A stretch of 64,000 nucleotides of DNA from Candidatus Parcubacteria bacterium (GCA_021414235.1 JAIOOV010000004.1:36250-100249), one strand, 5' to 3'. Positions 1 through 64,000 are shown, counted from the stretch's first letter. The notes: generated by a model not told the origin, from the letters alone. Made by a program: numbers and translations.

Positions 1-567
1 GAAGACCACGCGCACCTTGTCACCCTTACCACGGATAGCCATTTCATCCTTAGAGAGATCGATATCTGCATGAAGGGAACAGAGCTCGGAGACACGGAGA
101 CCCGTAGAGAAGAAGAGCTCTAAGATGGCGCGGTCGCGGAGTGCCTTCACGCTGTCGCCCGAAGGCGCCTTCATCAGACGATTCAGCTCTTCTACGGAGA
201 TGAGGTCAAGGGAGCGCTCGGGAACCTTGGCGAGCTCGATGCGCTCGGGGGCCAGGGAAGTGACCCCGCGTCGCATCAGATACTTAAGGAAGGAACGGAG
301 GGCGATGAGGTAATAGTTCTGTGTCTTCTTCTTGAGCGTATCGCGAGATGAGCGCCCCGCCTTGGCGTGCGGCTCAGCAGGGAGCCGGTTGAGCCAGAGG
401 CGATACTCGCGAAGAGTCTCATCAGTGATCTTCTTGGGATCATCTATCTTGGCGAAACCAAGGAACCGAGTGAGGTAGCGGTCGTAGTTTTCGACCGTCT
501 TGAGGCTCCGACCCTTCTCTATCTCTATATATTCTAGATATTGGCGCTTTAACTCAGAGAGCTTCAT
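1..567 (-). CDS. Tyrosine site-specific recombinase, XerC/XerD-like (partial; C-terminal part lies beyond window start)
   Basis: Minus-strand translation from ATG (plus 565-567): MKLSELKRQYLEYIEIEKGRSLKTVENYDRYL...LRVSELCSLHADIDLSKDEMAIRGKGDKVRVVF. This is the phage-integrase N-terminal core-binding region followed by the start of the catalytic domain (the RGKG...R motif region). Absent from the ORF track because it is truncated. Confidence 0.75.
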   Translation of the reverse strand, partial: MKLSELKRQYLEYIEIEKGRSLKTVENYDRYLTRFLGFAKIDDPKKITDETLREYRLWLNRLPAEPHAKAGRSSRDTLKKKTQNYYLIALRSFLKYLMRRGVTSLAPERIELAKVPERSLDLISVEELNRLMKAPSGDSVKALRDRAILELFFSTGLRVSELCSLHADIDLSKDEMAIRGKGDKVRVVF

Positions 568-923
568 ATGTCGCACAATTCTATCATCTATATAGACAAG
601 CAGGTGGGGGATTGTTACGGTTCTAAGAGGTGAGTACGCGGCACCTCATGCCAACCCAAGTGTTGGCCACGCGAGCGCGAGCTTGCAACCCGCTGCGTAA
701 GAAGGAAGGTGACGCTATCCGGATTGACCTTCCCGAAGCGGGGCGGCCGCAACCAGGCCACAGAGCCGTTCCTGCTTGGCACCAAGGGGCCGAGAGTTAG
801 CATCGACGCCCTGCCAGCTGGATTTAGGAAGCTATCCGCCCCGCCCCACCCCCAATCTTCGGAGAAGGGGTGTTTTATATACCGGGATTGCCAAAATAGG
901 CCTTTTCTGCTACTATTCCGTCA

Positions 924-1187
924 ATGCTTTCGAAGAAGAAAAAGGCAACTGTCATCGGGGAAAGCCGCATCCACCCTACGGATACGGGCTCTCCTGAGGT
1001 CCAGGTCTCCGTGCTCTCGAAGAAAATCGACGAGCTCGCCCTCCATCTCAAGAAGCACCCCAAGGACAAGCACTCCCGCCGCGGGCTCCTCGCCATGGTG
1101 GCAGACCGCCGCACCCACATGGGCTACCTCAAGAAGAAGAGCGAGAAGCGCTACAACGCCCTCGCCAAGAAACTCGAGCTCAAGTAA
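924..1187 (+). CDS. rpsO: 30S ribosomal protein S15
   Basis: 87 aa; HPTDTGSPEVQVSVLSKKIDELALHLKKHPKDKHSRRGLLAMV matches the S15 signature. Confidence 0.95.
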   Translation: MLSKKKKATVIGESRIHPTDTGSPEVQVSVLSKKIDELALHLKKHPKDKHSRRGLLAMVADRRTHMGYLKKKSEKRYNALAKKLELK

Positions 1188-1297
1188 GTCCGTCGACGCG
1201 GGAAGTCGTTTCTTTGATACAATACCCGTAACAGGGGAGTTTCCTCCGTTACAGCAGAGAGCATTTAATAATAGTTAGTACAGCAGTAATTCTTTTT

Positions 1298-1894
1298 ATG
1301 ACCGTCATAAAACACAGCAAGCAGCGCGTCGGTATGTTCATCGACACGCAAAACCTCTATCACAGCGCCAAGAACCTCTATCAGTCCAAAGTTAATTTCG
1401 GCCAAGTCGTGAAGGATGCGGTAGGGGATCGCGCCATCATCCGCGTGGTTGCCTACGTCATCACCACAGAATCAGGTGACGAGCGTAGCTTCTTTGAAGC
1501 CCTCAGCAAACTCGGCATCGAGACCAAGACTAAGGATCTCCAGATATTCTTCGGCGGCGCCAAGAAAGCCGACTGGGACGTAGGCCTCGCGGTCGACGCC
1601 ATCCGCCTCGCCTCCAAACTCGACACTGTTATCCTCGCCTCCGGCGACGGAGACTTTGTACCGCTCGTCGAATACCTTCAGCATATGGGCTGCCAGGTAG
1701 AAGTCGTTGCCTTCGGAAAATCCACTTCCTCCATGTTGAAGGAAGCCACCGATGACTTCCTCGATCTCTGCGACGATCCGCAGCGCTACCTCCTCTCGCC
1801 AGCACTCCGCCGCCGCGCGCCGGCAGCAGGACCCGCGACAACCGATCGTCGAGTGCGCAATGCTCCGGCACCTGCACCGCTCGAGAGGGAATAG
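1298..1894 (+). CDS. NYN-domain (LabA-like) protein, putative RNase
   Basis: N-terminal FIDTQNLYHSAK...VVAYV...LASGDGDF pattern typical of NYN/LabA. The C-terminal tail is low complexity. Confidence 0.65.
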   Translation: MTVIKHSKQRVGMFIDTQNLYHSAKNLYQSKVNFGQVVKDAVGDRAIIRVVAYVITTESGDERSFFEALSKLGIETKTKDLQIFFGGAKKADWDVGLAVDAIRLASKLDTVILASGDGDFVPLVEYLQHMGCQVEVVAFGKSTSSMLKEATDDFLDLCDDPQRYLLSPALRRRAPAAGPATTDRRVRNAPAPAPLERE

Positions 1895-1913
1895 GACGAG
1901 ATTCCAATCCAAT

Positions 1914-1948
1914 AAAAATACGCGCGGCTCACGCCGCGCGTATTTTTA
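1914..1948. terminator. Bidirectional rho-independent terminator hairpin
   Basis: aaaaATACGCGCGG-ctcacg-CCGCGCGTATtttt: perfect 10-bp stem flanked by A-run and T-run. Confidence 0.6.
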
Positions 1949-2244
1949 TATCTTCTGCATCATCTCTCACGACGCCATGGGTGACTGGGCGAATCCGTTA
2001 CACAAGAGAGAAACGGCTATGCATAAGGAGGACATCGGCGCGTTACCACAGTAAGACCGACCCGCGCCGCCACAGTGAAAGAGATGGTTCGCGAGCTTTC
2101 CTCTCACTTAAAGAGCGGAGCGCGAGTGATATAATGTGCGCAATGGATCCTGAGACTCCCGACAACAACCAAGTTCCTTCCACTCCACCCATCACCAATT
2201 CACTCCGCACCATCCGTACACTAAAAGGGGACGTGGAGGCTGGC

Positions 2245-3063
2245 ATGGCCCAAGGCAAGACGACCGTGGTCTCTATGGCCGCAGCGGAAACAGAACGACG
2301 CGCACGAGAAGCCACGTTCTTCGAGAATAAAGCGACGGAGCCCATGCGCAAGGCGAAGATTGTCGGCTTCTTTCTTCTCGCTCTCGGCACGATCGTCATC
2401 GCAGGTGGCCTCTTCTACTATTTTGTAAACAACCAAGCATCGGAAGATCCGCAGGCGCGCATCCTTCCGCCGGACTACATCTACAGCGAGCAGTTTCGTC
2501 TTCTCAACCTAAACAACGCTTCGGGCGATCAGGTGGTAACGGAACTCGGACGCGCACGACAAGAAACGACGGGACAGCTCGGCTCAATTGCAGCAATCAT
2601 TCCCATCGAAACAGGAAGCGGAGTATCGCGCGCGCTCACGGGCGACGAACTCCTGACACGACTCGACCCGCAGGCGCCGCAAGAAGTCACCCGCACCCTC
2701 CAAGGACCCTTCCTCTTCGGCGTGCATGTCTTCGACGGCAACCAGCCTTTCCTCATCTTGAAACCCGACGCGTACGAGACGTCATTCGCCGGGATGCTCG
2801 CGTGGGAGAGTTCTCTTCCGTTCCGTCTCGGACGCGCTCTCCGTCCCGCTGCAGATTGGACCAACGCTTCTTCCTCTCTCACTTCGGTCACCTGGAACGA
2901 TATGGTGATCAGCAACAAGGACGCACGAGTACTCCGCTCCAAAGAAGGGAAGACGCTGCTTCTCTACAGTTTCATCGATCGTTCCACCCTAGTGATCACT
3001 ACCAACGAACAGACCTTCGGTGAGATCGTCCGCCGCATCAGCCTGGTACGCGCGACGCAATAG
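2245..3063 (+). CDS. Hypothetical membrane-anchored protein
   Basis: Long ORF 1981-3063. A GGAGG RBS precedes ATG 2245 (MAQGKTT...). One TM segment (IVGFFLLALGTIVIAGGLFYYF). An extended -10 (TGATATAAT, 2125-2133) lies upstream; starts at 2134 or 2143 are also possible. Confidence 0.5.
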   Translation: MAQGKTTVVSMAAAETERRAREATFFENKATEPMRKAKIVGFFLLALGTIVIAGGLFYYFVNNQASEDPQARILPPDYIYSEQFRLLNLNNASGDQVVTELGRARQETTGQLGSIAAIIPIETGSGVSRALTGDELLTRLDPQAPQEVTRTLQGPFLFGVHVFDGNQPFLILKPDAYETSFAGMLAWESSLPFRLGRALRPAADWTNASSSLTSVTWNDMVISNKDARVLRSKEGKTLLLYSFIDRSTLVITTNEQTFGEIVRRISLVRATQ

Positions 3064-3105
3064 GGAATGGATTGCAGGAGCAAGATCGTTTGTTATCATT
3101 ACCCC

Positions 3106-3471
3106 ATGTCTATAGATACCGCACACTTCAAATCCGCACTCGAGAAAGAACTTGCCCTCGTCGAAGGAGAACTTCAGAGCGTCGGTCGTAAGAACCCGGA
3201 CAACGAGAAAGACTGGGAAGCCAAGCCTGCCGACTTTGAATCTCCTGCCGGAGATGACACCGTGGACCAGGCTGACGTCATCGAGGAGTTCGGTACTAAT
3301 GCTGGCATCGTGAAGCAGCTCGAGATCCGCTACAACGAAATTAAGGAAGCACTCAAGCGTATCGAGGAGGGAACCTACGGCGTCTGCCGCGTCAGCGGGG
3401 AACCTATAGAAGAGGCGAGGCTCGAAGCGAACCCTGCCGCAACCACGTGCATGGCTCACGTAGAGGAATAG
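3106..3471 (+). CDS. DksA/TraR-family C4 zinc-finger protein
   Basis: C-terminal CRVSGEPIEEARLEANPAATTC motif (CxxC...ARLEA...C) typical of DksA/TraR. The upstream ATG at 3067 is an alternative start. Confidence 0.65.
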   Translation: MSIDTAHFKSALEKELALVEGELQSVGRKNPDNEKDWEAKPADFESPAGDDTVDQADVIEEFGTNAGIVKQLEIRYNEIKEALKRIEEGTYGVCRVSGEPIEEARLEANPAATTCMAHVEE

Positions 3472-3497
3472 GGGAAGTTATACGAAACTTCTGAAGA

Positions 3498-3522
3498 GGC
3501 GCCCCGAGAGGGGCGTTTTTGG
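3498..3522 (+). terminator. Rho-independent terminator
   Basis: GGCGCCCC-gaga-GGGGCG followed by TTTTT. Confidence 0.6.
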
Positions 3523-3554
3523 TATGACCGATGGATCTCTCGATAGCTCGTACG

Positions 3555-3578
3555 AAAAAACCGCGCCTTCGCGCGGCT
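3555..3578 (-). terminator. Rho-independent terminator for the minus-strand M23 peptidase gene
   Basis: Plus strand aaaaaaCCGCGC-cttc-GCGCGG, which reads as hairpin plus T-run on the minus strand immediately after the stop at 3603. Confidence 0.6.
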
Positions 3579-3602
3579 CTTTCTTCCTTACATAAAAAAT
3601 CT

Positions 3603-4604
3603 CTAGAACGGATTCGCCGCGCCGCGAACCTCGAAGTGGAGGTGGGGACCGGTAGACTTGCCCGAGTTACCGACAGCGCCGATGACCTGACCCTTCTCCA
3701 CATACGCACCCTGGAAGACAAGGTTTGCGCTGAGGTGGGCGTAGAGGGTCTGCGTATTATTCGGATGCTTGATAACGACATAGCTGCCATAGCCGCCGTT
3801 GTAACCGTAGTTGCGGCTCACGATGACCTGACCACCGGCAGCAGCGTAGACAGAGGAACCGTAGGTAGCAGCGAGGTCCACTCCGTTGTAGCCATGGAGC
3901 CCCTGGCTGCGAACACCACTCTTGACCGGACGGGTGTAGTAGCCGGCAAGCGCGGGGCCGCTGCCTTTGATCTTCGGCTTCACGCCACTCGAAGCAGGCT
4001 TAGGAGCGGACACTTCGCCATCCGGGATCATGATGGTCTCGCCCACGACGAGCTTGGCGTCCTCGGAAAGCTCGTTGAACTGAGCTATTTCAGATATATC
4101 CCCCTTGTACTTCTTAGCGACGCTCTCCAAGGTGTCGCCCTTCACTATGGTGTGCTGCACGCCAGAAACGGGGAGAATGATGAGCTGGTCGCCTGCCTTC
4201 ACTGTGCGACTCTTAAGATCATTGGCCCACGTGATGGTGTTCACGGAGACTCCGAAAAGCTTGGCGATATCGGCTAAAGTGTCGCCTTCACGGACTACAT
4301 AGACGCTGATGTGGTCGGGGTTCACTTCGCGCTCCTCCACGTCGCGGATGGTGCCGGAAGGACCGTTCTCCGCAAGGAGGGCGCTGCCCACAATAGTGAT
4401 GTCGCCGCCGCCCTTGGCCGGATTCGGGTCCACATTCACCGCCGCCTGGAGAAGAGGCATGGTCTGGACGTTCATGGGCTTCTCCGGGACCACTACCACC
4501 TTGGGTTTATCAAAAAGAAGGGGAATGAGCGGGAAAAAGGCCGCCTCTGCCGGGAGAGGGAGGCCGGAAATGAAAAGGGCGGCGGCCAGGAAGGCGGTCG
4601 TCAC
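3603..4604 (-). CDS. LysM-domain peptidoglycan DD-metalloendopeptidase (M23 family), secreted
   Basis: Signal peptide; two LysM repeats (YVVREGDTLADIAKLFGVSVNTI; HTIVKGDTLESVAKKYKGDISEIAQFN). C-terminal M23 motifs HxGxD (LHGYNGVDLAA) and HLHFE. Confidence 0.9.
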   Translation of the reverse strand: MTTAFLAAALFISGLPLPAEAAFFPLIPLLFDKPKVVVVPEKPMNVQTMPLLQAAVNVDPNPAKGGGDITIVGSALLAENGPSGTIRDVEEREVNPDHISVYVVREGDTLADIAKLFGVSVNTITWANDLKSRTVKAGDQLIILPVSGVQHTIVKGDTLESVAKKYKGDISEIAQFNELSEDAKLVVGETIMIPDGEVSAPKPASSGVKPKIKGSGPALAGYYTRPVKSGVRSQGLHGYNGVDLAATYGSSVYAAAGGQVIVSRNYGYNGGYGSYVVIKHPNNTQTLYAHLSANLVFQGAYVEKGQVIGAVGNSGKSTGPHLHFEVRGAANPF

Positions 4605-4718
4605 TGTTCTATATGTCGTCCCGTAGGCCGCAAGGGAGGAAGTCGGGTGCGGACGGGAGTCCTGGGAGAGGGTCGAAATAGGTCTATTCTTAGGGGAATG
4701 CGCGGTCGTGCAATCGGT

Positions 4719-4744
4719 TTATATGGCTTAATAGAGCCATATAA
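4719..4744. promoter_or_regulatory. 26-bp perfect palindrome overlapping a TATAAT -10 element (candidate operator/promoter)
   Basis: TTATATGGCT-taatag-AGCCATATAA. The right arm runs into CATATAAT (4739-4746), about 115 bp upstream of the 4863 ORF and divergent from the M23 gene. Confidence 0.35.
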
Positions 4745-4862
4745 TAGGAATATCGTTCGTTCGGACCTATCCACTATACCCTCCCCCCAGGGTTAGTCAA
4801 TCGACAAAAAGACCCCCTGTGGATAAGCCCGAGATGAAGGTTTTTACCCTTTCAAAGGTACA

Positions 4863-7800
4863 ATGGAGTCACTTATGAAGCCTAAAGAGGTCTCGCCTCA
4901 GCCTGCTCCTCTCGAACTCATTCCGCATGGCGCCATCGCCAAGGGAAAGTACGAGGAAATGTTCCAGAGATTGAATAGGATAGAGGCAGAAACCGGCATC
5001 CACCCCGGAAACGAGGTCGTCGAGCTATGGAAGAAGGTTGATGAGAACAACGACAAGATCGAGGAACTCGACAAACAAGCACAAGAGAGCGAAGGTCAGC
5101 ACGAAATCAGCCAGGCTCTCCTGGAGATAGAGAGGTTGGGCAAGGAGAACGACACCTTGTTCCCTGAAGTACTACGAAGATACAAAACCCTCCTTGTCTC
5201 CAAAGGTATCGACACTGACGCAGTGTTCGAGCCGTATGAAAAAGGCCTGCTCACCCCCGGGGAGACGGGTGTGGCCCTAAAAAAGGAAAGGAAGGGGAGA
5301 GAGGAAGCAGCGACATCTCCAGAGGCGGCTATCGCTCAAGGGAGATTTCAAGAGATGCTCCAGCGAATAGATAATCTGGTCAAAGAAACCGAAGTACCAA
5401 CAGAAAGAGAAGCACTTCGTTTGTGGCTCGTCATCAATAAGAACAATGAAAAGATCAAGAGGTTATTCAGAGAAGCTGAAACCGACGGACCTTCACCTGA
5501 AACCGAAAGGAAGATCCTAGAGACAAGGAAGCTCGGGGAAGAGAATGATCTGCTTTTTGCTGATTTCCTAAAGGCATACGCAAACAGCCTTACGTCTGCG
5601 GGTATCGACCCTGAGACAGCATTCGGCCCTCGGGAGAAGGGAATCCTCGCCAGAGCCAACCAGGCTGAAGGGCAGGCTGTAGATGGACAGCCGGAGACCG
5701 GTATCCCGGCTCAAGCAGACCCCCAAGCTACAGCTGCGGTTGAAACCAAGCTTACCAGGCTCGAAACGACAAAAAGAAGCCTAGAAAAAGAAGAGGAGGC
5801 CGCTCCGGCTACCCGCGAAGAGATATATGCTCGTTACAAAGCGACCCTCAAGAAGCGCATGCGGGAGGAATCCGATGCGCGCGCAAAGAAGGGTTTCCTT
5901 AAGCAGCTAGGCGCAAGCGATAAAAAAATCTCTCAGAACGCAGAGGATACGAATGGCGTATCGGATCTCAAGAGGCAATATCTTGAGCAGACGGAAGAAT
6001 ATATACAAGAAGAGCGTCGTCGGATAAGGACAGAGGCGGAGGCGGCTGCAGGAGAGAACGATACGCTGTATTTTGAAAAGATTGCTCAAGAACAGGATAG
6101 GAGGGAGCAGAGCATCAGGGCCGCAGCCGCAGAAGATATGTATCGTGCGCGCATAGAAGCTCGGACCGAGATCCTTCCAACGAAAGCGCGGGAGACAGTT
6201 AGGAAGGGAGCTGAATCCTTCGCTCGCTTCAATAAGAAGCACCCGTCAGTCAAATATGTCGTGGGTGGAACTGCGATTTTTGCCGGAGCGGGAATAGCGA
6301 GCACTGTCGGCATCGCTCCTGCCCTGACTGCAGGCGTCTTCGCGACCCGGTGGGCTGGAGCCTCTCTGGCTATCTATCTCGGATTAGCTCCCAAGATGAT
6401 GGCACGGAGGGATAAGAAACGCGAAGCGGGGAAACAAACAGCGATAGAGGAGTACCGCCAAAAATTCCAAGAGAAGCTAGCCCTCCTGAAGACCCAAGAG
6501 GAAGTGGATGAAGCCTGGGAAGATCTCCAGAAGAAAGAGAAGTGGTACGACACCAAGACCAGGCTCCTCGGCATGAGAGACACCGCTCTTGCAAGCGCAG
6601 CTATCGGAGGCGGACTAACCGGCGGATTCAGCTGGTGGTTCTTCGGAGGAAACGGGGGAGTCGCAACAGAGGCAATCACAAGCACTGTTAACAACGTCCC
6701 GTCGACACCTGGTATTTCCCGTATTTCACACGAAGGGATGTTGGGAGGTGAGCCCACAGAGGCGCCGCCGCGTGCGACAGCAAATATCCCCGAGTCGCCA
6801 CGAAGAGCTCCGATCACCCGGGGGGTCGCTCCGACTATCACCGCTGATACTCCTAACCTGACCGCCGCATGGCAGGGGATTAATCCAGAGGGAATACTAG
6901 AGGAGCCGCGAGAAACCCCTGCTCCGTCGATACCGCCCTCACCAGACTCGGTCATCCGTAGTCCACGGCCAGAAAACATCGACGCTAACCCAGGAGAACC
7001 CCGTCCGAATGAGCCGCAATTCCCGGCACGTACGACAAGAGGAGTGGCTGGAGAATCCCCCGAACCCGGAATGGTGCCTCCGATCGTCCCGGAGAAGTCT
7101 GGCCCCATCATCCACAAGCTCGGCAAAGGGGAAGGAGTCATCAAGAGCCTCGAGCTCGAGGCCAAGAAGCTCGGCCTCTTCAAGAATCTGCCAGGCAAGG
7201 AAGCTCAGACTAATTTCATACAGAATCGCTACGCGATGATGAAGGGCTTCACTCCGGAGCAGCTGAAAGAAATTGCTACCCAGCCGAACGGAAGAGTAGC
7301 CGACCTCAATAACCTCAAAGCAGGGGAGCAGCTTAACCTTACGCGCTTCTTCGAGGACCAGACTTCCGTGGATAAAGGTTTGGCTAGAAGCGCCAGCCTC
7401 AGCCCAGAAGAGATCCGACAGATCGGGGAGAACAACAAAATTATTGCGGAAAGGGTCGCAGAGTGGAAAGAGATGAATCCTGGAAAGAGGATTGGGGACG
7501 CGAATATAGAGAACATGCTCAAACCGAAGGCTTCTCTGCCAGGCCTGGAGACCGGAGAAGTCCCGGGGGACACCGATCTCTTACCAGGCGTCGAAACAGA
7601 GCCGTCTTCTGCCTCCCTTGATAAGGAACCTGTCATCCTGGGGTCAGAAGTCCAAGCCGCCTACGCCAGCTATCTGGATCAGAAATTCCCCTCAAGATCA
7701 TTCTGGTCGTTCTTACCCTGGGATAAGAAAGGAGTTGATTCACTAGAATGGTCGCAGGCTCGCAACTTTAGCGCCCTAGAGGTCGACAAATTCAAAGGAG

Positions 7801-8030
7801 TGTACGGAGGCTCAGGAGGCAAGGACGGGGGCGCCTATTACGGGAAAGTCGGTCCAAGCATTCTCCGATCCCAAGATTTCTCTAAGATCCAAGAGGTCGT
7901 CGCGGAGCTCAAAGAACGCTCTGGTCTTGTTCCTGACAAGACAGAAACCGTCGAGGAGTTCGCGAAGCGAGCGGTCGAAGAGACCTTCCTTAACGCGCTG
8001 CCGGGCAAACCTACTTATTACACATCATGA
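4863..8030 (+). CDS. Large (1055 aa) hypothetical coiled-coil membrane protein with internal tandem domain duplication
   Basis: A single uninterrupted 3.2-kb ORF. The N-terminal third is E/K/R-rich coiled coil with a duplicated ~105-aa module. Hydrophobic TM segments sit in the middle (VVGGTAIFAGAGIASTVGIAPALTAGVFA; AIGGGLTGGFSWWFFGG). The C-terminal half is Pro-rich and may be extracellular. Alternative start ATG 4875 has GGAG 9 nt upstream. Confidence 0.65.
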   Translation: MESLMKPKEVSPQPAPLELIPHGAIAKGKYEEMFQRLNRIEAETGIHPGNEVVELWKKVDENNDKIEELDKQAQESEGQHEISQALLEIERLGKENDTLFPEVLRRYKTLLVSKGIDTDAVFEPYEKGLLTPGETGVALKKERKGREEAATSPEAAIAQGRFQEMLQRIDNLVKETEVPTEREALRLWLVINKNNEKIKRLFREAETDGPSPETERKILETRKLGEENDLLFADFLKAYANSLTSAGIDPETAFGPREKGILARANQAEGQAVDGQPETGIPAQADPQATAAVETKLTRLETTKRSLEKEEEAAPATREEIYARYKATLKKRMREESDARAKKGFLKQLGASDKKISQNAEDTNGVSDLKRQYLEQTEEYIQEERRRIRTEAEAAAGENDTLYFEKIAQEQDRREQSIRAAAAEDMYRARIEARTEILPTKARETVRKGAESFARFNKKHPSVKYVVGGTAIFAGAGIASTVGIAPALTAGVFATRWAGASLAIYLGLAPKMMARRDKKREAGKQTAIEEYRQKFQEKLALLKTQEEVDEAWEDLQKKEKWYDTKTRLLGMRDTALASAAIGGGLTGGFSWWFFGGNGGVATEAITSTVNNVPSTPGISRISHEGMLGGEPTEAPPRATANIPESPRRAPITRGVAPTITADTPNLTAAWQGINPEGILEEPRETPAPSIPPSPDSVIRSPRPENIDANPGEPRPNEPQFPARTTRGVAGESPEPGMVPPIVPEKSGPIIHKLGKGEGVIKSLELEAKKLGLFKNLPGKEAQTNFIQNRYAMMKGFTPEQLKEIATQPNGRVADLNNLKAGEQLNLTRFFEDQTSVDKGLARSASLSPEEIRQIGENNKIIAERVAEWKEMNPGKRIGDANIENMLKPKASLPGLETGEVPGDTDLLPGVETEPSSASLDKEPVILGSEVQAAYASYLDQKFPSRSFWSFLPWDKKGVDSLEWSQARNFSALEVDKFKGVYGGSGGKDGGAYYGKVGPSILRSQDFSKIQEVVAELKERSGLVPDKTETVEEFAKRAVEETFLNALPGKPTYYTS

Positions 8031-8341
8031 TCGCTGCTATTAAAAAAGACCTCCTGAAGAGCCTCGGCATCGACAAGCTCACCTCGGCGGAACAAGAGAA
8101 CATCCTTGAGCGCATCAGCAATCTCATATTCCAAGGAGTGCTCACTCGCGCCATGCAGGAGCTTTCCATCGAAGAACGCGCGACGCTCGATAAGGTGCTG
8201 AAAGCACAAGAGAAAGACCCTGACTCAGACACCCTCTACCTCTACCTCAAAGAAAAAATCCCGCATCTCGACGAAGTAGTGGAGGAAGAGATAGAGGAAT
8301 TCAAAGAAGAATTCATCGGCACCATGAAAGCCCTCTCCTGA
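8027..8341 (+). CDS. Small acidic hypothetical protein, translationally coupled to the upstream large ORF
   Basis: ATGA start/stop overlap at 8027-8030; 104 aa, E/D-rich. Confidence 0.5.
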   Translation: MIAAIKKDLLKSLGIDKLTSAEQENILERISNLIFQGVLTRAMQELSIEERATLDKVLKAQEKDPDSDTLYLYLKEKIPHLDEVVEEEIEEFKEEFIGTMKALS

Positions 8342-8380
8342 GCAAAACATCGTAAAGGGGCACTGTGATAGACTCTGCAA

Positions 8381-10315
8381 ATGCAGAGTCTATCTTCGTT
8401 AAACGAAAGACAGAAAGAAGCCGTCCTCCACACGCAGGGACCCCTCCTCATCCTCGCAGGCGCAGGTGCCGGCAAGACCAAGACAATCACTCATCGGATA
8501 CTGCGCCTCATCGAAGAAGGAGTGAACCCTTCAAGCATCTTGGCAATCACCTTCACCAACAAAGCAGCTAAAGAGATGCGCGAAAGGGTAGACAAGCTCC
8601 TCTCAGAGAGTCGCGATATCAATCTGCCGGTCAGCATCTATGAGCGCCCTTTCGTGAGCACCTTCCATGCGCTCGGCGTGCACATCATCCGCGAGAACAG
8701 CCGCCTCCTCGGGCTCCCGCGACACTTCTCCATATTCGACCGTAGCGATTCGCTCTCTGCAGTGAAGAGCGCGCTGGTTTCCGCAGGTCTCGACCCAAAA
8801 CAGTTCGAGCCAGGCAAGATCCTCTCTGGCATCTCCCGCCTCAAGGGGCAGGGGAAGAGTCTTGCTGACTTCCAGGAGCGCGAAGCTCGAGACGCACGTA
8901 GCGACATCCTTTCTGCCGCTTGGGCGGGATACGAGAAGACCCTCCAGGAAGAGAAGGCACTCGACTTCGACGATCTCTTGCTCAAGACCTTCAACCTCTT
9001 ACGCTCGCACCCTGAGGTGCTCGCGCACTACCGCAAGACCTGGACGCATGTGCACATCGATGAGTACCAGGATACCAATCGCGTGCAGTACGATACCGCC
9101 AAGCTCCTCGCAGGGGAGAGTCACAATATCTGCGCGGTGGGGGATATAGACCAGAGCATCTACAGCTGGAGAGGGGCGGATTTCAAGAACATCATGCGCT
9201 TCGAGGACGATTACCCGGAGACCAAGGTGGTGCTCCTCGAAGAGAACTACCGCTCCACCAAGACCATATTGAAAGCCGCGAATGCGGTCATCGCCAAGAA
9301 CACCCTGCGCAAGGACAAGAACCTCTTCACCTCGAACGGAGAAGGGGAGAAGATCGCCGTCTACGGCGCCTACGACGAGAACCGCGAAGCGCATTTCGTA
9401 GCTACCGCCGCAGCCAAACTAATAGCAGCGGGCAGCACCCCTGAAGAAATCGCGGTGTTGTACCGCGCCAACTTCCAATCCCGCGCACTAGAAGAAGCCT
9501 TCTTGCGAGAGAGCGTGCCATACCAAGTGCTCGGTGTGCGCTTCTTCGAACGCAAAGAAGTGAAGGACGTCCTCTCATATCTGCGCGCAGCCATGAACCC
9601 AGACGGACTAGGGGACCTCAAGCGCATCCTCAACACGCCAACGCGCGGCATCGGCAAGACTACCGCACTCAAGATATTTGAAGGAAAGGAGGAAGAGCTT
9701 CCTCCGGCGATGCGACTGAAGGTGGCTAACTTCCGCGTAGCGCTGAAGGAGATAGGGGAGAAGATACGCACCGCGACCGCTTCAGAGACCGTAGGCTTCG
9801 TTATTACACGAAGCGGACTTAAAGAATCGCTCGAAACAAAAAGCAGCGAAGACGAGGAGCGGCTCGAGAACATGTACGAATTGGTAGCGCTCGCGCAGAA
9901 GTACGATGACATGCCTGCACCCGAGGGTATAGAGAAGCTCCTCACGGAAGCCGCGCTCGCGAGCGACCAGGACGATCTCGAGAAGAAGCAGGCGGGAGTG
10001 AAGCTCATGACCGTGCATGCTTCCAAGGGACTGGAATTTGATTACGTGTTCGTGACCGGACTCGAAGAGGATCTCTTCCCGCACAAGCGAGGCTTTGATC
10101 AGAAACTTGAGGACCAGGAAGAGGAGCGGCGTCTCTTCTATGTAGCGCTCACCCGCGCTCGCAAGAAGCTCTTCCTCACCTACGCTTCCGTCCGCACAGT
10201 ATTCGGCTCCCGCGGGATCAACATGCCATCCAACTTCCTAGAAGACATAGGGGAAGAGCTCGTTGAAGCAGAGGAGGACGAGCGACCACACGGGAAAGTC
10301 ATATATCTAGAGTAA
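8381..10315 (+). CDS. ATP-dependent DNA helicase, UvrD/PcrA family (short form, 644 aa)
   Basis: Walker A GAGAGKTKT; TFHALG; the DEYQDTN motif; C-terminal VALTRARKKLFLTY. Confidence 0.9.
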   Translation: MQSLSSLNERQKEAVLHTQGPLLILAGAGAGKTKTITHRILRLIEEGVNPSSILAITFTNKAAKEMRERVDKLLSESRDINLPVSIYERPFVSTFHALGVHIIRENSRLLGLPRHFSIFDRSDSLSAVKSALVSAGLDPKQFEPGKILSGISRLKGQGKSLADFQEREARDARSDILSAAWAGYEKTLQEEKALDFDDLLLKTFNLLRSHPEVLAHYRKTWTHVHIDEYQDTNRVQYDTAKLLAGESHNICAVGDIDQSIYSWRGADFKNIMRFEDDYPETKVVLLEENYRSTKTILKAANAVIAKNTLRKDKNLFTSNGEGEKIAVYGAYDENREAHFVATAAAKLIAAGSTPEEIAVLYRANFQSRALEEAFLRESVPYQVLGVRFFERKEVKDVLSYLRAAMNPDGLGDLKRILNTPTRGIGKTTALKIFEGKEEELPPAMRLKVANFRVALKEIGEKIRTATASETVGFVITRSGLKESLETKSSEDEERLENMYELVALAQKYDDMPAPEGIEKLLTEAALASDQDDLEKKQAGVKLMTVHASKGLEFDYVFVTGLEEDLFPHKRGFDQKLEDQEEERRLFYVALTRARKKLFLTYASVRTVFGSRGINMPSNFLEDIGEELVEAEEDERPHGKVIYLE

Positions 10316-10316
10316 T

Positions 10317-11120
10317 ATGGAGAAAATGCGCGCAAAAAAGGAGCTAGGTCAGCATTTTCTCGTCGCACGGAGCGCGACAGAGGCTCTCTGTAAGGCCGCG
10401 GAACTCAAAGAAGGTGATGTGGCGCTGGAGATCGGGCCAGGTACCGGCATACTCACTGCCGAGCTCCTCAACCACGGAGCCCAGGTAGTAGCTGTAGAGA
10501 AGGATAAGGATCTCCTCCCAGGCCTCGAAGAACGCTTCAAAGAAGCTATCACCAGGAAGCAGCTCCTCCTCATTGAAGGCGATATTTCCTCTTTCGACCC
10601 TGAAACATTGGGTATTTATAAGGTTGCCGCCAATATTCCTTACTATCTCACCGGCGATATCCTGCGCCGCTTCCTCTCCGGGGAGCATCAGCCCCGCTCC
10701 ATGACCCTCATGGTGCAGAAAGAGGTAGCCGATCGAATCGTGGCAAAAGACAAGAAGGAAAGCCTCCTCTCGCTCTCGGTAAAAGCCTACGGGAACCCCT
10801 CCATCATCAAGAAAGTGCCCGCAGGGAGCTTCTCTCCACCGCCCAAAGTGGACTCCGCCATCATCCATATCGAAGAAATATCTCGGAAATCCTTCACGTC
10901 TGTCGACGAAAACTACTTTTTCAAGGTACTAAAGGCTGGTTTTGCACATAAGCGCAAGCAGCTCGGCGGGAACCTTGCAGGAATCTGCGCTCCAAAGCTA
11001 GTAGAAGAGGCCTTAGGCGCTATCGGTAAGCAAAAAACCGTGCGCGCGGAAGACCTCGCTCTCTCAGAGTGGCTCGAACTAGCAAAAAATCTTGAAGCGG
11101 TGTGTAAAACGAAGCAGTAG
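10317..11120 (+). CDS. rsmA: 16S rRNA (adenine1518/1519-N6)-dimethyltransferase
   Basis: ELGQHFL...EIGPGTGILT...NIPYYLT motifs of KsgA/RsmA. Confidence 0.9.
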   Translation: MEKMRAKKELGQHFLVARSATEALCKAAELKEGDVALEIGPGTGILTAELLNHGAQVVAVEKDKDLLPGLEERFKEAITRKQLLLIEGDISSFDPETLGIYKVAANIPYYLTGDILRRFLSGEHQPRSMTLMVQKEVADRIVAKDKKESLLSLSVKAYGNPSIIKKVPAGSFSPPPKVDSAIIHIEEISRKSFTSVDENYFFKVLKAGFAHKRKQLGGNLAGICAPKLVEEALGAIGKQKTVRAEDLALSEWLELAKNLEAVCKTKQ

Positions 11121-11141
11121 AGAGAGATAATCTGCTATACT

Positions 11142-12050
11142 GTGAGGGCTATGGAGCCCTACGCTCGCTATCTTCCGAGTAGAACTTTTACGTATATGGC
11201 AGGGTCCGTAGGACTCGCGCTGCTGCTCGTTCTCGGTGCAAGTTTCCTCTCCAAGGAACCGAGGAAGGGGAGCCTCATCGGCACTTCCGGAAACAACAGC
11301 GAAACCTCCGTCAACCTCACCGCCCTCATCAAAGAACGTATCGCCGCCCAAAAGGCGGAAGCCCCTTCGGAAGATTGGCAGAAGGAATTCAACTCCATCA
11401 CCTCCAAGCCCCTCAATCCGGCAACCGATCTGGCCTCAAGCACCCTCACTGATCTTCTCGCCAGGAGCCTCTTCACCCAATTTACCGCAGCCCAGAACGG
11501 AGGAGGGCTCGACGCAGCTGCTCAGCAGAGAGTCATCGACGAGACCCTCGGCAAGATAAACCTCCGATTTACTATCTACACGGAAAAAGATATCCGCATA
11601 GGCTCTGAGAATACCGCAGCACTCAGAGGGTACGGCAACGCACTGGGTCAGCTTATCCGCGACAACTCGAGCACAGACACGAACGAAGCAGTGGTGCTCT
11701 CCCAGGCGCTAGCTCAGAATAATCCCCGGGGACTCCAGGGAATCTCGCCTATAGCAACCTCTTATCACAATCTCCTTTCTGCGGCCCTGCGCCTCTCAGT
11801 ACCGCCTTCGGCGGTGAAGGCACACCTCTCTCTCGTCAACAGCTTGAGCGCGATAGGGGACAGCGTGGACGCGATGATGGTGGCCTTTCAGGATCCGGTT
11901 CGTACAGTCCTGTACATAAACAAATATGAAGAGAACGTACAGGCTCTCTCCAACTCCTTCGTACAGATCGCGTCCCTCCTTAAGAGTTCCGGCGTCGTCT
12001 TCTCAAGTAACGAATCCGGCTCGATCGTGATGTCTATGGGAAGCAAGTAA
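11142..12050 (+). CDS. Hypothetical membrane-anchored protein (first gene of the T4SS-like cluster)
   Basis: N-terminal TM/signal anchor (AGSVGLALLLVLGASFL). Probable start at ATG 11196. No recognisable domain. Confidence 0.5.
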   Translation: MRAMEPYARYLPSRTFTYMAGSVGLALLLVLGASFLSKEPRKGSLIGTSGNNSETSVNLTALIKERIAAQKAEAPSEDWQKEFNSITSKPLNPATDLASSTLTDLLARSLFTQFTAAQNGGGLDAAAQQRVIDETLGKINLRFTIYTEKDIRIGSENTAALRGYGNALGQLIRDNSSTDTNEAVVLSQALAQNNPRGLQGISPIATSYHNLLSAALRLSVPPSAVKAHLSLVNSLSAIGDSVDAMMVAFQDPVRTVLYINKYEENVQALSNSFVQIASLLKSSGVVFSSNESGSIVMSMGSK

Positions 12051-12051
12051 T

Positions 12052-13617
12052 ATGTTCTGGAATACCCTTAAGAAAAGCCTCCTCTCCACGCTCATCATCC
12101 TTACTTTCTTCATGGGAGGCTTTGCCGCGATGCCTCAGAAAGCTGAAGCAGCCCTCGGATTCGGCGACATCGTCTTCGACCCTACGAACTTCGTTGAGAA
12201 CACGATAACAGCAGTAAAAACCGCATACCTTGCCTTCAAGGAAGCAGTGTTGGATCCGATCGGCTGGCATCTCTCCACCATGATCATCCAGGCGATCACC
12301 GCCGCTATCGTGGATTGGATAAACAGCGGTTTCCAAGGAAGCCCTGCCTTCGTGCAGAATCTGCAGGAGGAATTCACGCGAGTAGCTAACCTTGAATTCG
12401 AGAAGTTCTTGCGAAGCAACGATCTCGAGTTCATGTGTTACCCGCAGAGCATCCGTCTCTCTCTTCTGCTCGGCTATCGCGGCAACCAATTCCGTAAGCA
12501 GGCGCAATGTACCATCACCGGAGTCGTCTCGAACCTCCAGGGCTTCATGAGCGGGAATTGGTCCCAGGGAGGCCTCGCAGGATTCCTCTCCCTCTCGAGA
12601 GCGGAGAATAATCCCTACACCGCGACAGTCATGGCGGAAACGGAGCTTGCCCGACGCATAGCAGCTAAGGTAGGCATAGAAGACAAGAAGCTCCAGGCAG
12701 GCAGGCTCTTCAAGAGCTTCGAGGTGTGCGAAACTCTGGATGTTAGGGATGATTGTCCCGACGGAGGAGAAGCCTGCCCTGCACGGCAAGAGAATGTCTG
12801 CCGCATAGGCACCCCGGGAGACGTGATCGCTACTCAGCTCAACAAAGCGCTCGCGCTCGGAGAAGACAAGCTAGTCATCGCCCAGTCCTTCGATCAAATC
12901 GTTTCCGCACTCCTCGCTCAACTTGCGCGCATGGCACTCACTGGCTCCGGCGGTCTCTACGGGCTCTCGAATGGCTCTTACAACGGCGGTACTCCCTACA
13001 CCAACCAGCTCGCTACCGGCAGCTCCTCCTCTGGGGGTGCCCAAGGCAACCTTCTTGGCGCGATAGAGACGAGCATCCGAGACGAAGGGGAATACCGCGA
13101 CCAGAAAGCGGCAACCCTAAACCTCTACGGAGCTCCTATGGGTATGGAGGGGAAGGCCCTGGATATCATCGCCTGCTACAACGGAAAGATAAATTCACGG
13201 ACAGCTTCGCTTAGCAGCAACGACATCCAAACAGCGCGCACTCGCATCACGGCCGCCTCCTCCACACTTACCAATATCATTCTCCCTAAAAAGGTCCCGT
13301 TTGCGACAAGGGTAGCGAGCAGCACCGAGATCATCTCGGCCTTCTCCGTACTGAAGAATAAAATTACGTCCACGACCTCGGTACAGGCCTACTCAGGTTA
13401 CGCGAGTGAGTATTCCTCACTCGTTTCCTCGGCCCACACCCGAAGCGACCTTGTCGAAGCAGAACGAGAGTTCACTACCGAGTCTGAAAACCTCTACGAC
13501 GCGACCAATAGCCGCCCCGGAGACCCTCTCAACGGCCTCAGTATCAAACTTGAAGATCAGCTGGCCCAGTGCCGCGCCTTCCCTCAGGGCGAAAGCGGAG
13601 GAGGCGGACCAAACTAA
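12052..13617 (+). CDS. Secreted protein of the T4SS-like locus (521 aa), function unknown
   Basis: Signal peptide LSTLIILTFFMGGFAAMPQKAEA. Cys pairs present. Sits directly upstream of the VirB6-like gene and starts 1 nt after the previous stop. Confidence 0.55.
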   Translation: MFWNTLKKSLLSTLIILTFFMGGFAAMPQKAEAALGFGDIVFDPTNFVENTITAVKTAYLAFKEAVLDPIGWHLSTMIIQAITAAIVDWINSGFQGSPAFVQNLQEEFTRVANLEFEKFLRSNDLEFMCYPQSIRLSLLLGYRGNQFRKQAQCTITGVVSNLQGFMSGNWSQGGLAGFLSLSRAENNPYTATVMAETELARRIAAKVGIEDKKLQAGRLFKSFEVCETLDVRDDCPDGGEACPARQENVCRIGTPGDVIATQLNKALALGEDKLVIAQSFDQIVSALLAQLARMALTGSGGLYGLSNGSYNGGTPYTNQLATGSSSSGGAQGNLLGAIETSIRDEGEYRDQKAATLNLYGAPMGMEGKALDIIACYNGKINSRTASLSSNDIQTARTRITAASSTLTNIILPKKVPFATRVASSTEIISAFSVLKNKITSTTSVQAYSGYASEYSSLVSSAHTRSDLVEAEREFTTESENLYDATNSRPGDPLNGLSIKLEDQLAQCRAFPQGESGGGGPN

Positions 13618-13619
13618 GA

Positions 13620-15734
13620 ATGTCTTTCCTTAAGTACATAGAAAACTTGGTGAGAAGAAGAGGTTTCCTCCTCGGAGCCTGCCTCGTCGCGGTCCTTTTA
13701 CTCGTTCCTACCAAAATGGCGCATGCCGGTCTCTTAACGTGGATAGGGGACAAGACAGCAGGAGCGATCATTTACGGCGTCACCTGGTTGTTTATGCAGC
13801 TCGGAATCGTGCTGATGAGCGCGAGCGCTTACCTTCTAGACCTCTCCATCCGAGTCAGCCTGGGGATAGGAGACATCTCCTTCATCACCAGAGGATCCCT
13901 CTTTACCAACGAAGGAGTGATCGCCGGCTGGACCGTACTTCGAGACATCTCCAACATAGGCTTCATCTTCGCCCTGGTGTACATAGCCGTACGAACCATC
14001 TTAGGCATCGCCGATTCCGGAGCGCTCCAGAAACAAGTGGTGGCAGTGATCATAGGAGCGATGCTCATCAACTTCAGCGCATTCATCACCCTCGTGGTCA
14101 TCGACGCAGGAAACGGCCTTGCCACCGTTGCCTACAATCAGATCACCCGGACAGGCTCTTCGGCTGCCGGACCCTCGCCCCAGGACTCTGGCCTTATTTC
14201 CGATGCCTTTTTGCAATACCTAAGACCTCAGACCCTTATCGCGAGCAACGTCACCTCCGCCACAAGCAATATCGACGACGGGATCGTATTCTTGCTCACC
14301 GGCACGCTTTTCCTTTTTGCCGCTTACGTACTTCTGGAAGCTTCCTTCATCTTCATCGTCCGCACCGTGCGCTTGATGTTCTCCATCGTCGTCGCCCCCC
14401 TCATGTTCGTCGCATACGCCATACCAGGGCTTCAGGGGAACCTTAAAAAGTGGTTCGAGGAGCTGCTCGGCTACTCCATGGTGGCACCTGCGTATATGTT
14501 CGCTATCCTCTTCATCCTCCTCCTCATTAAAAACCTGACAGGCAATGCCACTATCGCAAGCGGAGTGAACGGCCTCGGATCGATAGGGAACGGGGGAGAT
14601 TTCTCTGTTATCAAAACAGTCTTCCTCTACATACTGATATTGATCCTGATGAATCGCTGCTTGGCATTCGCCCGTAGCGCCTCCAAAGAGATATCCGAAG
14701 TAGCCACCTCATGGGCCGGTACGACGCTCGGCCTCGCCGTCGGCGGCGTTGCGGGACTTGGACGCATGACGGTCGGCCGAGCCGCGAGCAAGCTGGCGAC
14801 AAGCGAAGGTCTGAAGAACTACGCCGCGAGAAGCGTGATAGGGTCGGGAGCGCTTCGAGCCACTAAATATACTGCGGGAAGCAGTTTTGATGTGAGAAAG
14901 ACGGCGACCCTGCAGAAGGGAGCCAAGGCGATCGGGGCCGACCTCGGCAAGGCCGGGGGAGAAGGGGGGTACGACAAGATACTCAAGACTCAAGTTGAGG
15001 CTCGCGAGAAATTTGCCAAGGACTATCTTGGAACAAATAAGAAAGCGATTGTAGACAAAGAAAAGGAAATTAAGGACAAGATCTCCGATACAGGCGCGGA
15101 TATTACTTCGAAGCAAGGAGAGATCGACATTCAGGTCACAAAAACCACAGAGGCAGCCGAGAAGAAGAGGCGGGCTGAGGGAGCTCTCCTCGCAGTTTCG
15201 CTAGAGAGAGACGGAATGGTTGAAGGGGGAGCGACAGTTACCCCAGAAAAAGAGGCTGAGTTCAAGGCAAGAGAAGCAGCAGCGAAACAAGAAGTTGAAA
15301 GATACACCCAAGAGAGCCAGGAAGCCGAGGCCGCCGAGAAAGTCCTTAGAGACCAGCTTGCCGCGCTCGAGGCAACCAAGACCAACCTCGAGGAGAATAT
15401 AGAGCAGGAGAAGAAAAAAGCTGGTAACTCACGTCAGGAAGCTTACGCAAAACGGATCAGTTCTACCGATGAAAAGGGGAACAGGGTCGTCACGGCTAAC
15501 CCTCTCACATGGATTGCCGGTCGCAAGAACAAGGAGGCAGCCGAGAAGATACGTAAGAGCTTCAAGGAAGACAAGCAAAAGAGGCTTAAAGATGCTCTGA
15601 AAGAAGCCTTCCCCGACGAGACAGGGAAGGATAAAGGCAAGGAAGAAAAGAAGGCAGAAGAAAAGAAAGGAGGAGAGAAAAAAGCTGCAAATGACGACCA
15701 TAAGGAAGAGCCGCACGCAGAGGCCGCCCATTAA
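13620..15734 (+). CDS. VirB6/TrbL-like polytopic T4SS membrane protein with long K/E-rich C-terminal tail
   Basis: At least 7 predicted TM helices in the first ~420 aa. Then a ~280-aa highly charged coiled-coil/low-complexity tail (KEKEIKDK...EEKKAEEKKGGEKK). Probable start at MSFLKYIENL. Confidence 0.5.
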   Translation: MSFLKYIENLVRRRGFLLGACLVAVLLLVPTKMAHAGLLTWIGDKTAGAIIYGVTWLFMQLGIVLMSASAYLLDLSIRVSLGIGDISFITRGSLFTNEGVIAGWTVLRDISNIGFIFALVYIAVRTILGIADSGALQKQVVAVIIGAMLINFSAFITLVVIDAGNGLATVAYNQITRTGSSAAGPSPQDSGLISDAFLQYLRPQTLIASNVTSATSNIDDGIVFLLTGTLFLFAAYVLLEASFIFIVRTVRLMFSIVVAPLMFVAYAIPGLQGNLKKWFEELLGYSMVAPAYMFAILFILLLIKNLTGNATIASGVNGLGSIGNGGDFSVIKTVFLYILILILMNRCLAFARSASKEISEVATSWAGTTLGLAVGGVAGLGRMTVGRAASKLATSEGLKNYAARSVIGSGALRATKYTAGSSFDVRKTATLQKGAKAIGADLGKAGGEGGYDKILKTQVEAREKFAKDYLGTNKKAIVDKEKEIKDKISDTGADITSKQGEIDIQVTKTTEAAEKKRRAEGALLAVSLERDGMVEGGATVTPEKEAEFKAREAAAKQEVERYTQESQEAEAAEKVLRDQLAALEATKTNLEENIEQEKKKAGNSRQEAYAKRISSTDEKGNRVVTANPLTWIAGRKNKEAAEKIRKSFKEDKQKRLKDALKEAFPDETGKDKGKEEKKAEEKKGGEKKAANDDHKEEPHAEAAH

Positions 15735-15737
15735 GCC

Positions 15738-16463
15738 ATGGATCAGGAAACCATAAACATCCTAAAAGAGAATTTCGACAAGCTTCCGAAGCTGGTCCAA
15801 GACGCTATCCTCGGAGCGGATGTCTCGGAAGCGGTGCAAGCGATAGGGAAAAAGCGAGCTCTCCTGCTCGACCAGGTAGGGAACCTGGAAACAGAGGTCA
15901 TGCTTCTGCTCGTTGGGCTCGCCGACTCCGAAGAGTTCCCGGATAACTTGGAAAAGAACTTGGGCGTGGATTCTTTCGTAGCGCAAGACATAGTGACAGA
16001 CGTCAACGAGCTGATCCTTGAACCGATCAAGGCGCGGATGATCGAGGATACAACTGAGGCAGAAGACGAGGGAATCATCACCCGCGATAGTCTCTTACGA
16101 GAAATCGAGAACCCCTCACCCTCTCGTTTCAGACTGGAACCTTCACAAAATTTTTCTCTTGCGGAAACCCACAACTCCAAAGTATTGGGTCGTTCCGAAG
16201 AGAACGTGAAGCCCGCAGAACCAAGAGTGGGGGAGATAGCGGCTCTTCCACTCACTATCGACCCCTCACACGAGCTAGCCGCTCCCGCCGCTGCGCCCGT
16301 CGTAACAGAGCCCCCGGTAATTCCGGTCATCGCGCCTGTCCCGCCGATTACCCCGCCGGCATCACCCATCACCCAAGCACCAAGAACGATTACCGAGATA
16401 CGGCCGGAACCCAAGCCCGAGACCCGACGCTCTGTGGATCCATACAGAGAACCTATAGAATAG
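15738..16463 (+). CDS. Hypothetical protein with Pro-rich C-terminus (T4SS-like locus)
   Basis: 241 aa. The C-terminus reads PVVTEPPVIPVIAPVPPITPPASPITQAP. Tightly packed between the VirB6-like and PrgI-like genes. Confidence 0.45.
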   Translation: MDQETINILKENFDKLPKLVQDAILGADVSEAVQAIGKKRALLLDQVGNLETEVMLLLVGLADSEEFPDNLEKNLGVDSFVAQDIVTDVNELILEPIKARMIEDTTEAEDEGIITRDSLLREIENPSPSRFRLEPSQNFSLAETHNSKVLGRSEENVKPAEPRVGEIAALPLTIDPSHELAAPAAAPVVTEPPVIPVIAPVPPITPPASPITQAPRTITEIRPEPKPETRRSVDPYREPIE

Positions 16464-16474
16464 GAGGATAGACT

Positions 16475-16900
16475 ATGCAATTCCAAGTACCCCAATTCAT
16501 CGAAGTAGAAGATAAGATCATCGGACCTTTCACTTTCCGGCAGTTCCTCTACCTCGCCGGTGGAATAGGCCTCTCTGTAGTGGCCTACCGGCTCCTGCCT
16601 GTCTATATCGCAGCCCTTATAATCCTGCCCATCGTAGCCCTCGCCCTCGCTCTCGCTTTCTATAAGGTAAACGAAAAGCCCTTCATCGAGATAATGGAGG
16701 CGGCTTTCGGGTACGCCACTAAAGGGAAGCTCTATCTTTGGAAAAAGCAGCTGCCCAAACCAGCAGAGGTCGCTGCAAAAATCACGAGCGAGCCTGTGAT
16801 GGGACCTAAGCTCTCCGAAAGCAAGCTGAAGGAGCTCGCCTGGAGCCTAGATGTGAATGAGAAGCTCTCCCGTCAATCAAACACACCTCAAGAACGCTAG
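16475..16900 (+). CDS. PrgI/VirB3-like small T4SS membrane protein
   Basis: N-terminal MQFQVPQFIEVEDKIIGPFTFRQFLYLAGG plus two TM helices, the PrgI-family pattern. Strong RBS (AGGAGG) 7 nt upstream. Immediately precedes VirB4. Confidence 0.55.
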   Translation: MQFQVPQFIEVEDKIIGPFTFRQFLYLAGGIGLSVVAYRLLPVYIAALIILPIVALALALAFYKVNEKPFIEIMEAAFGYATKGKLYLWKKQLPKPAEVAAKITSEPVMGPKLSESKLKELAWSLDVNEKLSRQSNTPQER

Positions 16901-16957
16901 TTTCGGGGGAAAACACGAAGAAAGAGAGGGGAGGGAGTGCTACAATAGTACTAATGT

Positions 16958-17587
16958 ATGCCTAGCTCTCAAGCTACTCAGGATTTCGTACCGATAAGAG
17001 AGGTGAGGGACGGCATCGTCGTCCTCAAAGACGGATCTCTGCGCGCCGTCCTGCTCACCTCCTCCCTCAACTTCTCGCTCAAATCCGAAGACGAGCAGAA
17101 GGCTCTCATCCTGCAGTTCCAGAATTTCCTCAATTCCCTGGAGTTCAGCGTCCAGATATTCATCCAGTCCCGCAAGCTCGATATCCGTCCCTACATAGCC
17201 CTTCTCGAAGAGCGCTACGCGGCACAAACAGGAGAGCTCCTTAAGATACAGACCCGGGAATACATAGAATTCATCAAGAATTTCACGGAATCGAGTAACA
17301 TCATGACCAAGAACTTCTTCGTGGTGGTACCTTATAACCCAGCGATCATAAGTTCTCCAGGTGGAATCGGCGGCTTCTTTAAGAAGAGCGGGACGAACGC
17401 GAAGAGCGACGCAGTGGCTCAATTTGAAGAGAACCGCTCTCAGCTTGAGCAACGTATTGGCGTCGTCGTCCAAGGACTCTCTCGTATCGGCGTGCGGGTG
17501 GCCCAGCTCGGCACGGAAGAGGCCATAGAACTCCTCTATAAGATGTTTAACCCAGGGGAGTTGGAGAAGCCGATAAAGATATCCTGA
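16958..17587 (+). CDS. VirB4/TraC-family conjugal transfer ATPase, N-terminal fragment (split gene or frameshift)
   Basis: DFVPIREVRDGIVVLKDGSLRAVLLTSSLNFSLKSEDEQ is the N-terminal domain of Gram-positive-type VirB4. It ends at TGA, one nucleotide before the ATG of the next ORF. Confidence 0.7.
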   Translation: MPSSQATQDFVPIREVRDGIVVLKDGSLRAVLLTSSLNFSLKSEDEQKALILQFQNFLNSLEFSVQIFIQSRKLDIRPYIALLEERYAAQTGELLKIQTREYIEFIKNFTESSNIMTKNFFVVVPYNPAIISSPGGIGGFFKKSGTNAKSDAVAQFEENRSQLEQRIGVVVQGLSRIGVRVAQLGTEEAIELLYKMFNPGELEKPIKIS

Positions 17588-17588
17588 T

Positions 17589-19403
17589 ATGGCACTTTTT
17601 GATTTTTTAAGCTCTAAAAAGAAGGAGGAGGATGCACTCACCGCCATCCTTCCTAAGGAGATATACCAATCCGGCGTCCTGGAACTGAAAGACGTCATCG
17701 CCCCCTCCGCGCTCAAAGTGAGCCCTCGCAGTCTCAATCTGGGGGACAAAATCGTGCGAAGCTTCTTCGTCATCTCCTACCCCCGCTTCCTTTCAGAAAG
17801 CTGGTTCGCCCCGGTCATCAACTTGGACAAGGTCTTTGACGTCTCTATCTTCGTCCACCCCATCGATACCGCCAAGGTGCTCCGCCAGTTCCAGAAGAAG
17901 GTGGCTGAAGTAGAGAGCCAGATCAATACGCGCCAAGAGAGGGGACTCGTACGCGACCCCGTCCTCGATACCGCCTACCAAGACCTGGAGAACCTGCGTG
18001 ACTCCCTCCAGCAGGCGCAGGAGAAGCTCTTCGACGTCGGCCTCTACATCTCTGTCTACGGAGATTCGGAGACTGAGCTCGACAAGGCGGAGAACGAGAT
18101 AAAATCCATCCTCGAATCCAAGCTCGTTTATGTGAAGCCGGCGCTCTTCCAGCAGGAACAGGGCTTCAAGAGTATCCTGCCGATCGGCACGGACGAGCTT
18201 AATGTGCACAGCAAGCTCAATTCTTCGCCGCTCTCAAGCCTTTTCCCATTCATCTCTTTCGACCTCACCTCCGACAAGGGCATTCTCTACGGCGTGAACC
18301 GCCAAAACTCGAGCCTGGTGCTCTTCGACCGCTTCTCACTCGAGAACTACAATTCCATCACCTTCGCAAAGTCCGGAAGCGGCAAATCCTACGCTACCAA
18401 GCTCGAAATCCTGCGCAGCCTCATGTTCGACACAGAGGTCATCGTCATCGACCCGGAGAAGGAGTACGAATATCTCGCAGACGCCGTCGGCGGTCGCTAC
18501 TTCAATATCTCACTCACCTCCGACCACCACATAAACCCCTTCGACCTGCCGATGCCGGGGGAAGACGAATCGCCCTCGGACGTGCTTCGCTCCAACACCG
18601 TGAACCTCGTCGGACTCTTCCGCATCATGCTCGGAGGACTCACCCCGGAGGAGGACGCCATCATCGATCGCGCCATCACCGAGACCTATGCGCTCAAGGA
18701 TATAAGCCCGGATTCAAATTTCGCCAATATCGAGCCGCCCCTCATGTCCGACTTCGAGATGGTGCTCTCCGGCATGGAAGGAGGGGACTCGCTCGCACAG
18801 CGTCTCTCCAAATACACTCGTGGCACCTGGGCGGGGTTCATCAACAGTCCTACCAACGTTGATATCAACAAGAAATTCGTAGTCTTCTCCGTGCGCGACA
18901 TGGAAGATGAGCTCAAGCCGGTGGCCATGTATCTCATCACGCACTATATCTGGAACGCGGTGCGCAAGAACATCAAGAAGCGCCTCTTGGTGATGGATGA
19001 GGCGTGGTGGATGATGAAATCGGAAGATACGGCTTCCTTCCTCTATAGCCTGGCGAAGCGTGGGCGCAAATACTACCTAGGGCTTGCCACCATCACCCAG
19101 GACGTAAGCGATTTCTTGAAATCGCCGTACGGGCTCCCCATCATCACCAACTCCTCCATTCAGCTTCTGCTCAAGCAGTCGCCCTCTTCGATCGACGAGG
19201 TACAGAGGACCTTCAACCTCACCGATGAGGAGAAGTATCTTCTTCTCGAGTCCGACGTGGGGGAGGGGATATTCTTCGCGGGGTTGAAACACGTAGCCAT
19301 CAAAGTGATCGCCTCTTATACCGAGGACCAGATCATCACCTCCGACCCTTCTCAACTCCTCGCCATCAAGAAAGCCAAGACGGAGCTCTCCTTAAAGCAA
19401 TGA
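17589..19403 (+). CDS. VirB4/TraC-family conjugal transfer ATPase, main ATPase portion
   Basis: Walker A AKSGSGKSYATK; Walker B LLVMDEAWWMM; C-terminal ATITQDVSDF. 604 aa. Confidence 0.85.
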   Translation: MALFDFLSSKKKEEDALTAILPKEIYQSGVLELKDVIAPSALKVSPRSLNLGDKIVRSFFVISYPRFLSESWFAPVINLDKVFDVSIFVHPIDTAKVLRQFQKKVAEVESQINTRQERGLVRDPVLDTAYQDLENLRDSLQQAQEKLFDVGLYISVYGDSETELDKAENEIKSILESKLVYVKPALFQQEQGFKSILPIGTDELNVHSKLNSSPLSSLFPFISFDLTSDKGILYGVNRQNSSLVLFDRFSLENYNSITFAKSGSGKSYATKLEILRSLMFDTEVIVIDPEKEYEYLADAVGGRYFNISLTSDHHINPFDLPMPGEDESPSDVLRSNTVNLVGLFRIMLGGLTPEEDAIIDRAITETYALKDISPDSNFANIEPPLMSDFEMVLSGMEGGDSLAQRLSKYTRGTWAGFINSPTNVDINKKFVVFSVRDMEDELKPVAMYLITHYIWNAVRKNIKKRLLVMDEAWWMMKSEDTASFLYSLAKRGRKYYLGLATITQDVSDFLKSPYGLPIITNSSIQLLLKQSPSSIDEVQRTFNLTDEEKYLLLESDVGEGIFFAGLKHVAIKVIASYTEDQIITSDPSQLLAIKKAKTELSLKQ

Positions 19404-20134
19404 AGAACCTCTTCCTCAACGCACTGCTCCTGACAAGCCTCTTCCTGTGGGGAAGTGGAAATGTAGCAGAAGCGCAGACAGCTGCATCCGTAAGGAATGC
19501 AGAGATCCTCTTCCAAGGAGATACCTATGCGCCGCCCTTCTACCGCGGGAAAGCGCTTCTCTCGGGAGAGAACGCAGTGACTGTCGTGGCCTACCCCGAT
19601 CTCTCGGGCACCTCGCTCGATCCAGCGCGGCTTCACTACAAATGGATGCGGGACGGGGAGGTCATCCCTGGGTATACCGGAACAGGGAAGCGGCTCGCCA
19701 CCTTCGCAACATCCATCGCAAGCGACGAGACCCTCCTCGAGGTGGAGATAGCCGACCCTAACGGAAGCTACCGGGCCAAAAAATCCATGTACCTGAAGGA
19801 TCGGAAGCCTAAGGTCGTGATTTATGAGGACAACGCGATCCTAGGCGTGCTTTATAATCGAGCGGTAGCCAAAGAATTCACTCTCTCTGGCTCTGAAACT
19901 GCGTTCCTGGGCATCCCGTTCTTCTTCTCTGCAGACACCTCGCGGGACCCTCAGCTCAAATACGAATGGAGCGTGGGCGGGCAAAGCGACGCAGGAGACG
20001 ACCGTCTCGTCGTGCGGAGCGAAGGAGAACGTGGAGTTTCCACCATCGCGCTCCAGGTCGGACATAGGAATAAATTCACTCAGCTAGCCTCATATGGATT
20101 CACTATCCTCTTCGGCAATGAACCTACTCGCTAA
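19400..20134 (+). CDS. Secreted hypothetical protein (T4SS-like locus)
   Basis: Signal peptide MKNLFLNALLLTSLFLWGSGNVAEA. ATGA overlap with the VirB4 stop. Confidence 0.5.
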   Translation: MKNLFLNALLLTSLFLWGSGNVAEAQTAASVRNAEILFQGDTYAPPFYRGKALLSGENAVTVVAYPDLSGTSLDPARLHYKWMRDGEVIPGYTGTGKRLATFATSIASDETLLEVEIADPNGSYRAKKSMYLKDRKPKVVIYEDNAILGVLYNRAVAKEFTLSGSETAFLGIPFFFSADTSRDPQLKYEWSVGGQSDAGDDRLVVRSEGERGVSTIALQVGHRNKFTQLASYGFTILFGNEPTR

Positions 20135-20855
20135 CACACTACGAATCGGCGCGGCGGCGGCAATGTTCCTCGCCGGGGCAGGGGAGGTGTTCGCGCAAGT
20201 TGAGTACCGGCTCCTCCGCCCTCTGCCTAATTTCCCCGCGGTCATAGGCACAGAACTCACGCTGACCTCTTATCTCCAGAGCGCTTTCTATCTTGTCCTC
20301 GGGCTCAGTGCGACTGCCGCCGTTATCCTGGGGATAGTCTACGGCTTCGCCTACATGACTTCAGACGTAGTCGTGAGCAAGGAGAACGCCAAGAAGCATC
20401 TCACCCAGATCGTTTGGGGAATAGGCCTCCTGCTTGCCTCCTATCTCATCCTCTACACTATCAACCCCCGCCTGGTGAACCTCGATGCGGGGCTGAGCAA
20501 ACTTAGGGTCACCGTCCCCTCGACGGAATTCTCGAGGCCGCAAGTGCCCCGGGAAGTTTCTCAGAATTACAATATAGGGGCGAGACCGCCGACCACAGAA
20601 GAACAGGCCGCAGCAGCAAGCAATGGTGGGAAACAGATAGTCGGTCTTTTCGATTACGATAGCTACATAACTCAGTGCATGTCCATGGAAGCCACCTTCA
20701 CCCGAGACCAGTGTGAGGAGGCCGCCACGAGAGCGCACGAGCAGTTTAGCCTCACTTGCGGTTCGTACTTATACACACCCTCTGTTTCCGGGCGGAGAGT
20801 CTCTTGCTCTTGTACGCCAAACCCTCCCCGCGAAACCTGTAATCGATCGATATGA
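20094..20855 (+). CDS. Putative VirB2/TrbC-type pilin-like protein with Cys-rich C-terminal extension
   Basis: Signal peptide plus two hydrophobic helices (AFYLVLGLSATAAVILGIVYGFAYM; IVWGIGLLLASYLILYTI), a VirB2-like architecture. The C-terminal ~100 aa carries 7 Cys. Alternative start at 20115. Confidence 0.4.
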   Translation: MDSLSSSAMNLLANTLRIGAAAAMFLAGAGEVFAQVEYRLLRPLPNFPAVIGTELTLTSYLQSAFYLVLGLSATAAVILGIVYGFAYMTSDVVVSKENAKKHLTQIVWGIGLLLASYLILYTINPRLVNLDAGLSKLRVTVPSTEFSRPQVPREVSQNYNIGARPPTTEEQAAAASNGGKQIVGLFDYDSYITQCMSMEATFTRDQCEEAATRAHEQFSLTCGSYLYTPSVSGRRVSCSCTPNPPRETCNRSI

Positions 20856-22078
20856 GCAGCGATTCTAAAAAACAACTTTTTCTTTTCCTAGCCTATTTTG
20901 TAGGTACCGTAATACTAATTGTCGTCGCGTTCTTCGGTTGGAGATACATCACGAACACCGACACCTCTGTACTAACCGGCGGCCCTAACGGTAATAGCAA
21001 TCTCCCCATCTTTCCTTCTGTCGGCGGGGGAGCATCACTTCCAAGCGGAAGTACGAATGGGAACGGAGAGAAGAAGGAGGAAGTCCCAGAGACCCCTAAG
21101 GTGTACCAGGTTTCCGCCAAGCCGGTGGCAGGCTACACCATCGCCAAGAATAACGGGGAGTGGGTGACCCGCTATGTAGACCGGGGTACCGGGAATATCT
21201 ACGAGAGCTCGCTAGAGAAAGTCTCCCACAAGCGCATTACCAACACCACCCTGCCGCAGACAGTCGAAGCGACCTTCACCTCGAGCAGCACCGTATTACT
21301 CCGCTCCACTCTTCCTTCAGGTGCGATCCGTACCCAGTACGGGAGAGTATTAGCGACCTCCTCCGGAGAATTCCGTCCACTTCTCACCTCCGAGCTCCCC
21401 GAAGACATCACCTGGCTCTCCGCGCGCTCGAACGACATTTTCTACCTGCAAAAAGACGACGCTAACGGGACCGCAGGCTTCCTCATGAATCTCGACCGCA
21501 AAGTCCCGAGCAGAATATTCTCCTATCCGCTTTCTGAGTGGATTCCTCGGCTCCTCGAAGGGAACAGGGTGTTCCTGCAGAGCAAGGCTTCCGCGTACGC
21601 TCCTGGAGGGCTCTTCCTCCTCTCTGGAAATGCTACCAACCCAGCACCCCTCCTCCTCGGAGGCTACGGCCTCGCCGCGCTTCCCAACGACAAAGGCACC
21701 AAAGCCCTCGTCTCTCAAACAGTCACCAACTTCCCCCAGCTCTCGCTTCTCGACATAGCTACGAAACGCACCTCTTCTCTGCCCCTCAGCACCTTTGCGG
21801 AAAAATGCACCTGGAGCACGGCATCCTCGAGTATCGCATACTGCTTCATGCCAAAGACCGCGGAGCCCGGCGTTTACCCGGACGAGTGGTATTCGGGAGA
21901 AAAGAGCTTCACTGACACGCTCTGGGAGGTGAATACAGCTACTGGAGACCTCGTCATCCTGGAGAAGTTTACTGAAGAGGAGATGGACAGCATCGAGGTG
22001 TCAGTCTCTGGCGACAACCGCTTCCTTCTTTTTATAAACAAAAAGGACCTCTCCCTCTGGAGCGTCCGTTTGAGATAG
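20852..22078 (+). CDS. Membrane-anchored extracytoplasmic hypothetical protein (T4SS-like locus)
   Basis: N-terminal TM (LFLFLAYFVGTVILIVVAFFGW), then a 380-aa mostly beta-type extracellular region. ATGA overlap with the previous gene. Confidence 0.5.
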   Translation: MSSDSKKQLFLFLAYFVGTVILIVVAFFGWRYITNTDTSVLTGGPNGNSNLPIFPSVGGGASLPSGSTNGNGEKKEEVPETPKVYQVSAKPVAGYTIAKNNGEWVTRYVDRGTGNIYESSLEKVSHKRITNTTLPQTVEATFTSSSTVLLRSTLPSGAIRTQYGRVLATSSGEFRPLLTSELPEDITWLSARSNDIFYLQKDDANGTAGFLMNLDRKVPSRIFSYPLSEWIPRLLEGNRVFLQSKASAYAPGGLFLLSGNATNPAPLLLGGYGLAALPNDKGTKALVSQTVTNFPQLSLLDIATKRTSSLPLSTFAEKCTWSTASSSIAYCFMPKTAEPGVYPDEWYSGEKSFTDTLWEVNTATGDLVILEKFTEEEMDSIEVSVSGDNRFLLFINKKDLSLWSVRLR

Positions 22079-22081
22079 GCC

Positions 22082-22816
22082 CTAGGCCTTCTTGGCGGCG
22101 ATAGAACGCCTGAACCACCAATCCTGGATGACCGTGAAGGTGTTGCTCGCTACCCAATAGAGCGCTACCGCAGCAGTCAGGCTGTGGGCGATGAATATGA
22201 TGATGATCGGGAGCACGTAGCGCACCTGGATGCTCATGCTGCGAGCGAAATCTTCTTTAAAAGAGGGCTCTGCGCCGGCCACGCGCGGAGGAACCGCAGG
22301 GGTTGCGAAATACGCCTGGACGAACTGGGTCCCTCCCGCAAGGAGCGCTAAGGGCCAGCTTTTACCTGCCATATCGAGGAATCCGAAGAAGAGCATGTCC
22401 ACGGAAGGAGGAGCTGAGACAAAGGAGTAGAGGGCGGTCGTGTCGATCGCCGGCAGTCCTCCTTTATAGAAAATGAGGTAGAGCGCGATGACGATGGGGA
22501 TCTGCACCAGAAGGGCCCAGAACATGGTAAAAGGACTCACATTTCGGCTGCGGTAGAGATTCATGAGCGCCTGGGCCTGCTGCGCCTTGTCATCCTTATG
22601 CTTCTGCTTCAGAGCCTCTACTTCTCCCTCGAGCTCCTTGAGGACTGCCTGGGTATGCGCCGCCTTCTTGGAGAGAGGGAGGAGGACGAACTTCACGATG
22701 ACAGTGGAGATGACCACCGCGATGCCGACATCATGCGTCGGGATGACGTCGATGAGGAACACTAAGAGGTTATATATCGGATCGTGGATCAGCGTATTGA
22801 AAATTCCTGAGATCAT
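22082..22816 (-). CDS. yidC: Membrane protein insertase YidC (short, Gram-positive/Oxa1-like form)
   Basis: 244 aa, 5 TM. Conserved FVLLPLSKKAAHTQAVLKELEGEVEALKQK...VSPF...LLVQIPIVIALY. Located directly downstream of rnpA. Confidence 0.85.
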   Translation of the reverse strand: MISGIFNTLIHDPIYNLLVFLIDVIPTHDVGIAVVISTVIVKFVLLPLSKKAAHTQAVLKELEGEVEALKQKHKDDKAQQAQALMNLYRSRNVSPFTMFWALLVQIPIVIALYLIFYKGGLPAIDTTALYSFVSAPPSVDMLFFGFLDMAGKSWPLALLAGGTQFVQAYFATPAVPPRVAGAEPSFKEDFARSMSIQVRYVLPIIIIFIAHSLTAAVALYWVASNTFTVIQDWWFRRSIAAKKA

Positions 22817-22828
22817 AGCTGGTTAAGA

Positions 22829-23158
22829 TTATCGAGAGAGGGCCTGGAACGCCTCGGTAATGGCTTCTCTCAGCGCTCCCGGCGTCGCCTTAAGGCTCTC
22901 TCTGCGAAGAAAGAAGGCGACGCCGGTATGGAGAGGGAGGAGGGCAACAGAGGGACGGATTGCCGCGTAGACCCTACGGCGGGCATTGTTACGCGAAGAG
23001 GCGAGAGGCGCTTCCTTCTTTGATACTACCACCGCGACCTTCCTCCCCACAAAGCCCGTAGCGGAACGCATGGAAAAGAGGGGGTAATTACGCGAACGAC
23101 CTCCTTTTAGGAGGAGGTCGAATTCCTCTCGAGTGAATCGGGAGGCCTTGGGAAGCAT
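22829..23158 (-). CDS. rnpA: Ribonuclease P protein component
   Basis: LPKASRFTREEFDLLLKGG...AVVVSKK motif; 109 aa, basic. Confidence 0.85.
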   Translation of the reverse strand: MLPKASRFTREEFDLLLKGGRSRNYPLFSMRSATGFVGRKVAVVVSKKEAPLASSRNNARRRVYAAIRPSVALLPLHTGVAFFLRRESLKATPGALREAITEAFQALSR

Positions 23159-23292
23159 TAGAGGGCGATGCGGGCGCGCCCTCTCTGGCGTCGGCGGGCG
23201 ATGACTTTGCTTCCGTTCTTGGTGCGGGAACGGACCAGGAAGCCGTGGGCACTGGCGCGCTTCTTCTTTTTGGGTTGGTATGTGAACGACAT
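23158..23292 (-). CDS. rpmH: 50S ribosomal protein L34
   Basis: Minus-strand translation [44 protein letters not shown]. Its stop overlaps the rnpA start (TAATG). Absent from the ORF track because it is under 60 aa. Confidence 0.9.
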
Positions 23293-23441
23293 GATGGGGA
23301 GAGTCTAGCAGAAATACTCTTTGTTTAAAAGGGGTATTGGAAAACAGCTAAAAGTTTTCCCCCTATGCACAGCTTATCACCACACAAACCTATCTGCGGT
23401 AAGTGCCCCTGAGATAGCCCGAGGATATAATTAACGAGCCT

Positions 23442-24782
23442 ATGGATAATAAGCAGCTCTGGGATAGTGTACTCGCGGAGATTGAACTCTCCACTTCCCG
23501 GGCTAATTTCGCTACCTGGTTCAAGAACACAGCCATCGTGCGGCAGGAAGAGGGGGTCATCTTCCTCGGTGTTCCCAATCAATTCGTCAAAGAGTGGCTT
23601 TTCAATAAGTACCACAAGGCGATCCTCAAGAGCCTGCGCGGCCTCTCCGAGCATATCCGCTCCATCGAGTACACCATCAGCAAGGAACCGCCGAAGCAGG
23701 AACAGCCTAAGAAGGTCATGGATCATGGGAGCCAAGAACTTCCGCTCTCGGATTACTACATCAACAAGGAGGATAACCTCAATCCTCGTTACACCTTCGA
23801 CAGCTTCATCGTAGGCCCCTTCAACGAGCTCGCGCACGCAGCCGCCCAGGCGGTCATCAAGAAGCCGGGCATCGTCTACAACCCGCTTTTCATCTACGGG
23901 AGCACCGGGCACGGCAAGACCCACCTCATCCAGGCGATAGGGAACCACTTCAAGAACACGGACAGCTCCAAGAAGGTCTACTACATCACCTCCGAGAAGT
24001 TCACCATGGACTGCCTCAGCTCCATCGAATCCGGCAAAATGAGCCTCTTTAAGGAGAAATACCGTAAGTACGATGTCCTCATCATGGACGACATTCAGTT
24101 CCTCTCCCAGAAGGCGCGCATGCAGGAAGAGCTCTTCCACCTCTTCAACACGCTCTACGACAACAATAAGCAGCTCATCTTCTCTTCCGACAAGGACCCT
24201 AACTACATTCCGCACCTCGAAGAGCGCCTTCAGTCCCGCTTCATCGCGGGCATGAAGGTCGATATCCCGCCGCCGGATCATGAATCGAGGATGGCTATCC
24301 TTAAAGCCAAGAGCCAGAAGATGGACGTGATGCTCTCCTACGAGGTGCTCGACTACCTGGCCGGCTCCACCGGGAGCAACATCCGTGAGCTCGAAGGCGC
24401 GCTCAATACAGTGATCTGCCAGGCGCAGCTCAAGAACAAGGATCTCTCTGTAAACGAGATCCGGCAGCTCATCAAAGAGAGCGCCAAGCCCAAGAAGGCG
24501 GTCTCTATAAAGGACGTGATCAAAGTGATCGCGGATTTCTACAATATCGAGGAGGCGAGCATCTACGAGAAGACCCGCCGGCAGGAGGTGGTGAAGCCCC
24601 GCCAGGTGATCATGTACATCCTGCGCGAGGATTTCAAGATCTCTTATCCTACGATAGGGGAGAAACTCGGAGGAAGGGACCACACGACCGTCATCCACTC
24701 CTGCGAGAAGATCAAGAACGACCTCAAGGAGGACGTCGGGCTCCTTCAGGACATCCAGCAGGTGCGTGTCCTGTTGAAATAG
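23442..24782 (+). CDS. dnaA: Chromosomal replication initiator protein DnaA
   Basis: N-terminal WDSVLAEIELSTSRANFATWFKNT; AAA+ GSTGHGKTHL; C-terminal DNA-binding domain ...GGRDHTTVIHSCEKI. Confidence 0.95.
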   Translation: MDNKQLWDSVLAEIELSTSRANFATWFKNTAIVRQEEGVIFLGVPNQFVKEWLFNKYHKAILKSLRGLSEHIRSIEYTISKEPPKQEQPKKVMDHGSQELPLSDYYINKEDNLNPRYTFDSFIVGPFNELAHAAAQAVIKKPGIVYNPLFIYGSTGHGKTHLIQAIGNHFKNTDSSKKVYYITSEKFTMDCLSSIESGKMSLFKEKYRKYDVLIMDDIQFLSQKARMQEELFHLFNTLYDNNKQLIFSSDKDPNYIPHLEERLQSRFIAGMKVDIPPPDHESRMAILKAKSQKMDVMLSYEVLDYLAGSTGSNIRELEGALNTVICQAQLKNKDLSVNEIRQLIKESAKPKKAVSIKDVIKVIADFYNIEEASIYEKTRRQEVVKPRQVIMYILREDFKISYPTIGEKLGGRDHTTVIHSCEKIKNDLKEDVGLLQDIQQVRVLLK

Positions 24783-24783
24783 G

Positions 24784-24991
24784 TGTGGATAGTAAGTGGA
24801 CTCGAATCGGAAAGAGTGAGGAGAACGCGAGTATAGAAATCAGATAAAGGGTACACTATCCACGAGCGTCCCCGAGATTCCCCAGAATACTAATTACGAT
24901 TTCCTGAACTACCGCCAGTAATAAGCCTCCAGGGACTTTTCCCCATATCCACACCCCTCATCATCATCATCTTTTAAATAAACAAATACTT
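24784..24991. promoter_or_regulatory. Candidate oriC segment: DnaA-box-like 9-mers plus AT-rich tract between dnaA and dnaN
   Basis: TGTGGATAG (24784-24792), CTATCCACG (24856-24864) and ATATCCACA (24945-24953) each differ by 1-2 nt from TTATCCACA or its complement. An AT-rich stretch tcatcatcatcttttaaataaacaaatactt (24958-24991) follows. Confidence 0.5.
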
Positions 24992-26092
24992 ATGAAGATA
25001 GAGTGTATAAAAGAAAAGTTATCGAAGGCTGTGGGTAAAGCCGAAAAGATCACTGGGAAGAACCTAACTCTACCGATATTAAGCTGCCTTCTTCTTAAGA
25101 CAGAAGGTCAGAATATTGTTCTGCGTTCTACTAATCTTGATCTCGGAGTGGAGCTCTCTTTCGGAGCGAAGGTAGAAGGAGAGGGGGAAGTAGCTATTCC
25201 TGCTTCTATCCTCAATAACTACCTCTCCTCCTCTCCTAATACACAGACGATCACCTTAGAGACCAAAGAAGGAGGTCTCGCCCTTTCTTCAAAGGAAGGT
25301 TCTACGTTCATAAAATCACATGCTCCGGAGGAGTTTCCTCTCATTCCTGTGGTACCCAAGGATTCTACGTTCATCATTAAGGCATCTGATCTGGTTCAGG
25401 GGCTGCGCGCGGTATGGTATAGCTCCTCGGTCTCGAGTATCAAGCCGGAGCTCGCGAGTGTGTATATCTACCAGAGCAATGGCGCGGTCTTCTTCGTAGC
25501 TACCGACTCTTTCCGTCTCGCGGAGAAGCAGATCATCAACAAGGGCAAGGCTGATTTCACTCCGATCCTCATCCCGTACAAGAATATCACTGAGATCATC
25601 CGGGTACTCGAAGATGCAGAAGGGGATGTGGAAGTAGCCGTAACTAAGAATCAGATTTCTTTCTCCTTCCCGGGGACGTACCTCACCTCACGAGTGATCG
25701 AGGGGGTGTTCCCAGACTATCGCCAGATCATCCCTAAGGAGTTCACTACGGAGGCGACGCTCCTCAAGCAGGATCTCCTTAATACTCTGCGTTTAGTGAA
25801 CATCTTCGCGGATAAGTTCAATCAGGTGAGCTTCAAGGTCTCGCCGAGCAAGAAAGAGCTTGAGCTCTCAAGCCGTAACAGCGAGGTGGGAGAGAGCGTA
25901 GAGAAGCTCGGTGGCTCTTTCACTGGGGAAGACCTGGAGATACATTTCAATTACAAATACGTGATCGATTGCTTCCAGTCCATCACGAGCGATAGTGTGA
26001 CGCTCCGCTTCACTGGGGCGCACAAGCCGCTTCTCATCGGAGGGGCGGGGGACAATTCCTTTACTTATCTGGTGATGCCGATGAATCGCTAG
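24992..26092 (+). CDS. dnaN: DNA polymerase III beta subunit (sliding clamp)
   Basis: 366 aa; MKIECIKEKLSKAV...; three-domain clamp length; C-terminal ...LIGGAGDNSFTYLVMPMNR. Confidence 0.95.
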   Translation: MKIECIKEKLSKAVGKAEKITGKNLTLPILSCLLLKTEGQNIVLRSTNLDLGVELSFGAKVEGEGEVAIPASILNNYLSSSPNTQTITLETKEGGLALSSKEGSTFIKSHAPEEFPLIPVVPKDSTFIIKASDLVQGLRAVWYSSSVSSIKPELASVYIYQSNGAVFFVATDSFRLAEKQIINKGKADFTPILIPYKNITEIIRVLEDAEGDVEVAVTKNQISFSFPGTYLTSRVIEGVFPDYRQIIPKEFTTEATLLKQDLLNTLRLVNIFADKFNQVSFKVSPSKKELELSSRNSEVGESVEKLGGSFTGEDLEIHFNYKYVIDCFQSITSDSVTLRFTGAHKPLLIGGAGDNSFTYLVMPMNR

Positions 26093-26097
26093 AACCA

Positions 26098-26352
26098 ATG
26101 GAATTCTCCCTCGCCGATCTCTTAAAGAGGATCAAGCTTCCGACGCCGAAGCGAGAGCTCGGCGGCATTCTGGAGTCGTACCTCTCCTCTAAAGGGATTA
26201 CCAGTTCCTGTGTCGCTTCTTCGGTAAGCGACCAAGTGCTTTATATAAAAACTGACGGAGCGACGAGACAGTATCTGCATCAGCATAAAGAAGAAGCCCT
26301 CTCCTTCCTCAAAGAGAGAGCTCCTCAGCATCACATTTTAGATATCGCCTAG
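26098..26352 (+). CDS. Small DUF721-like (DciA-like) protein downstream of dnaN
   Basis: 84 aa. LKRI...ILESYL...VSDQVLYIKTDGATRQYLHQHKEEALSFLKE resembles the DUF721 pattern. Position immediately after dnaN is typical. Weak call. Confidence 0.4.
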   Translation: MEFSLADLLKRIKLPTPKRELGGILESYLSSKGITSSCVASSVSDQVLYIKTDGATRQYLHQHKEEALSFLKERAPQHHILDIA

Positions 26353-28541
26353 ATTACCGGGACGACAGAGGGGACAGGGAAGATGGCGGGTTCGGTGCTC
26401 TGTCCGCTTATCTCTCCGCTCCCAGGAGTAGTGGGGGTGCCTCCGTGCTCTGCAACCCATCGCTCTACTGGGTAATCCCAGAGTCTGAGCTGTGCCTCTT
26501 GGGCACGCTCCTCGTCGGTAGGATAAGGGCCGGTCGGGTCGCTTTTCTTCACATAGTAAAGGATCTCGTGGGGGCCTTCCGCTACTCCTCTCAGTGCTGG
26601 TTTGAGATCCTCGGATATCGGCGGCGGGGGAGGAAACTTCTCTTCAGGCACACCCTTCAAGGCCTCTGCCATGAATTGATGCCAGAGAGGGGCGATGATG
26701 AAGCCTGCGACCTTCTTCTGCATGGCAGAGTTGTCATTGTTTCCAGCCCAAGCACCGACGGCGATCCTCGGTGTGTAGCCTACGATCCAGGCATCACGGT
26801 AATCGTTGGTCGTACCAGTCTTTGCTGCCACGCTGCGACCGGGGAAGTTGAGAGCAGAGTCTTCGCCGAAGGCGGGACTGCGCGCATCATTGTCCGAGAG
26901 CACGTCGGTGACCTGGCGGGCAATCTCGGGGGAGAGAGCTTCGGTGATGGAGGGCTCGTAATTCTCTAGCACGTTGCCTTGATTGTCTTCGACACGCAGT
27001 ACCGCGTGCGGCTCGAAGCGGACGCCGTCGTTAGCGAATACGCCGTAGGCGCTGGTGAGATCAAGCAGGGTCACTTCGCCGCCGCCGAGCACCAAGGTGA
27101 GGCCGTAGCGCTCTGGACCCTTGAGCGTAGAGATACCCATATCACGGGCGGTCTTGAGGGATTCCTTGAGGCCGGCGAGGTAGAGAACCTTCACTGAAGG
27201 GACGTTGAGGGATTGCGCGAGCGCATTCCGGAGGGAGATGGGGCCGCGGAAGACACCGTCGTAGTTGTCTGGCGAGAAACAAGGATCTGCCTTGGAGAAA
27301 TTATCCGGCGCACAGGCGGTAGAGAACTGCGTTTTGAGGTCGTAGACCACAGTATCTGGAGTGTAGCCTTTCTTAAAGGCGGTGGCGTAGACGAATGGTT
27401 TGAAGGCAGAGCCTGGTTGGCGGAGGGCGAGCGCGATGTTGTAGTTGCCGTCGATGGCTTTGTCGAAATAGTTACGAGAGCCCACCATGGTGAGAATCTC
27501 ACCGCTCCGGGGATCTACGGCCACCATACCCACGTTCTCTGCGTTGAACTTTTTCTCGTTCTCGAGGGCTCCTTTGGCGGCGATGTCCTCGGCGACGCCC
27601 TGGAGGTGGTAGTCGAGTGAGGTGATGACCTTGAGGCCTCCTTCGGTGAGGGCTCTTTCCCCGTACTTATTAGCCAAGTACTCGCGCACGTAGAAGACGA
27701 AGTGTGGAGCCTTGATGCTCGTGTCCTTCTGGGCCATGAAGGCGACTTTCTCCGAGAGGGCTGTGTCGTACTCCTCCTTAGTTATGTAATTGAACTCGAG
27801 CATCTTGCGAAGCACCAGGTTCTTGCGACCCTCGAGCGCGTCTTTGTGGTTGCCGTAAGGGGAGTAGTAGGTAGGAGCCTGAGGGAGGGCGGCGATATAG
27901 GCGGACTCGGCGATAGAGAGATCCTTGGCATGCTTGCCGAAGAAAGACATGGAAGCTTCCTCTACACCGTAGATGTTGCCACCATACGGGGATTCGTTGA
28001 GGTAGATCTCGAGTATCCGGTCTTTGCTAATGATCCGCTCTAGGCGTACGGCGAGCACCCACTCCTTTATCTTGCGAGAGATTCGCTTGTCTTGGGTAAG
28101 GAGGGCGTTCTTCACTACCTGCTGGGTGATGGTGGAGCCTCCCTGGGTGTAGCCATCTGAGAGGTGGAGGATCACCAGGATATTGGAGAGCACGGCGCGC
28201 ACGATGGCGGTCGGCTTTATGCCGAGGTGAGTATAGAATTCATTGTCCTCGATCGCGATCGAAGCGTTTTTGATGGCAGGAGCGATGTCGGCGAGCGGTA
28301 CCACGGTGCGGTTGGCCTGGCCATGGAGCGCGAAGAGGAGGATGGTGCCGGTACGGTCGTAGATCTTGGTGGACTGGCTTACCTGGCGGTTCTCGATGGA
28401 GCTTAAGTCGGGGATCCGCAGGCTTGAGGCCCACAGGAGGAATCCGCCGATGAAAAGGAGTGAAGTAGCGGCGAGGAAGAGGAGGGTGCGCTTGGGGTCC
28501 TGAAGAAGCAGCCGCTTCAGGCGAGAATAGAGTTTTTTCAT
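26349..28541 (-). CDS. Penicillin-binding protein 1A family (bifunctional transglycosylase/transpeptidase)
   Basis: N-terminal TM; GT51 motifs (EDNEFYTHLGI; GGSTITQQVVKN); transpeptidase motifs (SAFKPF; KTGTTND). Confidence 0.9.
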   Translation of the reverse strand: MKKLYSRLKRLLLQDPKRTLLFLAATSLLFIGGFLLWASSLRIPDLSSIENRQVSQSTKIYDRTGTILLFALHGQANRTVVPLADIAPAIKNASIAIEDNEFYTHLGIKPTAIVRAVLSNILVILHLSDGYTQGGSTITQQVVKNALLTQDKRISRKIKEWVLAVRLERIISKDRILEIYLNESPYGGNIYGVEEASMSFFGKHAKDLSIAESAYIAALPQAPTYYSPYGNHKDALEGRKNLVLRKMLEFNYITKEEYDTALSEKVAFMAQKDTSIKAPHFVFYVREYLANKYGERALTEGGLKVITSLDYHLQGVAEDIAAKGALENEKKFNAENVGMVAVDPRSGEILTMVGSRNYFDKAIDGNYNIALALRQPGSAFKPFVYATAFKKGYTPDTVVYDLKTQFSTACAPDNFSKADPCFSPDNYDGVFRGPISLRNALAQSLNVPSVKVLYLAGLKESLKTARDMGISTLKGPERYGLTLVLGGGEVTLLDLTSAYGVFANDGVRFEPHAVLRVEDNQGNVLENYEPSITEALSPEIARQVTDVLSDNDARSPAFGEDSALNFPGRSVAAKTGTTNDYRDAWIVGYTPRIAVGAWAGNNDNSAMQKKVAGFIIAPLWHQFMAEALKGVPEEKFPPPPPISEDLKPALRGVAEGPHEILYYVKKSDPTGPYPTDEERAQEAQLRLWDYPVERWVAEHGGTPTTPGSGEISGQSTEPAIFPVPSVVPVI

Positions 28542-28620
28542 GTTGTTAAGCTCTCATTAAGGCCGAGAGTCTGGTTGAATCTTCATCCTAGCAGAGAAGA
28601 GCCTTTTTTCCACGGGAGGT

Positions 28621-28660
28621 AAAACACAAAAGCTCCGCGATCGCGGAGCTTTTGTGTTTT
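28621..28660. terminator. 40-nt perfect palindrome, bidirectional intrinsic terminator
   Basis: aaaacacaaaAGCTCCGCGA|TCGCGGAGCTtttgtgtttt. Confidence 0.65.
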
Positions 28661-28661
28661 A

Positions 28662-28853
28662 CTATTCTTCTGCTGCCGGCCCGAAACCGAAAGGAGTGTC
28701 CTCCTCCTCTTCGTCGACATCCTCTCCGAGAGAGAAGGGGTCCTCTTCTACTACTCCTGCTACACCGTCCGCATCGTCATCTCCGAGGTTTATGAGGTCC
28801 TTTCCGAACTCTCCTTCCTCTCTGTCTTTTTCTTCCTCAAAGCCTTTCTTCAT
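28662..28853 (-). CDS. Small highly acidic hypothetical protein (63 aa)
   Basis: An ORF only; D/E-rich. It ends exactly at the palindromic terminator. No homology recognised. Confidence 0.3.
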   Translation of the reverse strand: MKKGFEEEKDREEGEFGKDLINLGDDDADGVAGVVEEDPFSLGEDVDEEEEDTPFGFGPAAEE

Positions 28854-28957
28854 ACGGGATTCCGAGTGAAAATTACGGGTTCGCTTTTAAAGATTTCATA
28901 GTTGTATCACGGTCCTTTCTTTTTGCAACTTTACCCGCTTTTACGTGTGGAAAACCT

Positions 28958-29446
28958 CTATCTGCGGACCGAGGCGCTCGCAGTGAGCGCGAGCGCGATG
29001 GCGTCGTACTCATCGTCGAAGCGGAGCGGAGAGGTGAGCGCGAGGAGCTTTGCTACCATGCTGGCGACCTGCTTCTTGTCGCTTCTGCCGTAGCCGGTGA
29101 CCGCCACCTTCACCTGGAGCGGGGTGTATTCGTAGAGGGGGAGCTTGTTTACTGAGGCAAGGTAGAGGAGGGCGCCGCGCACCTCAGAGACTGCCATAGC
29201 AGTCTTTTGATTATTCTCGAAATAGAGCTTTTCTATGCCTGCGAACGCAGGTCCGTACTCCTTAATAAGGGAATCAAAGCGCTCGCCCACAAGACGTAGG
29301 CGCTCCAAGAAGGGGAGGGTTTTCGAAGTTACGAAACATTCTGAGAAGAGAAGCTTCTCATGGCCTCCAGCGTTCTTCTCGAGAATGGCGAAGCCGCAGC
29401 GATCGTATCCCGGATCTATTCCGATGATACGGACACTATTCGCCAT
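28958..29446 (-). CDS. ruvC: Crossover junction endodeoxyribonuclease RuvC
   Basis: IIGIDPGYDRCGFAIL...; the LQVKVAVTGYGRSDKKQV motif. Confidence 0.9.
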   Translation of the reverse strand: MANSVRIIGIDPGYDRCGFAILEKNAGGHEKLLFSECFVTSKTLPFLERLRLVGERFDSLIKEYGPAFAGIEKLYFENNQKTAMAVSEVRGALLYLASVNKLPLYEYTPLQVKVAVTGYGRSDKKQVASMVAKLLALTSPLRFDDEYDAIALALTASASVRR

Positions 29447-29981
29447 CGGTTTTAGCTGCGTTCGTGTAAACGTCCTGGACCTCCTCGTTCTCCTCTAGGG
29501 CGCTAATGAGGGCGCCGAGCTTCTCTTCGTCCTCTGGAGAGACGGGGACCTCTGTCTTTGGCTGCCATTCGCCCTCGATCTTCTCGAATGCCCAGAGCGC
29601 GGAGCCGATGCCGCCGAGCGTCGTTCCGTGCTCAGAGAGGATATGCTTTATCTCGCTCGCCGCCTTATTGCGGTTTCCGGTCAGGGCTTCGATGAGGAGA
29701 GCGGCGCCTCCTGGGCCGTAGGCTTCGTAGATTATTACCTCGAGTTCGCCTGCTTCTCCGCCCACGCCTTTCTTGATCGCCCGTTCGATATTGTCGCTCG
29801 GCATATTGAAAGATTTCGCCTTATCGATGGCTGCGCGCAGGGAGGGGGAGCTTACGTTACCCGCAGCTTTCTTAGACTCGAGTACGATGAAGCGCGCGAG
29901 CTTGCCGAAAAGCTTGCTCCTCTGTGCATCGGAGACTCCTTTCTTTCGCTTAATCTGTGACCATTTATTGTGTCCTGCCAT
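29436..29981 (-). CDS. YebC/PmpR-family DNA-binding regulator (short form, 181 aa)
   Basis: MAGHNKWSQIKRKKGVSDAQRSKLFGKLARFI, the YebC N-terminus. Confidence 0.85.
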   Translation of the reverse strand: MAGHNKWSQIKRKKGVSDAQRSKLFGKLARFIVLESKKAAGNVSSPSLRAAIDKAKSFNMPSDNIERAIKKGVGGEAGELEVIIYEAYGPGGAALLIEALTGNRNKAASEIKHILSEHGTTLGGIGSALWAFEKIEGEWQPKTEVPVSPEDEEKLGALISALEENEEVQDVYTNAAKTDGE

Positions 29982-29986
29982 GGTGA

Positions 29987-31018
29987 TTACAAAAGACTTT
30001 GCTGCTCCGCGGTCTTCGGAGGGTAGCCTAAGTGTTCGTAGCCGCGGGCGGTGACGATGCGTCCTCGCGGGGTACGTTCGATGAGGCCGAGCTGGAGGAG
30101 GTAGGGTTCATGCACCTCCTCTACTGTGGCCTGGTCCTCGGAGAGGGCGGCGCCGATGGTGTTGAGGCCGACGGGGCCACCGTTGAATTTGGTGATGATC
30201 ACCTCAAGGAGCCTGCGGTCGGATTCGGAGAGGCCGATGTTGTCCACCCCGAGGAGCTCGAGCGCTCCTTTGACCATCTCCTCGGTAATGCTGTTCTTGT
30301 TCACTTGCGCGAAATCCCTGCAGCGCTTGAGGAGATAATTGGCCGTGCGCGGCGTGAAGCGGCTGCGACGGGCGATCTCTTCGATGGCTTTGTCCTCGAT
30401 GGGAATATTAAGGAGGGAAGCGGAGCGTTCCACGATCTTGGCGATTTCTGCTTCTGAATAGAATTCTAGGCGGAAGACGCCGCCGGAGAAGCGGGAGCGC
30501 AGCGGCGCTGAGAGCATGGCGATGCGCGTGGTAGCAGCGACCAGGGTGAACGGCGGGAGCTCGAGCTGGATGGTGCGCGCGGACGGACCTTTGCCGATGA
30601 TGATATTGAGCGCGCCGCTCTCCATTGCTGGATACAGCACCTCTTCGATGGTCTTGTTGAGGCGATGGATCTCGTCGATGAAGAGGATGTCGCGAGGGGA
30701 GAGGTTGGTGAGGATGGAGGCAATATCTCCCACTTTTTCGATGGCCGGTCCCGAGGTCACTTTCATCTGTGAGCCAAGCTCCTTGCTTATGAGGTGGGCG
30801 AGAGTGGTCTTACCGAGGCCTGGAGGGCCATAAAAGAGGAGATGCTCGGGCGTATGCTCGCGTTCCTTGGCCGCTGCAAGCAGGATTTTCAGGTTATCCT
30901 TGGTCTTTTCTTGCCCGATATACTCTGCCCAGGTCTGTGGGCGCAGCGCCTGGTCAAGGAAAAGCTCGTCGCGCTTGATTTCCACTCCTTCTGCCCCCAG
31001 AGCGCCGTTACTTGACAT
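29987..31018 (-). CDS. ruvB: Holliday junction branch migration helicase RuvB
   Basis: LRPQTWAEYIGQEKTKDNL...LLFYGPPGLGKTTLAHLI...IDEIHRL. Confidence 0.95.
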   Translation of the reverse strand: MSSNGALGAEGVEIKRDELFLDQALRPQTWAEYIGQEKTKDNLKILLAAAKEREHTPEHLLFYGPPGLGKTTLAHLISKELGSQMKVTSGPAIEKVGDIASILTNLSPRDILFIDEIHRLNKTIEEVLYPAMESGALNIIIGKGPSARTIQLELPPFTLVAATTRIAMLSAPLRSRFSGGVFRLEFYSEAEIAKIVERSASLLNIPIEDKAIEEIARRSRFTPRTANYLLKRCRDFAQVNKNSITEEMVKGALELLGVDNIGLSESDRRLLEVIITKFNGGPVGLNTIGAALSEDQATVEEVHEPYLLQLGLIERTPRGRIVTARGYEHLGYPPKTAEQQSLL

Positions 31019-31027
31019 AAATTTTAT

Positions 31028-31043
31028 TATATGCTAGCATATA
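31028..31043. promoter_or_regulatory. 16-bp perfect palindrome TATATGCTAGCATATA overlapping the ruvB -10 region (candidate operator)
   Basis: On the minus strand it reads ...TATATGCTAGCATATAATAAAATTT-ATG(ruvB). A TATAAT element sits immediately upstream of the ruvB start. Confidence 0.35.
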
Positions 31044-31316
31044 GATACCCTCTTTGTGGGGCTTTGTTTTTTGAGAGCTTCCCGCATTGTATCTCACATT
31101 CGTCTCCTCCAGCGTATTACTCTCTAAGGAATTGGGTCCTCCCGGACTTACTGGTAGTTTTACGAGGACGCCCTGGTTCTCTCCCTCGCGGAGAGGTGAC
31201 TGGCGCTATCCTTTGAAGACTACTTAGCTTTTAATACCCGTTATTGAAAGTATTCCTTAGAGAGTAATGTTCTGGAAGAACCTCTCTACCTACTAAAAAG
31301 CGTACTCCTCTCGGAA

Positions 31317-31345
31317 GCCCCTGCCCACTAGGCGAGGGGCTTTTT
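31317..31345 (+). terminator. Plus-oriented intrinsic terminator at the end of a 300-nt structured intergenic region
   Basis: GCCCCTGCC-cacta-GGCGAGGGGC followed by TTTTT on the plus strand. No plus-strand CDS lies upstream, so it may terminate an ncRNA. Confidence 0.45.
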
Positions 31346-31369
31346 CCGTGTCCCCAGGATTAGCGCTCT

Positions 31370-33067
31370 CTATTGTAATTCAACGACGCGTTCGAGCTCT
31401 GCGAGAGAGGTCACTCCGCGCAGCGCCTTCAGCACTCCGTCCTGCGGCATGGTGAGGATGTCCTGGTCTTCGCTGGCTTTAGCGATTTCGCGCTCGCTTG
31501 GGCTGGAATTCAATACTTCTTCCACTTTCTCCGTCATGAGCACTGCTTCGAAGATGCCGATGCGTCCGCGGTAGCCGGTGCCATTACATGCGGGGCACCC
31601 GACCGGATCTTTTAGTTTGAGTTCTGTGGGAATGAGTTCGCGGCGCTTCACAGAAGTGAGGACGGCGTTCATGCGTGCCGCTTCCTCTGGTGTTGCCGCT
31701 CTTTCTTTGGCGCAGGTACCGCAGAGCTTGCGTACGAGGCGCTGTGCAAGCACGACGTTGATCGCCGAGCTTATGACTCTAGAATTCACTCCGAGGTCGA
31801 TGAGGCGGGGGATGGCTCCAGCTGCGTTGTTGGTATGGAGCGTTGAGAGCACTAGGTGTCCGGTGAGGCCGGCGTTGATGGCGATGTCCGCCGTCTCGCC
31901 ATCGCGGATCTCGCCGACCATGATCACGTCCGGATCCTGACGGAGCGCAGCGCGCAGCCCGGCAGCGAAAGTGTAGTTCTTGTGGTCCGCTTGGGTCTGT
32001 ACGATGCCTGGCAGGTGGTACTCGATCGGGTCCTCGATGGTGATGATCTTCACTTCGGATGTGTGGATCTTTCGGAGAAAAGAGTAGAGGGTGGTCGTCT
32101 TGCCGCTGCCAGTGGGGCCGGTGGTAAGGAGCATGCCGTTCGGCTTCATGATTTCTCGCTCGATTACGGCGTAGAGCGCGGGCTCGATGCCGAGCTGATC
32201 CATGGGCACGTTGATGGTCTGCGGGTTCAATATGCGCAGGACGAGCGATTCGCCGTAGGCGCCGGGGAGTATGGAGGTACGGATCTCGATATCGCTGCCC
32301 GCCTTGATGCTGAAGCGGCCGTCTTGGGAAGTATCCTTGAGGTTGAGCTTAAGGCCGGAGATGAGTTTGAGACGGGAGAGCAGCAGAAGGAAGGTCTTGA
32401 GATCGAATGTGCTGATGTCCATGAGCACGCCGTCGAGACGATAGCGCAGGCGCACGTATGCCTCTTCCGGCTCGAGGTGAAGGTCGGAAGCTCCCACGGC
32501 GAGTGCGCCTGCGAGCATGATCTCGAGTAGGCGAGAGATGTGATAGGTTTTCTTCTCTGCGAGGACGGTCTCGACGCGGGCCCTGATGTCTTCAACCGTC
32601 TTCACTTCGTGCAGGGTCTTTTCGATGGCTTCGTTTGATATATCCACTACGCCTGCGGCGGATTCCTTAGCGAAGGAGAAATCCTTGTAGCGAGCCCAGA
32701 CGTGGGCGAGGCTCGCCTTAGACACCATGAAGGAGCTTACGAGGTAGCCTTTGTCGGTGAATTCCTGGAGTATCTCCGCAGTGCGCGGGTTCTTGGGGGA
32801 GAGGACGGCGGCTTTTAGTTTCTTGCCGACAACGTCAAAGAGAGCGAGGTTGCCCTCTTCTGCAGTCGCTTCTGGGAGCAAGCGAACAGCATCGCTATTT
32901 ATGGGGAGGCGGGTGAGATCGAGATAGGGGAGACCGTAGCGTTCGGAGAGGAGCTTGGCCAGCTCCTCTTCTTCGCGGCTGCGGAGGTCCGCTATCTTCT
33001 TGTCTTGCTTGTCCTCATCAAAATGAACCGCCATATATGAGCTAAGTATAGCCCGAAACAAGGCCAT
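31370..33067 (-). CDS. pilB: Type IV pilus assembly ATPase PilB (GspE family)
   Basis: Walker A TGPTGSGKTTTL; Asp/His boxes; C-terminal tetracysteine CPACNGTG...; 565 aa. Confidence 0.9.
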   Translation of the reverse strand: MALFRAILSSYMAVHFDEDKQDKKIADLRSREEEELAKLLSERYGLPYLDLTRLPINSDAVRLLPEATAEEGNLALFDVVGKKLKAAVLSPKNPRTAEILQEFTDKGYLVSSFMVSKASLAHVWARYKDFSFAKESAAGVVDISNEAIEKTLHEVKTVEDIRARVETVLAEKKTYHISRLLEIMLAGALAVGASDLHLEPEEAYVRLRYRLDGVLMDISTFDLKTFLLLLSRLKLISGLKLNLKDTSQDGRFSIKAGSDIEIRTSILPGAYGESLVLRILNPQTINVPMDQLGIEPALYAVIEREIMKPNGMLLTTGPTGSGKTTTLYSFLRKIHTSEVKIITIEDPIEYHLPGIVQTQADHKNYTFAAGLRAALRQDPDVIMVGEIRDGETADIAINAGLTGHLVLSTLHTNNAAGAIPRLIDLGVNSRVISSAINVVLAQRLVRKLCGTCAKERAATPEEAARMNAVLTSVKRRELIPTELKLKDPVGCPACNGTGYRGRIGIFEAVLMTEKVEEVLNSSPSEREIAKASEDQDILTMPQDGVLKALRGVTSLAELERVVELQ

Positions 33068-33086
33068 TTTATGCAGGTAGAGACTC

Positions 33087-33116
33087 TTGACAAATAAGCC
33101 ATTCGTGGTATATAAT
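33087..33116 (+). promoter_or_regulatory. Near-consensus sigma70-type promoter (TTGACA-17/18-TATAAT) for the lipoprotein gene
   Basis: cTTGACAaataagccattcgtggtaTATAAT, followed by the RBS AAGGAGG before ATG 33157. Confidence 0.5.
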
Positions 33117-33156
33117 TAAAGGCAGGAAAACAACCTGCTCAAGGAGGGCCTACAAA

Positions 33157-33621
33157 ATGCGCTACCTGATTCTTGCTCTGGCGCTGCTCGTCTCTGGCTG
33201 TATCGGTCGTGACGGGCAGGGTCGTGTCGTGGCGAGCTCCACGACTTGCGGCCCCATGGGTCCCATCACAGGGTGCCCTGGCTACAAGAGCGACCCGCCG
33301 ATGGGCGGCGAGGTGAGGGTGAGAACCCGCTATCCGAACTATCAGTGCTCGATCACCAGCGATCGTCTGGGGGTCGACAAGAAAGGCAGGCCGCTGGTCC
33401 TCACGACCAAGCCGATGACGTTGCCTCATGGTCCCTTCGGAGCCAGCCGCCCCGTTCGTCTGGAGGTCGACTGCTGCGACATGGAAGGGAAATATCGAGG
33501 CTTCTACCTCGATGTGGTGCCTCGTGATCAGCGGGACCTCGTGGTTCCGGACAGCTTCCAGTCGCGCAGCGCATGGGCTCCCAATCTTCGGTTTTGTCGG
33601 GAGCTCGGGCTCCTGCCCTAA
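33157..33621 (+). CDS. Small Cys-rich lipoprotein, GC-rich, probable foreign origin
   Basis: Signal peptide with lipobox LLVSGC. 154 aa with 10 Cys. GC and GC3 are visibly higher than in neighbouring genes. Confidence 0.55.
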   Translation: MRYLILALALLVSGCIGRDGQGRVVASSTTCGPMGPITGCPGYKSDPPMGGEVRVRTRYPNYQCSITSDRLGVDKKGRPLVLTTKPMTLPHGPFGASRPVRLEVDCCDMEGKYRGFYLDVVPRDQRDLVVPDSFQSRSAWAPNLRFCRELGLLP

Positions 33622-33641
33622 CCAGTTCTTCTCGCAGCCAA

Positions 33642-33680
33642 CGACCACTATCTGTAAACAGATAGTGGTCGGCTTCGTTT
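33642..33680 (+). terminator. Intrinsic terminator after the lipoprotein gene
   Basis: CGACCACTATCTGT-aaa-ACAGATAGTGGTCG followed by a gcttcgTTTTc run. Confidence 0.5.
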
Positions 33681-33708
33681 TCTACTCTACGGTGCTACAA
33701 TCAGCGAC

Positions 33709-34167
33709 ATGAAGGAGATCACCTCCCGCTCTCTCGCGGACACAAAAGCCTTTGCTGAGAGCCTCCTCAAGAGGCTGGTAGAGATTCCTCGTAAGAGCGC
33801 GGCGGTACTCGCCCTCTATGGAAACCTGGGGGCAGGGAAGACCGCGCTCACCAAGGAGCTGGCGCTCCTCCTTGGGGTCAAGGATACGGTTAATAGCCCC
33901 ACTTTCATCCTAGAGAAGATATACAAGGTGAAGCATCCGGTCTTCGAGCGGCTCATTCATATAGATGCCTACCGCCTGGAGGAGCCGCAGGAGCTTGCTC
34001 ACTTGGGCTTCACCGAACTTGCCGCAGATGGAGGGAACCTCATCGTGGTCGAATGGGCGGAGCAGGTAGAAGGACTTATTCCCGAGAGCGCGCTACGGGT
34101 GCATGCAGAGTTTGTCGACGAGACTACGCGGCGTTTTTATATTCATGACAAAGAAAGTAAAAGTTAA
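33709..34167 (+). CDS. tsaE: tRNA threonylcarbamoyladenosine biosynthesis protein TsaE
   Basis: ALYGNLGAGKTALTKELA...NSPTFIL motif characteristic of YjeE/TsaE. Confidence 0.8.
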   Translation: MKEITSRSLADTKAFAESLLKRLVEIPRKSAAVLALYGNLGAGKTALTKELALLLGVKDTVNSPTFILEKIYKVKHPVFERLIHIDAYRLEEPQELAHLGFTELAADGGNLIVVEWAEQVEGLIPESALRVHAEFVDETTRRFYIHDKESKS

Positions 34168-36544
34168 GAAATCTGATAAGGAGAGCCAGCCTTCGAAACG
34201 CCTCGTGCTTCTTGATGTGCACGCGATACTTCATCGCGCCTATCACGCGCTTCCTGATTTCTCTTCTGCCAAGGGGGAGCCGACCGGCGGCCTCTACGGG
34301 CTCTCCTCGATGCTCATCCGTATCATCGGCGACCTCAAGCCTGACTACCTTGCCGCCTGCTACGACCTTCCGGGACCTACGTATCGTCACGAAGCGTATG
34401 AGGGCTACAAGGCGCAGCGTAAGAAGACGGACGACGCGCTTGTGGCACAGATCATCCGTTCACGCGATGTCTTCATCGCCTTCGGCATACCTATCTACGA
34501 AGCCCCAGGGTTTGAGGCGGACGACCTCCTCGGCACCATCGCGGAGCGTATGCGCGGGGAGAATGTAGAAGTCATCGTGGCTTCCGGCGACATGGATACG
34601 CTACAGCTCGCGGAGGAAGGTCGGGTGAAGATCTATACGCTCAAGAAGGGAATCAACGACACCATCCTCTATGACGAGGAGGCGGTGCGCACCCGCTTCG
34701 GCTTCTCCCCGGAACAGTTACCTGACTACAAGGGTCTGCGTGGGGATCCCTCGGACAACATCGTGGGCGTACGCGGCATCGGAGAGAAGACGGGGAGCAT
34801 GCTCATTCAGGCCTTCGGTACGATTGAGAATCTCTATAAGGCGCTCAAGAAGGACGATGCGAAACTGAAAGAGCTCAAGCTCACTCCGCGTATCCTGGAG
34901 ATATTGAAGGCAGCAGAAGAAGAAGCACTCTTCTCCAAGATGCTTGCGACGATTCATAGGGACGCGCCGATTACGTTCGCTCTTCCAGAGAAGCCATGGG
35001 CGGAAGGAGTGGATATGAAGAAGATAGAGGAACTCTTCGCGGAGCTTGAGTTCCGCACGCTGCTTGCTCGTGCCAAGGCGGCGGTGAAGGGTGAGGCAGT
35101 AGAGGTTGCGCCAAAGCAGGCTTCTCTGGGGGAGGCTTTGGAGAGCGTACCGGCACTCGAGGTGCGGGAAGCGGGCGTGATGCTCTCTCTTCTTGATTCC
35201 TCGCTCCCGGAGCCGACGCTCCAAGAGATCTTACAGCACACGCGTACTAATTTTTTTGAAAAAGCCAAAGAGGTGCTTCTTGCGGATCTTAAGAAGAAGG
35301 ATCTGCTCAAGGTCTTTGAAGATATCGAGAAGCCGCTTTTGCCCGTGATCATCAAGATGGAGGAGCGAGGCATCGCTGTCGACACCGACTATCTGAAGGA
35401 CCTTTCCCTCGAATATCACACAGAACTCTCTAAGCTCGAGAAAGAAGTGACGGCGCTCGCAGGGGAATCCTTCAACCTCAATTCTCCTGCGCAGCTCTCC
35501 ACCATCCTCTTCGACAAACTGGGGCTTTCCATTAAGAACCACAAGAAGACGGAGGGTGGCGCCAAATCCACCCGTGAGTCCGAGCTCGAGAAGCTGCGCG
35601 AGGCGCATCCCATCGTTGGCTCCCTCCTCTCATATCGCGAGCTCCAGAAGCTCCTCTCTACGTATATAGACACCATTCCCACCTTGATCGCGGGGGATGG
35701 CAGGCTGCATGCTCACTTCCTGCAGATCGGAGCTTCTACTGGACGCATGTCCTCTCAGGGTCCCAACCTTCAGAACATCCCCATCAAAACCGAACTCGGC
35801 CGCCGTATCCGTAATGCGTTCGTGGCAGCCAAGGGCTTCGCCCTCGTCTCCTTCGACTACTCTCAGATCGAACTGCGCGTAGCCGCCTTCCTCTCGGGGG
35901 ATGAGAAGCTGCTTCAGATTTTTCGCGACGGACGGGACATCCATACGGAAGTGGCTGCGCAGGTATTCAAGGTGCCGCGCGAGAAGGTGGATAAGGAGAT
36001 GCGCCGTAAAGCTAAGGTCATCAATTTCGGCATACTCTATGGTATGGGCGTGAACGCGCTGCGGCAGAACCTAGGCGGCTCCGCAGAAGAAGCCCGGAAT
36101 TTTTATAAAGAATACTTCGAGACCTTCACTGGGCTCGCGGACTATCTGGAGAAGGTGAAAGCTGCTGCTGCACGCAAGGGATATACGGAAACCTATTTCG
36201 GACGGAAGCGCTACTTCGAAGGGCTCTCTTCCTCCATTCCATACATCAAGGCAGCCGCAGAGCGCATGGCTATCAACGCGCCGATCCAGGGTACCCAGGC
36301 GGATATCATCAAGATCGCCATGGCGCGTATCGACAATCTCATCAAGGAGAAGTACGAGGGCAAAGCATATCTTCTTCTCCAGGTGCACGACGAGCTCCTG
36401 TATGAGATAGCGGAGAAGGATTCAGGAAAGATAATCGAGGAGATCAAAGCCATCATGGAGGAAGTGCTCACTCCGGAGAAGATCGGCGGCATCACTCTAG
36501 TTGCGAACGCAGAGAAGGGTAAGAACTGGGGCGAACTTCACTAG
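34145..36544 (+). CDS. polA: DNA polymerase I (5'-3' exonuclease plus polymerase domains, 800 aa)
   Basis: N-terminal LLDVHAILHRAYHA (5'-3' exo). C-terminal family-A motifs RRKAKVINFGILYG and LLLQVHDELLYE. Start taken at MTKKVKV, 34145. Confidence 0.9.
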   Translation: MTKKVKVKKSDKESQPSKRLVLLDVHAILHRAYHALPDFSSAKGEPTGGLYGLSSMLIRIIGDLKPDYLAACYDLPGPTYRHEAYEGYKAQRKKTDDALVAQIIRSRDVFIAFGIPIYEAPGFEADDLLGTIAERMRGENVEVIVASGDMDTLQLAEEGRVKIYTLKKGINDTILYDEEAVRTRFGFSPEQLPDYKGLRGDPSDNIVGVRGIGEKTGSMLIQAFGTIENLYKALKKDDAKLKELKLTPRILEILKAAEEEALFSKMLATIHRDAPITFALPEKPWAEGVDMKKIEELFAELEFRTLLARAKAAVKGEAVEVAPKQASLGEALESVPALEVREAGVMLSLLDSSLPEPTLQEILQHTRTNFFEKAKEVLLADLKKKDLLKVFEDIEKPLLPVIIKMEERGIAVDTDYLKDLSLEYHTELSKLEKEVTALAGESFNLNSPAQLSTILFDKLGLSIKNHKKTEGGAKSTRESELEKLREAHPIVGSLLSYRELQKLLSTYIDTIPTLIAGDGRLHAHFLQIGASTGRMSSQGPNLQNIPIKTELGRRIRNAFVAAKGFALVSFDYSQIELRVAAFLSGDEKLLQIFRDGRDIHTEVAAQVFKVPREKVDKEMRRKAKVINFGILYGMGVNALRQNLGGSAEEARNFYKEYFETFTGLADYLEKVKAAAARKGYTETYFGRKRYFEGLSSSIPYIKAAAERMAINAPIQGTQADIIKIAMARIDNLIKEKYEGKAYLLLQVHDELLYEIAEKDSGKIIEEIKAIMEEVLTPEKIGGITLVANAEKGKNWGELH

Positions 36545-36545
36545 T

Positions 36546-37238
36546 ATGCTGATCGTACTCACCGGAGAGAATCGTCTTGGGCTCCTCACTGAGCTCGAGC
36601 GCGACATGAAGCAGCGCTCCCTTACGGAAGCAGATCGCTTCTCGGAAGATACGTTCTCGTCGGAGGTGGTGCTTGCCACTTTGGAGCAGCAAGATCTCTT
36701 CGGAGGAGGGGAGAAGGCTATCGTACTCGATCAACTCGGGAGCTTTGCAGAAGGAAAGCGGTTCCTGGAAGAAGAGGCGGAGCGCCTCTCGAGTTCTGCG
36801 AAGGCGGTCTACGCGCTCGAGTCTTCTGTGCCTGCAGCGCTCGGGAAGGTGCTTACTAAAGCAGGCGGAGAAGTCCGAACGGTGGGTATTGCCACGAAGG
36901 GGAGGAATTCTCCGCCGATCTTTGCGCTCTCTGATGCTTTGGCAGCCCGGGACAAGAAGGCTTTGTGGATCCTGTATCAGGATCTCTCTAAGTCTGCAGA
37001 GCCAGAAGAGATCGCTGGCATCTTCGTCTGGCAGCTCAAAACCATGTGGCTCGTCGCTCTCGGAGAGACGGCGGGACTTAATCCGTATGTGGTCACTAAG
37101 GCGCGCACGGCCCTCCGAAATTTCAAGAACGAGGAGATACCCAAGCTTCTTTTCAAGATGATCGGAGATTACCATCGCGGACACCGTGGGGAGGGGAGTC
37201 TCTCGCTCTCTCTAGAGCAGACGATTCTTGCTCTCTGA
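36546..37238 (+). CDS. DNA polymerase III delta subunit-like protein (short)
   Basis: MLIVLTGENRLGL... N-terminus and a C-terminal helical domain reminiscent of HolA. Overlaps the polA stop. Weak call. Confidence 0.4.
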   Translation: MLIVLTGENRLGLLTELERDMKQRSLTEADRFSEDTFSSEVVLATLEQQDLFGGGEKAIVLDQLGSFAEGKRFLEEEAERLSSSAKAVYALESSVPAALGKVLTKAGGEVRTVGIATKGRNSPPIFALSDALAARDKKALWILYQDLSKSAEPEEIAGIFVWQLKTMWLVALGETAGLNPYVVTKARTALRNFKNEEIPKLLFKMIGDYHRGHRGEGSLSLSLEQTILAL

Positions 37239-37289
37239 CCAGCAGAGCTTTCCAGAAAGCCGTTTTTGTCGTAGCTTTAAGCGTGTTTC

Positions 37290-37362
37290 CCGCCCATAGC
37301 TCAGTCGGTAGAGCAGCTGCCTTTTAAGCAGTTGGTCGTTGGTTCGAATCCAACTGGGCGGA
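37290..37362 (+). tRNA. tRNA-Lys (anticodon TTT)
   Basis: Cloverleaf: acceptor CCGCCCA/TGGGCGG; D-arm GCTCAGTCGGTAGAGC; anticodon loop CTTTTAA; T-loop GGTTCGAATCC. Confidence 0.85.
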
Positions 37363-37366
37363 CAGA

Positions 37367-37930
37367 TTATCTTGCGCTTAGCGGCACTTTCCTCCAGTCG
37401 TCCTCTACTGCTTTATATTTCTCCTTACTAAAGGAAAGAATAGGGTAAGCACGTACTTGAATGTCAGTTTCTGACTCGTGGATTAGAGCGCCTAATGTGT
37501 CAAAAACCAGAGGAAAGTCCTTCTTGTTCCCTGTGATTAATAAGGAGTTAGAGTGCTGTATCACCCTTCCTGCTAAATGGAGGTCTACCGTGCTAGCTCC
37601 CTTGAAACCTTTGTGCGCGTATAGGTAAGAAAGGGTAAGTGCGTTTTCTCGAATCTTTTTGAAAATATCAGGGTGTTCAAGTGCGGGTATGAGAACTGGA
37701 TAGCTCAAAAACTCCTCCAGTATTCTTCGTCGCTCAGGAAGTTGGGCGTCTCTTAAAAGTTCAAATCTGACAAGAGGATCTATTAGTAGAAATCCATTCT
37801 GGGAAATTTCAAGAAAATCTTGCAGAGCCTCATCGTCGTTGATAAGCGTGGATAGGAAATCCGTATCTAAGAATATGTTTTTCCCCGAAAGGGCTTCTCG
37901 TAGTCCTTCTGATACGTAGAAACCCTTCAT
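37367..37930 (-). CDS. Hypothetical PIN-like protein (putative toxin) in a low-GC islet next to tRNA-Lys
   Basis: 187 aa with NIFLDTDFLSTLIND... at the N-terminus (PIN-like acidic start). GC is markedly lower than the surroundings. Confidence 0.35.
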   Translation of the reverse strand: MKGFYVSEGLREALSGKNIFLDTDFLSTLINDDEALQDFLEISQNGFLLIDPLVRFELLRDAQLPERRRILEEFLSYPVLIPALEHPDIFKKIRENALTLSYLYAHKGFKGASTVDLHLAGRVIQHSNSLLITGNKKDFPLVFDTLGALIHESETDIQVRAYPILSFSKEKYKAVEDDWRKVPLSAR

Positions 37931-38152
37931 TTACTTTTTCTCCTCAGTTTCCTTTTTTAATTCACGATACTTCCTCACCAGCTCGCGAATTTTTTCTAAA
38001 TCCTTCTTACTCAGCGTTGTTGGTTTTTCGGGAATAGGGGCAGAGGGTTCAGGTGTATTCCCAATAAAAATAGGTAAGGCTTCTCGATGAAAGCGCTTAG
38101 TAGAGGCTGTTTTCATGTTTACAATTCTATCATTCTTGTTCTTACACATCAT
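37931..38152 (-). CDS. Small K/E-rich protein upstream of and abutting the PIN-like gene (antitoxin-like)
   Basis: 61-73 aa, KKDLEKIRELVRKYRELKKETEEKK. Its stop is adjacent to the start of the downstream ORF. Low GC. Confidence 0.3.
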   Translation of the reverse strand: MMCKNKNDRIVNMKTASTKRFHREALPIFIGNTPEPSAPIPEKPTTLSKKDLEKIRELVRKYRELKKETEEKK

Positions 38153-38209
38153 CCTCTTAGACGAAGAGGGAGCTATTTTCTGATATTGCCAAAAGCCTGT
38201 GGCTAGGTT

Positions 38210-38608
38210 TTAGAGCGGCAGATCGAAAGCAAAGAACCCAGGGCCGGTGAGAGCAAGCGAGAGGGAGATGAGAGCGACTAAGATGTACACAGTCATGCTT
38301 GCGGAACCAAAAGGTTCTTTACGGGAGAGGAAGGCGGATTTTGCAGCAAGCGCTGCGCCGATAAGCGCTACCACCTGAGTGTAGAGGCCGGCGATGAGGA
38401 GGGAACCCACGATTATTTCCATGATGCCGAGGACAGCCACAGTTTCTTTTCCAGGGAGGTTCCATTCCTCAAGACGAGCGCGGAGAGCGTGACGGCTTGA
38501 GTTAAAACAGCCTGCACCCCATAGGAGGAAGAGTGTGCCCGCAGCAAGACGGAGGAGGAGCGGAGCGGCGAGCGTATATACCAAAAGCTCAGGAAATATG
38601 CTTAACAT
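38210..38608 (-). CDS. DoxX-family membrane protein
   Basis: 132 aa, 4 TM, LLLRLAAGTLFLLWGAGCF... pattern. Confidence 0.7.
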   Translation of the reverse strand: MLSIFPELLVYTLAAPLLLRLAAGTLFLLWGAGCFNSSRHALRARLEEWNLPGKETVAVLGIMEIIVGSLLIAGLYTQVVALIGAALAAKSAFLSRKEPFGSASMTVYILVALISLSLALTGPGFFAFDLPL

Positions 38609-38624
38609 GGGGTTATCCTAGCAT

Positions 38625-39104
38625 ATGAAGAAGTCTCCGATAACAGAAGCGGTAGTGGTACTCGAGGATATCCGGAGTGCGGAGAATGTCGGCTCTATCT
38701 TCCGTACGGCGGATGCCTGCGGCGTCTCCCGCATCTATCTCACCGGCTACACTCCACTGCCCGTAGACCGTTTCGGCCGTGCTTCCAGGGTGGGGAAGAG
38801 CGCTTTAGGGGCAGAGCACTCCGTCTCTTGGGAGAAGGCAGATATCCTGCCGCTCTTAAAGAAGCTGAAGAAGGGAGGATTTTCTATCATTGCCGTGGAG
38901 CAGTCTCCTGACTCGGTCGACTACAAGAAAATCCCCAAGAAAGAGAAACTCGCTTTCGTCTTTGGTAACGAGGTGTCGGGTGTTTCTCCTGCAACGCTGA
39001 AAAAAGCAGACGTAATCGCGGAGATCGCCATGCTCGGAGAGAAAGAATCTCTCAATGTGTCAGTGGCGGCGGGGATGGTGCTCTCGCGTACGCTCGATAT
39101 CTAG
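38625..39104 (+). CDS. SpoU/TrmH-family RNA 2'-O-methyltransferase (small form)
   Basis: VVVLEDIRSAENVGSIFRTADACGV...IAVEQSP...AFVFGNEVSGVS...ESLNVSVAAGMVL SPOUT motifs. Confidence 0.8.
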   Translation: MKKSPITEAVVVLEDIRSAENVGSIFRTADACGVSRIYLTGYTPLPVDRFGRASRVGKSALGAEHSVSWEKADILPLLKKLKKGGFSIIAVEQSPDSVDYKKIPKKEKLAFVFGNEVSGVSPATLKKADVIAEIAMLGEKESLNVSVAAGMVLSRTLDI

Positions 39105-39982
39105 TAGGTGACACTCGTCACGAGCCTGCCTTCTGCGTCCAGGATACGGATAGTCTCGCGGCGGCTCTTCCAGAGACTCTCGCCTGAGTTGAGATAGATT
39201 CTCCACTCGTTTTTGTAGAACCCTGATTTGTCCTTGCTCCCGAGGAGACAGGAGTTGTAGTTGTAGTTATTCGCAACAAAGGACTGACACTCCTGGCTGA
39301 GATTCTGGGGTATGGTCGCGGTGGGGAGGAAGCAGGAGGGGAGAGATTCTAGATAATCGAGACAACGGTCTTCGAGTTGGTTCGGCCGTTGGGGAAGCTT
39401 GTAAGTTTCCGGACGGATGCATTGCGTATCAAGAGAGGGGGTGAAGGCTTGAAGGCGGGTGAAGTAACCCATGCAGGAATTTACTCGGAAGGAATAGCCG
39501 GTGGGGGAGCGTCCGGAGACGAGGTAGAGGCGGTCGCCTCCGCGTGCGTAGATGGTCTGCTCTACATTGATGCTGCCTGCCGCGGGAAGAATTACTCCGT
39601 TAGGAATGGGGCGTCCTTTGCCAGTGCTGTCGCTCTCTATCTTCCAGCCGCTCACTGGAACAAGATCCGAGGAGGAGCCGCCGATGGATACCACTAAGTA
39701 TTCGGCGTTGGGATTTGAATTGGGGTAGTAGGAATCTATTGTGACGCGGCTTCGATATGGGGAGAGGATTTCTCCTGGTCTCAGAAGTTTCTTGACCTTC
39801 TCTGTTTCTGTTCCGGAACCACTGGAGCTGCTAGAGGAAGAGCCATTGGAAGAAATGGCGTTCCACTGCATACCGATACTTCCTGTCTGTGCGTAGTTGA
39901 TTGCCGCCATCAGGAAAATCACCACGAAGAATATGGTGAAGCCTCCAATACCTCCGCCGTCGCCCTCTTCTTTGTCAGCCAT
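39101..39982 (-). CDS. Membrane-anchored secreted hypothetical protein
   Basis: N-terminal TM, then a Ser-rich linker, then a Cys-containing extracellular domain. Confidence 0.5.
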   Translation of the reverse strand: MADKEEGDGGGIGGFTIFFVVIFLMAAINYAQTGSIGMQWNAISSNGSSSSSSSGSGTETEKVKKLLRPGEILSPYRSRVTIDSYYPNSNPNAEYLVVSIGGSSSDLVPVSGWKIESDSTGKGRPIPNGVILPAAGSINVEQTIYARGGDRLYLVSGRSPTGYSFRVNSCMGYFTRLQAFTPSLDTQCIRPETYKLPQRPNQLEDRCLDYLESLPSCFLPTATIPQNLSQECQSFVANNYNYNSCLLGSKDKSGFYKNEWRIYLNSGESLWKSRRETIRILDAEGRLVTSVTY

Positions 39983-40023
39983 TGTGATTTAAGTATACCG
40001 CGACCTTCTCTTCCAAAACGTGC

Positions 40024-41307
40024 TTATTGTGTGAATCCGAGTTTCTCGAGCTCTTCGCGAGCGACACGCGCATCGCTCCAGGGAATCTTTGAGCCTCGTG
40101 GTCCCATGATGTAGGGATCGGTACCCTTACCGGTGATAAGTACTGCGCTCGGTCGCCCTGACTCCACGGCGCGCGAGAGGGCTCGGCGAATCGCTTCGCG
40201 GCGATCCATTACTGTCTCTACCTTGTCTGCGGGGAGGGTAATACCTCCTCGTACCTCGGTGATTATCTGCTCTGGATCTTCGTCGTAAGGATCTTCGTCG
40301 GTGAGGACGATGTGTGCACAGTGTTCACTTGCGATACCTCCCATGAGCGGGCGTTTCCATTTGTCGCGGCCACCGCCGGTGCCGGAGAGGACACAAATAC
40401 GTTCCTTACCCTCGTAGGCTTTATAGATACTTTCGAGAGAGCGAGGGGTGTGAGCGTAGTCCACAATGACGTCGAATGGCTGCCCGGCGTCCACTCGCTC
40501 GGCGCGACCAGGGATACGCTCGATTGATTCCAGCCCTTCTTTTATCTGCGCTACTGGGATACCGAGTGCGTGACCTAGGGTGGCTGCGGCAAGCGCGTTA
40601 TATATATTGAATACGCCTGGTAGCTTTAAATTGATTTCGGCGCCCTGGAAGGTGAAAGCGACTCCTTTGCCTTCGGCACGATGCGGTTCCGCATCCTTGA
40701 TTCCATAGAGAAACTCTTCACGGATGCCGAGCTTTCGGAATCCTTCGGCTTCCTTGTCGTCTGAGTTGGCAATGAGGATGCCGCGCTTTTTACCGTTTCG
40801 TGCTACTCGCCTGCCTATCTCGTGTTTGGCGGCAACATACTTTTCGTAGGAGCCGTGGGATTCAATATGCTCCGGCTCGATATTGGTGAATACCAGAATG
40901 TCCGGATAAATGAAGCGATGGCGATATTGCACCACTCCCTCTGAGCTCATCTCCAGTACCACATGAGTAGCGCCCGCGTTCAGGGCATCGCGCAGGAAGC
41001 GCTGCAGGAAGAAGCGTCCCGGCATGGTCATCTTGTATGTGTTCTCCTTGGAGTCCGCACCTATCTTGAAGCGGAGTGTTCCTGCAAGTGCGGTGACGAA
41101 TCCAGCTTTTTCCAAAACTGCATTTACCATCTCTGCGGTCGTGGTTTTTCCTTTGGAGCCGGTGACGCCGATGACGATGGGCTTCCGGGAAGGGAAGCCG
41201 TAGCGGAGAGCGCCGAGGAGTGCGAGGGAATAGTGGTAGGCGGGTCGGAGCCCTTTGAAGAGTGGGGCGGGGATAATGCGTTTGATGGTTCGAAGGAGCG
41301 ATTCCAT
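40024..41307 (-). CDS. Mur ligase family protein (MurE-like)
   Basis: VIGVTGSKGKTTTAEMV (Mur ligase P-loop); central and C-terminal Mur ligase domains (...DYAHTP...). Start taken at MESLLRTIKR to avoid overlap with ruvA. Confidence 0.8.
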   Translation of the reverse strand: MESLLRTIKRIIPAPLFKGLRPAYHYSLALLGALRYGFPSRKPIVIGVTGSKGKTTTAEMVNAVLEKAGFVTALAGTLRFKIGADSKENTYKMTMPGRFFLQRFLRDALNAGATHVVLEMSSEGVVQYRHRFIYPDILVFTNIEPEHIESHGSYEKYVAAKHEIGRRVARNGKKRGILIANSDDKEAEGFRKLGIREEFLYGIKDAEPHRAEGKGVAFTFQGAEINLKLPGVFNIYNALAAATLGHALGIPVAQIKEGLESIERIPGRAERVDAGQPFDVIVDYAHTPRSLESIYKAYEGKERICVLSGTGGGRDKWKRPLMGGIASEHCAHIVLTDEDPYDEDPEQIITEVRGGITLPADKVETVMDRREAIRRALSRAVESGRPSAVLITGKGTDPYIMGPRGSKIPWSDARVAREELEKLGFTQ

Positions 41308-41311
41308 ATAT

Positions 41312-41878
41312 TTATGAGCTGAGAGCTTTGAGCGCTTCGCGGATACGCTCTTTGGTGGTGGCACCAGGTGCGCTCTTCTTGAGCGCGTCACGAATCTCAC
41401 GCTCGCCGTAGCCGAGAGAGCGTAGGGCATCAAGCGCATCTGTTTCCTCGCGGAGACCGGTGCTCTCTTCAATCACTCCCATCTTCTCGCGGAGCTCGAG
41501 GACTATCTTCTCAGCAGTCTTTCTTCCGATGCCGGAGATCTTGGTGAGGTAGCCCGTGTCCCCGGAGGCTATTGCCGAGGAGAGTCGTTCGACTGAAGTA
41601 GAGGAGAGAATGCCGAGAGCTGATTTTGGACCAATGCCTGAGACACTGATGAGCTGCTCGAAGAAGCGTAGTTCCTCCTTGGAGAAGAAGCCGAAGAGAT
41701 CGAGTGCGTCCTCACGTACGGCCAAGTAGGTGAAGAGGGCTACTTCCTCAGCCCCCTCCTTCTTGATCTTGGAAAGCGTGTCCTGTGCAGCAAATATGCG
41801 GTAGCCCACGCCGCCCACCTCAAGCAGGAGGCTCTTTTCTTCGAGAGAGAGGACTGAGCCTCTGAGGTAGCCGATCAT
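41312..41878 (-). CDS. ruvA: Holliday junction DNA helicase RuvA
   Basis: MIGYLRGSV...GYRIF...; HhH motifs (LISVSGIGPKSA; ISGIGRKTAEKIVLEL). Confidence 0.9.
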   Translation of the reverse strand: MIGYLRGSVLSLEEKSLLLEVGGVGYRIFAAQDTLSKIKKEGAEEVALFTYLAVREDALDLFGFFSKEELRFFEQLISVSGIGPKSALGILSSTSVERLSSAIASGDTGYLTKISGIGRKTAEKIVLELREKMGVIEESTGLREETDALDALRSLGYGEREIRDALKKSAPGATTKERIREALKALSS

Positions 41879-41960
41879 GGGGCTATCATAGCGCTATTTC
41901 CGGTCTCCCACCACGAAAGACTTGCCTTTTATGGGTTTTCTCTGTACAGTGCCGCTACCT

Positions 41961-42224
41961 ATGCCGATCACATCATCTGCCAAGAAAGCCCTCCGCGCCT
42001 CTAAGCGTAAGCGTGTGTACAACACCTTCCGCAAGGACGCCATGAAGGATGGTCTTAAGGAAATAAAGAAGCTCGTTGTTTCTGGGAAGAAAGCCGATGT
42101 TGAGAAGATGCTTGCAAACGTCGCTCAGGCCATCGACAAGGCAGCCAAGAACGGAGTCATCAAGAAGAATACGGCGAGTCGTAAGAAGTCCAGGCTTGCG
42201 AAGATGATTAAGAAGATCAAGTAA
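41961..42224 (+). CDS. rpsT: 30S ribosomal protein S20
   Basis: MPITSSAKKALRASKRKRVYN... basic, 87 aa. Confidence 0.9.
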   Translation: MPITSSAKKALRASKRKRVYNTFRKDAMKDGLKEIKKLVVSGKKADVEKMLANVAQAIDKAAKNGVIKKNTASRKKSRLAKMIKKIK

Positions 42225-42225
42225 C

Positions 42226-42262
42226 AAAAGAAAAACTCCGCTCAGGCGGAGTTTTTCTTTTG
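42226..42262. terminator. Intrinsic terminator after rpsT
   Basis: aaaagAAAAACTCCGC-tcag-GCGGAGTTTTTcttttg. Confidence 0.65.
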
Positions 42263-42370
42263 TGCCCCTGTTCGGTCTCGAACGGCGTGTGACAAGACCC
42301 CGCAAGACTTCTTTAGGGAATTTCCCTATAACAGAGCAAGGCCGCTCGGTCGGGGCTCAAATTCTGTATA

Positions 42371-43327
42371 ATGAAAGGTATGCGTGAAGGACCTCCAAAA
42401 TTTATACCGAAGGTTGAACAACAAGAAACTATTGATTCTCCAGAAAAACAGCTTGAATCAGCGCGAGTTTTTGGAGAACACTACTCGGAGGTTATTGATG
42501 CAGCATTGGGCAAAAGGGATATGAAATCATTCGAGCAGGAAAAACTTGACCCTCAATTACAACTGCTCGTGCAGCACGCTCAGATTTTTAAAGCCGAGCA
42601 GCAACAGCGTCAAACAGAGGCGCAACTGGATGCACAAGGTATGCTTTCCCAAGTATTTAAAACAGAAGAGCAACAGAAATTACTCCAGGACACAAGCAAG
42701 TATCGAATGGAGGAGTTGTCACCAGGTGTCTATGGTATTTTTGTCAATCCACAACTCGCTTCTAAACTCCGTCCTGGAGCAGCAGCAATGGCGGTGAGCC
42801 TTAAAAATGGAATCTCTTTTTTGTTTATTCAAGATCACACTGAGACTGAATTCCGCCAACAATACTTAGAGGAGAACTTGCCCCACGAAACTCACCACCT
42901 GGTGTGGGGAGCGGCGCAGAGATTAGATGCATTCCCAAACAAAGAAACCGACCCTGATTATAAGCAAAGCTTCACTCTGTTCCAAGATGAACTTCTTGCT
43001 CGCGCCAGTACAAGTGGAGCATTAGGGGGCTATACGCATATCAATAGTTTGAGTCCCGATGCTCGCGCAGAATTAGAGAGCCGAAGTCCAGGTAAGGCGC
43101 AGGCGATTATAGAACGAGTATCCTCATTGAATGAGTTTCTTATGGAATTGAACGGCTTACTAGCAAGAAGTGAAAAAGTTTCCAAAAAGGACCTTGTTCA
43201 AACAATCATGAAAGCAAAAACCTTCGACGAACTAGAGCGCGGACTACATGAGATGAAGGCGCTTGTTGAAAAATTTCCTCTTAAGGAATTGGAGCAAAAC
43301 GATGGTTGGGGCTCTTTTACTACGTAG
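42371..43327 (+). CDS. Hypothetical Q-rich protein in a lower-GC segment
   Basis: 318 aa with no recognisable domain. A TATAAT and AAAGG RBS lie upstream. GC is lower than the core genes. Confidence 0.45.
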   Translation: MKGMREGPPKFIPKVEQQETIDSPEKQLESARVFGEHYSEVIDAALGKRDMKSFEQEKLDPQLQLLVQHAQIFKAEQQQRQTEAQLDAQGMLSQVFKTEEQQKLLQDTSKYRMEELSPGVYGIFVNPQLASKLRPGAAAMAVSLKNGISFLFIQDHTETEFRQQYLEENLPHETHHLVWGAAQRLDAFPNKETDPDYKQSFTLFQDELLARASTSGALGGYTHINSLSPDARAELESRSPGKAQAIIERVSSLNEFLMELNGLLARSEKVSKKDLVQTIMKAKTFDELERGLHEMKALVEKFPLKELEQNDGWGSFTT

Positions 43328-43368
43328 CTAATAAGCAGACCCGCTCGGTCACTCGACTTAGCACTAGC

Positions 43369-43443
43369 TGGTGCCCTCGGCAGGAATCGAACCTGCATCA
43401 CCTCCTTCGGAGGGAGATATCCTATCCATTGAACGACGGGGGC
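43369..43443 (-). tRNA. tRNA-Arg (anticodon CCG), CCA encoded
   Basis: Minus strand GCCCCCGTCGTTCAATGGATAGGATATCTCCCTCCGAAGGAGGTGATGCAGGTTCGATTCCTGCCGAGGGCACCA; anticodon loop CTCCGAA. Confidence 0.8.
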
Positions 43444-43477
43444 AGGTCTCGAGAGTATATTTCGAGGCTCCTCAATG

Positions 43478-43549
43478 TGCTCTCGGCAGGAATCGAACCT
43501 ACATTATCAGCTCCGCAAGCTGATGTCCTATCCATTGAACGACGAGAGC
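43478..43549 (-). tRNA. tRNA-Arg (anticodon GCG; unusual, ACG expected)
   Basis: Minus strand GCTCTCGTCGTTCAATGGATAGGACATCAGCTTGCGGAGCTGATAATGTAGGTTCGATTCCTGCCGAGAGCA; anticodon loop TTGCGGA; perfect 7-bp acceptor stem. Confidence 0.7.
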
Positions 43550-43600
43550 TTCATACGCCTTACTACAAAGCGTTGTGGAGCCTACGCTACCACAGCTCTC

Positions 43601-44062
43601 CTAGAATCCCAAACGCTCGGCGAGGAGATATATCCAAGGTTCCTCGTGCTCTACTGCGGGGAGGTATTCCTCCAGGTATTCACGTACCACTTCGGTGGGG
43701 TAGCCGACTACGGGTATTACGATGTATGGCATGAAGCGGCGCTTAGAGACGAGAATGATCTTCTCTTGACGCACACCGTCGGTGACCCAATAGGAGCGGA
43801 GAGAGGGAAAGGGATAGAGGGTGTCTCCCGCAACGATTCCTTCGGGGCTGATTGAGTATTCGATCTCGTGAGGAGGACGAAGTGCGAAGAGGGCCAGGAT
43901 GCCGCCAGAGAGGATGAGGATGATCGCAAAGAGTGCGTCATCGAGATAGATGGCTACTGCGGATCCTGCGATGACGAGGAGTCCTAAGCCCCAGAACCAA
44001 TCCACGCTCCTCGGGTGGTGAGTGTATTCCGGAGCTGACCAGACCAAGCGATCTTCTTCCAT
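43601..44062 (-). CDS. Hypothetical membrane protein
   Basis: 153 aa, 2-3 TM helices (WFWGLGLLVIAGSAVAIYL; AIILILSGGILALFAL). Confidence 0.45.
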   Translation of the reverse strand: MEEDRLVWSAPEYTHHPRSVDWFWGLGLLVIAGSAVAIYLDDALFAIILILSGGILALFALRPPHEIEYSISPEGIVAGDTLYPFPSLRSYWVTDGVRQEKIILVSKRRFMPYIVIPVVGYPTEVVREYLEEYLPAVEHEEPWIYLLAERLGF

Positions 44063-44140
44063 GTTCGCTTAATCTTATCATCCTTCCGCTGTGGAAGAGA
44101 GCGTTGTGGGCTGTAACGGTCGAGCGTATGATGAGCGCAT

Positions 44141-44419
44141 ATGAATACAATAGATACGTGGCCGGTATTGATGAAAACTCTGCCCACTATGCCTCCGTGG
44201 GTGATCGCTTTAGGAACGGTGGTCGTCGTGTGGTTCGTTGTAGCGATGGTGCTCAAGGTGTATGTACTGTGGCATTCGGCGCGTAGGGGGGAGAGGTGGT
44301 GGTTCATCGGACTTTTCTTCATCAACACTCTTGGAATTCTTGAACTTATCTACTTGGCGCGCCACCGCATGAGCTCAACCTCACCAGTAATTCCTCCTGC
44401 GTCCAAAACCTGGCAATAA
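44141..44419 (+). CDS. Small membrane protein, PLDc_N-like (cardiolipin-synthase N-terminal domain family)
   Basis: 92 aa, 2 TM. WWFIGLFFINTLGILELIYLARHR resembles the PLDc_N motif. Confidence 0.4.
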   Translation: MNTIDTWPVLMKTLPTMPPWVIALGTVVVVWFVVAMVLKVYVLWHSARRGERWWFIGLFFINTLGILELIYLARHRMSSTSPVIPPASKTWQ

Positions 44420-44476
44420 GGGTTTCGCCGCGTATACTATCGTCGTCTTATCCGCCCGCAGGGGCGGATTGACCTA

Positions 44477-44561
44477 GGAGGGGTCGGATAGTGGTTCATT
44501 CCAGCGCACTTGAAATGCGCCAAACCGCAAGGTTTCGTGAGTTCGAATCTCACCCCCTCCG
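44477..44561 (+). tRNA. tRNA-Ser (anticodon TGA), long variable arm
   Basis: GGAGGGGTCGGATAGTGGTTCATTCCAGCGCACTTGAAATGCGCCAAACCGCAAGGTTTCGTGAGTTCGAATCTCACCCCCTCCG; anticodon loop CTTGAAA. Confidence 0.8.
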
Positions 44562-44602
44562 CAACGTAATGTCACTGGCCTGTACGAAGATATACTCAAA
44601 TC

Positions 44603-45169
44603 ATGAATACCTTATATTTAATTGGGGGCTCTCCTAGATGCGGGAAGACAACCATTTTTAATTCGTTCATTAGTAAAAAACCGATGATTGCAATTCCAAC
44701 CGATGCAATCAGAGCGGGAGTACGATACCTAAATAAACACAATCGTATCAATTTTTCTGAAGATGAGATTGAGAACAATCTACCTTGGGAAATGATAGTT
44801 GGATTAATCCATCGGTATGACCATAAAAACATACCCCTCATTATTGAAGGGGTCGTGATTACTCCAGAGCGAGTCAAAAACTTAAAGTTGGAAAATTTGA
44901 AATTGCAGGCGGTATTTGTTGGTTTCACCGAAGAAGCTCATATAGAAAAAATAATACAGTATGGACAAGCTGAAAAAGACTGGGTTTATGGCCATATAAA
45001 AAATAATAATGGCGATGATACGGAAATCAGAAAAATGTTCAAAAGTTTACAAGAGAAAAATAAGCTAACCAAAGAAAAAGCTGAAGAGTATGGATTTGGT
45101 TTCTTCTCTCCTGAGAATTTACCTTTCGATGAATACTGCAATAAGGTTGTACAAAACCTGTTAAGCTAA
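44603..45169 (+). CDS. P-loop NTPase / putative kinase in a very AT-rich segment
   Basis: Walker A LIGGSPRCGKTT. 188 aa. Local GC about 36-38% versus ~56% in flanking genes. Adjacent to tRNA-Ser. Confidence 0.5.
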   Translation: MNTLYLIGGSPRCGKTTIFNSFISKKPMIAIPTDAIRAGVRYLNKHNRINFSEDEIENNLPWEMIVGLIHRYDHKNIPLIIEGVVITPERVKNLKLENLKLQAVFVGFTEEAHIEKIIQYGQAEKDWVYGHIKNNNGDDTEIRKMFKSLQEKNKLTKEKAEEYGFGFFSPENLPFDEYCNKVVQNLLS

Positions 45170-45173
45170 GGAG

Positions 45174-45560
45174 ATGAAAATCCTCGGTGTCGATTACGGC
45201 AGCAGGCGTGTGGGTATAGCAATCTCGGATGAGGGTGCGCAGTTTGCGTTCCCAAAGAAAGTGATTCTCGCGACAGGTGATCTCTCGGAGAATATCGCTA
45301 TGCTGGCCTCTGCCGAGGGGGCGAGTGTGGTGGTGATAGGGGAGTCGATCAACTTCGGTGGGGAGGATAATTCTGTGATGGGTGCGATACGCTCTCTTTC
45401 TGCCGATCTCATGGAGCGAGGATTGGAAGTGGTACTTGAGCCGGAATACTTTTCTTCGGCGGAGGCTTCTCGCTTCCAGGGAGAAAGGGATGATATCGAC
45501 GCCTCCGCTGCGGCCATCATCCTTCAGCGATATTTAGACAAACATCAGGATTCCCGCTAA
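45174..45560 (+). CDS. ruvX: Putative pre-16S rRNA nuclease / Holliday junction resolvase-like YqgF (RuvX)
   Basis: MKILGVDYGSRRVGIAISD... RNase H-like; 128 aa. Confidence 0.85.
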   Translation: MKILGVDYGSRRVGIAISDEGAQFAFPKKVILATGDLSENIAMLASAEGASVVVIGESINFGGEDNSVMGAIRSLSADLMERGLEVVLEPEYFSSAEASRFQGERDDIDASAAAIILQRYLDKHQDSR

Positions 45561-45569
45561 TCTGCGCAT

Positions 45570-45938
45570 ATGATTTCCATAGACGATTTTAAAAAGGTAG
45601 AGATTCGAGTAGGGAAGATTCTTTCTGCCGAGAAAGTGACTGACGCAGACAAGCTCTTGCGTCTCTCTGTGGATTTTGGGCTGAAGCTGTCAGTTAACGA
45701 AGACGGTTCGCCTAAGACAGAAGCGGATATTCGGCAGATAGTCTCCGGTATTTCGGCGTATTTTCCCGACCCCTCTACTCTAGTGGGGAAGAACTGTCCG
45801 TTTGCGGTCAACCTGGAGCCACGCATGATCCGCGGACTCGAAAGCAACGGCATGATACTTGCAGTGGGGAACGCAGACGGCTTTTTCTCTCTTCTTGAGT
45901 CCTCCTCAGACACTCCTCCTGGCAGTACTGTGAAGTGA
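45570..45938 (+). CDS. tRNA-binding domain protein (CsaA/Myf-like)
   Basis: FKKVEIRVGKILSAEKVTDADKLLRLSVDFG... OB-fold tRNA-binding signature. Confidence 0.7.
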   Translation: MISIDDFKKVEIRVGKILSAEKVTDADKLLRLSVDFGLKLSVNEDGSPKTEADIRQIVSGISAYFPDPSTLVGKNCPFAVNLEPRMIRGLESNGMILAVGNADGFFSLLESSSDTPPGSTVK

Positions 45939-45997
45939 AGTCTCTCTCTGAGTATTTACGTGCGGTATACTATTAAGAACGCGCCACAGCGTTCCTT

Positions 45998-47125
45998 ATG
46001 GATACTGCGTTCTTTTCTCCGCACAATCGCTTTTTTGCACTTTTTCCGCCACCCTCTCTCCTCGCGGCTCCCTTTGCTGCTGTCTGGTTCTCTTCCGACT
46101 CCCTCGTTCTCATAGAATTCGCTGTAGGTTCCCAGGGACCATATTTTTCGCGCCTCATAAAGAAGGATCTTGCTCCTGGGGTGCTAGAGGGTGGCACTGT
46201 CGTGGATGAAGCTGGACTCGCCCTCGCTCTGCGTGAACTTCAGAGAGAGAGCGGTTTTCGCCGCATACGCCTGGTTCTTCCAGACGAGAAGATCTATCTC
46301 TTTACTGTTGGCGTGCCGATGCTCTCGCCCAAGGAGACGAGGGACAACATCTCTTTCCAGATAGAGGAGAATGTTCCACTGACGCTTGAAGAGTGTGTGT
46401 TTGATTACAGCGTGATTCCTGAGGGATCCATTCATGGTATCCGTGTGCCGCGCCGCGCTGCGGTCGTCGTTCTGGAGAAAGCTATTCTTGACCCATACCT
46501 CCGGGCTGCTACTGCCGCTTCGTTCCAAGTTCTTTCCGTGGAAGCAGAGAGTCAGGCGCTCGCGCGAGCAGTGATACCTTTTGATACTGAGGAGAGTCGG
46601 CTCTTGGTGCATATCGGGAAAAATGGCGCAGGCATCCATATCGTCGCCCGCGGGGTGGTGCAGTACGCGTCCTCTGTTGATATCGGAGAGACGTCCTTTG
46701 ATGCGGCGCTCAAGAAATCTTTCCCTGAGGCGACCCCGCAAGCCATTACCGAGATGAAGCGAGCGCATTCCTTCACTGGAGCACCCAAGGAAAAGGAATT
46801 CGTTTCGGCTCTCGTGGGCAGCGTCTCTGCGCTCCAGGATGAAGTCAGCCGCCGCTATCTCTACTGGCACTCCCGTGAGGAGGTGGAGGCGGCGGCACAT
46901 CCTCCCATCGCCTCGGTGACTCTCTCGGGTGCTCCTGCTGTACTGAAGGGACTCGCCGAGCACCTCTCTGAAGGCTTACGAATTCCGGTAACGATAGCTG
47001 ATCCGTGGATCAATGCGCCACTGCGAAAAAAGGGAGTACCTCCTATCCCTCTGCCAGAAGCTCTGGGGAGAGCCGCGGCCATCGGAGGCGCGCTTCGTGG
47101 ACTCACTCATTCTTTGTATGCATAA
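45998..47125 (+). CDS. pilM: Type IV pilus assembly protein PilM
   Basis: Actin-like ATPase fold (IGETSFDAAL...). 375 aa. Followed by overlapping pilN- and pilO-like genes. Confidence 0.75.
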   Translation: MDTAFFSPHNRFFALFPPPSLLAAPFAAVWFSSDSLVLIEFAVGSQGPYFSRLIKKDLAPGVLEGGTVVDEAGLALALRELQRESGFRRIRLVLPDEKIYLFTVGVPMLSPKETRDNISFQIEENVPLTLEECVFDYSVIPEGSIHGIRVPRRAAVVVLEKAILDPYLRAATAASFQVLSVEAESQALARAVIPFDTEESRLLVHIGKNGAGIHIVARGVVQYASSVDIGETSFDAALKKSFPEATPQAITEMKRAHSFTGAPKEKEFVSALVGSVSALQDEVSRRYLYWHSREEVEAAAHPPIASVTLSGAPAVLKGLAEHLSEGLRIPVTIADPWINAPLRKKGVPPIPLPEALGRAAAIGGALRGLTHSLYA

Positions 47126-47639
47126 TCTTCTTCCTGAAAAAGAAAAGAGCGCAGTGTCCACTGATTATATCCTCCGTCTCGCGACGGCCGGTTTCCTTGG
47201 ATTAGGTGCCGTAGCTTTTGCGGGCATACTCCTCCTTCTTCCTGCATACGGATACCTCTCTGCTCGCGCAGAGATCGCTGCGACCACTTCTCCTTCCTTA
47301 CTTGTTGAGAAGATCCTCGGCGAGGAGGCGGCACTCCGTCTCACTAAGGAGATGCTCTCGCTCGTTCCGCCAGAGGGTGGAAACCTCTCTCCGAGTAATG
47401 TGCTCTTACGCTTGCGTGCGTCGGTAGCTTCTACTCAGGGTATCAATCTGACCTTCATTGGCTATCAGGCTGCTGGAGGTGTTTCTGTTCGGGGAGTCGC
47501 GCAGACACGGGATGCTCTCATTGCCTTCGGCAAAGTGCTCAAGGCTGATCCCGTGCTTTCCGACATCTCCATACCTGTCGAACTTCTGGCTAAGAGTCGG
47601 GATATTACTTTCGAGCTCCGTGGCACGATAAAATACTGA
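47118..47639 (+). CDS. Type IV pilus assembly protein PilN-like
   Basis: N-terminal TM (LATAGFLGLGAVAFAGILLLL) and periplasmic domain. Start overlaps the pilM stop. Confidence 0.6.
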   Translation: MHNLLPEKEKSAVSTDYILRLATAGFLGLGAVAFAGILLLLPAYGYLSARAEIAATTSPSLLVEKILGEEAALRLTKEMLSLVPPEGGNLSPSNVLLRLRASVASTQGINLTFIGYQAAGGVSVRGVAQTRDALIAFGKVLKADPVLSDISIPVELLAKSRDITFELRGTIKY

Positions 47640-47640
47640 T

Positions 47641-48183
47641 ATGAAGCGAACCTCATTCATATGCATCGGGGCCCTGCTCTTCGCTCTCGCGACTTCCTTT
47701 GGGTATCTGTGGACCTATCAACGCCTCGATCTAATGCGCTCCGGGGTCTTTCTTCGTGAGAGTGCGGCGAGTGAACAGAAGCTTCAAGAATCTCGAGGTG
47801 GTGGTGTGCGTCAGCTCTTTGCCTCTACGATGCTCGAACGCGCCACTCTTGAGCAGTATTTTGTGCACCAAGATGAAGTCGCGGGGATCGTAAGTCGTCT
47901 GGAGAAGCTCGGTGCCGAGAGCGGAGTAGTAGCTGAAGTGAGTGGTATCGGAATCGAAGGGGGAAGCTCTTCTAAGCTCGAGGGCGGCGTGCGTTCTGTA
48001 GATATTACCCTTCAAGGTGTCGGCACACGTGCTGCTGCTGAGGATTTCCTGAGACGTCTTGAACTCTTCCCGCAGGTACTCTCTGTAAAGGAGGTGAGTC
48101 TGGAGAAATTGGTGAACCTCGAAACCAGGGGAGAGAAGTGGAGGCTTGCGGCAAGCCTCCGTATTGGAGTCATTCATCAATGA
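47641..48183 (+). CDS. Type IV pilus assembly protein PilO-like
   Basis: N-terminal TM, coiled coil, then a ferredoxin-like C-terminal domain. Starts 1 nt after pilN. Confidence 0.5.
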   Translation: MKRTSFICIGALLFALATSFGYLWTYQRLDLMRSGVFLRESAASEQKLQESRGGGVRQLFASTMLERATLEQYFVHQDEVAGIVSRLEKLGAESGVVAEVSGIGIEGGSSSKLEGGVRSVDITLQGVGTRAAAEDFLRRLELFPQVLSVKEVSLEKLVNLETRGEKWRLAASLRIGVIHQ

Positions 48184-48437
48184 ATATGAGATTCTCATCA
48201 ACAGAACTCTTTGCTTCCATCAATCCGTACCGTGATTGGTTTCTGGTTCTTATGTTTCTAATCCTCGCCGCTGTCGGCGTTGCGGTCTTGGATGCTCGGT
48301 TCTTCTTGAGTGCCACCAGAGACGGAGGTGGTGACAGCAAGCAGTTCTCAAGTGTTGAGTTCGATAAGAAGGAGCTCGTTCGTGCCACCACTATGCTTCA
48401 AGAGAAAGAGCAGCGGTTCAACGCGTTGAGGAGGTAG
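48180..48437 (+). CDS. Small membrane protein following the pilMNO genes
   Basis: 85 aa, one TM (WFLVLMFLILAAVGVAVL). Overlaps the pilO stop (ATGA). Confidence 0.4.
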   Translation: MNMRFSSTELFASINPYRDWFLVLMFLILAAVGVAVLDARFFLSATRDGGGDSKQFSSVEFDKKELVRATTMLQEKEQRFNALRR

Positions 48438-48509
48438 GCTTGGTGAGGTAAGATGCGCTAACTGCCATAGGAAGAAACCCTATGTTCAGTTGAAAGGAGG
48501 AAGGTAAGA

Positions 48510-48581
48510 CTCCCCGTAGTTCAATGGATAGAACAGGAGACTTCTAAGCTCTTAATGGGGGTTCGATTCCCTCCGGGGGGA
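48510..48581 (+). tRNA. tRNA-Arg (anticodon TCT)
   Basis: CTCCCCGTAGTTCAATGGATAGAACAGGAGACTTCTAAGCTCTTAATGGGGGTTCGATTCCCTCCGGGGGGA. The anticodon loop CTTCTAA matches the E. coli tRNA-Arg(UCU) loop. The acceptor stem has C1-G72 and one U-G pair. Confidence 0.65.
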
Positions 48582-48628
48582 GAGACGAGTATTTACATGG
48601 GTGTGCGGGTATGCGAATGTGGTGTGAC

Positions 48629-48701
48629 GGGCGGTTAGCTCAGTTGGTAGAGCAACTCATTTACACTGAGAAGGTCGGGGGTTCAAGTCCCTCACCGCCC
48701 A
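48629..48701 (+). tRNA. tRNA-Val (anticodon TAC)
   Basis: GGGCGGTTAGCTCAGTTGGTAGAGCAACTCATTTACACTGAGAAGGTCGGGGGTTCAAGTCCCTCACCGCCCA. Confidence 0.85.
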
Positions 48702-48756
48702 CATTTCCGATTCCTTCAGGTTCTGGTACCCTCTATAGTGGGTTATAGGGGAGGTT

Positions 48757-49302
48757 GTGATGACGAGACTCCACGCTGCACCGATGTCCGATGGTCCGCA
48801 GTCAGACCCTATCGGAGCTTTGGAAGATATGGCGAACAGGGAGAATTGGAGTTATTACTTCTCTCCCTCTTTGTTCGCTTCGGATGGAAGAAGTATAACC
48901 ATCGCTCTTCTGGGTCGTTACGGCGATCTGGAGTTTTCCTACGAATGGAACGAGGAAGCGCGCCTGCTCGGTGTCTCCTGCTGTATCGACCCTCGAATTC
49001 CTTGGGAAAGGAGAAAGCAAGTAAGGTCGTTTCTAGATCGTGTCGAGAAAGTTCGTACGTCCATGAAGCGCTCAGGGTCGTTCGATATGAGGGACGACTT
49101 CCTTTGGTTCTGGGAACATCTTTCGCGGGACGAGTCTCCTAAGTCCCCGACTTGGGAGATCCTGATCGCGGAGTCCTTGGCCGACGCTCTCGAGCACTGC
49201 AACGCCTTGATGCCTCTCTTCCTTAAGACGGCTTGGGGGAGCGGCGACTTCAACCAAAAGATCATTCGCTTAGTTCTTGAGGAGGTGAAGGGAACAGCTT
49301 AA
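48757..49302 (+). CDS. Hypothetical protein
   Basis: 181 aa; no confident domain assignment. Confidence 0.45.
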   Translation: MMTRLHAAPMSDGPQSDPIGALEDMANRENWSYYFSPSLFASDGRSITIALLGRYGDLEFSYEWNEEARLLGVSCCIDPRIPWERRKQVRSFLDRVEKVRTSMKRSGSFDMRDDFLWFWEHLSRDESPKSPTWEILIAESLADALEHCNALMPLFLKTAWGSGDFNQKIIRLVLEEVKGTA

Positions 49303-49374
49303 TTCACACGGCGGGCCATCTTCTGGGGCCCGCCGTCATTGCTTTTAAACCCTTCTTCTCGCATCATATCCGCT

Positions 49375-50067
49375 ATGTCTCAAGAAGAAGCTGTAATCCC
49401 GAAGTGTGTAGGTATCATCATGGATGGCAATCGTCGTTGGGCCAAGGAGCAGGGGCTACCGACTCTCGAAGGTCATCGTGCTGGCTACCAGAAGCTCAAG
49501 GATTTCTTGAAATGGAATGACGAGCTCGGGGTGAAGTGCGTGATGGTCTATGCCTTCTCTTCGGAGAACTGGAAGCGCGATCCTAGTGAGGTTTCCTACC
49601 TCATGGATCTCTTCCGGGAAGCACTGCGCAGTGTGGAGGAACTTAATGAGAGGGGTTCATTTCGAATTCTTGGCGACACCTCTCGCTTACCGGAGGATAT
49701 CCAGGACATGGTCAAAGAGGTAGAAGCGCGTACGGCCGGGAAAGAAGGTCTCACGCTCGCTCTCGCCATCTCCTATGGCGGTCGCGATGAAATACTTCGT
49801 GCAGTGAAGAGTATGGTCGAAGAAAAAATCTCAGAAGAGGGGGTGACCGAAGAATCCTTTGCTGCGCATCTCTCCACTCACGGCTTGCCGGATCCGGACA
49901 TGATCATCCGTACGAGCGGGGAACAGCGTCTCTCCGGCTTCCTCCCATGGCAGTCTGTGTATAGCGAATTCTTCTTCCCAAAAACACATTGGCCCGCGCT
50001 TACTAAAGAGGAATTTCTTGAAATGATAGAAACATATGGCAAAAGACATCGCCGCTTCGGCGCCTGA
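49375..50067 (+). CDS. uppS: Di-trans,poly-cis-undecaprenyl-diphosphate synthase (isoprenyl transferase)
   Basis: GIIMDGNRRWA...YAFSSENWKR...ISYGGR. Ends RHRRFGA at TGA. Confidence 0.9.
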   Translation: MSQEEAVIPKCVGIIMDGNRRWAKEQGLPTLEGHRAGYQKLKDFLKWNDELGVKCVMVYAFSSENWKRDPSEVSYLMDLFREALRSVEELNERGSFRILGDTSRLPEDIQDMVKEVEARTAGKEGLTLALAISYGGRDEILRAVKSMVEEKISEEGVTEESFAAHLSTHGLPDPDMIIRTSGEQRLSGFLPWQSVYSEFFFPKTHWPALTKEEFLEMIETYGKRHRRFGA

Positions 50068-50773
50068 TATACCGGTAGTCTATGAAGACGAAGATGTGGT
50101 GGTGATAAATAAGCCGGCAGGGCTTCTGGTGCATCCTGATGGTAAATCCACAGAGCCTACAGTGTGCGACTGGGTGCTTGCTCACTATCCTCAGATGGCA
50201 GGCGTTGGGGAGCCGCTCGTGCTTTCTTCGGGTGTCGTGATCGATCGTCCGGGCATCGTGCATCGCATCGATCGGGAGACGTCTGGAGCTCTCGTCATTG
50301 CCAAGAATGAGAAGACTTTTAATTCGCTCAAGCAGCAGTTCAAGGACCACGTGGTGGAGAAGCGCTACCGCGCCTTCGTCTATGGAAAGGTGATGCGCGC
50401 TTTTGGCACAATCGACCGGGCATTAGGGCGCAGCAAGAAGGATTTCCGACAGTATACTGATCCACTCCATGCTCGTGGCGAGATGCGCCCGGCGCTGACC
50501 CACTTCGCCCTCCTTAAGGCGGGGGAGAAGTTCTCATATCTCGAAGCCTCTCCTAAGACCGGGCGTACCCATCAGATCAGGGTCCACCTCAAGTCCATCC
50601 AGCACCCCATCGTCTGCGACCGAGTATACGCGGGGGATCGTCCTTGTGAGCTCGGCTTCGGCAGGCTAGCCCTCCATGCTCATACGGTCGCTTTTACCCT
50701 CCCGGGAGGTCGCAGGGTTTCTGCGGAGGCCCCTCTCCCTGAGGACTTCCTTAGGGCCGAGAAACTCATCTAG
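50036..50773 (+). CDS. RluA-family pseudouridine synthase
   Basis: VVYEDEDVVVINKPAGLLVHP...HRIDRETSGALVIAKN... No S4 domain. Confidence 0.85.
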   Translation: MAKDIAASAPDIPVVYEDEDVVVINKPAGLLVHPDGKSTEPTVCDWVLAHYPQMAGVGEPLVLSSGVVIDRPGIVHRIDRETSGALVIAKNEKTFNSLKQQFKDHVVEKRYRAFVYGKVMRAFGTIDRALGRSKKDFRQYTDPLHARGEMRPALTHFALLKAGEKFSYLEASPKTGRTHQIRVHLKSIQHPIVCDRVYAGDRPCELGFGRLALHAHTVAFTLPGGRRVSAEAPLPEDFLRAEKLI

Positions 50774-50815
50774 ATCCTGTTGCAGGGCCGCTCCCTGTGT
50801 GTTAGAGTCTCCCGC

Positions 50816-51223
50816 ATGACCAGACTCGGAGTCACTCCGGTAGCCATTGAAGAGCGCAAGAAGCTCGACCTTCGTTCGGGCGATACTGTGCGCGTGTGGC
50901 AGAAGATCGTGGAAGGCGGCAAGACCCGCCTCCAGGCCTTTGAAGGCCTCATCCTCGCCGTGAAGCATGGCGAGGAGATCGGCGGCACCTTCACTGTGCG
51001 CAAGGTAGCGAGCGGTGTTGGCGTGGAGAAGATCTTCCCGCTCTATTCTCCGCTCATCGATCGCGTGGAGGTGGTGCGCCGCGCTAAAGTGCGTAGGGCT
51101 AAGCTCTACTACATCCGCGACAAGGCTTCCCGCGAGATTCGCCGCCAGATGCGCAACGAGCGCACGGTGAAGGCCGTTCCGGTAGCTAAGGCGGAGAAGG
51201 AAGAAGCGTCTGAAGAGAAGTAG
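50816..51223 (+). CDS. rplS: 50S ribosomal protein L19
   Basis: [28 protein letters not shown]...[43 protein letters not shown]. Confidence 0.9.
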
Positions 51224-51228
51224 GAAAG

Positions 51229-51254
51229 AAAAGAGCCCTCGAGGGCTCTTTTAA
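51229..51254. terminator. Intrinsic terminator after rplS
   Basis: AAGAGCCCTC|GAGGGCTCTT palindrome followed by TT. Confidence 0.6.
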
Positions 51255-51294
51255 AAATAGAGAACTGTATTATAGTAGGACGGTTCTCGCATCT

Positions 51295-51379
51295 GCCCAG
51301 GTGGTGTAATTGGTAAACACGTACGCTTGAGGTGCGTATGCCGAAAGGCGTGGAGGTTCAAGTCCTCTCCTGGGCACCA
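51295..51379 (+). tRNA. tRNA-Leu (anticodon GAG), CCA encoded
   Basis: GCCCAGGTGGTGTAATTGGTAAACACGTACGCTTGAGGTGCGTATGCCGAAAGGCGTGGAGGTTCAAGTCCTCTCCTGGGCACCA; long variable arm. Confidence 0.85.
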
Positions 51380-51381
51380 GT

Positions 51382-51404
51382 AAAGCCGGCGAAAGCCGGC
51401 TTTT
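51382..51404 (+). terminator. Intrinsic terminator after tRNA-Leu
   Basis: aaaGCCGGC-gaaa-GCCGGCtttt. Confidence 0.55.
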
Positions 51405-51460
51405 GCGTGCCTGGGTTCTTTCCTCTTTACGTATTTTCATAACCCTGTAATCTCCTCTGT

Positions 51461-52018
51461 ATGATCATCGGCATCACCGGCACTATCGGAGCAGGCAAGG
51501 GTACCGTTGTCGATTATCTGGTTAAGGAAAGGGGCTTCAAACATCATTCTGCTCGAGCCATGATTCTTCGGGAGATAGAGCGCCGCGGGCTCCCAAGGGA
51601 CCGCGATAGCATGAGACTTGTTGCTAATGAACTGCGCCAGAGTGGCGGGCCTTCTGCCGTGGCCGAAGCCCTCTTGAAGGAGGCAGAAGAAGACGGAGGC
51701 GATGCCATCATTGAATCTTTACGAGCGATCGGTGAAGCGGAGTTCCTGAAGCCTCGAGGAGTGAAGATTCTGGCGGTGGACGCTGATCGTCCTGTTCGTT
51801 ACGAACGAGTAGTGCTTCGGGGTTCCGAGACAGATCATATTTCTTTTGAAGAATTCTGCGTGCAAGAAGATCGGGAGATGGCTTCGACGGAGCCGTGGGA
51901 CATGAATATCTTTGGAGTCATGGAGCGCTCTGACGTGACAATTCTCAATAATGGCACTCCGGAAGAACTTTTTATCCAAGTGGACAAGATGCTTGCTGAG
52001 CTCGGCTATTCTAAATAA
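51461..52018 (+). CDS. P-loop nucleotide kinase-like protein (dephospho-CoA kinase / dNMP kinase-like)
   Basis: Walker A IIGITGTIGAGKGTV at the N-terminus; 185 aa. Confidence 0.45.
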   Translation: MIIGITGTIGAGKGTVVDYLVKERGFKHHSARAMILREIERRGLPRDRDSMRLVANELRQSGGPSAVAEALLKEAEEDGGDAIIESLRAIGEAEFLKPRGVKILAVDADRPVRYERVVLRGSETDHISFEEFCVQEDREMASTEPWDMNIFGVMERSDVTILNNGTPEELFIQVDKMLAELGYSK

Positions 52019-52029
52019 AAATTTTTATC

Positions 52030-52581
52030 ATGCTCTATACCGGGAAAGGGGATAAAGGGGATACGGGGTTTTTCGCCTCAAGTCAGCGGATCTCCAAGAG
52101 TTCGGCTATTGCGGAGTCCCTCGGCTCACTTGATGAAGTAAATTCCTTTTTGGGTTTCGCTAAGCTCAAGAGTAGGGAAGCAGGCTTCGCCCTCTCCTCC
52201 GGGACGCTCTTTGAGGACGTCGCTCACGATCTCCAGCAGAGCCTCTTCATCGTGCAGGCCGAGATCGCGGGTACTCCCATGTCGGTGCCGGAAGCCAAGG
52301 TGCGCCAGTTGGAAGCGTGGATCGGGGAGATTGAGAAAGAGCTGCCCCCTATCCGCACCTTCTTCATCTCTGGCGGAACGGAGCTCTCTTCTCTTTTCGA
52401 CTTTGCGCGTACGCTTGCCCGTCGGGCCGAGCGTCGCGCGGTAGAGGTGAAGGAGTCCGGCAAGGAGCTCGGGGAATGGACGCTCGCCTTCCTCAATCGG
52501 CTTTCAAGCATGCTCTATGCGCTCGCTCGACTTTCGAATCATAAATCTGGTATAACGGAGCAGCCTCCGACGTACCGGTAG
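52030..52581 (+). CDS. ATP:cob(I)alamin adenosyltransferase, PduO-type
   Basis: LYTGKGDKGDTGF N-terminal signature and a four-helix bundle length of ~180 aa. Confidence 0.8.
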   Translation: MLYTGKGDKGDTGFFASSQRISKSSAIAESLGSLDEVNSFLGFAKLKSREAGFALSSGTLFEDVAHDLQQSLFIVQAEIAGTPMSVPEAKVRQLEAWIGEIEKELPPIRTFFISGGTELSSLFDFARTLARRAERRAVEVKESGKELGEWTLAFLNRLSSMLYALARLSNHKSGITEQPPTYR

Positions 52582-52594
52582 GCTTCGGCAACAT

Positions 52595-52667
52595 GGTGCC
52601 TATGGTGTAACGGTTAACACTAGAGCTTGTGGAGCTCTCAATCAGGGTTCGATTCCCTGTAGGCACC
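52595..52667 (+). tRNA. tRNA-His (anticodon GTG) with encoded G-1
   Basis: G-GTGCCTATGGTGTAACGGTTAACACTAGAGCTTGTGGAGCTCTCAATCAGGGTTCGATTCCCTGTAGGCACC. The extra 5' G pairs with discriminator C. Confidence 0.85.
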
Positions 52668-52670
52668 CAT

Positions 52671-52710
52671 AAATACAAAAAGACCCTTTCTGGGGGTCTT
52701 TTTGTATTTG
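52671..52710. terminator. Bidirectional intrinsic terminator (serves tRNA-His and the minus-strand gene ending at 52737)
   Basis: aaatacaaaaAGACCC-tttctgg-GGGTCTttttgtattt palindrome. Confidence 0.6.
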
Positions 52711-52736
52711 AAACGACCCTCTCCTGAGAGCGTCCC

Positions 52737-53687
52737 TTACGAGGCACACTGATACGGAGTGTTTTCTGTTGTTCCGAAAATTATGTGCAAATGAGGTGGG
52801 TTGGTCTCTTGTACGAAGGTGTCGTTTCCGATACGGTAGGTCACTTCTCCATTAGAGGGGTTCCGAACAGGGTTTCGGTCTTGTGCACGGAGGTAAGAGG
52901 TGATGTCCGCATCGGTAGAGCTGATATCTATCATCGGGCGGCCTGCTCCGTGCGTGCGGTGACCATCTTCTGTTCCGCCAGTGACGGTGATGGTGCAGTT
53001 CAGACAGTTATCCTTGAACCGTATGAGTCCTTCCACTGCTTGCCGAGGTAGGCCAGCGACATCGGTGCAGCCTCCGGATACGCTTTGGAAGCTTCTGCCG
53101 CCGCAGGAACTTTTGTTGACGTTTATGCCTGCGTCAGAAAGCGCTTCTCTGGTGCAGCGTTCCTGTGCTGTACTTGTGGTGGGAGGAGGGGTTGTTCCTG
53201 GCGGGGTAGTAGAAGGGGGTAAAGTAATGCACTGCACTTCGTTCCATGGGCCATACTGCCGAGCCTCCGGACTGAGCACTGTCTTCAATACGGTATCGAT
53301 GACAACATAGGCGCAGAGCATGATGGCCGCACCGATGATTACATTCCAGAGTATCTCCTTGGCTTTTGTCATTGCGCTTGGATCTCCTCCTGCCATCATC
53401 AGCTTGGCTCCTGCGTATACGAAGAGGAGCACGGCGACGACTGTCGCGAGATAGAACATGAAGGAGATCACGTTGTTCACGGCTTTGACCACGTGACAAA
53501 GCTGGCAAGAGAAACCGTCACAGCCGATATTTTCCTCACCCACCAGTCCTTTGGTGATATCGAAATTGTTGGTCCCCGTCTGCGCTGCTGCTTCCGGCAG
53601 AGGCACGAGGTAGGAGAGGGAGACGAGGGCAAAGAAGGCGAGTCCTGCGAGGAAGTGAGGGAGCTTGCCGGAGATGTTCTTGTTCAT
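52737..53687 (-). CDS. Secreted membrane protein with VirB2/TrbC-pilin-like N-terminal region and Cys-rich C-terminal domain
   Basis: Signal peptide plus two hydrophobic helices (VISFMFYLATVVAVLLFVYAGAKLMMAGG...ILWNVIIGAAIMLCAYVVI), a Thr/Pro linker, then a ~160-aa domain with 8 Cys. Architecture parallels the ORF at 20094-20855. Confidence 0.4.
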   Translation of the reverse strand: MNKNISGKLPHFLAGLAFFALVSLSYLVPLPEAAAQTGTNNFDITKGLVGEENIGCDGFSCQLCHVVKAVNNVISFMFYLATVVAVLLFVYAGAKLMMAGGDPSAMTKAKEILWNVIIGAAIMLCAYVVIDTVLKTVLSPEARQYGPWNEVQCITLPPSTTPPGTTPPPTTSTAQERCTREALSDAGINVNKSSCGGRSFQSVSGGCTDVAGLPRQAVEGLIRFKDNCLNCTITVTGGTEDGHRTHGAGRPMIDISSTDADITSYLRAQDRNPVRNPSNGEVTYRIGNDTFVQETNPPHLHIIFGTTENTPYQCAS

Positions 53688-53827
53688 CCTCGTATTCTAA
53701 GGGTGAATGCCTGAAAACGAAACTCGTAGCCTGCTTCAGTAATGAAGGGTGGATGGTAAAGTATGTGAATTCTTGTGGAGAATAAGTAGGGTAAGCGAAG
53801 AAGGCTTTAATCGTCATTACCGTCATC

Positions 53828-54493
53828 ATGAGTACGGGAAAAGCAGATTCAGGATCCCCGAACTGGGTATTTATAGGTATCGGCGCCCTCGCGCTCCTTA
53901 CGGTACTTATAGGATTCACCCTCTGGCCGGCGGAGCGCGGAGGCCCAGGGCCGTTCGGCTCTGCACCCGTGGCCTGCACTATGGAGGCTAAGCTATGCCC
54001 CGACGGTTCTTCCGTAGGTAGGACAGGCCCGGACTGCGAATTCGCAGTGTGTCCGGGCACACAGACTCCTTCCGGGTGGAATACTTTTCGCGACGATTTT
54101 CGAGGTATCTCTTTCCGGTATCCGGCTCAGCTCGGCACGACCTATATATCGGCTACTGATTGGCCGCCGGCGGTTGCCATTACCAGCGCACCTTTCTCGT
54201 GTATCGAGGCGGGGAGCGAGGGAGCGCGTGCGGGTATCACCGAACGACGTTTCGTAGACTCCCGCGAATACTGTGTGACCCGGGTGACCGAGGGGGCTGC
54301 AGGTAGCATCTATACTCAATATACCTACGCATCTCCCAGAAGAGCCGGAGCGGCGACCTTCACCTTTACTACGCGAGCTACCCAGTGTGCCAACTATGAC
54401 GAACCGCACAAGAGTGCGTGCACAGCCGAAAGGCAGTCTTTCGATATGGATGGGGTGGTGGATAGGATGGCGCAGAGCCTCTCCCTAGAATAG
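53828..54493 (+). CDS. Membrane-anchored extracytoplasmic hypothetical protein
   Basis: N-terminal TM (WVFIGIGALALLTVLIGFTLW) and a Cys-containing extracellular region. Confidence 0.45.
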   Translation: MSTGKADSGSPNWVFIGIGALALLTVLIGFTLWPAERGGPGPFGSAPVACTMEAKLCPDGSSVGRTGPDCEFAVCPGTQTPSGWNTFRDDFRGISFRYPAQLGTTYISATDWPPAVAITSAPFSCIEAGSEGARAGITERRFVDSREYCVTRVTEGAAGSIYTQYTYASPRRAGAATFTFTTRATQCANYDEPHKSACTAERQSFDMDGVVDRMAQSLSLE

Positions 54494-54514
54494 CTGCTCC
54501 TCATCGGATATGAT

Positions 54515-54766
54515 GTGGTCCATAACCTATCCGGCATGACCAAACTCAAGGACGAACTGAGGGAAAAGACACTCGGCTACATCATCACTGCGCTCGGTCT
54601 CGTGGCGGGCCTGGCTTGGAACGAGGCTATCAAGAGCTTCATCGAGTACGTGTTTCCGCTAGGGAACAACACTCTGCTGCTTAAGTTTATCTATGCGATC
54701 GTTGTTACGGTAGCTATAGTCATCTTCGCTACGAACCTGAATCGTTTCTTTGGAAAGACTGAATAG
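54515..54766 (+). CDS. Small two-TM membrane protein
   Basis: 83 aa; possible start at 54536 (MTKLKDE). Confidence 0.4.
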   Translation: MVHNLSGMTKLKDELREKTLGYIITALGLVAGLAWNEAIKSFIEYVFPLGNNTLLLKFIYAIVVTVAIVIFATNLNRFFGKTE

Positions 54767-54767
54767 T

Positions 54768-55751
54768 ATGGATCGTATCTTCTTTTTTCCGATACTCATC
54801 GCGCTGGTTACTCTGGCCGCGGTCTATCTCTGGGGAGGGCTCCAGGCCCTCATCCTCGCGGCCATCCTCTCGGTGCTCGAGGTCACGCTCTCTTTTGATA
54901 ACGCGGTGGTGAACGCTAAGGTGCTGAAGAAAATGGACGAGACCTGGCAGCGTCGCTTCCTCACCTGGGGCATCCTCATCGCCGTCTTTGGCACGCGCCT
55001 CGTCCTCCCCATACTCATCGTGAGCGCGGTGGTGTGGCTCTCTCCTTTGGCGGTGCTCGGGCTCGTGCTCTACGACTCCGCGCACTATGCAGAGCTCTTG
55101 GAGCAGGTGCATCCGGCGATCAGCTCCTTCGGCGGAGCTTTTCTCCTCATGGTGGCGCTCAAGTACTTCTTCGATGAGGCCAAGGAGATTCACTGGATCA
55201 GGATGATAGAGAAGCGTCTTGCGGGGTGGGGGAGGATTGAGGCTGTGGAGATAGCGCTTGCGCTCGTTATTCTGGTGACCCTTGCTTCTGTCTCTACTGT
55301 ACCTGCGGTGATCCTCTCTGCGGGCATTATCGGTATCGTCCTCTTTATCTTAGTAGAGGGTCTCGCTAATTCCCTCGGCTCAGGTTCTTCCTTGGTCGCG
55401 GGGACAGGTCTCTCCCTTTTCCTTTACCTCAATGTTCTGGACTCTGCTTTCTCTCTCGACGGAGTCATCGGCGCTTTCGCGCTCACTGTGCAGCTTCCCA
55501 TCATCGTAGCAGGCCTCGGTATCGGCGCTTATTTCGTGCGCAGCATGACGGTCTACTTAGTGCGCAACAAGACACTCGACAATCTGATCTATCTCGAGCA
55601 CGGCGCACACTGGGCCATCCTCGGCCTTGCTCTCTCTATGTTTGCGGGGCTCCTTATTCATGTGCCGGAGATCATCATCGGATCCATCGGCCTCTTCTTC
55701 GTGCTTCTTGCGTACGTATCGTCTCGGAGAGAAAGGGCGCAGGCGTCTTGA
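54768..55751 (+). CDS. DUF475/TerC-like integral membrane protein
   Basis: LEVTLSFDNAVVNA motif; ~9 TM; start at MDRIFFFPIL. Confidence 0.7.
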   Translation: MDRIFFFPILIALVTLAAVYLWGGLQALILAAILSVLEVTLSFDNAVVNAKVLKKMDETWQRRFLTWGILIAVFGTRLVLPILIVSAVVWLSPLAVLGLVLYDSAHYAELLEQVHPAISSFGGAFLLMVALKYFFDEAKEIHWIRMIEKRLAGWGRIEAVEIALALVILVTLASVSTVPAVILSAGIIGIVLFILVEGLANSLGSGSSLVAGTGLSLFLYLNVLDSAFSLDGVIGAFALTVQLPIIVAGLGIGAYFVRSMTVYLVRNKTLDNLIYLEHGAHWAILGLALSMFAGLLIHVPEIIIGSIGLFFVLLAYVSSRRERAQAS

Positions 55752-55806
55752 CAAAATACTACTTTTGATACATAATTCACATTGAATCCCTCACACAAGG
55801 TGCGGC

Positions 55807-56268
55807 ATGTACAATAAAATCTCGGTTCCCCCGGGGTATCTCAGCCCCTTTCTCCAGGCGGTTCGGTCCCGTCTCTACCAGCTCTCTGAGAAGGACTTCG
55901 ACCCGATCTGGCTTTCTATGGAGCTCAGTGCTCTGGGAATCTCGGAAAGCGTCGTGCTTCTGAGGCGCGACTCCTGGGGGCGGCTTGAATTTCGTTTCGC
56001 AGGACACTCTCTGGTTGATCGCTTCCCTGAGCTTTCTTGTCGGCATCTCCCTCTGATTGATCTCGACAGGACGGCTTTCGTCAAATGGGTTAGCGACTAC
56101 GCTGCGGTCGCCGCCCTCGGCATGACGATCCATGGCGAAGGATGGTTCTCTCTTTACGGCAAGGACGCGCGCCTCCAAGGCTTCTTTCTACCGGCGGGGC
56201 TCGTTTCCGGAGGTGTTGCGGATAGGGTCCTTGGGGTCATCGATTACCCAGACGGCCCGCCTACCTGA
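55807..56268 (+). CDS. Hypothetical protein
   Basis: 153 aa, no recognised domain. Confidence 0.4.
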   Translation: MYNKISVPPGYLSPFLQAVRSRLYQLSEKDFDPIWLSMELSALGISESVVLLRRDSWGRLEFRFAGHSLVDRFPELSCRHLPLIDLDRTAFVKWVSDYAAVAALGMTIHGEGWFSLYGKDARLQGFFLPAGLVSGGVADRVLGVIDYPDGPPT

Positions 56269-56355
56269 TGCGTTTTGTAGTACCTTTTCGACGGTCTCGG
56301 CTTTGCCGAGACCGTTTCTCATATTTATTCCTGCTATACTTTATTCACGCAACTC

Positions 56356-57018
56356 ATGAAGCTCTACAGCCTCGTTCCGCGCGTCCTGCAGTTCATCGCT
56401 TGGTGGCCGACGTATTTCGGATTCAGGTTCTTCTATGGCTTCAAAGTCAAAGGAAGGAAGAATCTGAAAGGCCTCACGCAAGCGATCTTCGCTTGCAATC
56501 ATTCGAGTGAGCTCGATCCGATAATGCTCACGGCAGCCGCGACGCCTTTTGGCAGCTTCGCTCCTATGTTCTACGTCTCACGGGGCAAGGACTTCTACCA
56601 GGATGATTACTTCGGCTGGAGGAAGCTCCTCTATGGTGGTTTCTTTTTCACCCTCTGGGGCGCCTTCAGGGCGTATTCGGGAATGAAGGATTATGAAAAG
56701 AGCCTCAGGAACCACATCGAAATCCTGGAAGACGGTCATAGTCTCTGTATCTTCCCGGAAGGACGCAAGACTAAGAACGGCAAGCTACAGGAAGGGCATG
56801 GGGGAGTTGCGTTTCTCTCGCATCGGACTGGGGTACCTATCGTGCCGGTGCGAATTCGTGGGACATACCGATTTTCCTTTACGCCGCTCTTCTCCAGGAG
56901 GCGGGGAGTGACGGTGACTTTTGGCGAGCCGATGGTCCCTGCTTTTGAACAGGATTTCTCCGTTGAAAAAGCCAAGCAAGAAGCGCAGGAGGTGATGTCT
57001 CGGATCGCCGCTTTATAA
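56356..57018 (+). CDS. plsC: 1-acyl-sn-glycerol-3-phosphate acyltransferase
   Basis: HX4D motif (NHSSELD); FPEGRKTKNG; VPIVPVRIRG. Confidence 0.8.
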   Translation: MKLYSLVPRVLQFIAWWPTYFGFRFFYGFKVKGRKNLKGLTQAIFACNHSSELDPIMLTAAATPFGSFAPMFYVSRGKDFYQDDYFGWRKLLYGGFFFTLWGAFRAYSGMKDYEKSLRNHIEILEDGHSLCIFPEGRKTKNGKLQEGHGGVAFLSHRTGVPIVPVRIRGTYRFSFTPLFSRRRGVTVTFGEPMVPAFEQDFSVEKAKQEAQEVMSRIAAL

Positions 57019-57057
57019 AGAGGGTAGTTCTTGTCACCGTAGCTCATATTTCCTATA

Positions 57058-58314
57058 GTGCAGTCTATGTCCATCACTAATATCGCCAAGGCCCTCAAGG
57101 ACCGAGGTCTCGTAGAGCAGGAGGCTGGCGATATGAATACCTTTCTCGCTGAAAAGCGGAAGGTTTATCTTGGCATCGATCCGACAGCCGATTCCCTTCA
57201 TGTCGGCAATCTGGTGCCTGTCTTTCTGATGAAGCACCTCGCGGACGCGGGGCATGAGGCGGTGTTCTTGGTCGGAGGCGGCACTGGAATGATCGGCGAT
57301 CCGCGCGAGAGTGGCGAGCGCGTCATGCTTGATACGGAGATTGTGGATAGGAATACTGCCTCTATCCGCGCACAGCTCCTCAAGATTTTTGAAGGCAAGC
57401 AGTATCCTATTTTCAACAATGCGGAGTGGCTCACCAAGCTCGGAGCCATCGAATTCCTCCGCGATATCGGCAAGCACTTCACCGTCAATCAGCTGGTGAA
57501 GCGCGATACCATCAAGAATCGCCTGGACGCAGAAGACCCTCTTTCATTCACTGAGTTTTCCTACGCCCTTCTTCAGGGGTATGACTACCTTCATCTCTAT
57601 AAAACGGAAGGGGTGGATCTTCAGGTGGGAGGATCTGATCAGTGGACTAACATCCTCTCTGGGGTGGATCTGATCCGCCGCAAGGAGGGGGCGGCCGTGT
57701 ACGCTCTTACGGTACCAATCATTGTGGATAAGAAGAGCGGCAAGAAGTTTGGTAAATCGGAAGGGAATGCGGTCTGGCTTGATCCGGAGAAGACTTCTCC
57801 TTTTGAGTTCTATCAGTTCTGGGTCAATGCTTCAGACGAGGGTGTGGAGGACTATCTGAAGATCTTCACTTTCCTCCCGCTTGAGAAGATAGCCGAAGTT
57901 GTCGCAGAGCACGCTGCGGATCCTGCGAAGAGGGTAGCGCAGGAACTCCTTGCTTTGGAAGTCACTATGTTGGTACACGGTGGGGAGGCCGCACGCAACG
58001 CCGAACGAATTTCCAGTCTTATTTTTGGAGATAATTCCTCTCTTTTGTCTCTCTCTCAAGACGAGATTGATTCTTTGGTCCATAGCATGCCGAGCGCTAC
58101 TGTCGAGAGCGGTGCTAGCGTCGTCGATGTTCTGGTCTCTGCCGGACTTGCACCTTCCAAATCAGAAGCGCGGCGCCTTATCGAGGGGAGAGGGGTGTAT
58201 ATGAATGATAAACTCGTCGAAGCTGCTGATTCCGTGTCAGCCCAAGATGGGGGGGCTAAGGGGGTCGGACTTCTTCGTGTCGGAAAGAAAGTTGCCCTTG
58301 TTTTAATGAAATAA
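57058..58314 (+). CDS. tyrS: Tyrosine--tRNA ligase
   Basis: HIGH (HVGNL); KMSKS (KFGKS); C-terminal S4 domain. Confidence 0.95.
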   Translation: MQSMSITNIAKALKDRGLVEQEAGDMNTFLAEKRKVYLGIDPTADSLHVGNLVPVFLMKHLADAGHEAVFLVGGGTGMIGDPRESGERVMLDTEIVDRNTASIRAQLLKIFEGKQYPIFNNAEWLTKLGAIEFLRDIGKHFTVNQLVKRDTIKNRLDAEDPLSFTEFSYALLQGYDYLHLYKTEGVDLQVGGSDQWTNILSGVDLIRRKEGAAVYALTVPIIVDKKSGKKFGKSEGNAVWLDPEKTSPFEFYQFWVNASDEGVEDYLKIFTFLPLEKIAEVVAEHAADPAKRVAQELLALEVTMLVHGGEAARNAERISSLIFGDNSSLLSLSQDEIDSLVHSMPSATVESGASVVDVLVSAGLAPSKSEARRLIEGRGVYMNDKLVEAADSVSAQDGGAKGVGLLRVGKKVALVLMK

Positions 58315-58352
58315 GGTTTCTTTAGAATTGGCGTGATAAAATACGCTTCTTA

Positions 58353-59531
58353 ATGAAGACCTTACGCCGTTCGCTTCGGGCGATCCTCCATAGTTTCCGC
58401 GATCTGGCAGTGCTTCTTCTGCCGGAGCGCCGGTTTTCGGAATACGCGTACGCTTTCATTGTTCACCCTCGCGATATTCGCGATGTTTATCGACAGTACC
58501 CCTTCTTGCGCGCGGTCCCGTCTGCTTTGGTCAAGTTGGTTCTCCGCTCTTACTGGCCGGTCATCATCTCTCGGGTTTCAGGTCTTAGCTCTGTCGAGAG
58601 CGGAAAGGAGGTGCGAGGGTTCGTACTCGCGGTCCCTCTTACTGCGGAGCAGATGCTTGCTGACAGGGAGCTGGCGCGGAGAAAGATCATTCAAGCGGCG
58701 AAGCTTGCCAAGAAGAGTGGCGCCAAGATCATCGGTCTCGGGGGGCTTACCGCCTCGATGTCTCGTGGAGGTTTGGATGTTGTCGAGAACGTGAAGATAA
58801 ACGTCACCACCGGGCATGCGTATACGGCGCATAACGTCAGTCAGAACCTCTTTAATCTTATGGAGCGCTTTGGTTCGTCCAAGGACGAGGTGCTTGTCGC
58901 TATTGTGGGAGCTGCAGGGTCTATCGGTTCAAGCACGGCTCAGGTGGTGGCCAGGGAGGGGTTCATGCGAATTCTCCTTGTTGAGGTCGAGCGGAAGAAG
59001 GATGCTGTTCAAAAACTGATCCCTATCCTCGAGGCTCTGAATCCGGGTATCGATGTGCGGGTTTCTCATTCAATCGAAGATATTCGGGAGGCCGATTTTG
59101 TCGTCACCGCTACCAATACCCCGGAGGCTTTAGTGCGCTCGCATCATCTGAAGCCGGGAGCGGTTGTGATTGACGATGCACAGCCCTCTGATGTCGCCCC
59201 CGAGGTCCTTCTTCGCCCCGATGTTTTGGTCGTTGAGGCGGGCGTAGTGCACACTCCTGCTATAAGGACGCATTTCGATTTCAATCTGAAAGGAAAGAAT
59301 GATACCTTTTGCTGTATGGCAGAGCTCCTCATACTTGCTGCTCACGGCTGGGACGATCACTATACGATTGCTCGCACGGACCTGAAGCAGGTCGATACCA
59401 TCGCTTCTTGGGGAAGAACTCTCGATTTCAAGCCGGCCGCTCTCCAGAATTTCCTTGAGTCTATCTCTGACGAGAAGGTCGGGCATGTCAGGGACTCTGC
59501 TCGCGGCGTTCTCGTCGAAGTCTCACGATGA
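58353..59531 (+). CDS. Acyl-ACP reductase (AAR)-like NAD(P)-dependent oxidoreductase
   Basis: Block-wise similarity to cyanobacterial AAR: IIGLGGLTASM / TTGHAYTAHNV / VAIVGAAGSIGSS / EADFVVTATN / VVIDDAQP. Confidence 0.5.
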   Translation: MKTLRRSLRAILHSFRDLAVLLLPERRFSEYAYAFIVHPRDIRDVYRQYPFLRAVPSALVKLVLRSYWPVIISRVSGLSSVESGKEVRGFVLAVPLTAEQMLADRELARRKIIQAAKLAKKSGAKIIGLGGLTASMSRGGLDVVENVKINVTTGHAYTAHNVSQNLFNLMERFGSSKDEVLVAIVGAAGSIGSSTAQVVAREGFMRILLVEVERKKDAVQKLIPILEALNPGIDVRVSHSIEDIREADFVVTATNTPEALVRSHHLKPGAVVIDDAQPSDVAPEVLLRPDVLVVEAGVVHTPAIRTHFDFNLKGKNDTFCCMAELLILAAHGWDDHYTIARTDLKQVDTIASWGRTLDFKPAALQNFLESISDEKVGHVRDSARGVLVEVSR

Positions 59532-61150
59532 TCTTTAATCTTGATGTAATCAACGCGCTTGTCGCCATTGCAGCCGTCGTTAATACTGGCTACGGTCTCA
59601 TCATCTATTCCCGCCACCGCGAGAGTCGGACGAACCTGATGTTCTTCCTGCTCACTCTTGCCGTGAGCGCGTGGGGCGTCGGCATGTTCCTTTATCGCGG
59701 TCTTGCAGATAGGGAGCAGGCCGTACTTGCGGCGAGGTTCCTCTATATCGGTGCATCCCTCATTCCGCTTGCCTTCATTCATTTCGCATACGTCTTTCCG
59801 AGGGAGTCTGGAGGACTCCGGAGATCGCTCAGTCTCTGGCTCTTGGTTCCACTCGTTCCTCTGCTCGTCGCCATCGCTCTTCCTGGTGGTCTCATAAAAG
59901 ACGTGCTGCCGGTCGTCTCTGACGAAAGGCACATAGTTTTCAATCAGCTCCTACACGCTCTTTATGGTCTCTATATCGTCACCTACTTCACCATCGGTTA
60001 TATGGTGCTCATTCGCAAATATCTTCTCGCGGAGCGCTCTCTCCGTTTCCAGATAGGATACATCCTCGCGGGTACCTTTACCGCGACGTGCATCGGGGTG
60101 GTCACGAACCTGGTACTGCCATTCATTGGCGTCTTCTCATTGAACTGGGTGGGACAGGTAGGTATCGTGGCCATGATCATGGCTATCTCCTACGCCATCC
60201 TCAAGCATCACCTCTTCGACGTTAAGGTGATCGCCACTGAGCTCCTCCTCTTTTCTTTGTGGATGTTTATCCTGGTACGCGTTCTTATCGCGAGCAATCT
60301 TAAAGATCGGATTATCGACAGCGTGCTCTTTGCGGCGACAGTCGTCGTGGGCGTCTTCCTGATCCGCAGCGTGCTGAAGGAAGTCGAATCGAGAGAGCAT
60401 ATCGAGAAGCTGGCGCTCGATCTGGAACAGGCCAACGAGAAGCTCAAGGAAGTGGATCGCCTAAAGTCAGAATTTCTCTCCATGGGTACGCATCAGCTGA
60501 GGAGTCCTTTAACTGCTATCAAGGGCTACGCTTCACTCATTATCGAAGGCTCTTTCGGTAAGCCGCCTAAGGCCATCGAGGAGGCAGTAGAGCGCATCTA
60601 TCAGTCGAGCCGCTCCATGGCCAACACCATTGAGGACTTCCTGACCATCTCTCGCATCGAGCAGAATCGTATGAAGTACGACTTCGCGGTGACCGACCTT
60701 GGCAAGGTCGTGAGAGACGTCATGGCCGAACTCCTGCCGAATGCGCTGAAGGCGGGCCTTCAGCTCACCTATGTGGACGACAAGAAGGGTCCGTATAGCG
60801 TGAATATTGATATCGGCAAGATTCGTCAGGTGATCATCAACTTCTTGGATAACGCGATGAAGTACACGCCCAAAGGCTCCATCACTCTGCGGATAGGGAA
60901 GAACGAGGCGACCAAGAAGATCCTGGTGTCTTTTGTAGATACCGGCGTGGGTATGAGCAAGGAGACTATCGATAAGCTCTTCCAGCGCTTCTCTCGTGCG
61001 GCGGATGCAAACAAGGTGAACGTGATGGGTACGGGCTTAGGTCTCTTCGTGGCTAAAGAAATGGTAACGGCGCACAAGGGCCGCGTGTGGGCGGAGTCGG
61101 AAGGCCCAGGTAAGGGCTCTCAGTTCTACTTGGAACTCGACGCAGCGTAG
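59528..61150 (+). CDS. Sensor histidine kinase with N-terminal polytopic membrane domain
   Basis: ~7 TM in the first 260 aa; HisKA (EFLSMGTHQLRSPLTAIKGY); HATPase_c (GTGLGLFVAKEMVTAHKGRVWAES). No response regulator is adjacent. Confidence 0.85.
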   Translation: MIFNLDVINALVAIAAVVNTGYGLIIYSRHRESRTNLMFFLLTLAVSAWGVGMFLYRGLADREQAVLAARFLYIGASLIPLAFIHFAYVFPRESGGLRRSLSLWLLVPLVPLLVAIALPGGLIKDVLPVVSDERHIVFNQLLHALYGLYIVTYFTIGYMVLIRKYLLAERSLRFQIGYILAGTFTATCIGVVTNLVLPFIGVFSLNWVGQVGIVAMIMAISYAILKHHLFDVKVIATELLLFSLWMFILVRVLIASNLKDRIIDSVLFAATVVVGVFLIRSVLKEVESREHIEKLALDLEQANEKLKEVDRLKSEFLSMGTHQLRSPLTAIKGYASLIIEGSFGKPPKAIEEAVERIYQSSRSMANTIEDFLTISRIEQNRMKYDFAVTDLGKVVRDVMAELLPNALKAGLQLTYVDDKKGPYSVNIDIGKIRQVIINFLDNAMKYTPKGSITLRIGKNEATKKILVSFVDTGVGMSKETIDKLFQRFSRAADANKVNVMGTGLGLFVAKEMVTAHKGRVWAESEGPGKGSQFYLELDAA

Positions 61151-61151
61151 T

Positions 61152-62315
61152 TTATTTAGAAGCCTCCACAACGGCTTTCGCCACAAGGTCGGCGAGACCT
61201 TCCTGGAAAGGAGAGGGGATTATCATATCCTCGTTGGGATTCTCCACTGCCGCAGCCAGAGCATGGGCTGCGGCTAATTTCATATCGTCTGTAATCGCAG
61301 TAAGGCGGGCCCCCACGGCGCCTTTGAATATACCGGGATACGCGAGGACGTTGTTGATCTGATTGGGGAAGTCAGAGCGTCCGGTGGCTACGACGCGGGC
61401 TCCTCCGGCCTTGGCCTCTTCTGGCATGATCTCCGGGGTGGGGTTGGCCATGGCGAAGACAATCGCATCTTTATTCATGGTAGCGACAAGTTCGGAAGTA
61501 AGAACTTTCCCCTTAGAAACACCGAGGAAGATGTCAGCTCCTTTGAGTGCGTCTGCAAGTGTCCCAGAGATATCGCGAGGATTGGTGTAGGCGAGCGCTT
61601 CAGCCTTCATGCCACTGAGGTCGGAGCGGTTCTTGCTTACGATGCCGGTGCTGTCACAGAGGATGATGTCTTTGATTCCGTAGCGGTGAAGCAGTTTCGC
61701 AGAGGCGATGCCGGCAGCTCCCGCACCAGAGAGGACCAGGCGCACGTCTTCCGCCTTCTTCCCAACTATGGCGAGCGCGTTGATGAGTCCTGCAAGGATG
61801 ACTACGGCGGTGCCGTGCTGGTCATCGTGCATCACTGGGATAGAGAGCTCTTTCTTGAGTCGCTCCTCTATCTCAAAGCAGCGCGGAGCGGAGATGTCTT
61901 CTAGGTTGATACCGCCGAAGGTGGGGGCGATGGCTTTGACCGCGGCGATGATCTCTTCAGTGTTCTTGGTACCAAGGACGATGGGGAAGCCGTCGAGCCC
62001 AGCGAAGCGCTTGAAGAGGACCGCTTTGCCTTCCATCACAGGGAGAGCCGCTTCGGGGCCGATGTCACCGAGTCCAAGCACTGCTGAGCCGTCGGAGACG
62101 ATGGCTACGCCATTCTTGGTGGAGGTGAGGTCGTAGGCGAGGGACTTATCCCTAGCGATCTCAAGGCAGGGACCAGCGACGCCGGGAGTGTAGGCGAGAG
62201 AAAGCTCTTCGCGGTTGGTGACCGGGAGCTTGCTCTCGACGGAGAGCTTGCCTCGGTTCTCCTTGTGTACGCGGATACTCTCGGTTTGGTAGTCCATGAT
62301 GGGTAATAGTAGCAC
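61152..62315 (-). CDS. NAD(P)-dependent malic enzyme (small form)
   Basis: LSLAYTPGVA...VSDGSAVLGLGDIG...; Rossmann motif GAGAAGIA. 387 aa. Confidence 0.9.
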   Translation of the reverse strand: MLLLPIMDYQTESIRVHKENRGKLSVESKLPVTNREELSLAYTPGVAGPCLEIARDKSLAYDLTSTKNGVAIVSDGSAVLGLGDIGPEAALPVMEGKAVLFKRFAGLDGFPIVLGTKNTEEIIAAVKAIAPTFGGINLEDISAPRCFEIEERLKKELSIPVMHDDQHGTAVVILAGLINALAIVGKKAEDVRLVLSGAGAAGIASAKLLHRYGIKDIILCDSTGIVSKNRSDLSGMKAEALAYTNPRDISGTLADALKGADIFLGVSKGKVLTSELVATMNKDAIVFAMANPTPEIMPEEAKAGGARVVATGRSDFPNQINNVLAYPGIFKGAVGARLTAITDDMKLAAAHALAAAVENPNEDMIIPSPFQEGLADLVAKAVVEASK

Positions 62316-62365
62316 TTAGGAGAGGGGTGCAATGCTATACTTAGCCGACAATACGTTTTGAAATC

Positions 62366-63703
62366 ATGAGCACCTTCTCTCGACGCCTTTCCATAAAAAT
62401 CCTCGCTGCTCTTCTCGTCTTCTCTCTCGCATATGCTCCTGTGGCGCTGCTTCCGCAACTGGGGATTCAGGATGCTCTTGCTCAGGGGGAGGGGGGTCAA
62501 AATAACGGTAACGCTGGAGGTGCCACTATTGATATCAGTAACGATATGGTCGGTATTGATAGCCAGGGGCAACTTGATGGCCCGGCAACAATCTCAGTTT
62601 CAGTCAATGGAGGAGGTTTTGGAAACTTTGCTTCGTTCGTGATTGACGCGCTCACTCCTACTGTAGTGCAGATAGCGGTTATTGCTGCTACAGGTCAAAC
62701 TCTAGGAAGGGGAATTACAGGCTATGACAATCCTCTAAGTAACGCAGTCAGTTCTGCTGTCGGCAGTTTGGGCGGGAGCGGCGACAGGAGTTCCGGCACT
62801 GCGTCGGTCGGAACCTCTGCCGGGATTGTCGACCAGGCGGCAAATGATCTAGGGCTTTCGGCCTCAGGCAGCGATCGAACAGACTTTGGAAACGCGAGCC
62901 TAGGGGTCGGTACTAATCCGAGCGATGGCTCAGGTTCTCGGGGCCGAGAAGGCGATGCCCCCCTTTACTATGATTGGAACCAGAGGGCTGGTGATGCGCA
63001 GGATTTCTTAAGAAGTGTAAACAGATATTTCGACGTTTCATTCTCAGCCGACAAATCTAATGTTGTTCCCGGCGAGAGCCTCACCCTTTCTTGGAGATCA
63101 GAATCAGGCGGAGGCGCGCAATTCAGACCCGTTTGTTATGGAGCGGGACTTGATGGGGGATGGGCGGGACCAAAGGACCCGAACGGAACTTATGTCATCC
63201 CTTCCGTGCCTTCCGGTCAGCCTTACGTGTCTTTCCTGCTCACGTGTACGCGCCAAGTGATCATCTACCGCAGTGATACCGCAGGCGGCGATGATGTGTC
63301 TTACGAGCAAGGGGTGGCATCCGTGACTGTACCTGTAAGAAACTCCGCCCCCATCGCGTCTACTACTCCAGGCCGGCCACAGACGGTCCAGCCCCAACCT
63401 GTCCGCCCGCAGACCTCTGGAAGCTCGAGTGATTCTGCTCAAGGGCTCTCTATAAGCGCATCTCCGAGCTCAGTAGCTAGAGGAGGGCAAACGACCCTCT
63501 CCTGGTCCTCAGAAGGGAACAGCTCCTGCAGTCTCTCCGGCGGCTGGCCGGGGTCTATCACGGAAGGCGCAGCGCGCTCGGGCAGGGATGCTTCAGGTGT
63601 CTCCCGAATCTTCAATATTCTGGAAACCAGTACGTATAGGCTTTCCTGCGTGGGTGCAGACGGCGTAACCAGGGCAGTCTCGGCTACGGTGAACGTGCGG
63701 TAA
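62366..63703 (+). CDS. Secreted Gly/Ser-rich protein with two Ig/FN3-like repeats
   Basis: Signal peptide, a low-complexity G/S/D-rich region, then two similar beta-type repeats (SLTLSWRSESGG...; TTLSWSSEGNSSCSLSGG...). Confidence 0.5.
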   Translation: MSTFSRRLSIKILAALLVFSLAYAPVALLPQLGIQDALAQGEGGQNNGNAGGATIDISNDMVGIDSQGQLDGPATISVSVNGGGFGNFASFVIDALTPTVVQIAVIAATGQTLGRGITGYDNPLSNAVSSAVGSLGGSGDRSSGTASVGTSAGIVDQAANDLGLSASGSDRTDFGNASLGVGTNPSDGSGSRGREGDAPLYYDWNQRAGDAQDFLRSVNRYFDVSFSADKSNVVPGESLTLSWRSESGGGAQFRPVCYGAGLDGGWAGPKDPNGTYVIPSVPSGQPYVSFLLTCTRQVIIYRSDTAGGDDVSYEQGVASVTVPVRNSAPIASTTPGRPQTVQPQPVRPQTSGSSSDSAQGLSISASPSSVARGGQTTLSWSSEGNSSCSLSGGWPGSITEGAARSGRDASGVSRIFNILETSTYRLSCVGADGVTRAVSATVNVR

Positions 63704-63766
63704 TTAGCTCTCCCAATCTGTTATAATCGACGTATCAGCGCTTATTAATCAGTAATCCTTAATTGA

Positions 63767-64000
63767 ATGAATAGCATCTTCAGCGATATCGATCGCAATC
63801 GCGCAGCCAAGATCCTCCTGCTTATGGGTATCCTTGGTGCAATCTTCCTTGCTGGTCTCGCGTGGAATGAGTTCCGCGTAGCGGGCTTCGTAGGACATGA
63901 CGGCATGGTGCAGAGCACCATCACCGTAGATGGAACGGGTGAGGTGGTCACTAAGCCAGACATCGCCACTATCACCTTCTCGGTTGTAGAAGACGGTACG
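63767..64000 (+). CDS. SIMPL-domain (DUF541) protein, partial (continues past window end)
   Basis: MNSIFSDIDRNRAAKILLLMGILGAIFLAGLAWNEFRVAGFVGHDGMVQSTITVDGTGEVVTKPDIATITFSV matches the SIMPL N-terminal pattern. Confidence 0.6.
   Translation, partial: MNSIFSDIDRNRAAKILLLMGILGAIFLAGLAWNEFRVAGFVGHDGMVQSTITVDGTGEVVTKPDIATITFSVVEDGT

Follow-up and report, generated by a model that had tools for sequence, protein, structure and literature searches.

Few machines are known to be essential to the epibiotic way of life of the Patescibacteria, a very large and mostly uncultured radiation; their T4SS is one of them. In the Saccharibacteria (Southlakia), Tn-seq has found the T4SS and its pilins to be essential for epibiotic growth (PMC10633639); deletion of comEC in Southlakia abolished competence and left viability unaffected (reviewed in PMC12857230); and in a cultivated relative, tubular pili that are possibly T4SS pili have been described at the parasite–host interface (2026 preprint 10.64898/2026.06.21.733656). 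The Patescibacteria-clade T4SS, as described by Quinonero-Coronel et al. 2025 (PMC12102498), has TrsD, PrgI, VirB6 and VirB2-like pilins and no relaxase, and in Paceibacteria it stands close to dnaA, dnaN, rnpA and ksgA.

Here, we ask a modest question of one locus in a 64,000-nucleotide stretch of DNA (the window) from a Candidatus Parcubacteria bacterium: is it anything other than what has already been described? Essentially, the answer is no. The cassette is a chromosomal, relaxase-less Patescibacteria-clade T4SS in its Paceibacteria form, a typical member and not a discovery, and it adds no new kind of system; its architecture and context match those of T4SS published in 2023–2025 (PMC12102498, PMC10633639, PMC12857230), which makes it a known kind. 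Since that exact architecture is already in print, the unassigned signal-peptide proteins that the initial annotation offered as candidate novel components or effectors are conserved structural or accessory parts of a published system, and no sign of a new one. What is added here is the TrsD/VirB4 split across loci, the conservation rank of VirB4, the accessory folds, the DPYREP tail and a missing small gene. We put the probability at about 0.65 that the locus is a vertically inherited Patescibacteria-clade T4SS (a lineage nested in MPF_FATA) serving as a pilus-forming host-contact machine and not for conjugation.

A ten-gene cassette among core genes

The cassette (11196-22078, plus strand) consists of ten consecutive, tightly coupled genes (Table 1), all of whose starts agree with the NCBI calls K8Q93_00980 to K8Q93_01025. 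Neighboring genes meet at TAATATG, TGATATG or ATGA overlaps, and the spacers measure 1-11 nt with a single exception of 57 nt, so the tight packing with ATGA/TAATG-type coupling described by the initial annotation holds; its count of nine genes does not, the acidic, proline-rich D241 having gone uncounted, and it had also overlooked that a TrsD-like gene of its own encodes the VirB4 N-terminal domain.

Table 1. Cassette genes and related features, with positions counted from the first letter of the window
Feature	Position	Strand	Description
LysM + peptidase M23 hydrolase	3603-4604	-	PF01551, PF01476
A302	11196-12050	+	Anchored extracytoplasmic four-helix-bundle protein (model); first cassette gene, K8Q93_00980
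B521	12052-13617	+	Sec-secreted 521-aa protein; candidate VirB5/TrbJ-like
VirB6/TrbL-like	13620-15734	+	Polytopic; orthologue TrbL matches
D241	15738-16463	+	Acidic; DPYREP tail
PrgI (VirB3-like)	16475-16900	+	PF12666
TrsD-like	16958-17587	+	209 aa; NF041427
VirB4 ATPase	17589-19403	+	604 aa; NF045971
H244	19400-20134	+	Predicted secreted tandem Ig-like protein
VirB2-like pilin	20118-20855	+	PF18895, NF045849
J408	20852-22078	+	Anchored, probable TolB-like beta-propeller; last cassette gene
PilB	31370-33067		T2SSE-family ATPase with MshEN domain
PilM	45998-47125		
Second T4SS_pilin-family gene	52737-53687	-	316 aa; PF18895

The cassette lies between uvrD-ksgA (upstream) and yidC-rnpA-dnaA-dnaN (downstream), that is, among core genes near oriC, as first described, and a synteny comparison with related genomes finds it collinear with those genes, the order uvrD-ksgA-[cassette]-yidC-rnpA-dnaA-dnaN-PBP recurring in the majority of 43 full-length Paceibacteria loci. 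(GC skew was discarded as evidence for oriC, being uninformative because it tracks the coding strand here, and the minus-strand ORF 23325-24698 is an antisense shadow of dnaA.) One might imagine a conjugative element or ICE whose relaxase, coupling protein and integrase lie beyond the window, and the families of VirB4, TrsD and PrgI were indeed typed on Firmicutes conjugative plasmids and ICEs. The fixed gene order speaks against this, as does composition (cassette GC of 0.53-0.56, inside the window's range of 0.47-0.57), and we found no integrase and no bracketing or att-like repeat in the 64-kb window and no tRNA within 15 kb; in a dataset of 3,035 genomes, relaxases turned up in just 103 Patescibacteria genomes (PMC12102498). 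Synteny, composition and the lack of tRNA, integrase and repeats largely rule out a mobile element, an outcome to which we would give very little probability, and the cassette is, judged from its neighborhood, chromosomal, in keeping with the initial annotation, and vertically inherited.

Searches with Pfam and NCBIfam of all ORFs of at least 220 aa in the 64-kb window returned no T4CP, relaxase, VirB11 or lytic transglycosylase, the same four absences that had been noted before. The ORF 31370-33067 encodes a T2SSE-family ATPase that is not VirB11 but an MshEN-containing PilB. A T4CP or relaxase could lie elsewhere in the 544-kb contig; many Patescibacteria carry VirD4-like genes far from virB4 (PMC12102498). 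No VirB1-type cell-wall hydrolase lies inside the cassette; 6.5 kb upstream, on the opposite strand, is an M23/LysM hydrolase (PF01551, E=1.7e-29; PF01476, E=2.8e-24) that 9 related loci also carry upstream of uvrD, and M23/LysM-containing VirB1 homologues are associated with virB4 in Paceibacteria (PMC12102498). It is a possible functional stand-in for VirB1, if the association that we infer is real.

Motor, platform and pilins

Profile searches, which the initial annotation had proposed as its own check, give matches to the PrgI, VirB4, VirB6/TrbL and VirB2-pilin families, those to VirB6 and pilin coming mostly through orthologues. The VirB4 ATPase matches NF045971 (CD1110 family; E=1.8e-114, 383.6 bits vs a cut-off of 325) and PF19044 (E=4.7e-26), and its translation reads AKSGSGKS for Walker A and LLVMDE for Walker B, so that both the ATPase with clear Walker motifs and the minimised Gram-positive-type, CPR-style T4SS first described are upheld, VirB4 being of the monoderm CD1110/MPF_FATA type. 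The PrgI/VirB3-like call holds as well (PF12666, E=2.8e-11, 44.2 bits vs a curated cut-off of 27; NCBI name “PrgI family protein”), and PrgI is present in 76 loci at a median identity of 52%.

The TrsD-like protein matches NF041427 (TrsD; E=1e-7) and NF045975 (E=2.4e-11, covering VirB4 profile positions 101-233), and its gene is coupled to virB4 through TGAtATG. Is this a broken VirB4, frameshifted at 17587/17589, in a decaying remnant of a T4SS? The N-terminal and ATPase parts do stand in different frames with a TGA between them, and the window nowhere contains the small polytopic membrane-protein gene that at least 55 relatives have after virB4. We give this idea next to no credence: a separate TrsD-like ORF of 210-219 aa occurs in 77 loci (median identity of TrsD, 64.5%), the two-gene arrangement is a known family (PMC12102498), and all ten cassette ORFs are intact, tightly coupled and conserved. 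The split is natural, because the ORF is separate in 77 loci and belongs to a known family, and a pseudogenised VirB4 is thereby ruled out.

How strongly is this motor held? A genome collection search gave more than 542 relatives, of which the top 80 are all Patescibacteria MAGs with 78-84% VirB4 identity; the nearest, more than 80 in number, are Paceibacteria MAGs. By these nearest relatives, VirB4 appears to group with Patescibacteria VirB4s and not with those of plasmids or ICEs. Median pairwise identities are 78.9% for VirB4, 57.8% for DnaA, 52.8% for UvrD and 43.3% for DnaN, and VirB4 is the most conserved gene of the neighborhood in 136 of 136 genome pairs, although the loci were chosen by VirB4 similarity, which somewhat inflates the VirB4 values. 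In these VirB4-selected loci, VirB4 evolves more slowly than every neighbor, DnaA included, and the motor is under strong selection; the extracellular cassette proteins, in contrast, are fast-evolving (26-34% identity).

The profiles of CedB and CedD also match VirB4 weakly (E=6e-9 and 2e-3), which brings up DNA uptake by a machine comparable to Helicobacter ComB or archaeal Ced, taking in environmental or host DNA for transformation or for its nucleotides. Nucleotide synthesis is lacking in Patescibacteria (PMC10633639), comF, recG and radA adjoin ABY1-class loci, and T4CP, VirB11 and relaxase are absent from the window, as they are in ComB. We nevertheless hold uptake to be quite unlikely, since the Ced matches reflect only a shared P-loop core, far below cut-off, the cassette has no competence or nuclease gene and, in Southlakia, comEC is dispensable for viability and the T4SS is essential (PMC12857230).

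The VirB6/TrbL-like protein is polytopic, with about 6-7 TM segments by hydropathy, and a long, charged coiled coil extends its C terminus, making it an “extended VirB6”. By itself it matches only NF046089 (CD3337/EF1877) at E=0.023, weakly and below the curated cut-off; 4 of 46 orthologues match TrbL (PF04610; best E=6.8e-7), an hhalign comparison with TrbL/TrwI, represented by an alignment of two sequences, reached only 14% in the same region (247-305), and a PDB profile search of the family found no sequence match for the TM domain. The polytopic VirB6/TrbL-like protein of the initial annotation thus stands as to topology, and its VirB6/TrbL identity appears to hold at the family level, through orthologues.

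In the cassette pilin, a signal peptide and a pair of hydrophobic helices precede a C-terminal extension that is variable and rich in Cys. It is named “pilin” by NCBI and matches PF18895 (E=2.1e-4, below the curated cut-off) and NF045849 (E=2.3e-5); a scan of 116 proteins, including 42 pilin orthologues, gave 41 matches to PF18895 (best E=2.6e-9) and 2 to TrbC/VirB2 PF04956, and a PDB profile search of the family returned nothing meaningful. The putative VirB2-type pilin is thus supported through its orthologue family. A distant minus-strand gene, also named “pilin” by NCBI, matches PF18895 above cut-off (E=7.8e-9, 35.9 bits vs 26.6) and shares 25% identity with its cassette counterpart across the pilin core (E=0.006); possibly it encodes an alternative pilin of the same machine.

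Five accessory proteins

A302 is N-terminally anchored and extracytoplasmic, and AF2 models it with an all-alpha domain, a four-helix bundle; TSP3 calcium-binding repeats are present in some orthologues, and a PDB profile search of the family gave nothing meaningful. The initial annotation had suggested that a VirB8 fold might be sought among the unassigned proteins. None was found: no NTF2 (VirB8-like) match occurs across the cassette, A302 is ruled out as the missing VirB8 by its all-alpha model and J408 looks propeller-like from its profile matches.

B521 has a signal peptide, a conserved Cys-containing N-terminal domain with a WINSGFxGxPxF... motif and a C-terminal helical bundle that is confidently modelled in the predicted structure. 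Only 2 nt separate its stop codon from the start of the VirB6-like gene, an order that parallels trbJ-(trbK)-trbL and trwJ-(eex)-trwI, and it has both the Sec export and the place directly upstream of virB6/trbL expected for VirB5/TrbJ. Two hhalign comparisons with TrbJ/VirB5 gave 14% and 0.5% probability with only the signal-peptide end aligned, and NCBIfam TrbJ matches (E=1e-4 to 5e-5), far below cut-off, are confined to residues 9-57. We regard B521 as a candidate VirB5/TrbJ-like tip or adhesin protein.

Adhesin-type domains do occur in homologues of B521, and with the absence of a T4CP from the window, the second pilin gene and the fast evolution of the extracellular parts beside a conserved motor, they lend something to the idea of a variable adhesive pilus and nothing more, Bartonella Trw-like, with no translocation. 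This seems to us unlikely, given that type IV pili for adhesion are already encoded (PilB and PilM) and that the extreme conservation of the motor, along with its essentiality in relatives, suggests more than attachment.

D241 is acidic, with an N-terminal helical domain of ~100 aa, a proline-rich linker and a C-terminal DPYREP tail, no predicted membrane segment or recognisable signal peptide, and no match in Pfam, NCBIfam or PDB to any known family. In the family alignment, D234-P-Y-R-E238 is nearly invariant; where the motif is present (48 loci), it nearly always sits 1-3 residues short of the stop codon, and it occurs once per locus in 47 of these 48 and once in the window. D241 has no significant similarity to the DUF5663 protein at 8027-8341, once considered a relative, and the minus-strand ORF 15743-16495 is its antisense shadow.

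H244 has a signal peptide visible in the sequence and two Ig-like beta-sandwich repeats. Its family profile matches phage T4 Hoc (3shs; E=1.1e-5) in two stretches, its orthologues have sporadic BiPBP_C and Ig_3 Pfam matches, and it is syntenic in 74 loci; by these predicted features, it is a Sec-secreted tandem Ig-like protein. The J408 family profile matches TolB structures (12 TolB chains listed; best E=1.6e-3, 7mx5), single members match the propeller families PD40, DPPIV_N and DUF5050, and J408 is syntenic in 62 loci; weak as these matches are, it is probably an N-terminally membrane-anchored protein with a TolB-like beta-propeller ectodomain. Of three proteins once described as without recognisable domains, then, H244 is Ig-like and J408 a probable propeller, and B521 has no VirB5/TrbJ profile homology.

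The comparison thus yields a Paceibacteria parts list (ten genes in conserved order, a motor that surpasses DnaA in conservation, fold-level descriptions of five conserved accessory proteins and a conserved C-terminal DPYREP peptide) for use in structural and genetic studies when a Paceibacteria host–epibiont pair becomes tractable.

What the machine may do, and what it resembles

The most likely function of the cassette is that of a pilus-forming host-contact machine, not conjugation. In such a machine, the VirB4/TrsD motor would dock on the PrgI and VirB6-like proteins, and pilin would be assembled on the VirB6 platform into a surface pilus or tube, with B521, encoded immediately upstream of virB6, as a possible VirB5-like initiator or tip adhesin. 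The propeller of J408, the Ig-like H244 and the four-helix-bundle A302 may make a wall-spanning or host-contact scaffold, and D241, the acidic protein with the DPYREP tail, may be an adaptor docking on the ATPase. The machine would conjugate no DNA; it would mediate obligate host-cell contact, perhaps as a conduit for protein export or the import of host macromolecules. One may go further, in a speculation that we think doubtful, and suppose that the Paceibacteria cassette is a complete monoderm pilus module built from unrecognised parts and feeding the epibiont host macromolecules: B521, seated on the VirB6 platform, would start the pilus or tip it as an adhesin, in the manner of a VirB5 grown very large; D241 would use its DPYREP tail to dock on the ultra-conserved VirB4/TrsD motor and, as an adaptor or substrate receptor, take the place of the missing coupling protein; and the propeller and Ig-like proteins would build a new wall-spanning scaffold.

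Among known systems, Helicobacter ComB, Bordetella Ptl and Bartonella Trw resemble the cassette in working without VirD4 (ComB also lacks VirB11 and VirB5), and all three are chromosomal and repurposed away from conjugation (PMC12857230); they differ from it in having an outer-membrane core of VirB7, VirB9 and VirB10 and an MPF_T-type VirB4, with no TrsD or PrgI. Monoderm MPF_FATA systems (pGO1 trs, pCF10 prg and the CTn2/CD1110 family) share the VirB4 subtype, PrgI and a polytopic VirB6-like protein, and pGO1 also has a separate TrsD. Unlike the cassette, they have T4CP, relaxase, oriT, VirB8-like proteins and an in-operon VirB1-type hydrolase, and they are carried by plasmids or ICEs and lack a VirB2 pilin, whereas the cassette is the opposite on both counts.

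Closer are the Southlakia epibionticum genes SEML1_0006-0019 (Wang et al. 2023, PMC10633639), with VirB4, PrgI, VirB6-like and T4SS_pilin genes, a hypothetical protein adjacent to VirB4 in the TrsD position, a place near the chromosome start and, again, no recognisable relaxase or coupling protein. Gene order differs, however, and Southlakia has a six-pilin array, an NTF2-like (VirB8-like) protein and a ~1000-aa protein, whereas the window has one cassette pilin and one distant pilin, no NTF2-like protein and, unlike Southlakia, propeller, Ig-like and four-helix-bundle proteins.

Closest of all is the Paceibacteria arrangement of the Patescibacteria-clade T4SS (PMC12102498). Homologues of A302, B521, D241, H244 and J408 are unnamed in the part of that account used here, and this genome, unlike most relatives, lacks the small polytopic membrane-protein gene right after virB4. 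The two share the monoderm VirB4, separate TrsD, PrgI/VirB3, VirB6-like protein and VirB2-like pilin, a virB4 neighborhood free of relaxase and T4CP, a place beside dnaA, dnaN, rnpA and ksgA, and an M23/LysM hydrolase nearby. Nothing essential differs.

A ten-gene cassette and its motor

How much of a secretion machine can be recognized in the tightly packed genes that follow uvrD and ksgA? The initial annotation described nine co-directional, coupled genes here; the co-directional, coupled run stands and the count does not, since we find ten ORFs, all in one direction, whose likeliest starts (see table) coincide exactly with those in the public annotation (K8Q93_00980 to K8Q93_01025) of the 544,218-bp contig of this "Candidatus Parcubacteria bacterium" MAG, in the assembly that includes MCE9643809-MCE9643818. 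Their junctions are of the TAAtATG, TGAtATG and ATGA-overlap types, with spacers of 1–11 nt and a single longer one of 57 nt, 5' of the TrsD gene, and the same tight coupling is shared by ksgA and uvrD. Promoter and terminator consensus scans gave matches no better than those in shuffled sequence. Two antisense ORFs were rejected as shadow ORFs, each lying over a real gene (D241 and dnaA, respectively); a gene map drawn from the longest ORFs would be led astray by them.

Features of the window, with profile evidence where the analysis gives it
Feature	Coordinates	Strand	Evidence or description
A302	11196-12050	+	
B521	12052-13617	+	
VirB6-like, polytopic, 704 aa	13620-15734	+	own match marginal, E=0.023
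D241	15738-16463	+	no family
PrgI/VirB3	16475-16900	+	PF12666, E=2.8e-11, above curated cut-off
TrsD-like, 209 aa	16958-17587	+	TrsD/TraD family NF041427; N-terminal part of VirB4 profiles
VirB4	17589-19403	+	NCBIfam NF045971 (CD1110-type), E=1.8e-114, 383.6 bits vs cut-off 325
H244	19400-20134	+	
Pilin	20118-20855	+	PF18895, E=2e-4, sub-threshold for this protein itself
J408	20852-22078	+	
360-aa protein	1981-3063	+	no Pfam/NCBIfam family
M23/LysM hydrolase	3603-4604	-	
Insertion upstream of uvrD	4863-8341	+	1055-aa protein and small DUF5663-like ORF
Shadow ORF over D241, 250 aa	15743-16495	-	rejected
Shadow ORF over dnaA, 457 aa	23325-24698	-	rejected
DnaA	23442-24782		
dnaA-dnaN spacer	24783-25040		low GC
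PilB	31370-33067	-	T2SSE-family ATPase with MshEN domain
318-aa protein	42371-43327	+	no Pfam/NCBIfam family
Small ORFs	44603-45938		between PilB and PilM genes
PilM	45998-47125	+	type IV pili
Second T4SS_pilin-family protein	52737-53687	-	PF18895, 35.9 bits, above cut-off
445-aa protein	62366-63703	+	no Pfam/NCBIfam family

The cassette encodes a VirB4/TrsD motor, PrgI, a VirB6-like protein and a VirB2-like pilin. VirB4, which has a Walker A motif (AKSGSGKS) and a Walker B motif (LLVMDE), is also matched by the P-loop_TraG, AAA_10 and TraC-F profiles. The TGA of the TrsD-like ORF lies one base ahead of the VirB4 ATG, in a different frame. The split is a natural one: 77 related loci retain a separate 210–219-aa ORF at the same position. 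TrbL/VirB6 (PF04610) is reached by 4 of 46 orthologues of the VirB6-like protein (best E=6.8e-7), and a scan including 42 pilin orthologues gave PF18895 matches in 41 proteins and TrbC/VirB2 matches in two. The second pilin-family gene, 31 kb from the cassette, adjoins tRNA-His and encodes a long Cys-rich C-terminal domain; it counts among the points that set this genome apart.

Conservation was compared as pairwise identity across 17 loci with all eight conserved genes (136 genome pairs). Median identity was 78.9% for VirB4, a value somewhat inflated by the choice of loci for VirB4 similarity, followed by TrsD (61.7%), DnaA (57.8%), UvrD (52.8%), PrgI (51.5%), KsgA (50.4%), DnaN (43.3%) and YidC (42.7%); in loci so selected, VirB4 tops all eight proteins, DnaA included, in 136 of 136 pairs. 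Conservation above DnaA, DnaN, UvrD, KsgA and YidC is unusual for a secretion ATPase, and it points to unusually strong constraint on the cassette motor.

Chromosomal setting and inheritance

With each species represented by a single genome, the search yielded more than 542 loci that encode a relative, and the best 80 are all from Patescibacteria MAGs (labeled Campbell-, Zambryski-, Taylor-, Nomura- and Wolfebacteria, Paceibacterota and similar), with VirB4 identities to the window of 78–84%. Here, UvrD/PcrA and KsgA lie upstream of the cassette; downstream, YidC and RnpA are encoded on the minus strand and are followed by DnaA, DnaN and a class A PBP. This order, uvrD-ksgA, the ten cassette genes as in the table, then yidC-rnpA-dnaA-dnaN-PBP, recurs in most of the 43 loci whose flanks are complete, which makes the cassette a fixed part of the chromosome; it is vertically inherited.

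The window lacks the recognized parts for DNA processing and coupling. ORFs of at least 220 aa in the 64 kb gave no match to coupling-protein, relaxase, VirB11, integrase or lytic-transglycosylase families, in agreement with the earlier description of a locus set among core genes and lacking coupling protein, relaxase, VirB11 and lytic transglycosylase; no tRNA lies within 15 kb of the cassette, and bracketing direct repeats were not found. The T2SSE-family ATPase is not a VirB11 but a PilB with an MshEN domain, a part of type IV pili, to which PilM also belongs.

Three sites that match the DnaA box TTATCCACA at 8 of 9 positions flank the dnaA-dnaN spacer, which is likely oriC; if so, the gene run from uvrD through the T4SS would be transcribed toward the origin and would meet replication head-on. 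GC skew is uninformative on this point, because it tracks the coding strand in the window.

Accessory proteins and local peculiarities

The extracytoplasmic cassette proteins of relatives share only 26–34% identity with those of the window. The H244 family profile matches the Ig-like domains of phage T4 Hoc in two stretches (E=1.1e-5), from which H244 is predicted to be a secreted tandem Ig-like protein. J408, whose family profile matches TolB propellers (best E=1.6e-3; 12 TolB chains listed) and whose individual orthologues match PD40, DPPIV_N and DUF5050, is probably, though on weak evidence, a membrane-anchored beta-propeller. D241, acidic and proline-rich, has its orthologues upstream of prgI among the best 80 loci; these proteins have in common an N-terminal domain of ~100 aa, a linker rich in proline and, at the C terminus, a DPYREP that hardly varies, and are elsewhere poorly conserved. 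Of the 48 loci carrying the DPYRE(P) motif, nearly all have it 1–3 residues before the stop, and all but one have a single copy; the 64-kb window has one copy. The motif might serve as a C-terminal docking peptide. B521, the most interesting of the five accessory proteins, is a candidate VirB5-like protein whose membership is not established. We offer these descriptions, the DPYREP tail and the VirB5-like candidate as leads rather than findings.

In at least 55 of ~70 relatives, virB4 and the Ig-like gene are separated by a gene for a small polytopic membrane protein (110–340 aa, no Pfam family; e.g., L076:11866-12315 and L010:11820-12392 in two related loci). It is absent here, where the virB4 stop overlaps the following ATG (19400-19403), and neither tblastn nor a family HMM found a homologue in the 64 kb. 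The insertion upstream of uvrD occurs here only, without counterpart in the best 80 loci. Its 1055-aa protein has no Pfam or NCBIfam match; read by eye, the translation seems to carry an internal duplication in its N-terminal part, together with a proline-rich region and two hydrophobic stretches. A weakly DUF5663-like 104-aa ORF overlaps the end of this gene, the two being flanked by the M23/LysM hydrolase gene and uvrD. Farther away, the 445-aa protein resembles a surface protein, having a signal peptide and repeats rich in Gly and Ser.

Function and known systems

What might such a machine do? We suggest that the VirB6 platform would be where pilin is built into a surface tube, that the fast-evolving secreted and anchored proteins would form the wall-spanning, host-contacting part, and that the whole may serve obligate host association, by protein export or the import of host macromolecules, rather than conjugation. 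In Southlakia, epibiotic growth requires both the T4SS and its pilins (Wang et al. 2023, PMC10633639), and tubular, possibly T4SS pili have been reported where a cultivated relative meets its host (2026 preprint, 10.64898/2026.06.21.733656). That the machine takes up DNA is possible, with lower probability; comEC deletion in Southlakia, according to a 2025 review (PMC12857230), abolished competence and left viability intact. A role in adhesion only is likewise possible and less probable than export or import in the service of host association.

The T4SS interpretation of the initial annotation is right and already published, since Patescibacteria T4SSs are described in three sources (Quinonero-Coronel et al. 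2025, PMC12102498; PMC10633639; PMC12857230). In these sources, the Patescibacteria VirB4 clade is monophyletic and nested in MPF_FATA, occurring with TrsD, PrgI, VirB6 and pilins of the VirB2-like type; relaxases and linked T4CPs are nearly always lacking, and VirB8 occurs only rarely. PMC12102498 places the Paceibacteria system close to dnaA, dnaN, rnpA and ksgA and associates M23/LysM "VirB1" homologues with virB4. The cassette is real, and it is a typical member of this recently described and actively studied kind: as in the published accounts, it combines VirB4, TrsD, PrgI, a VirB6-like protein and a VirB2-like pilin with proximity to dnaA and ksgA.
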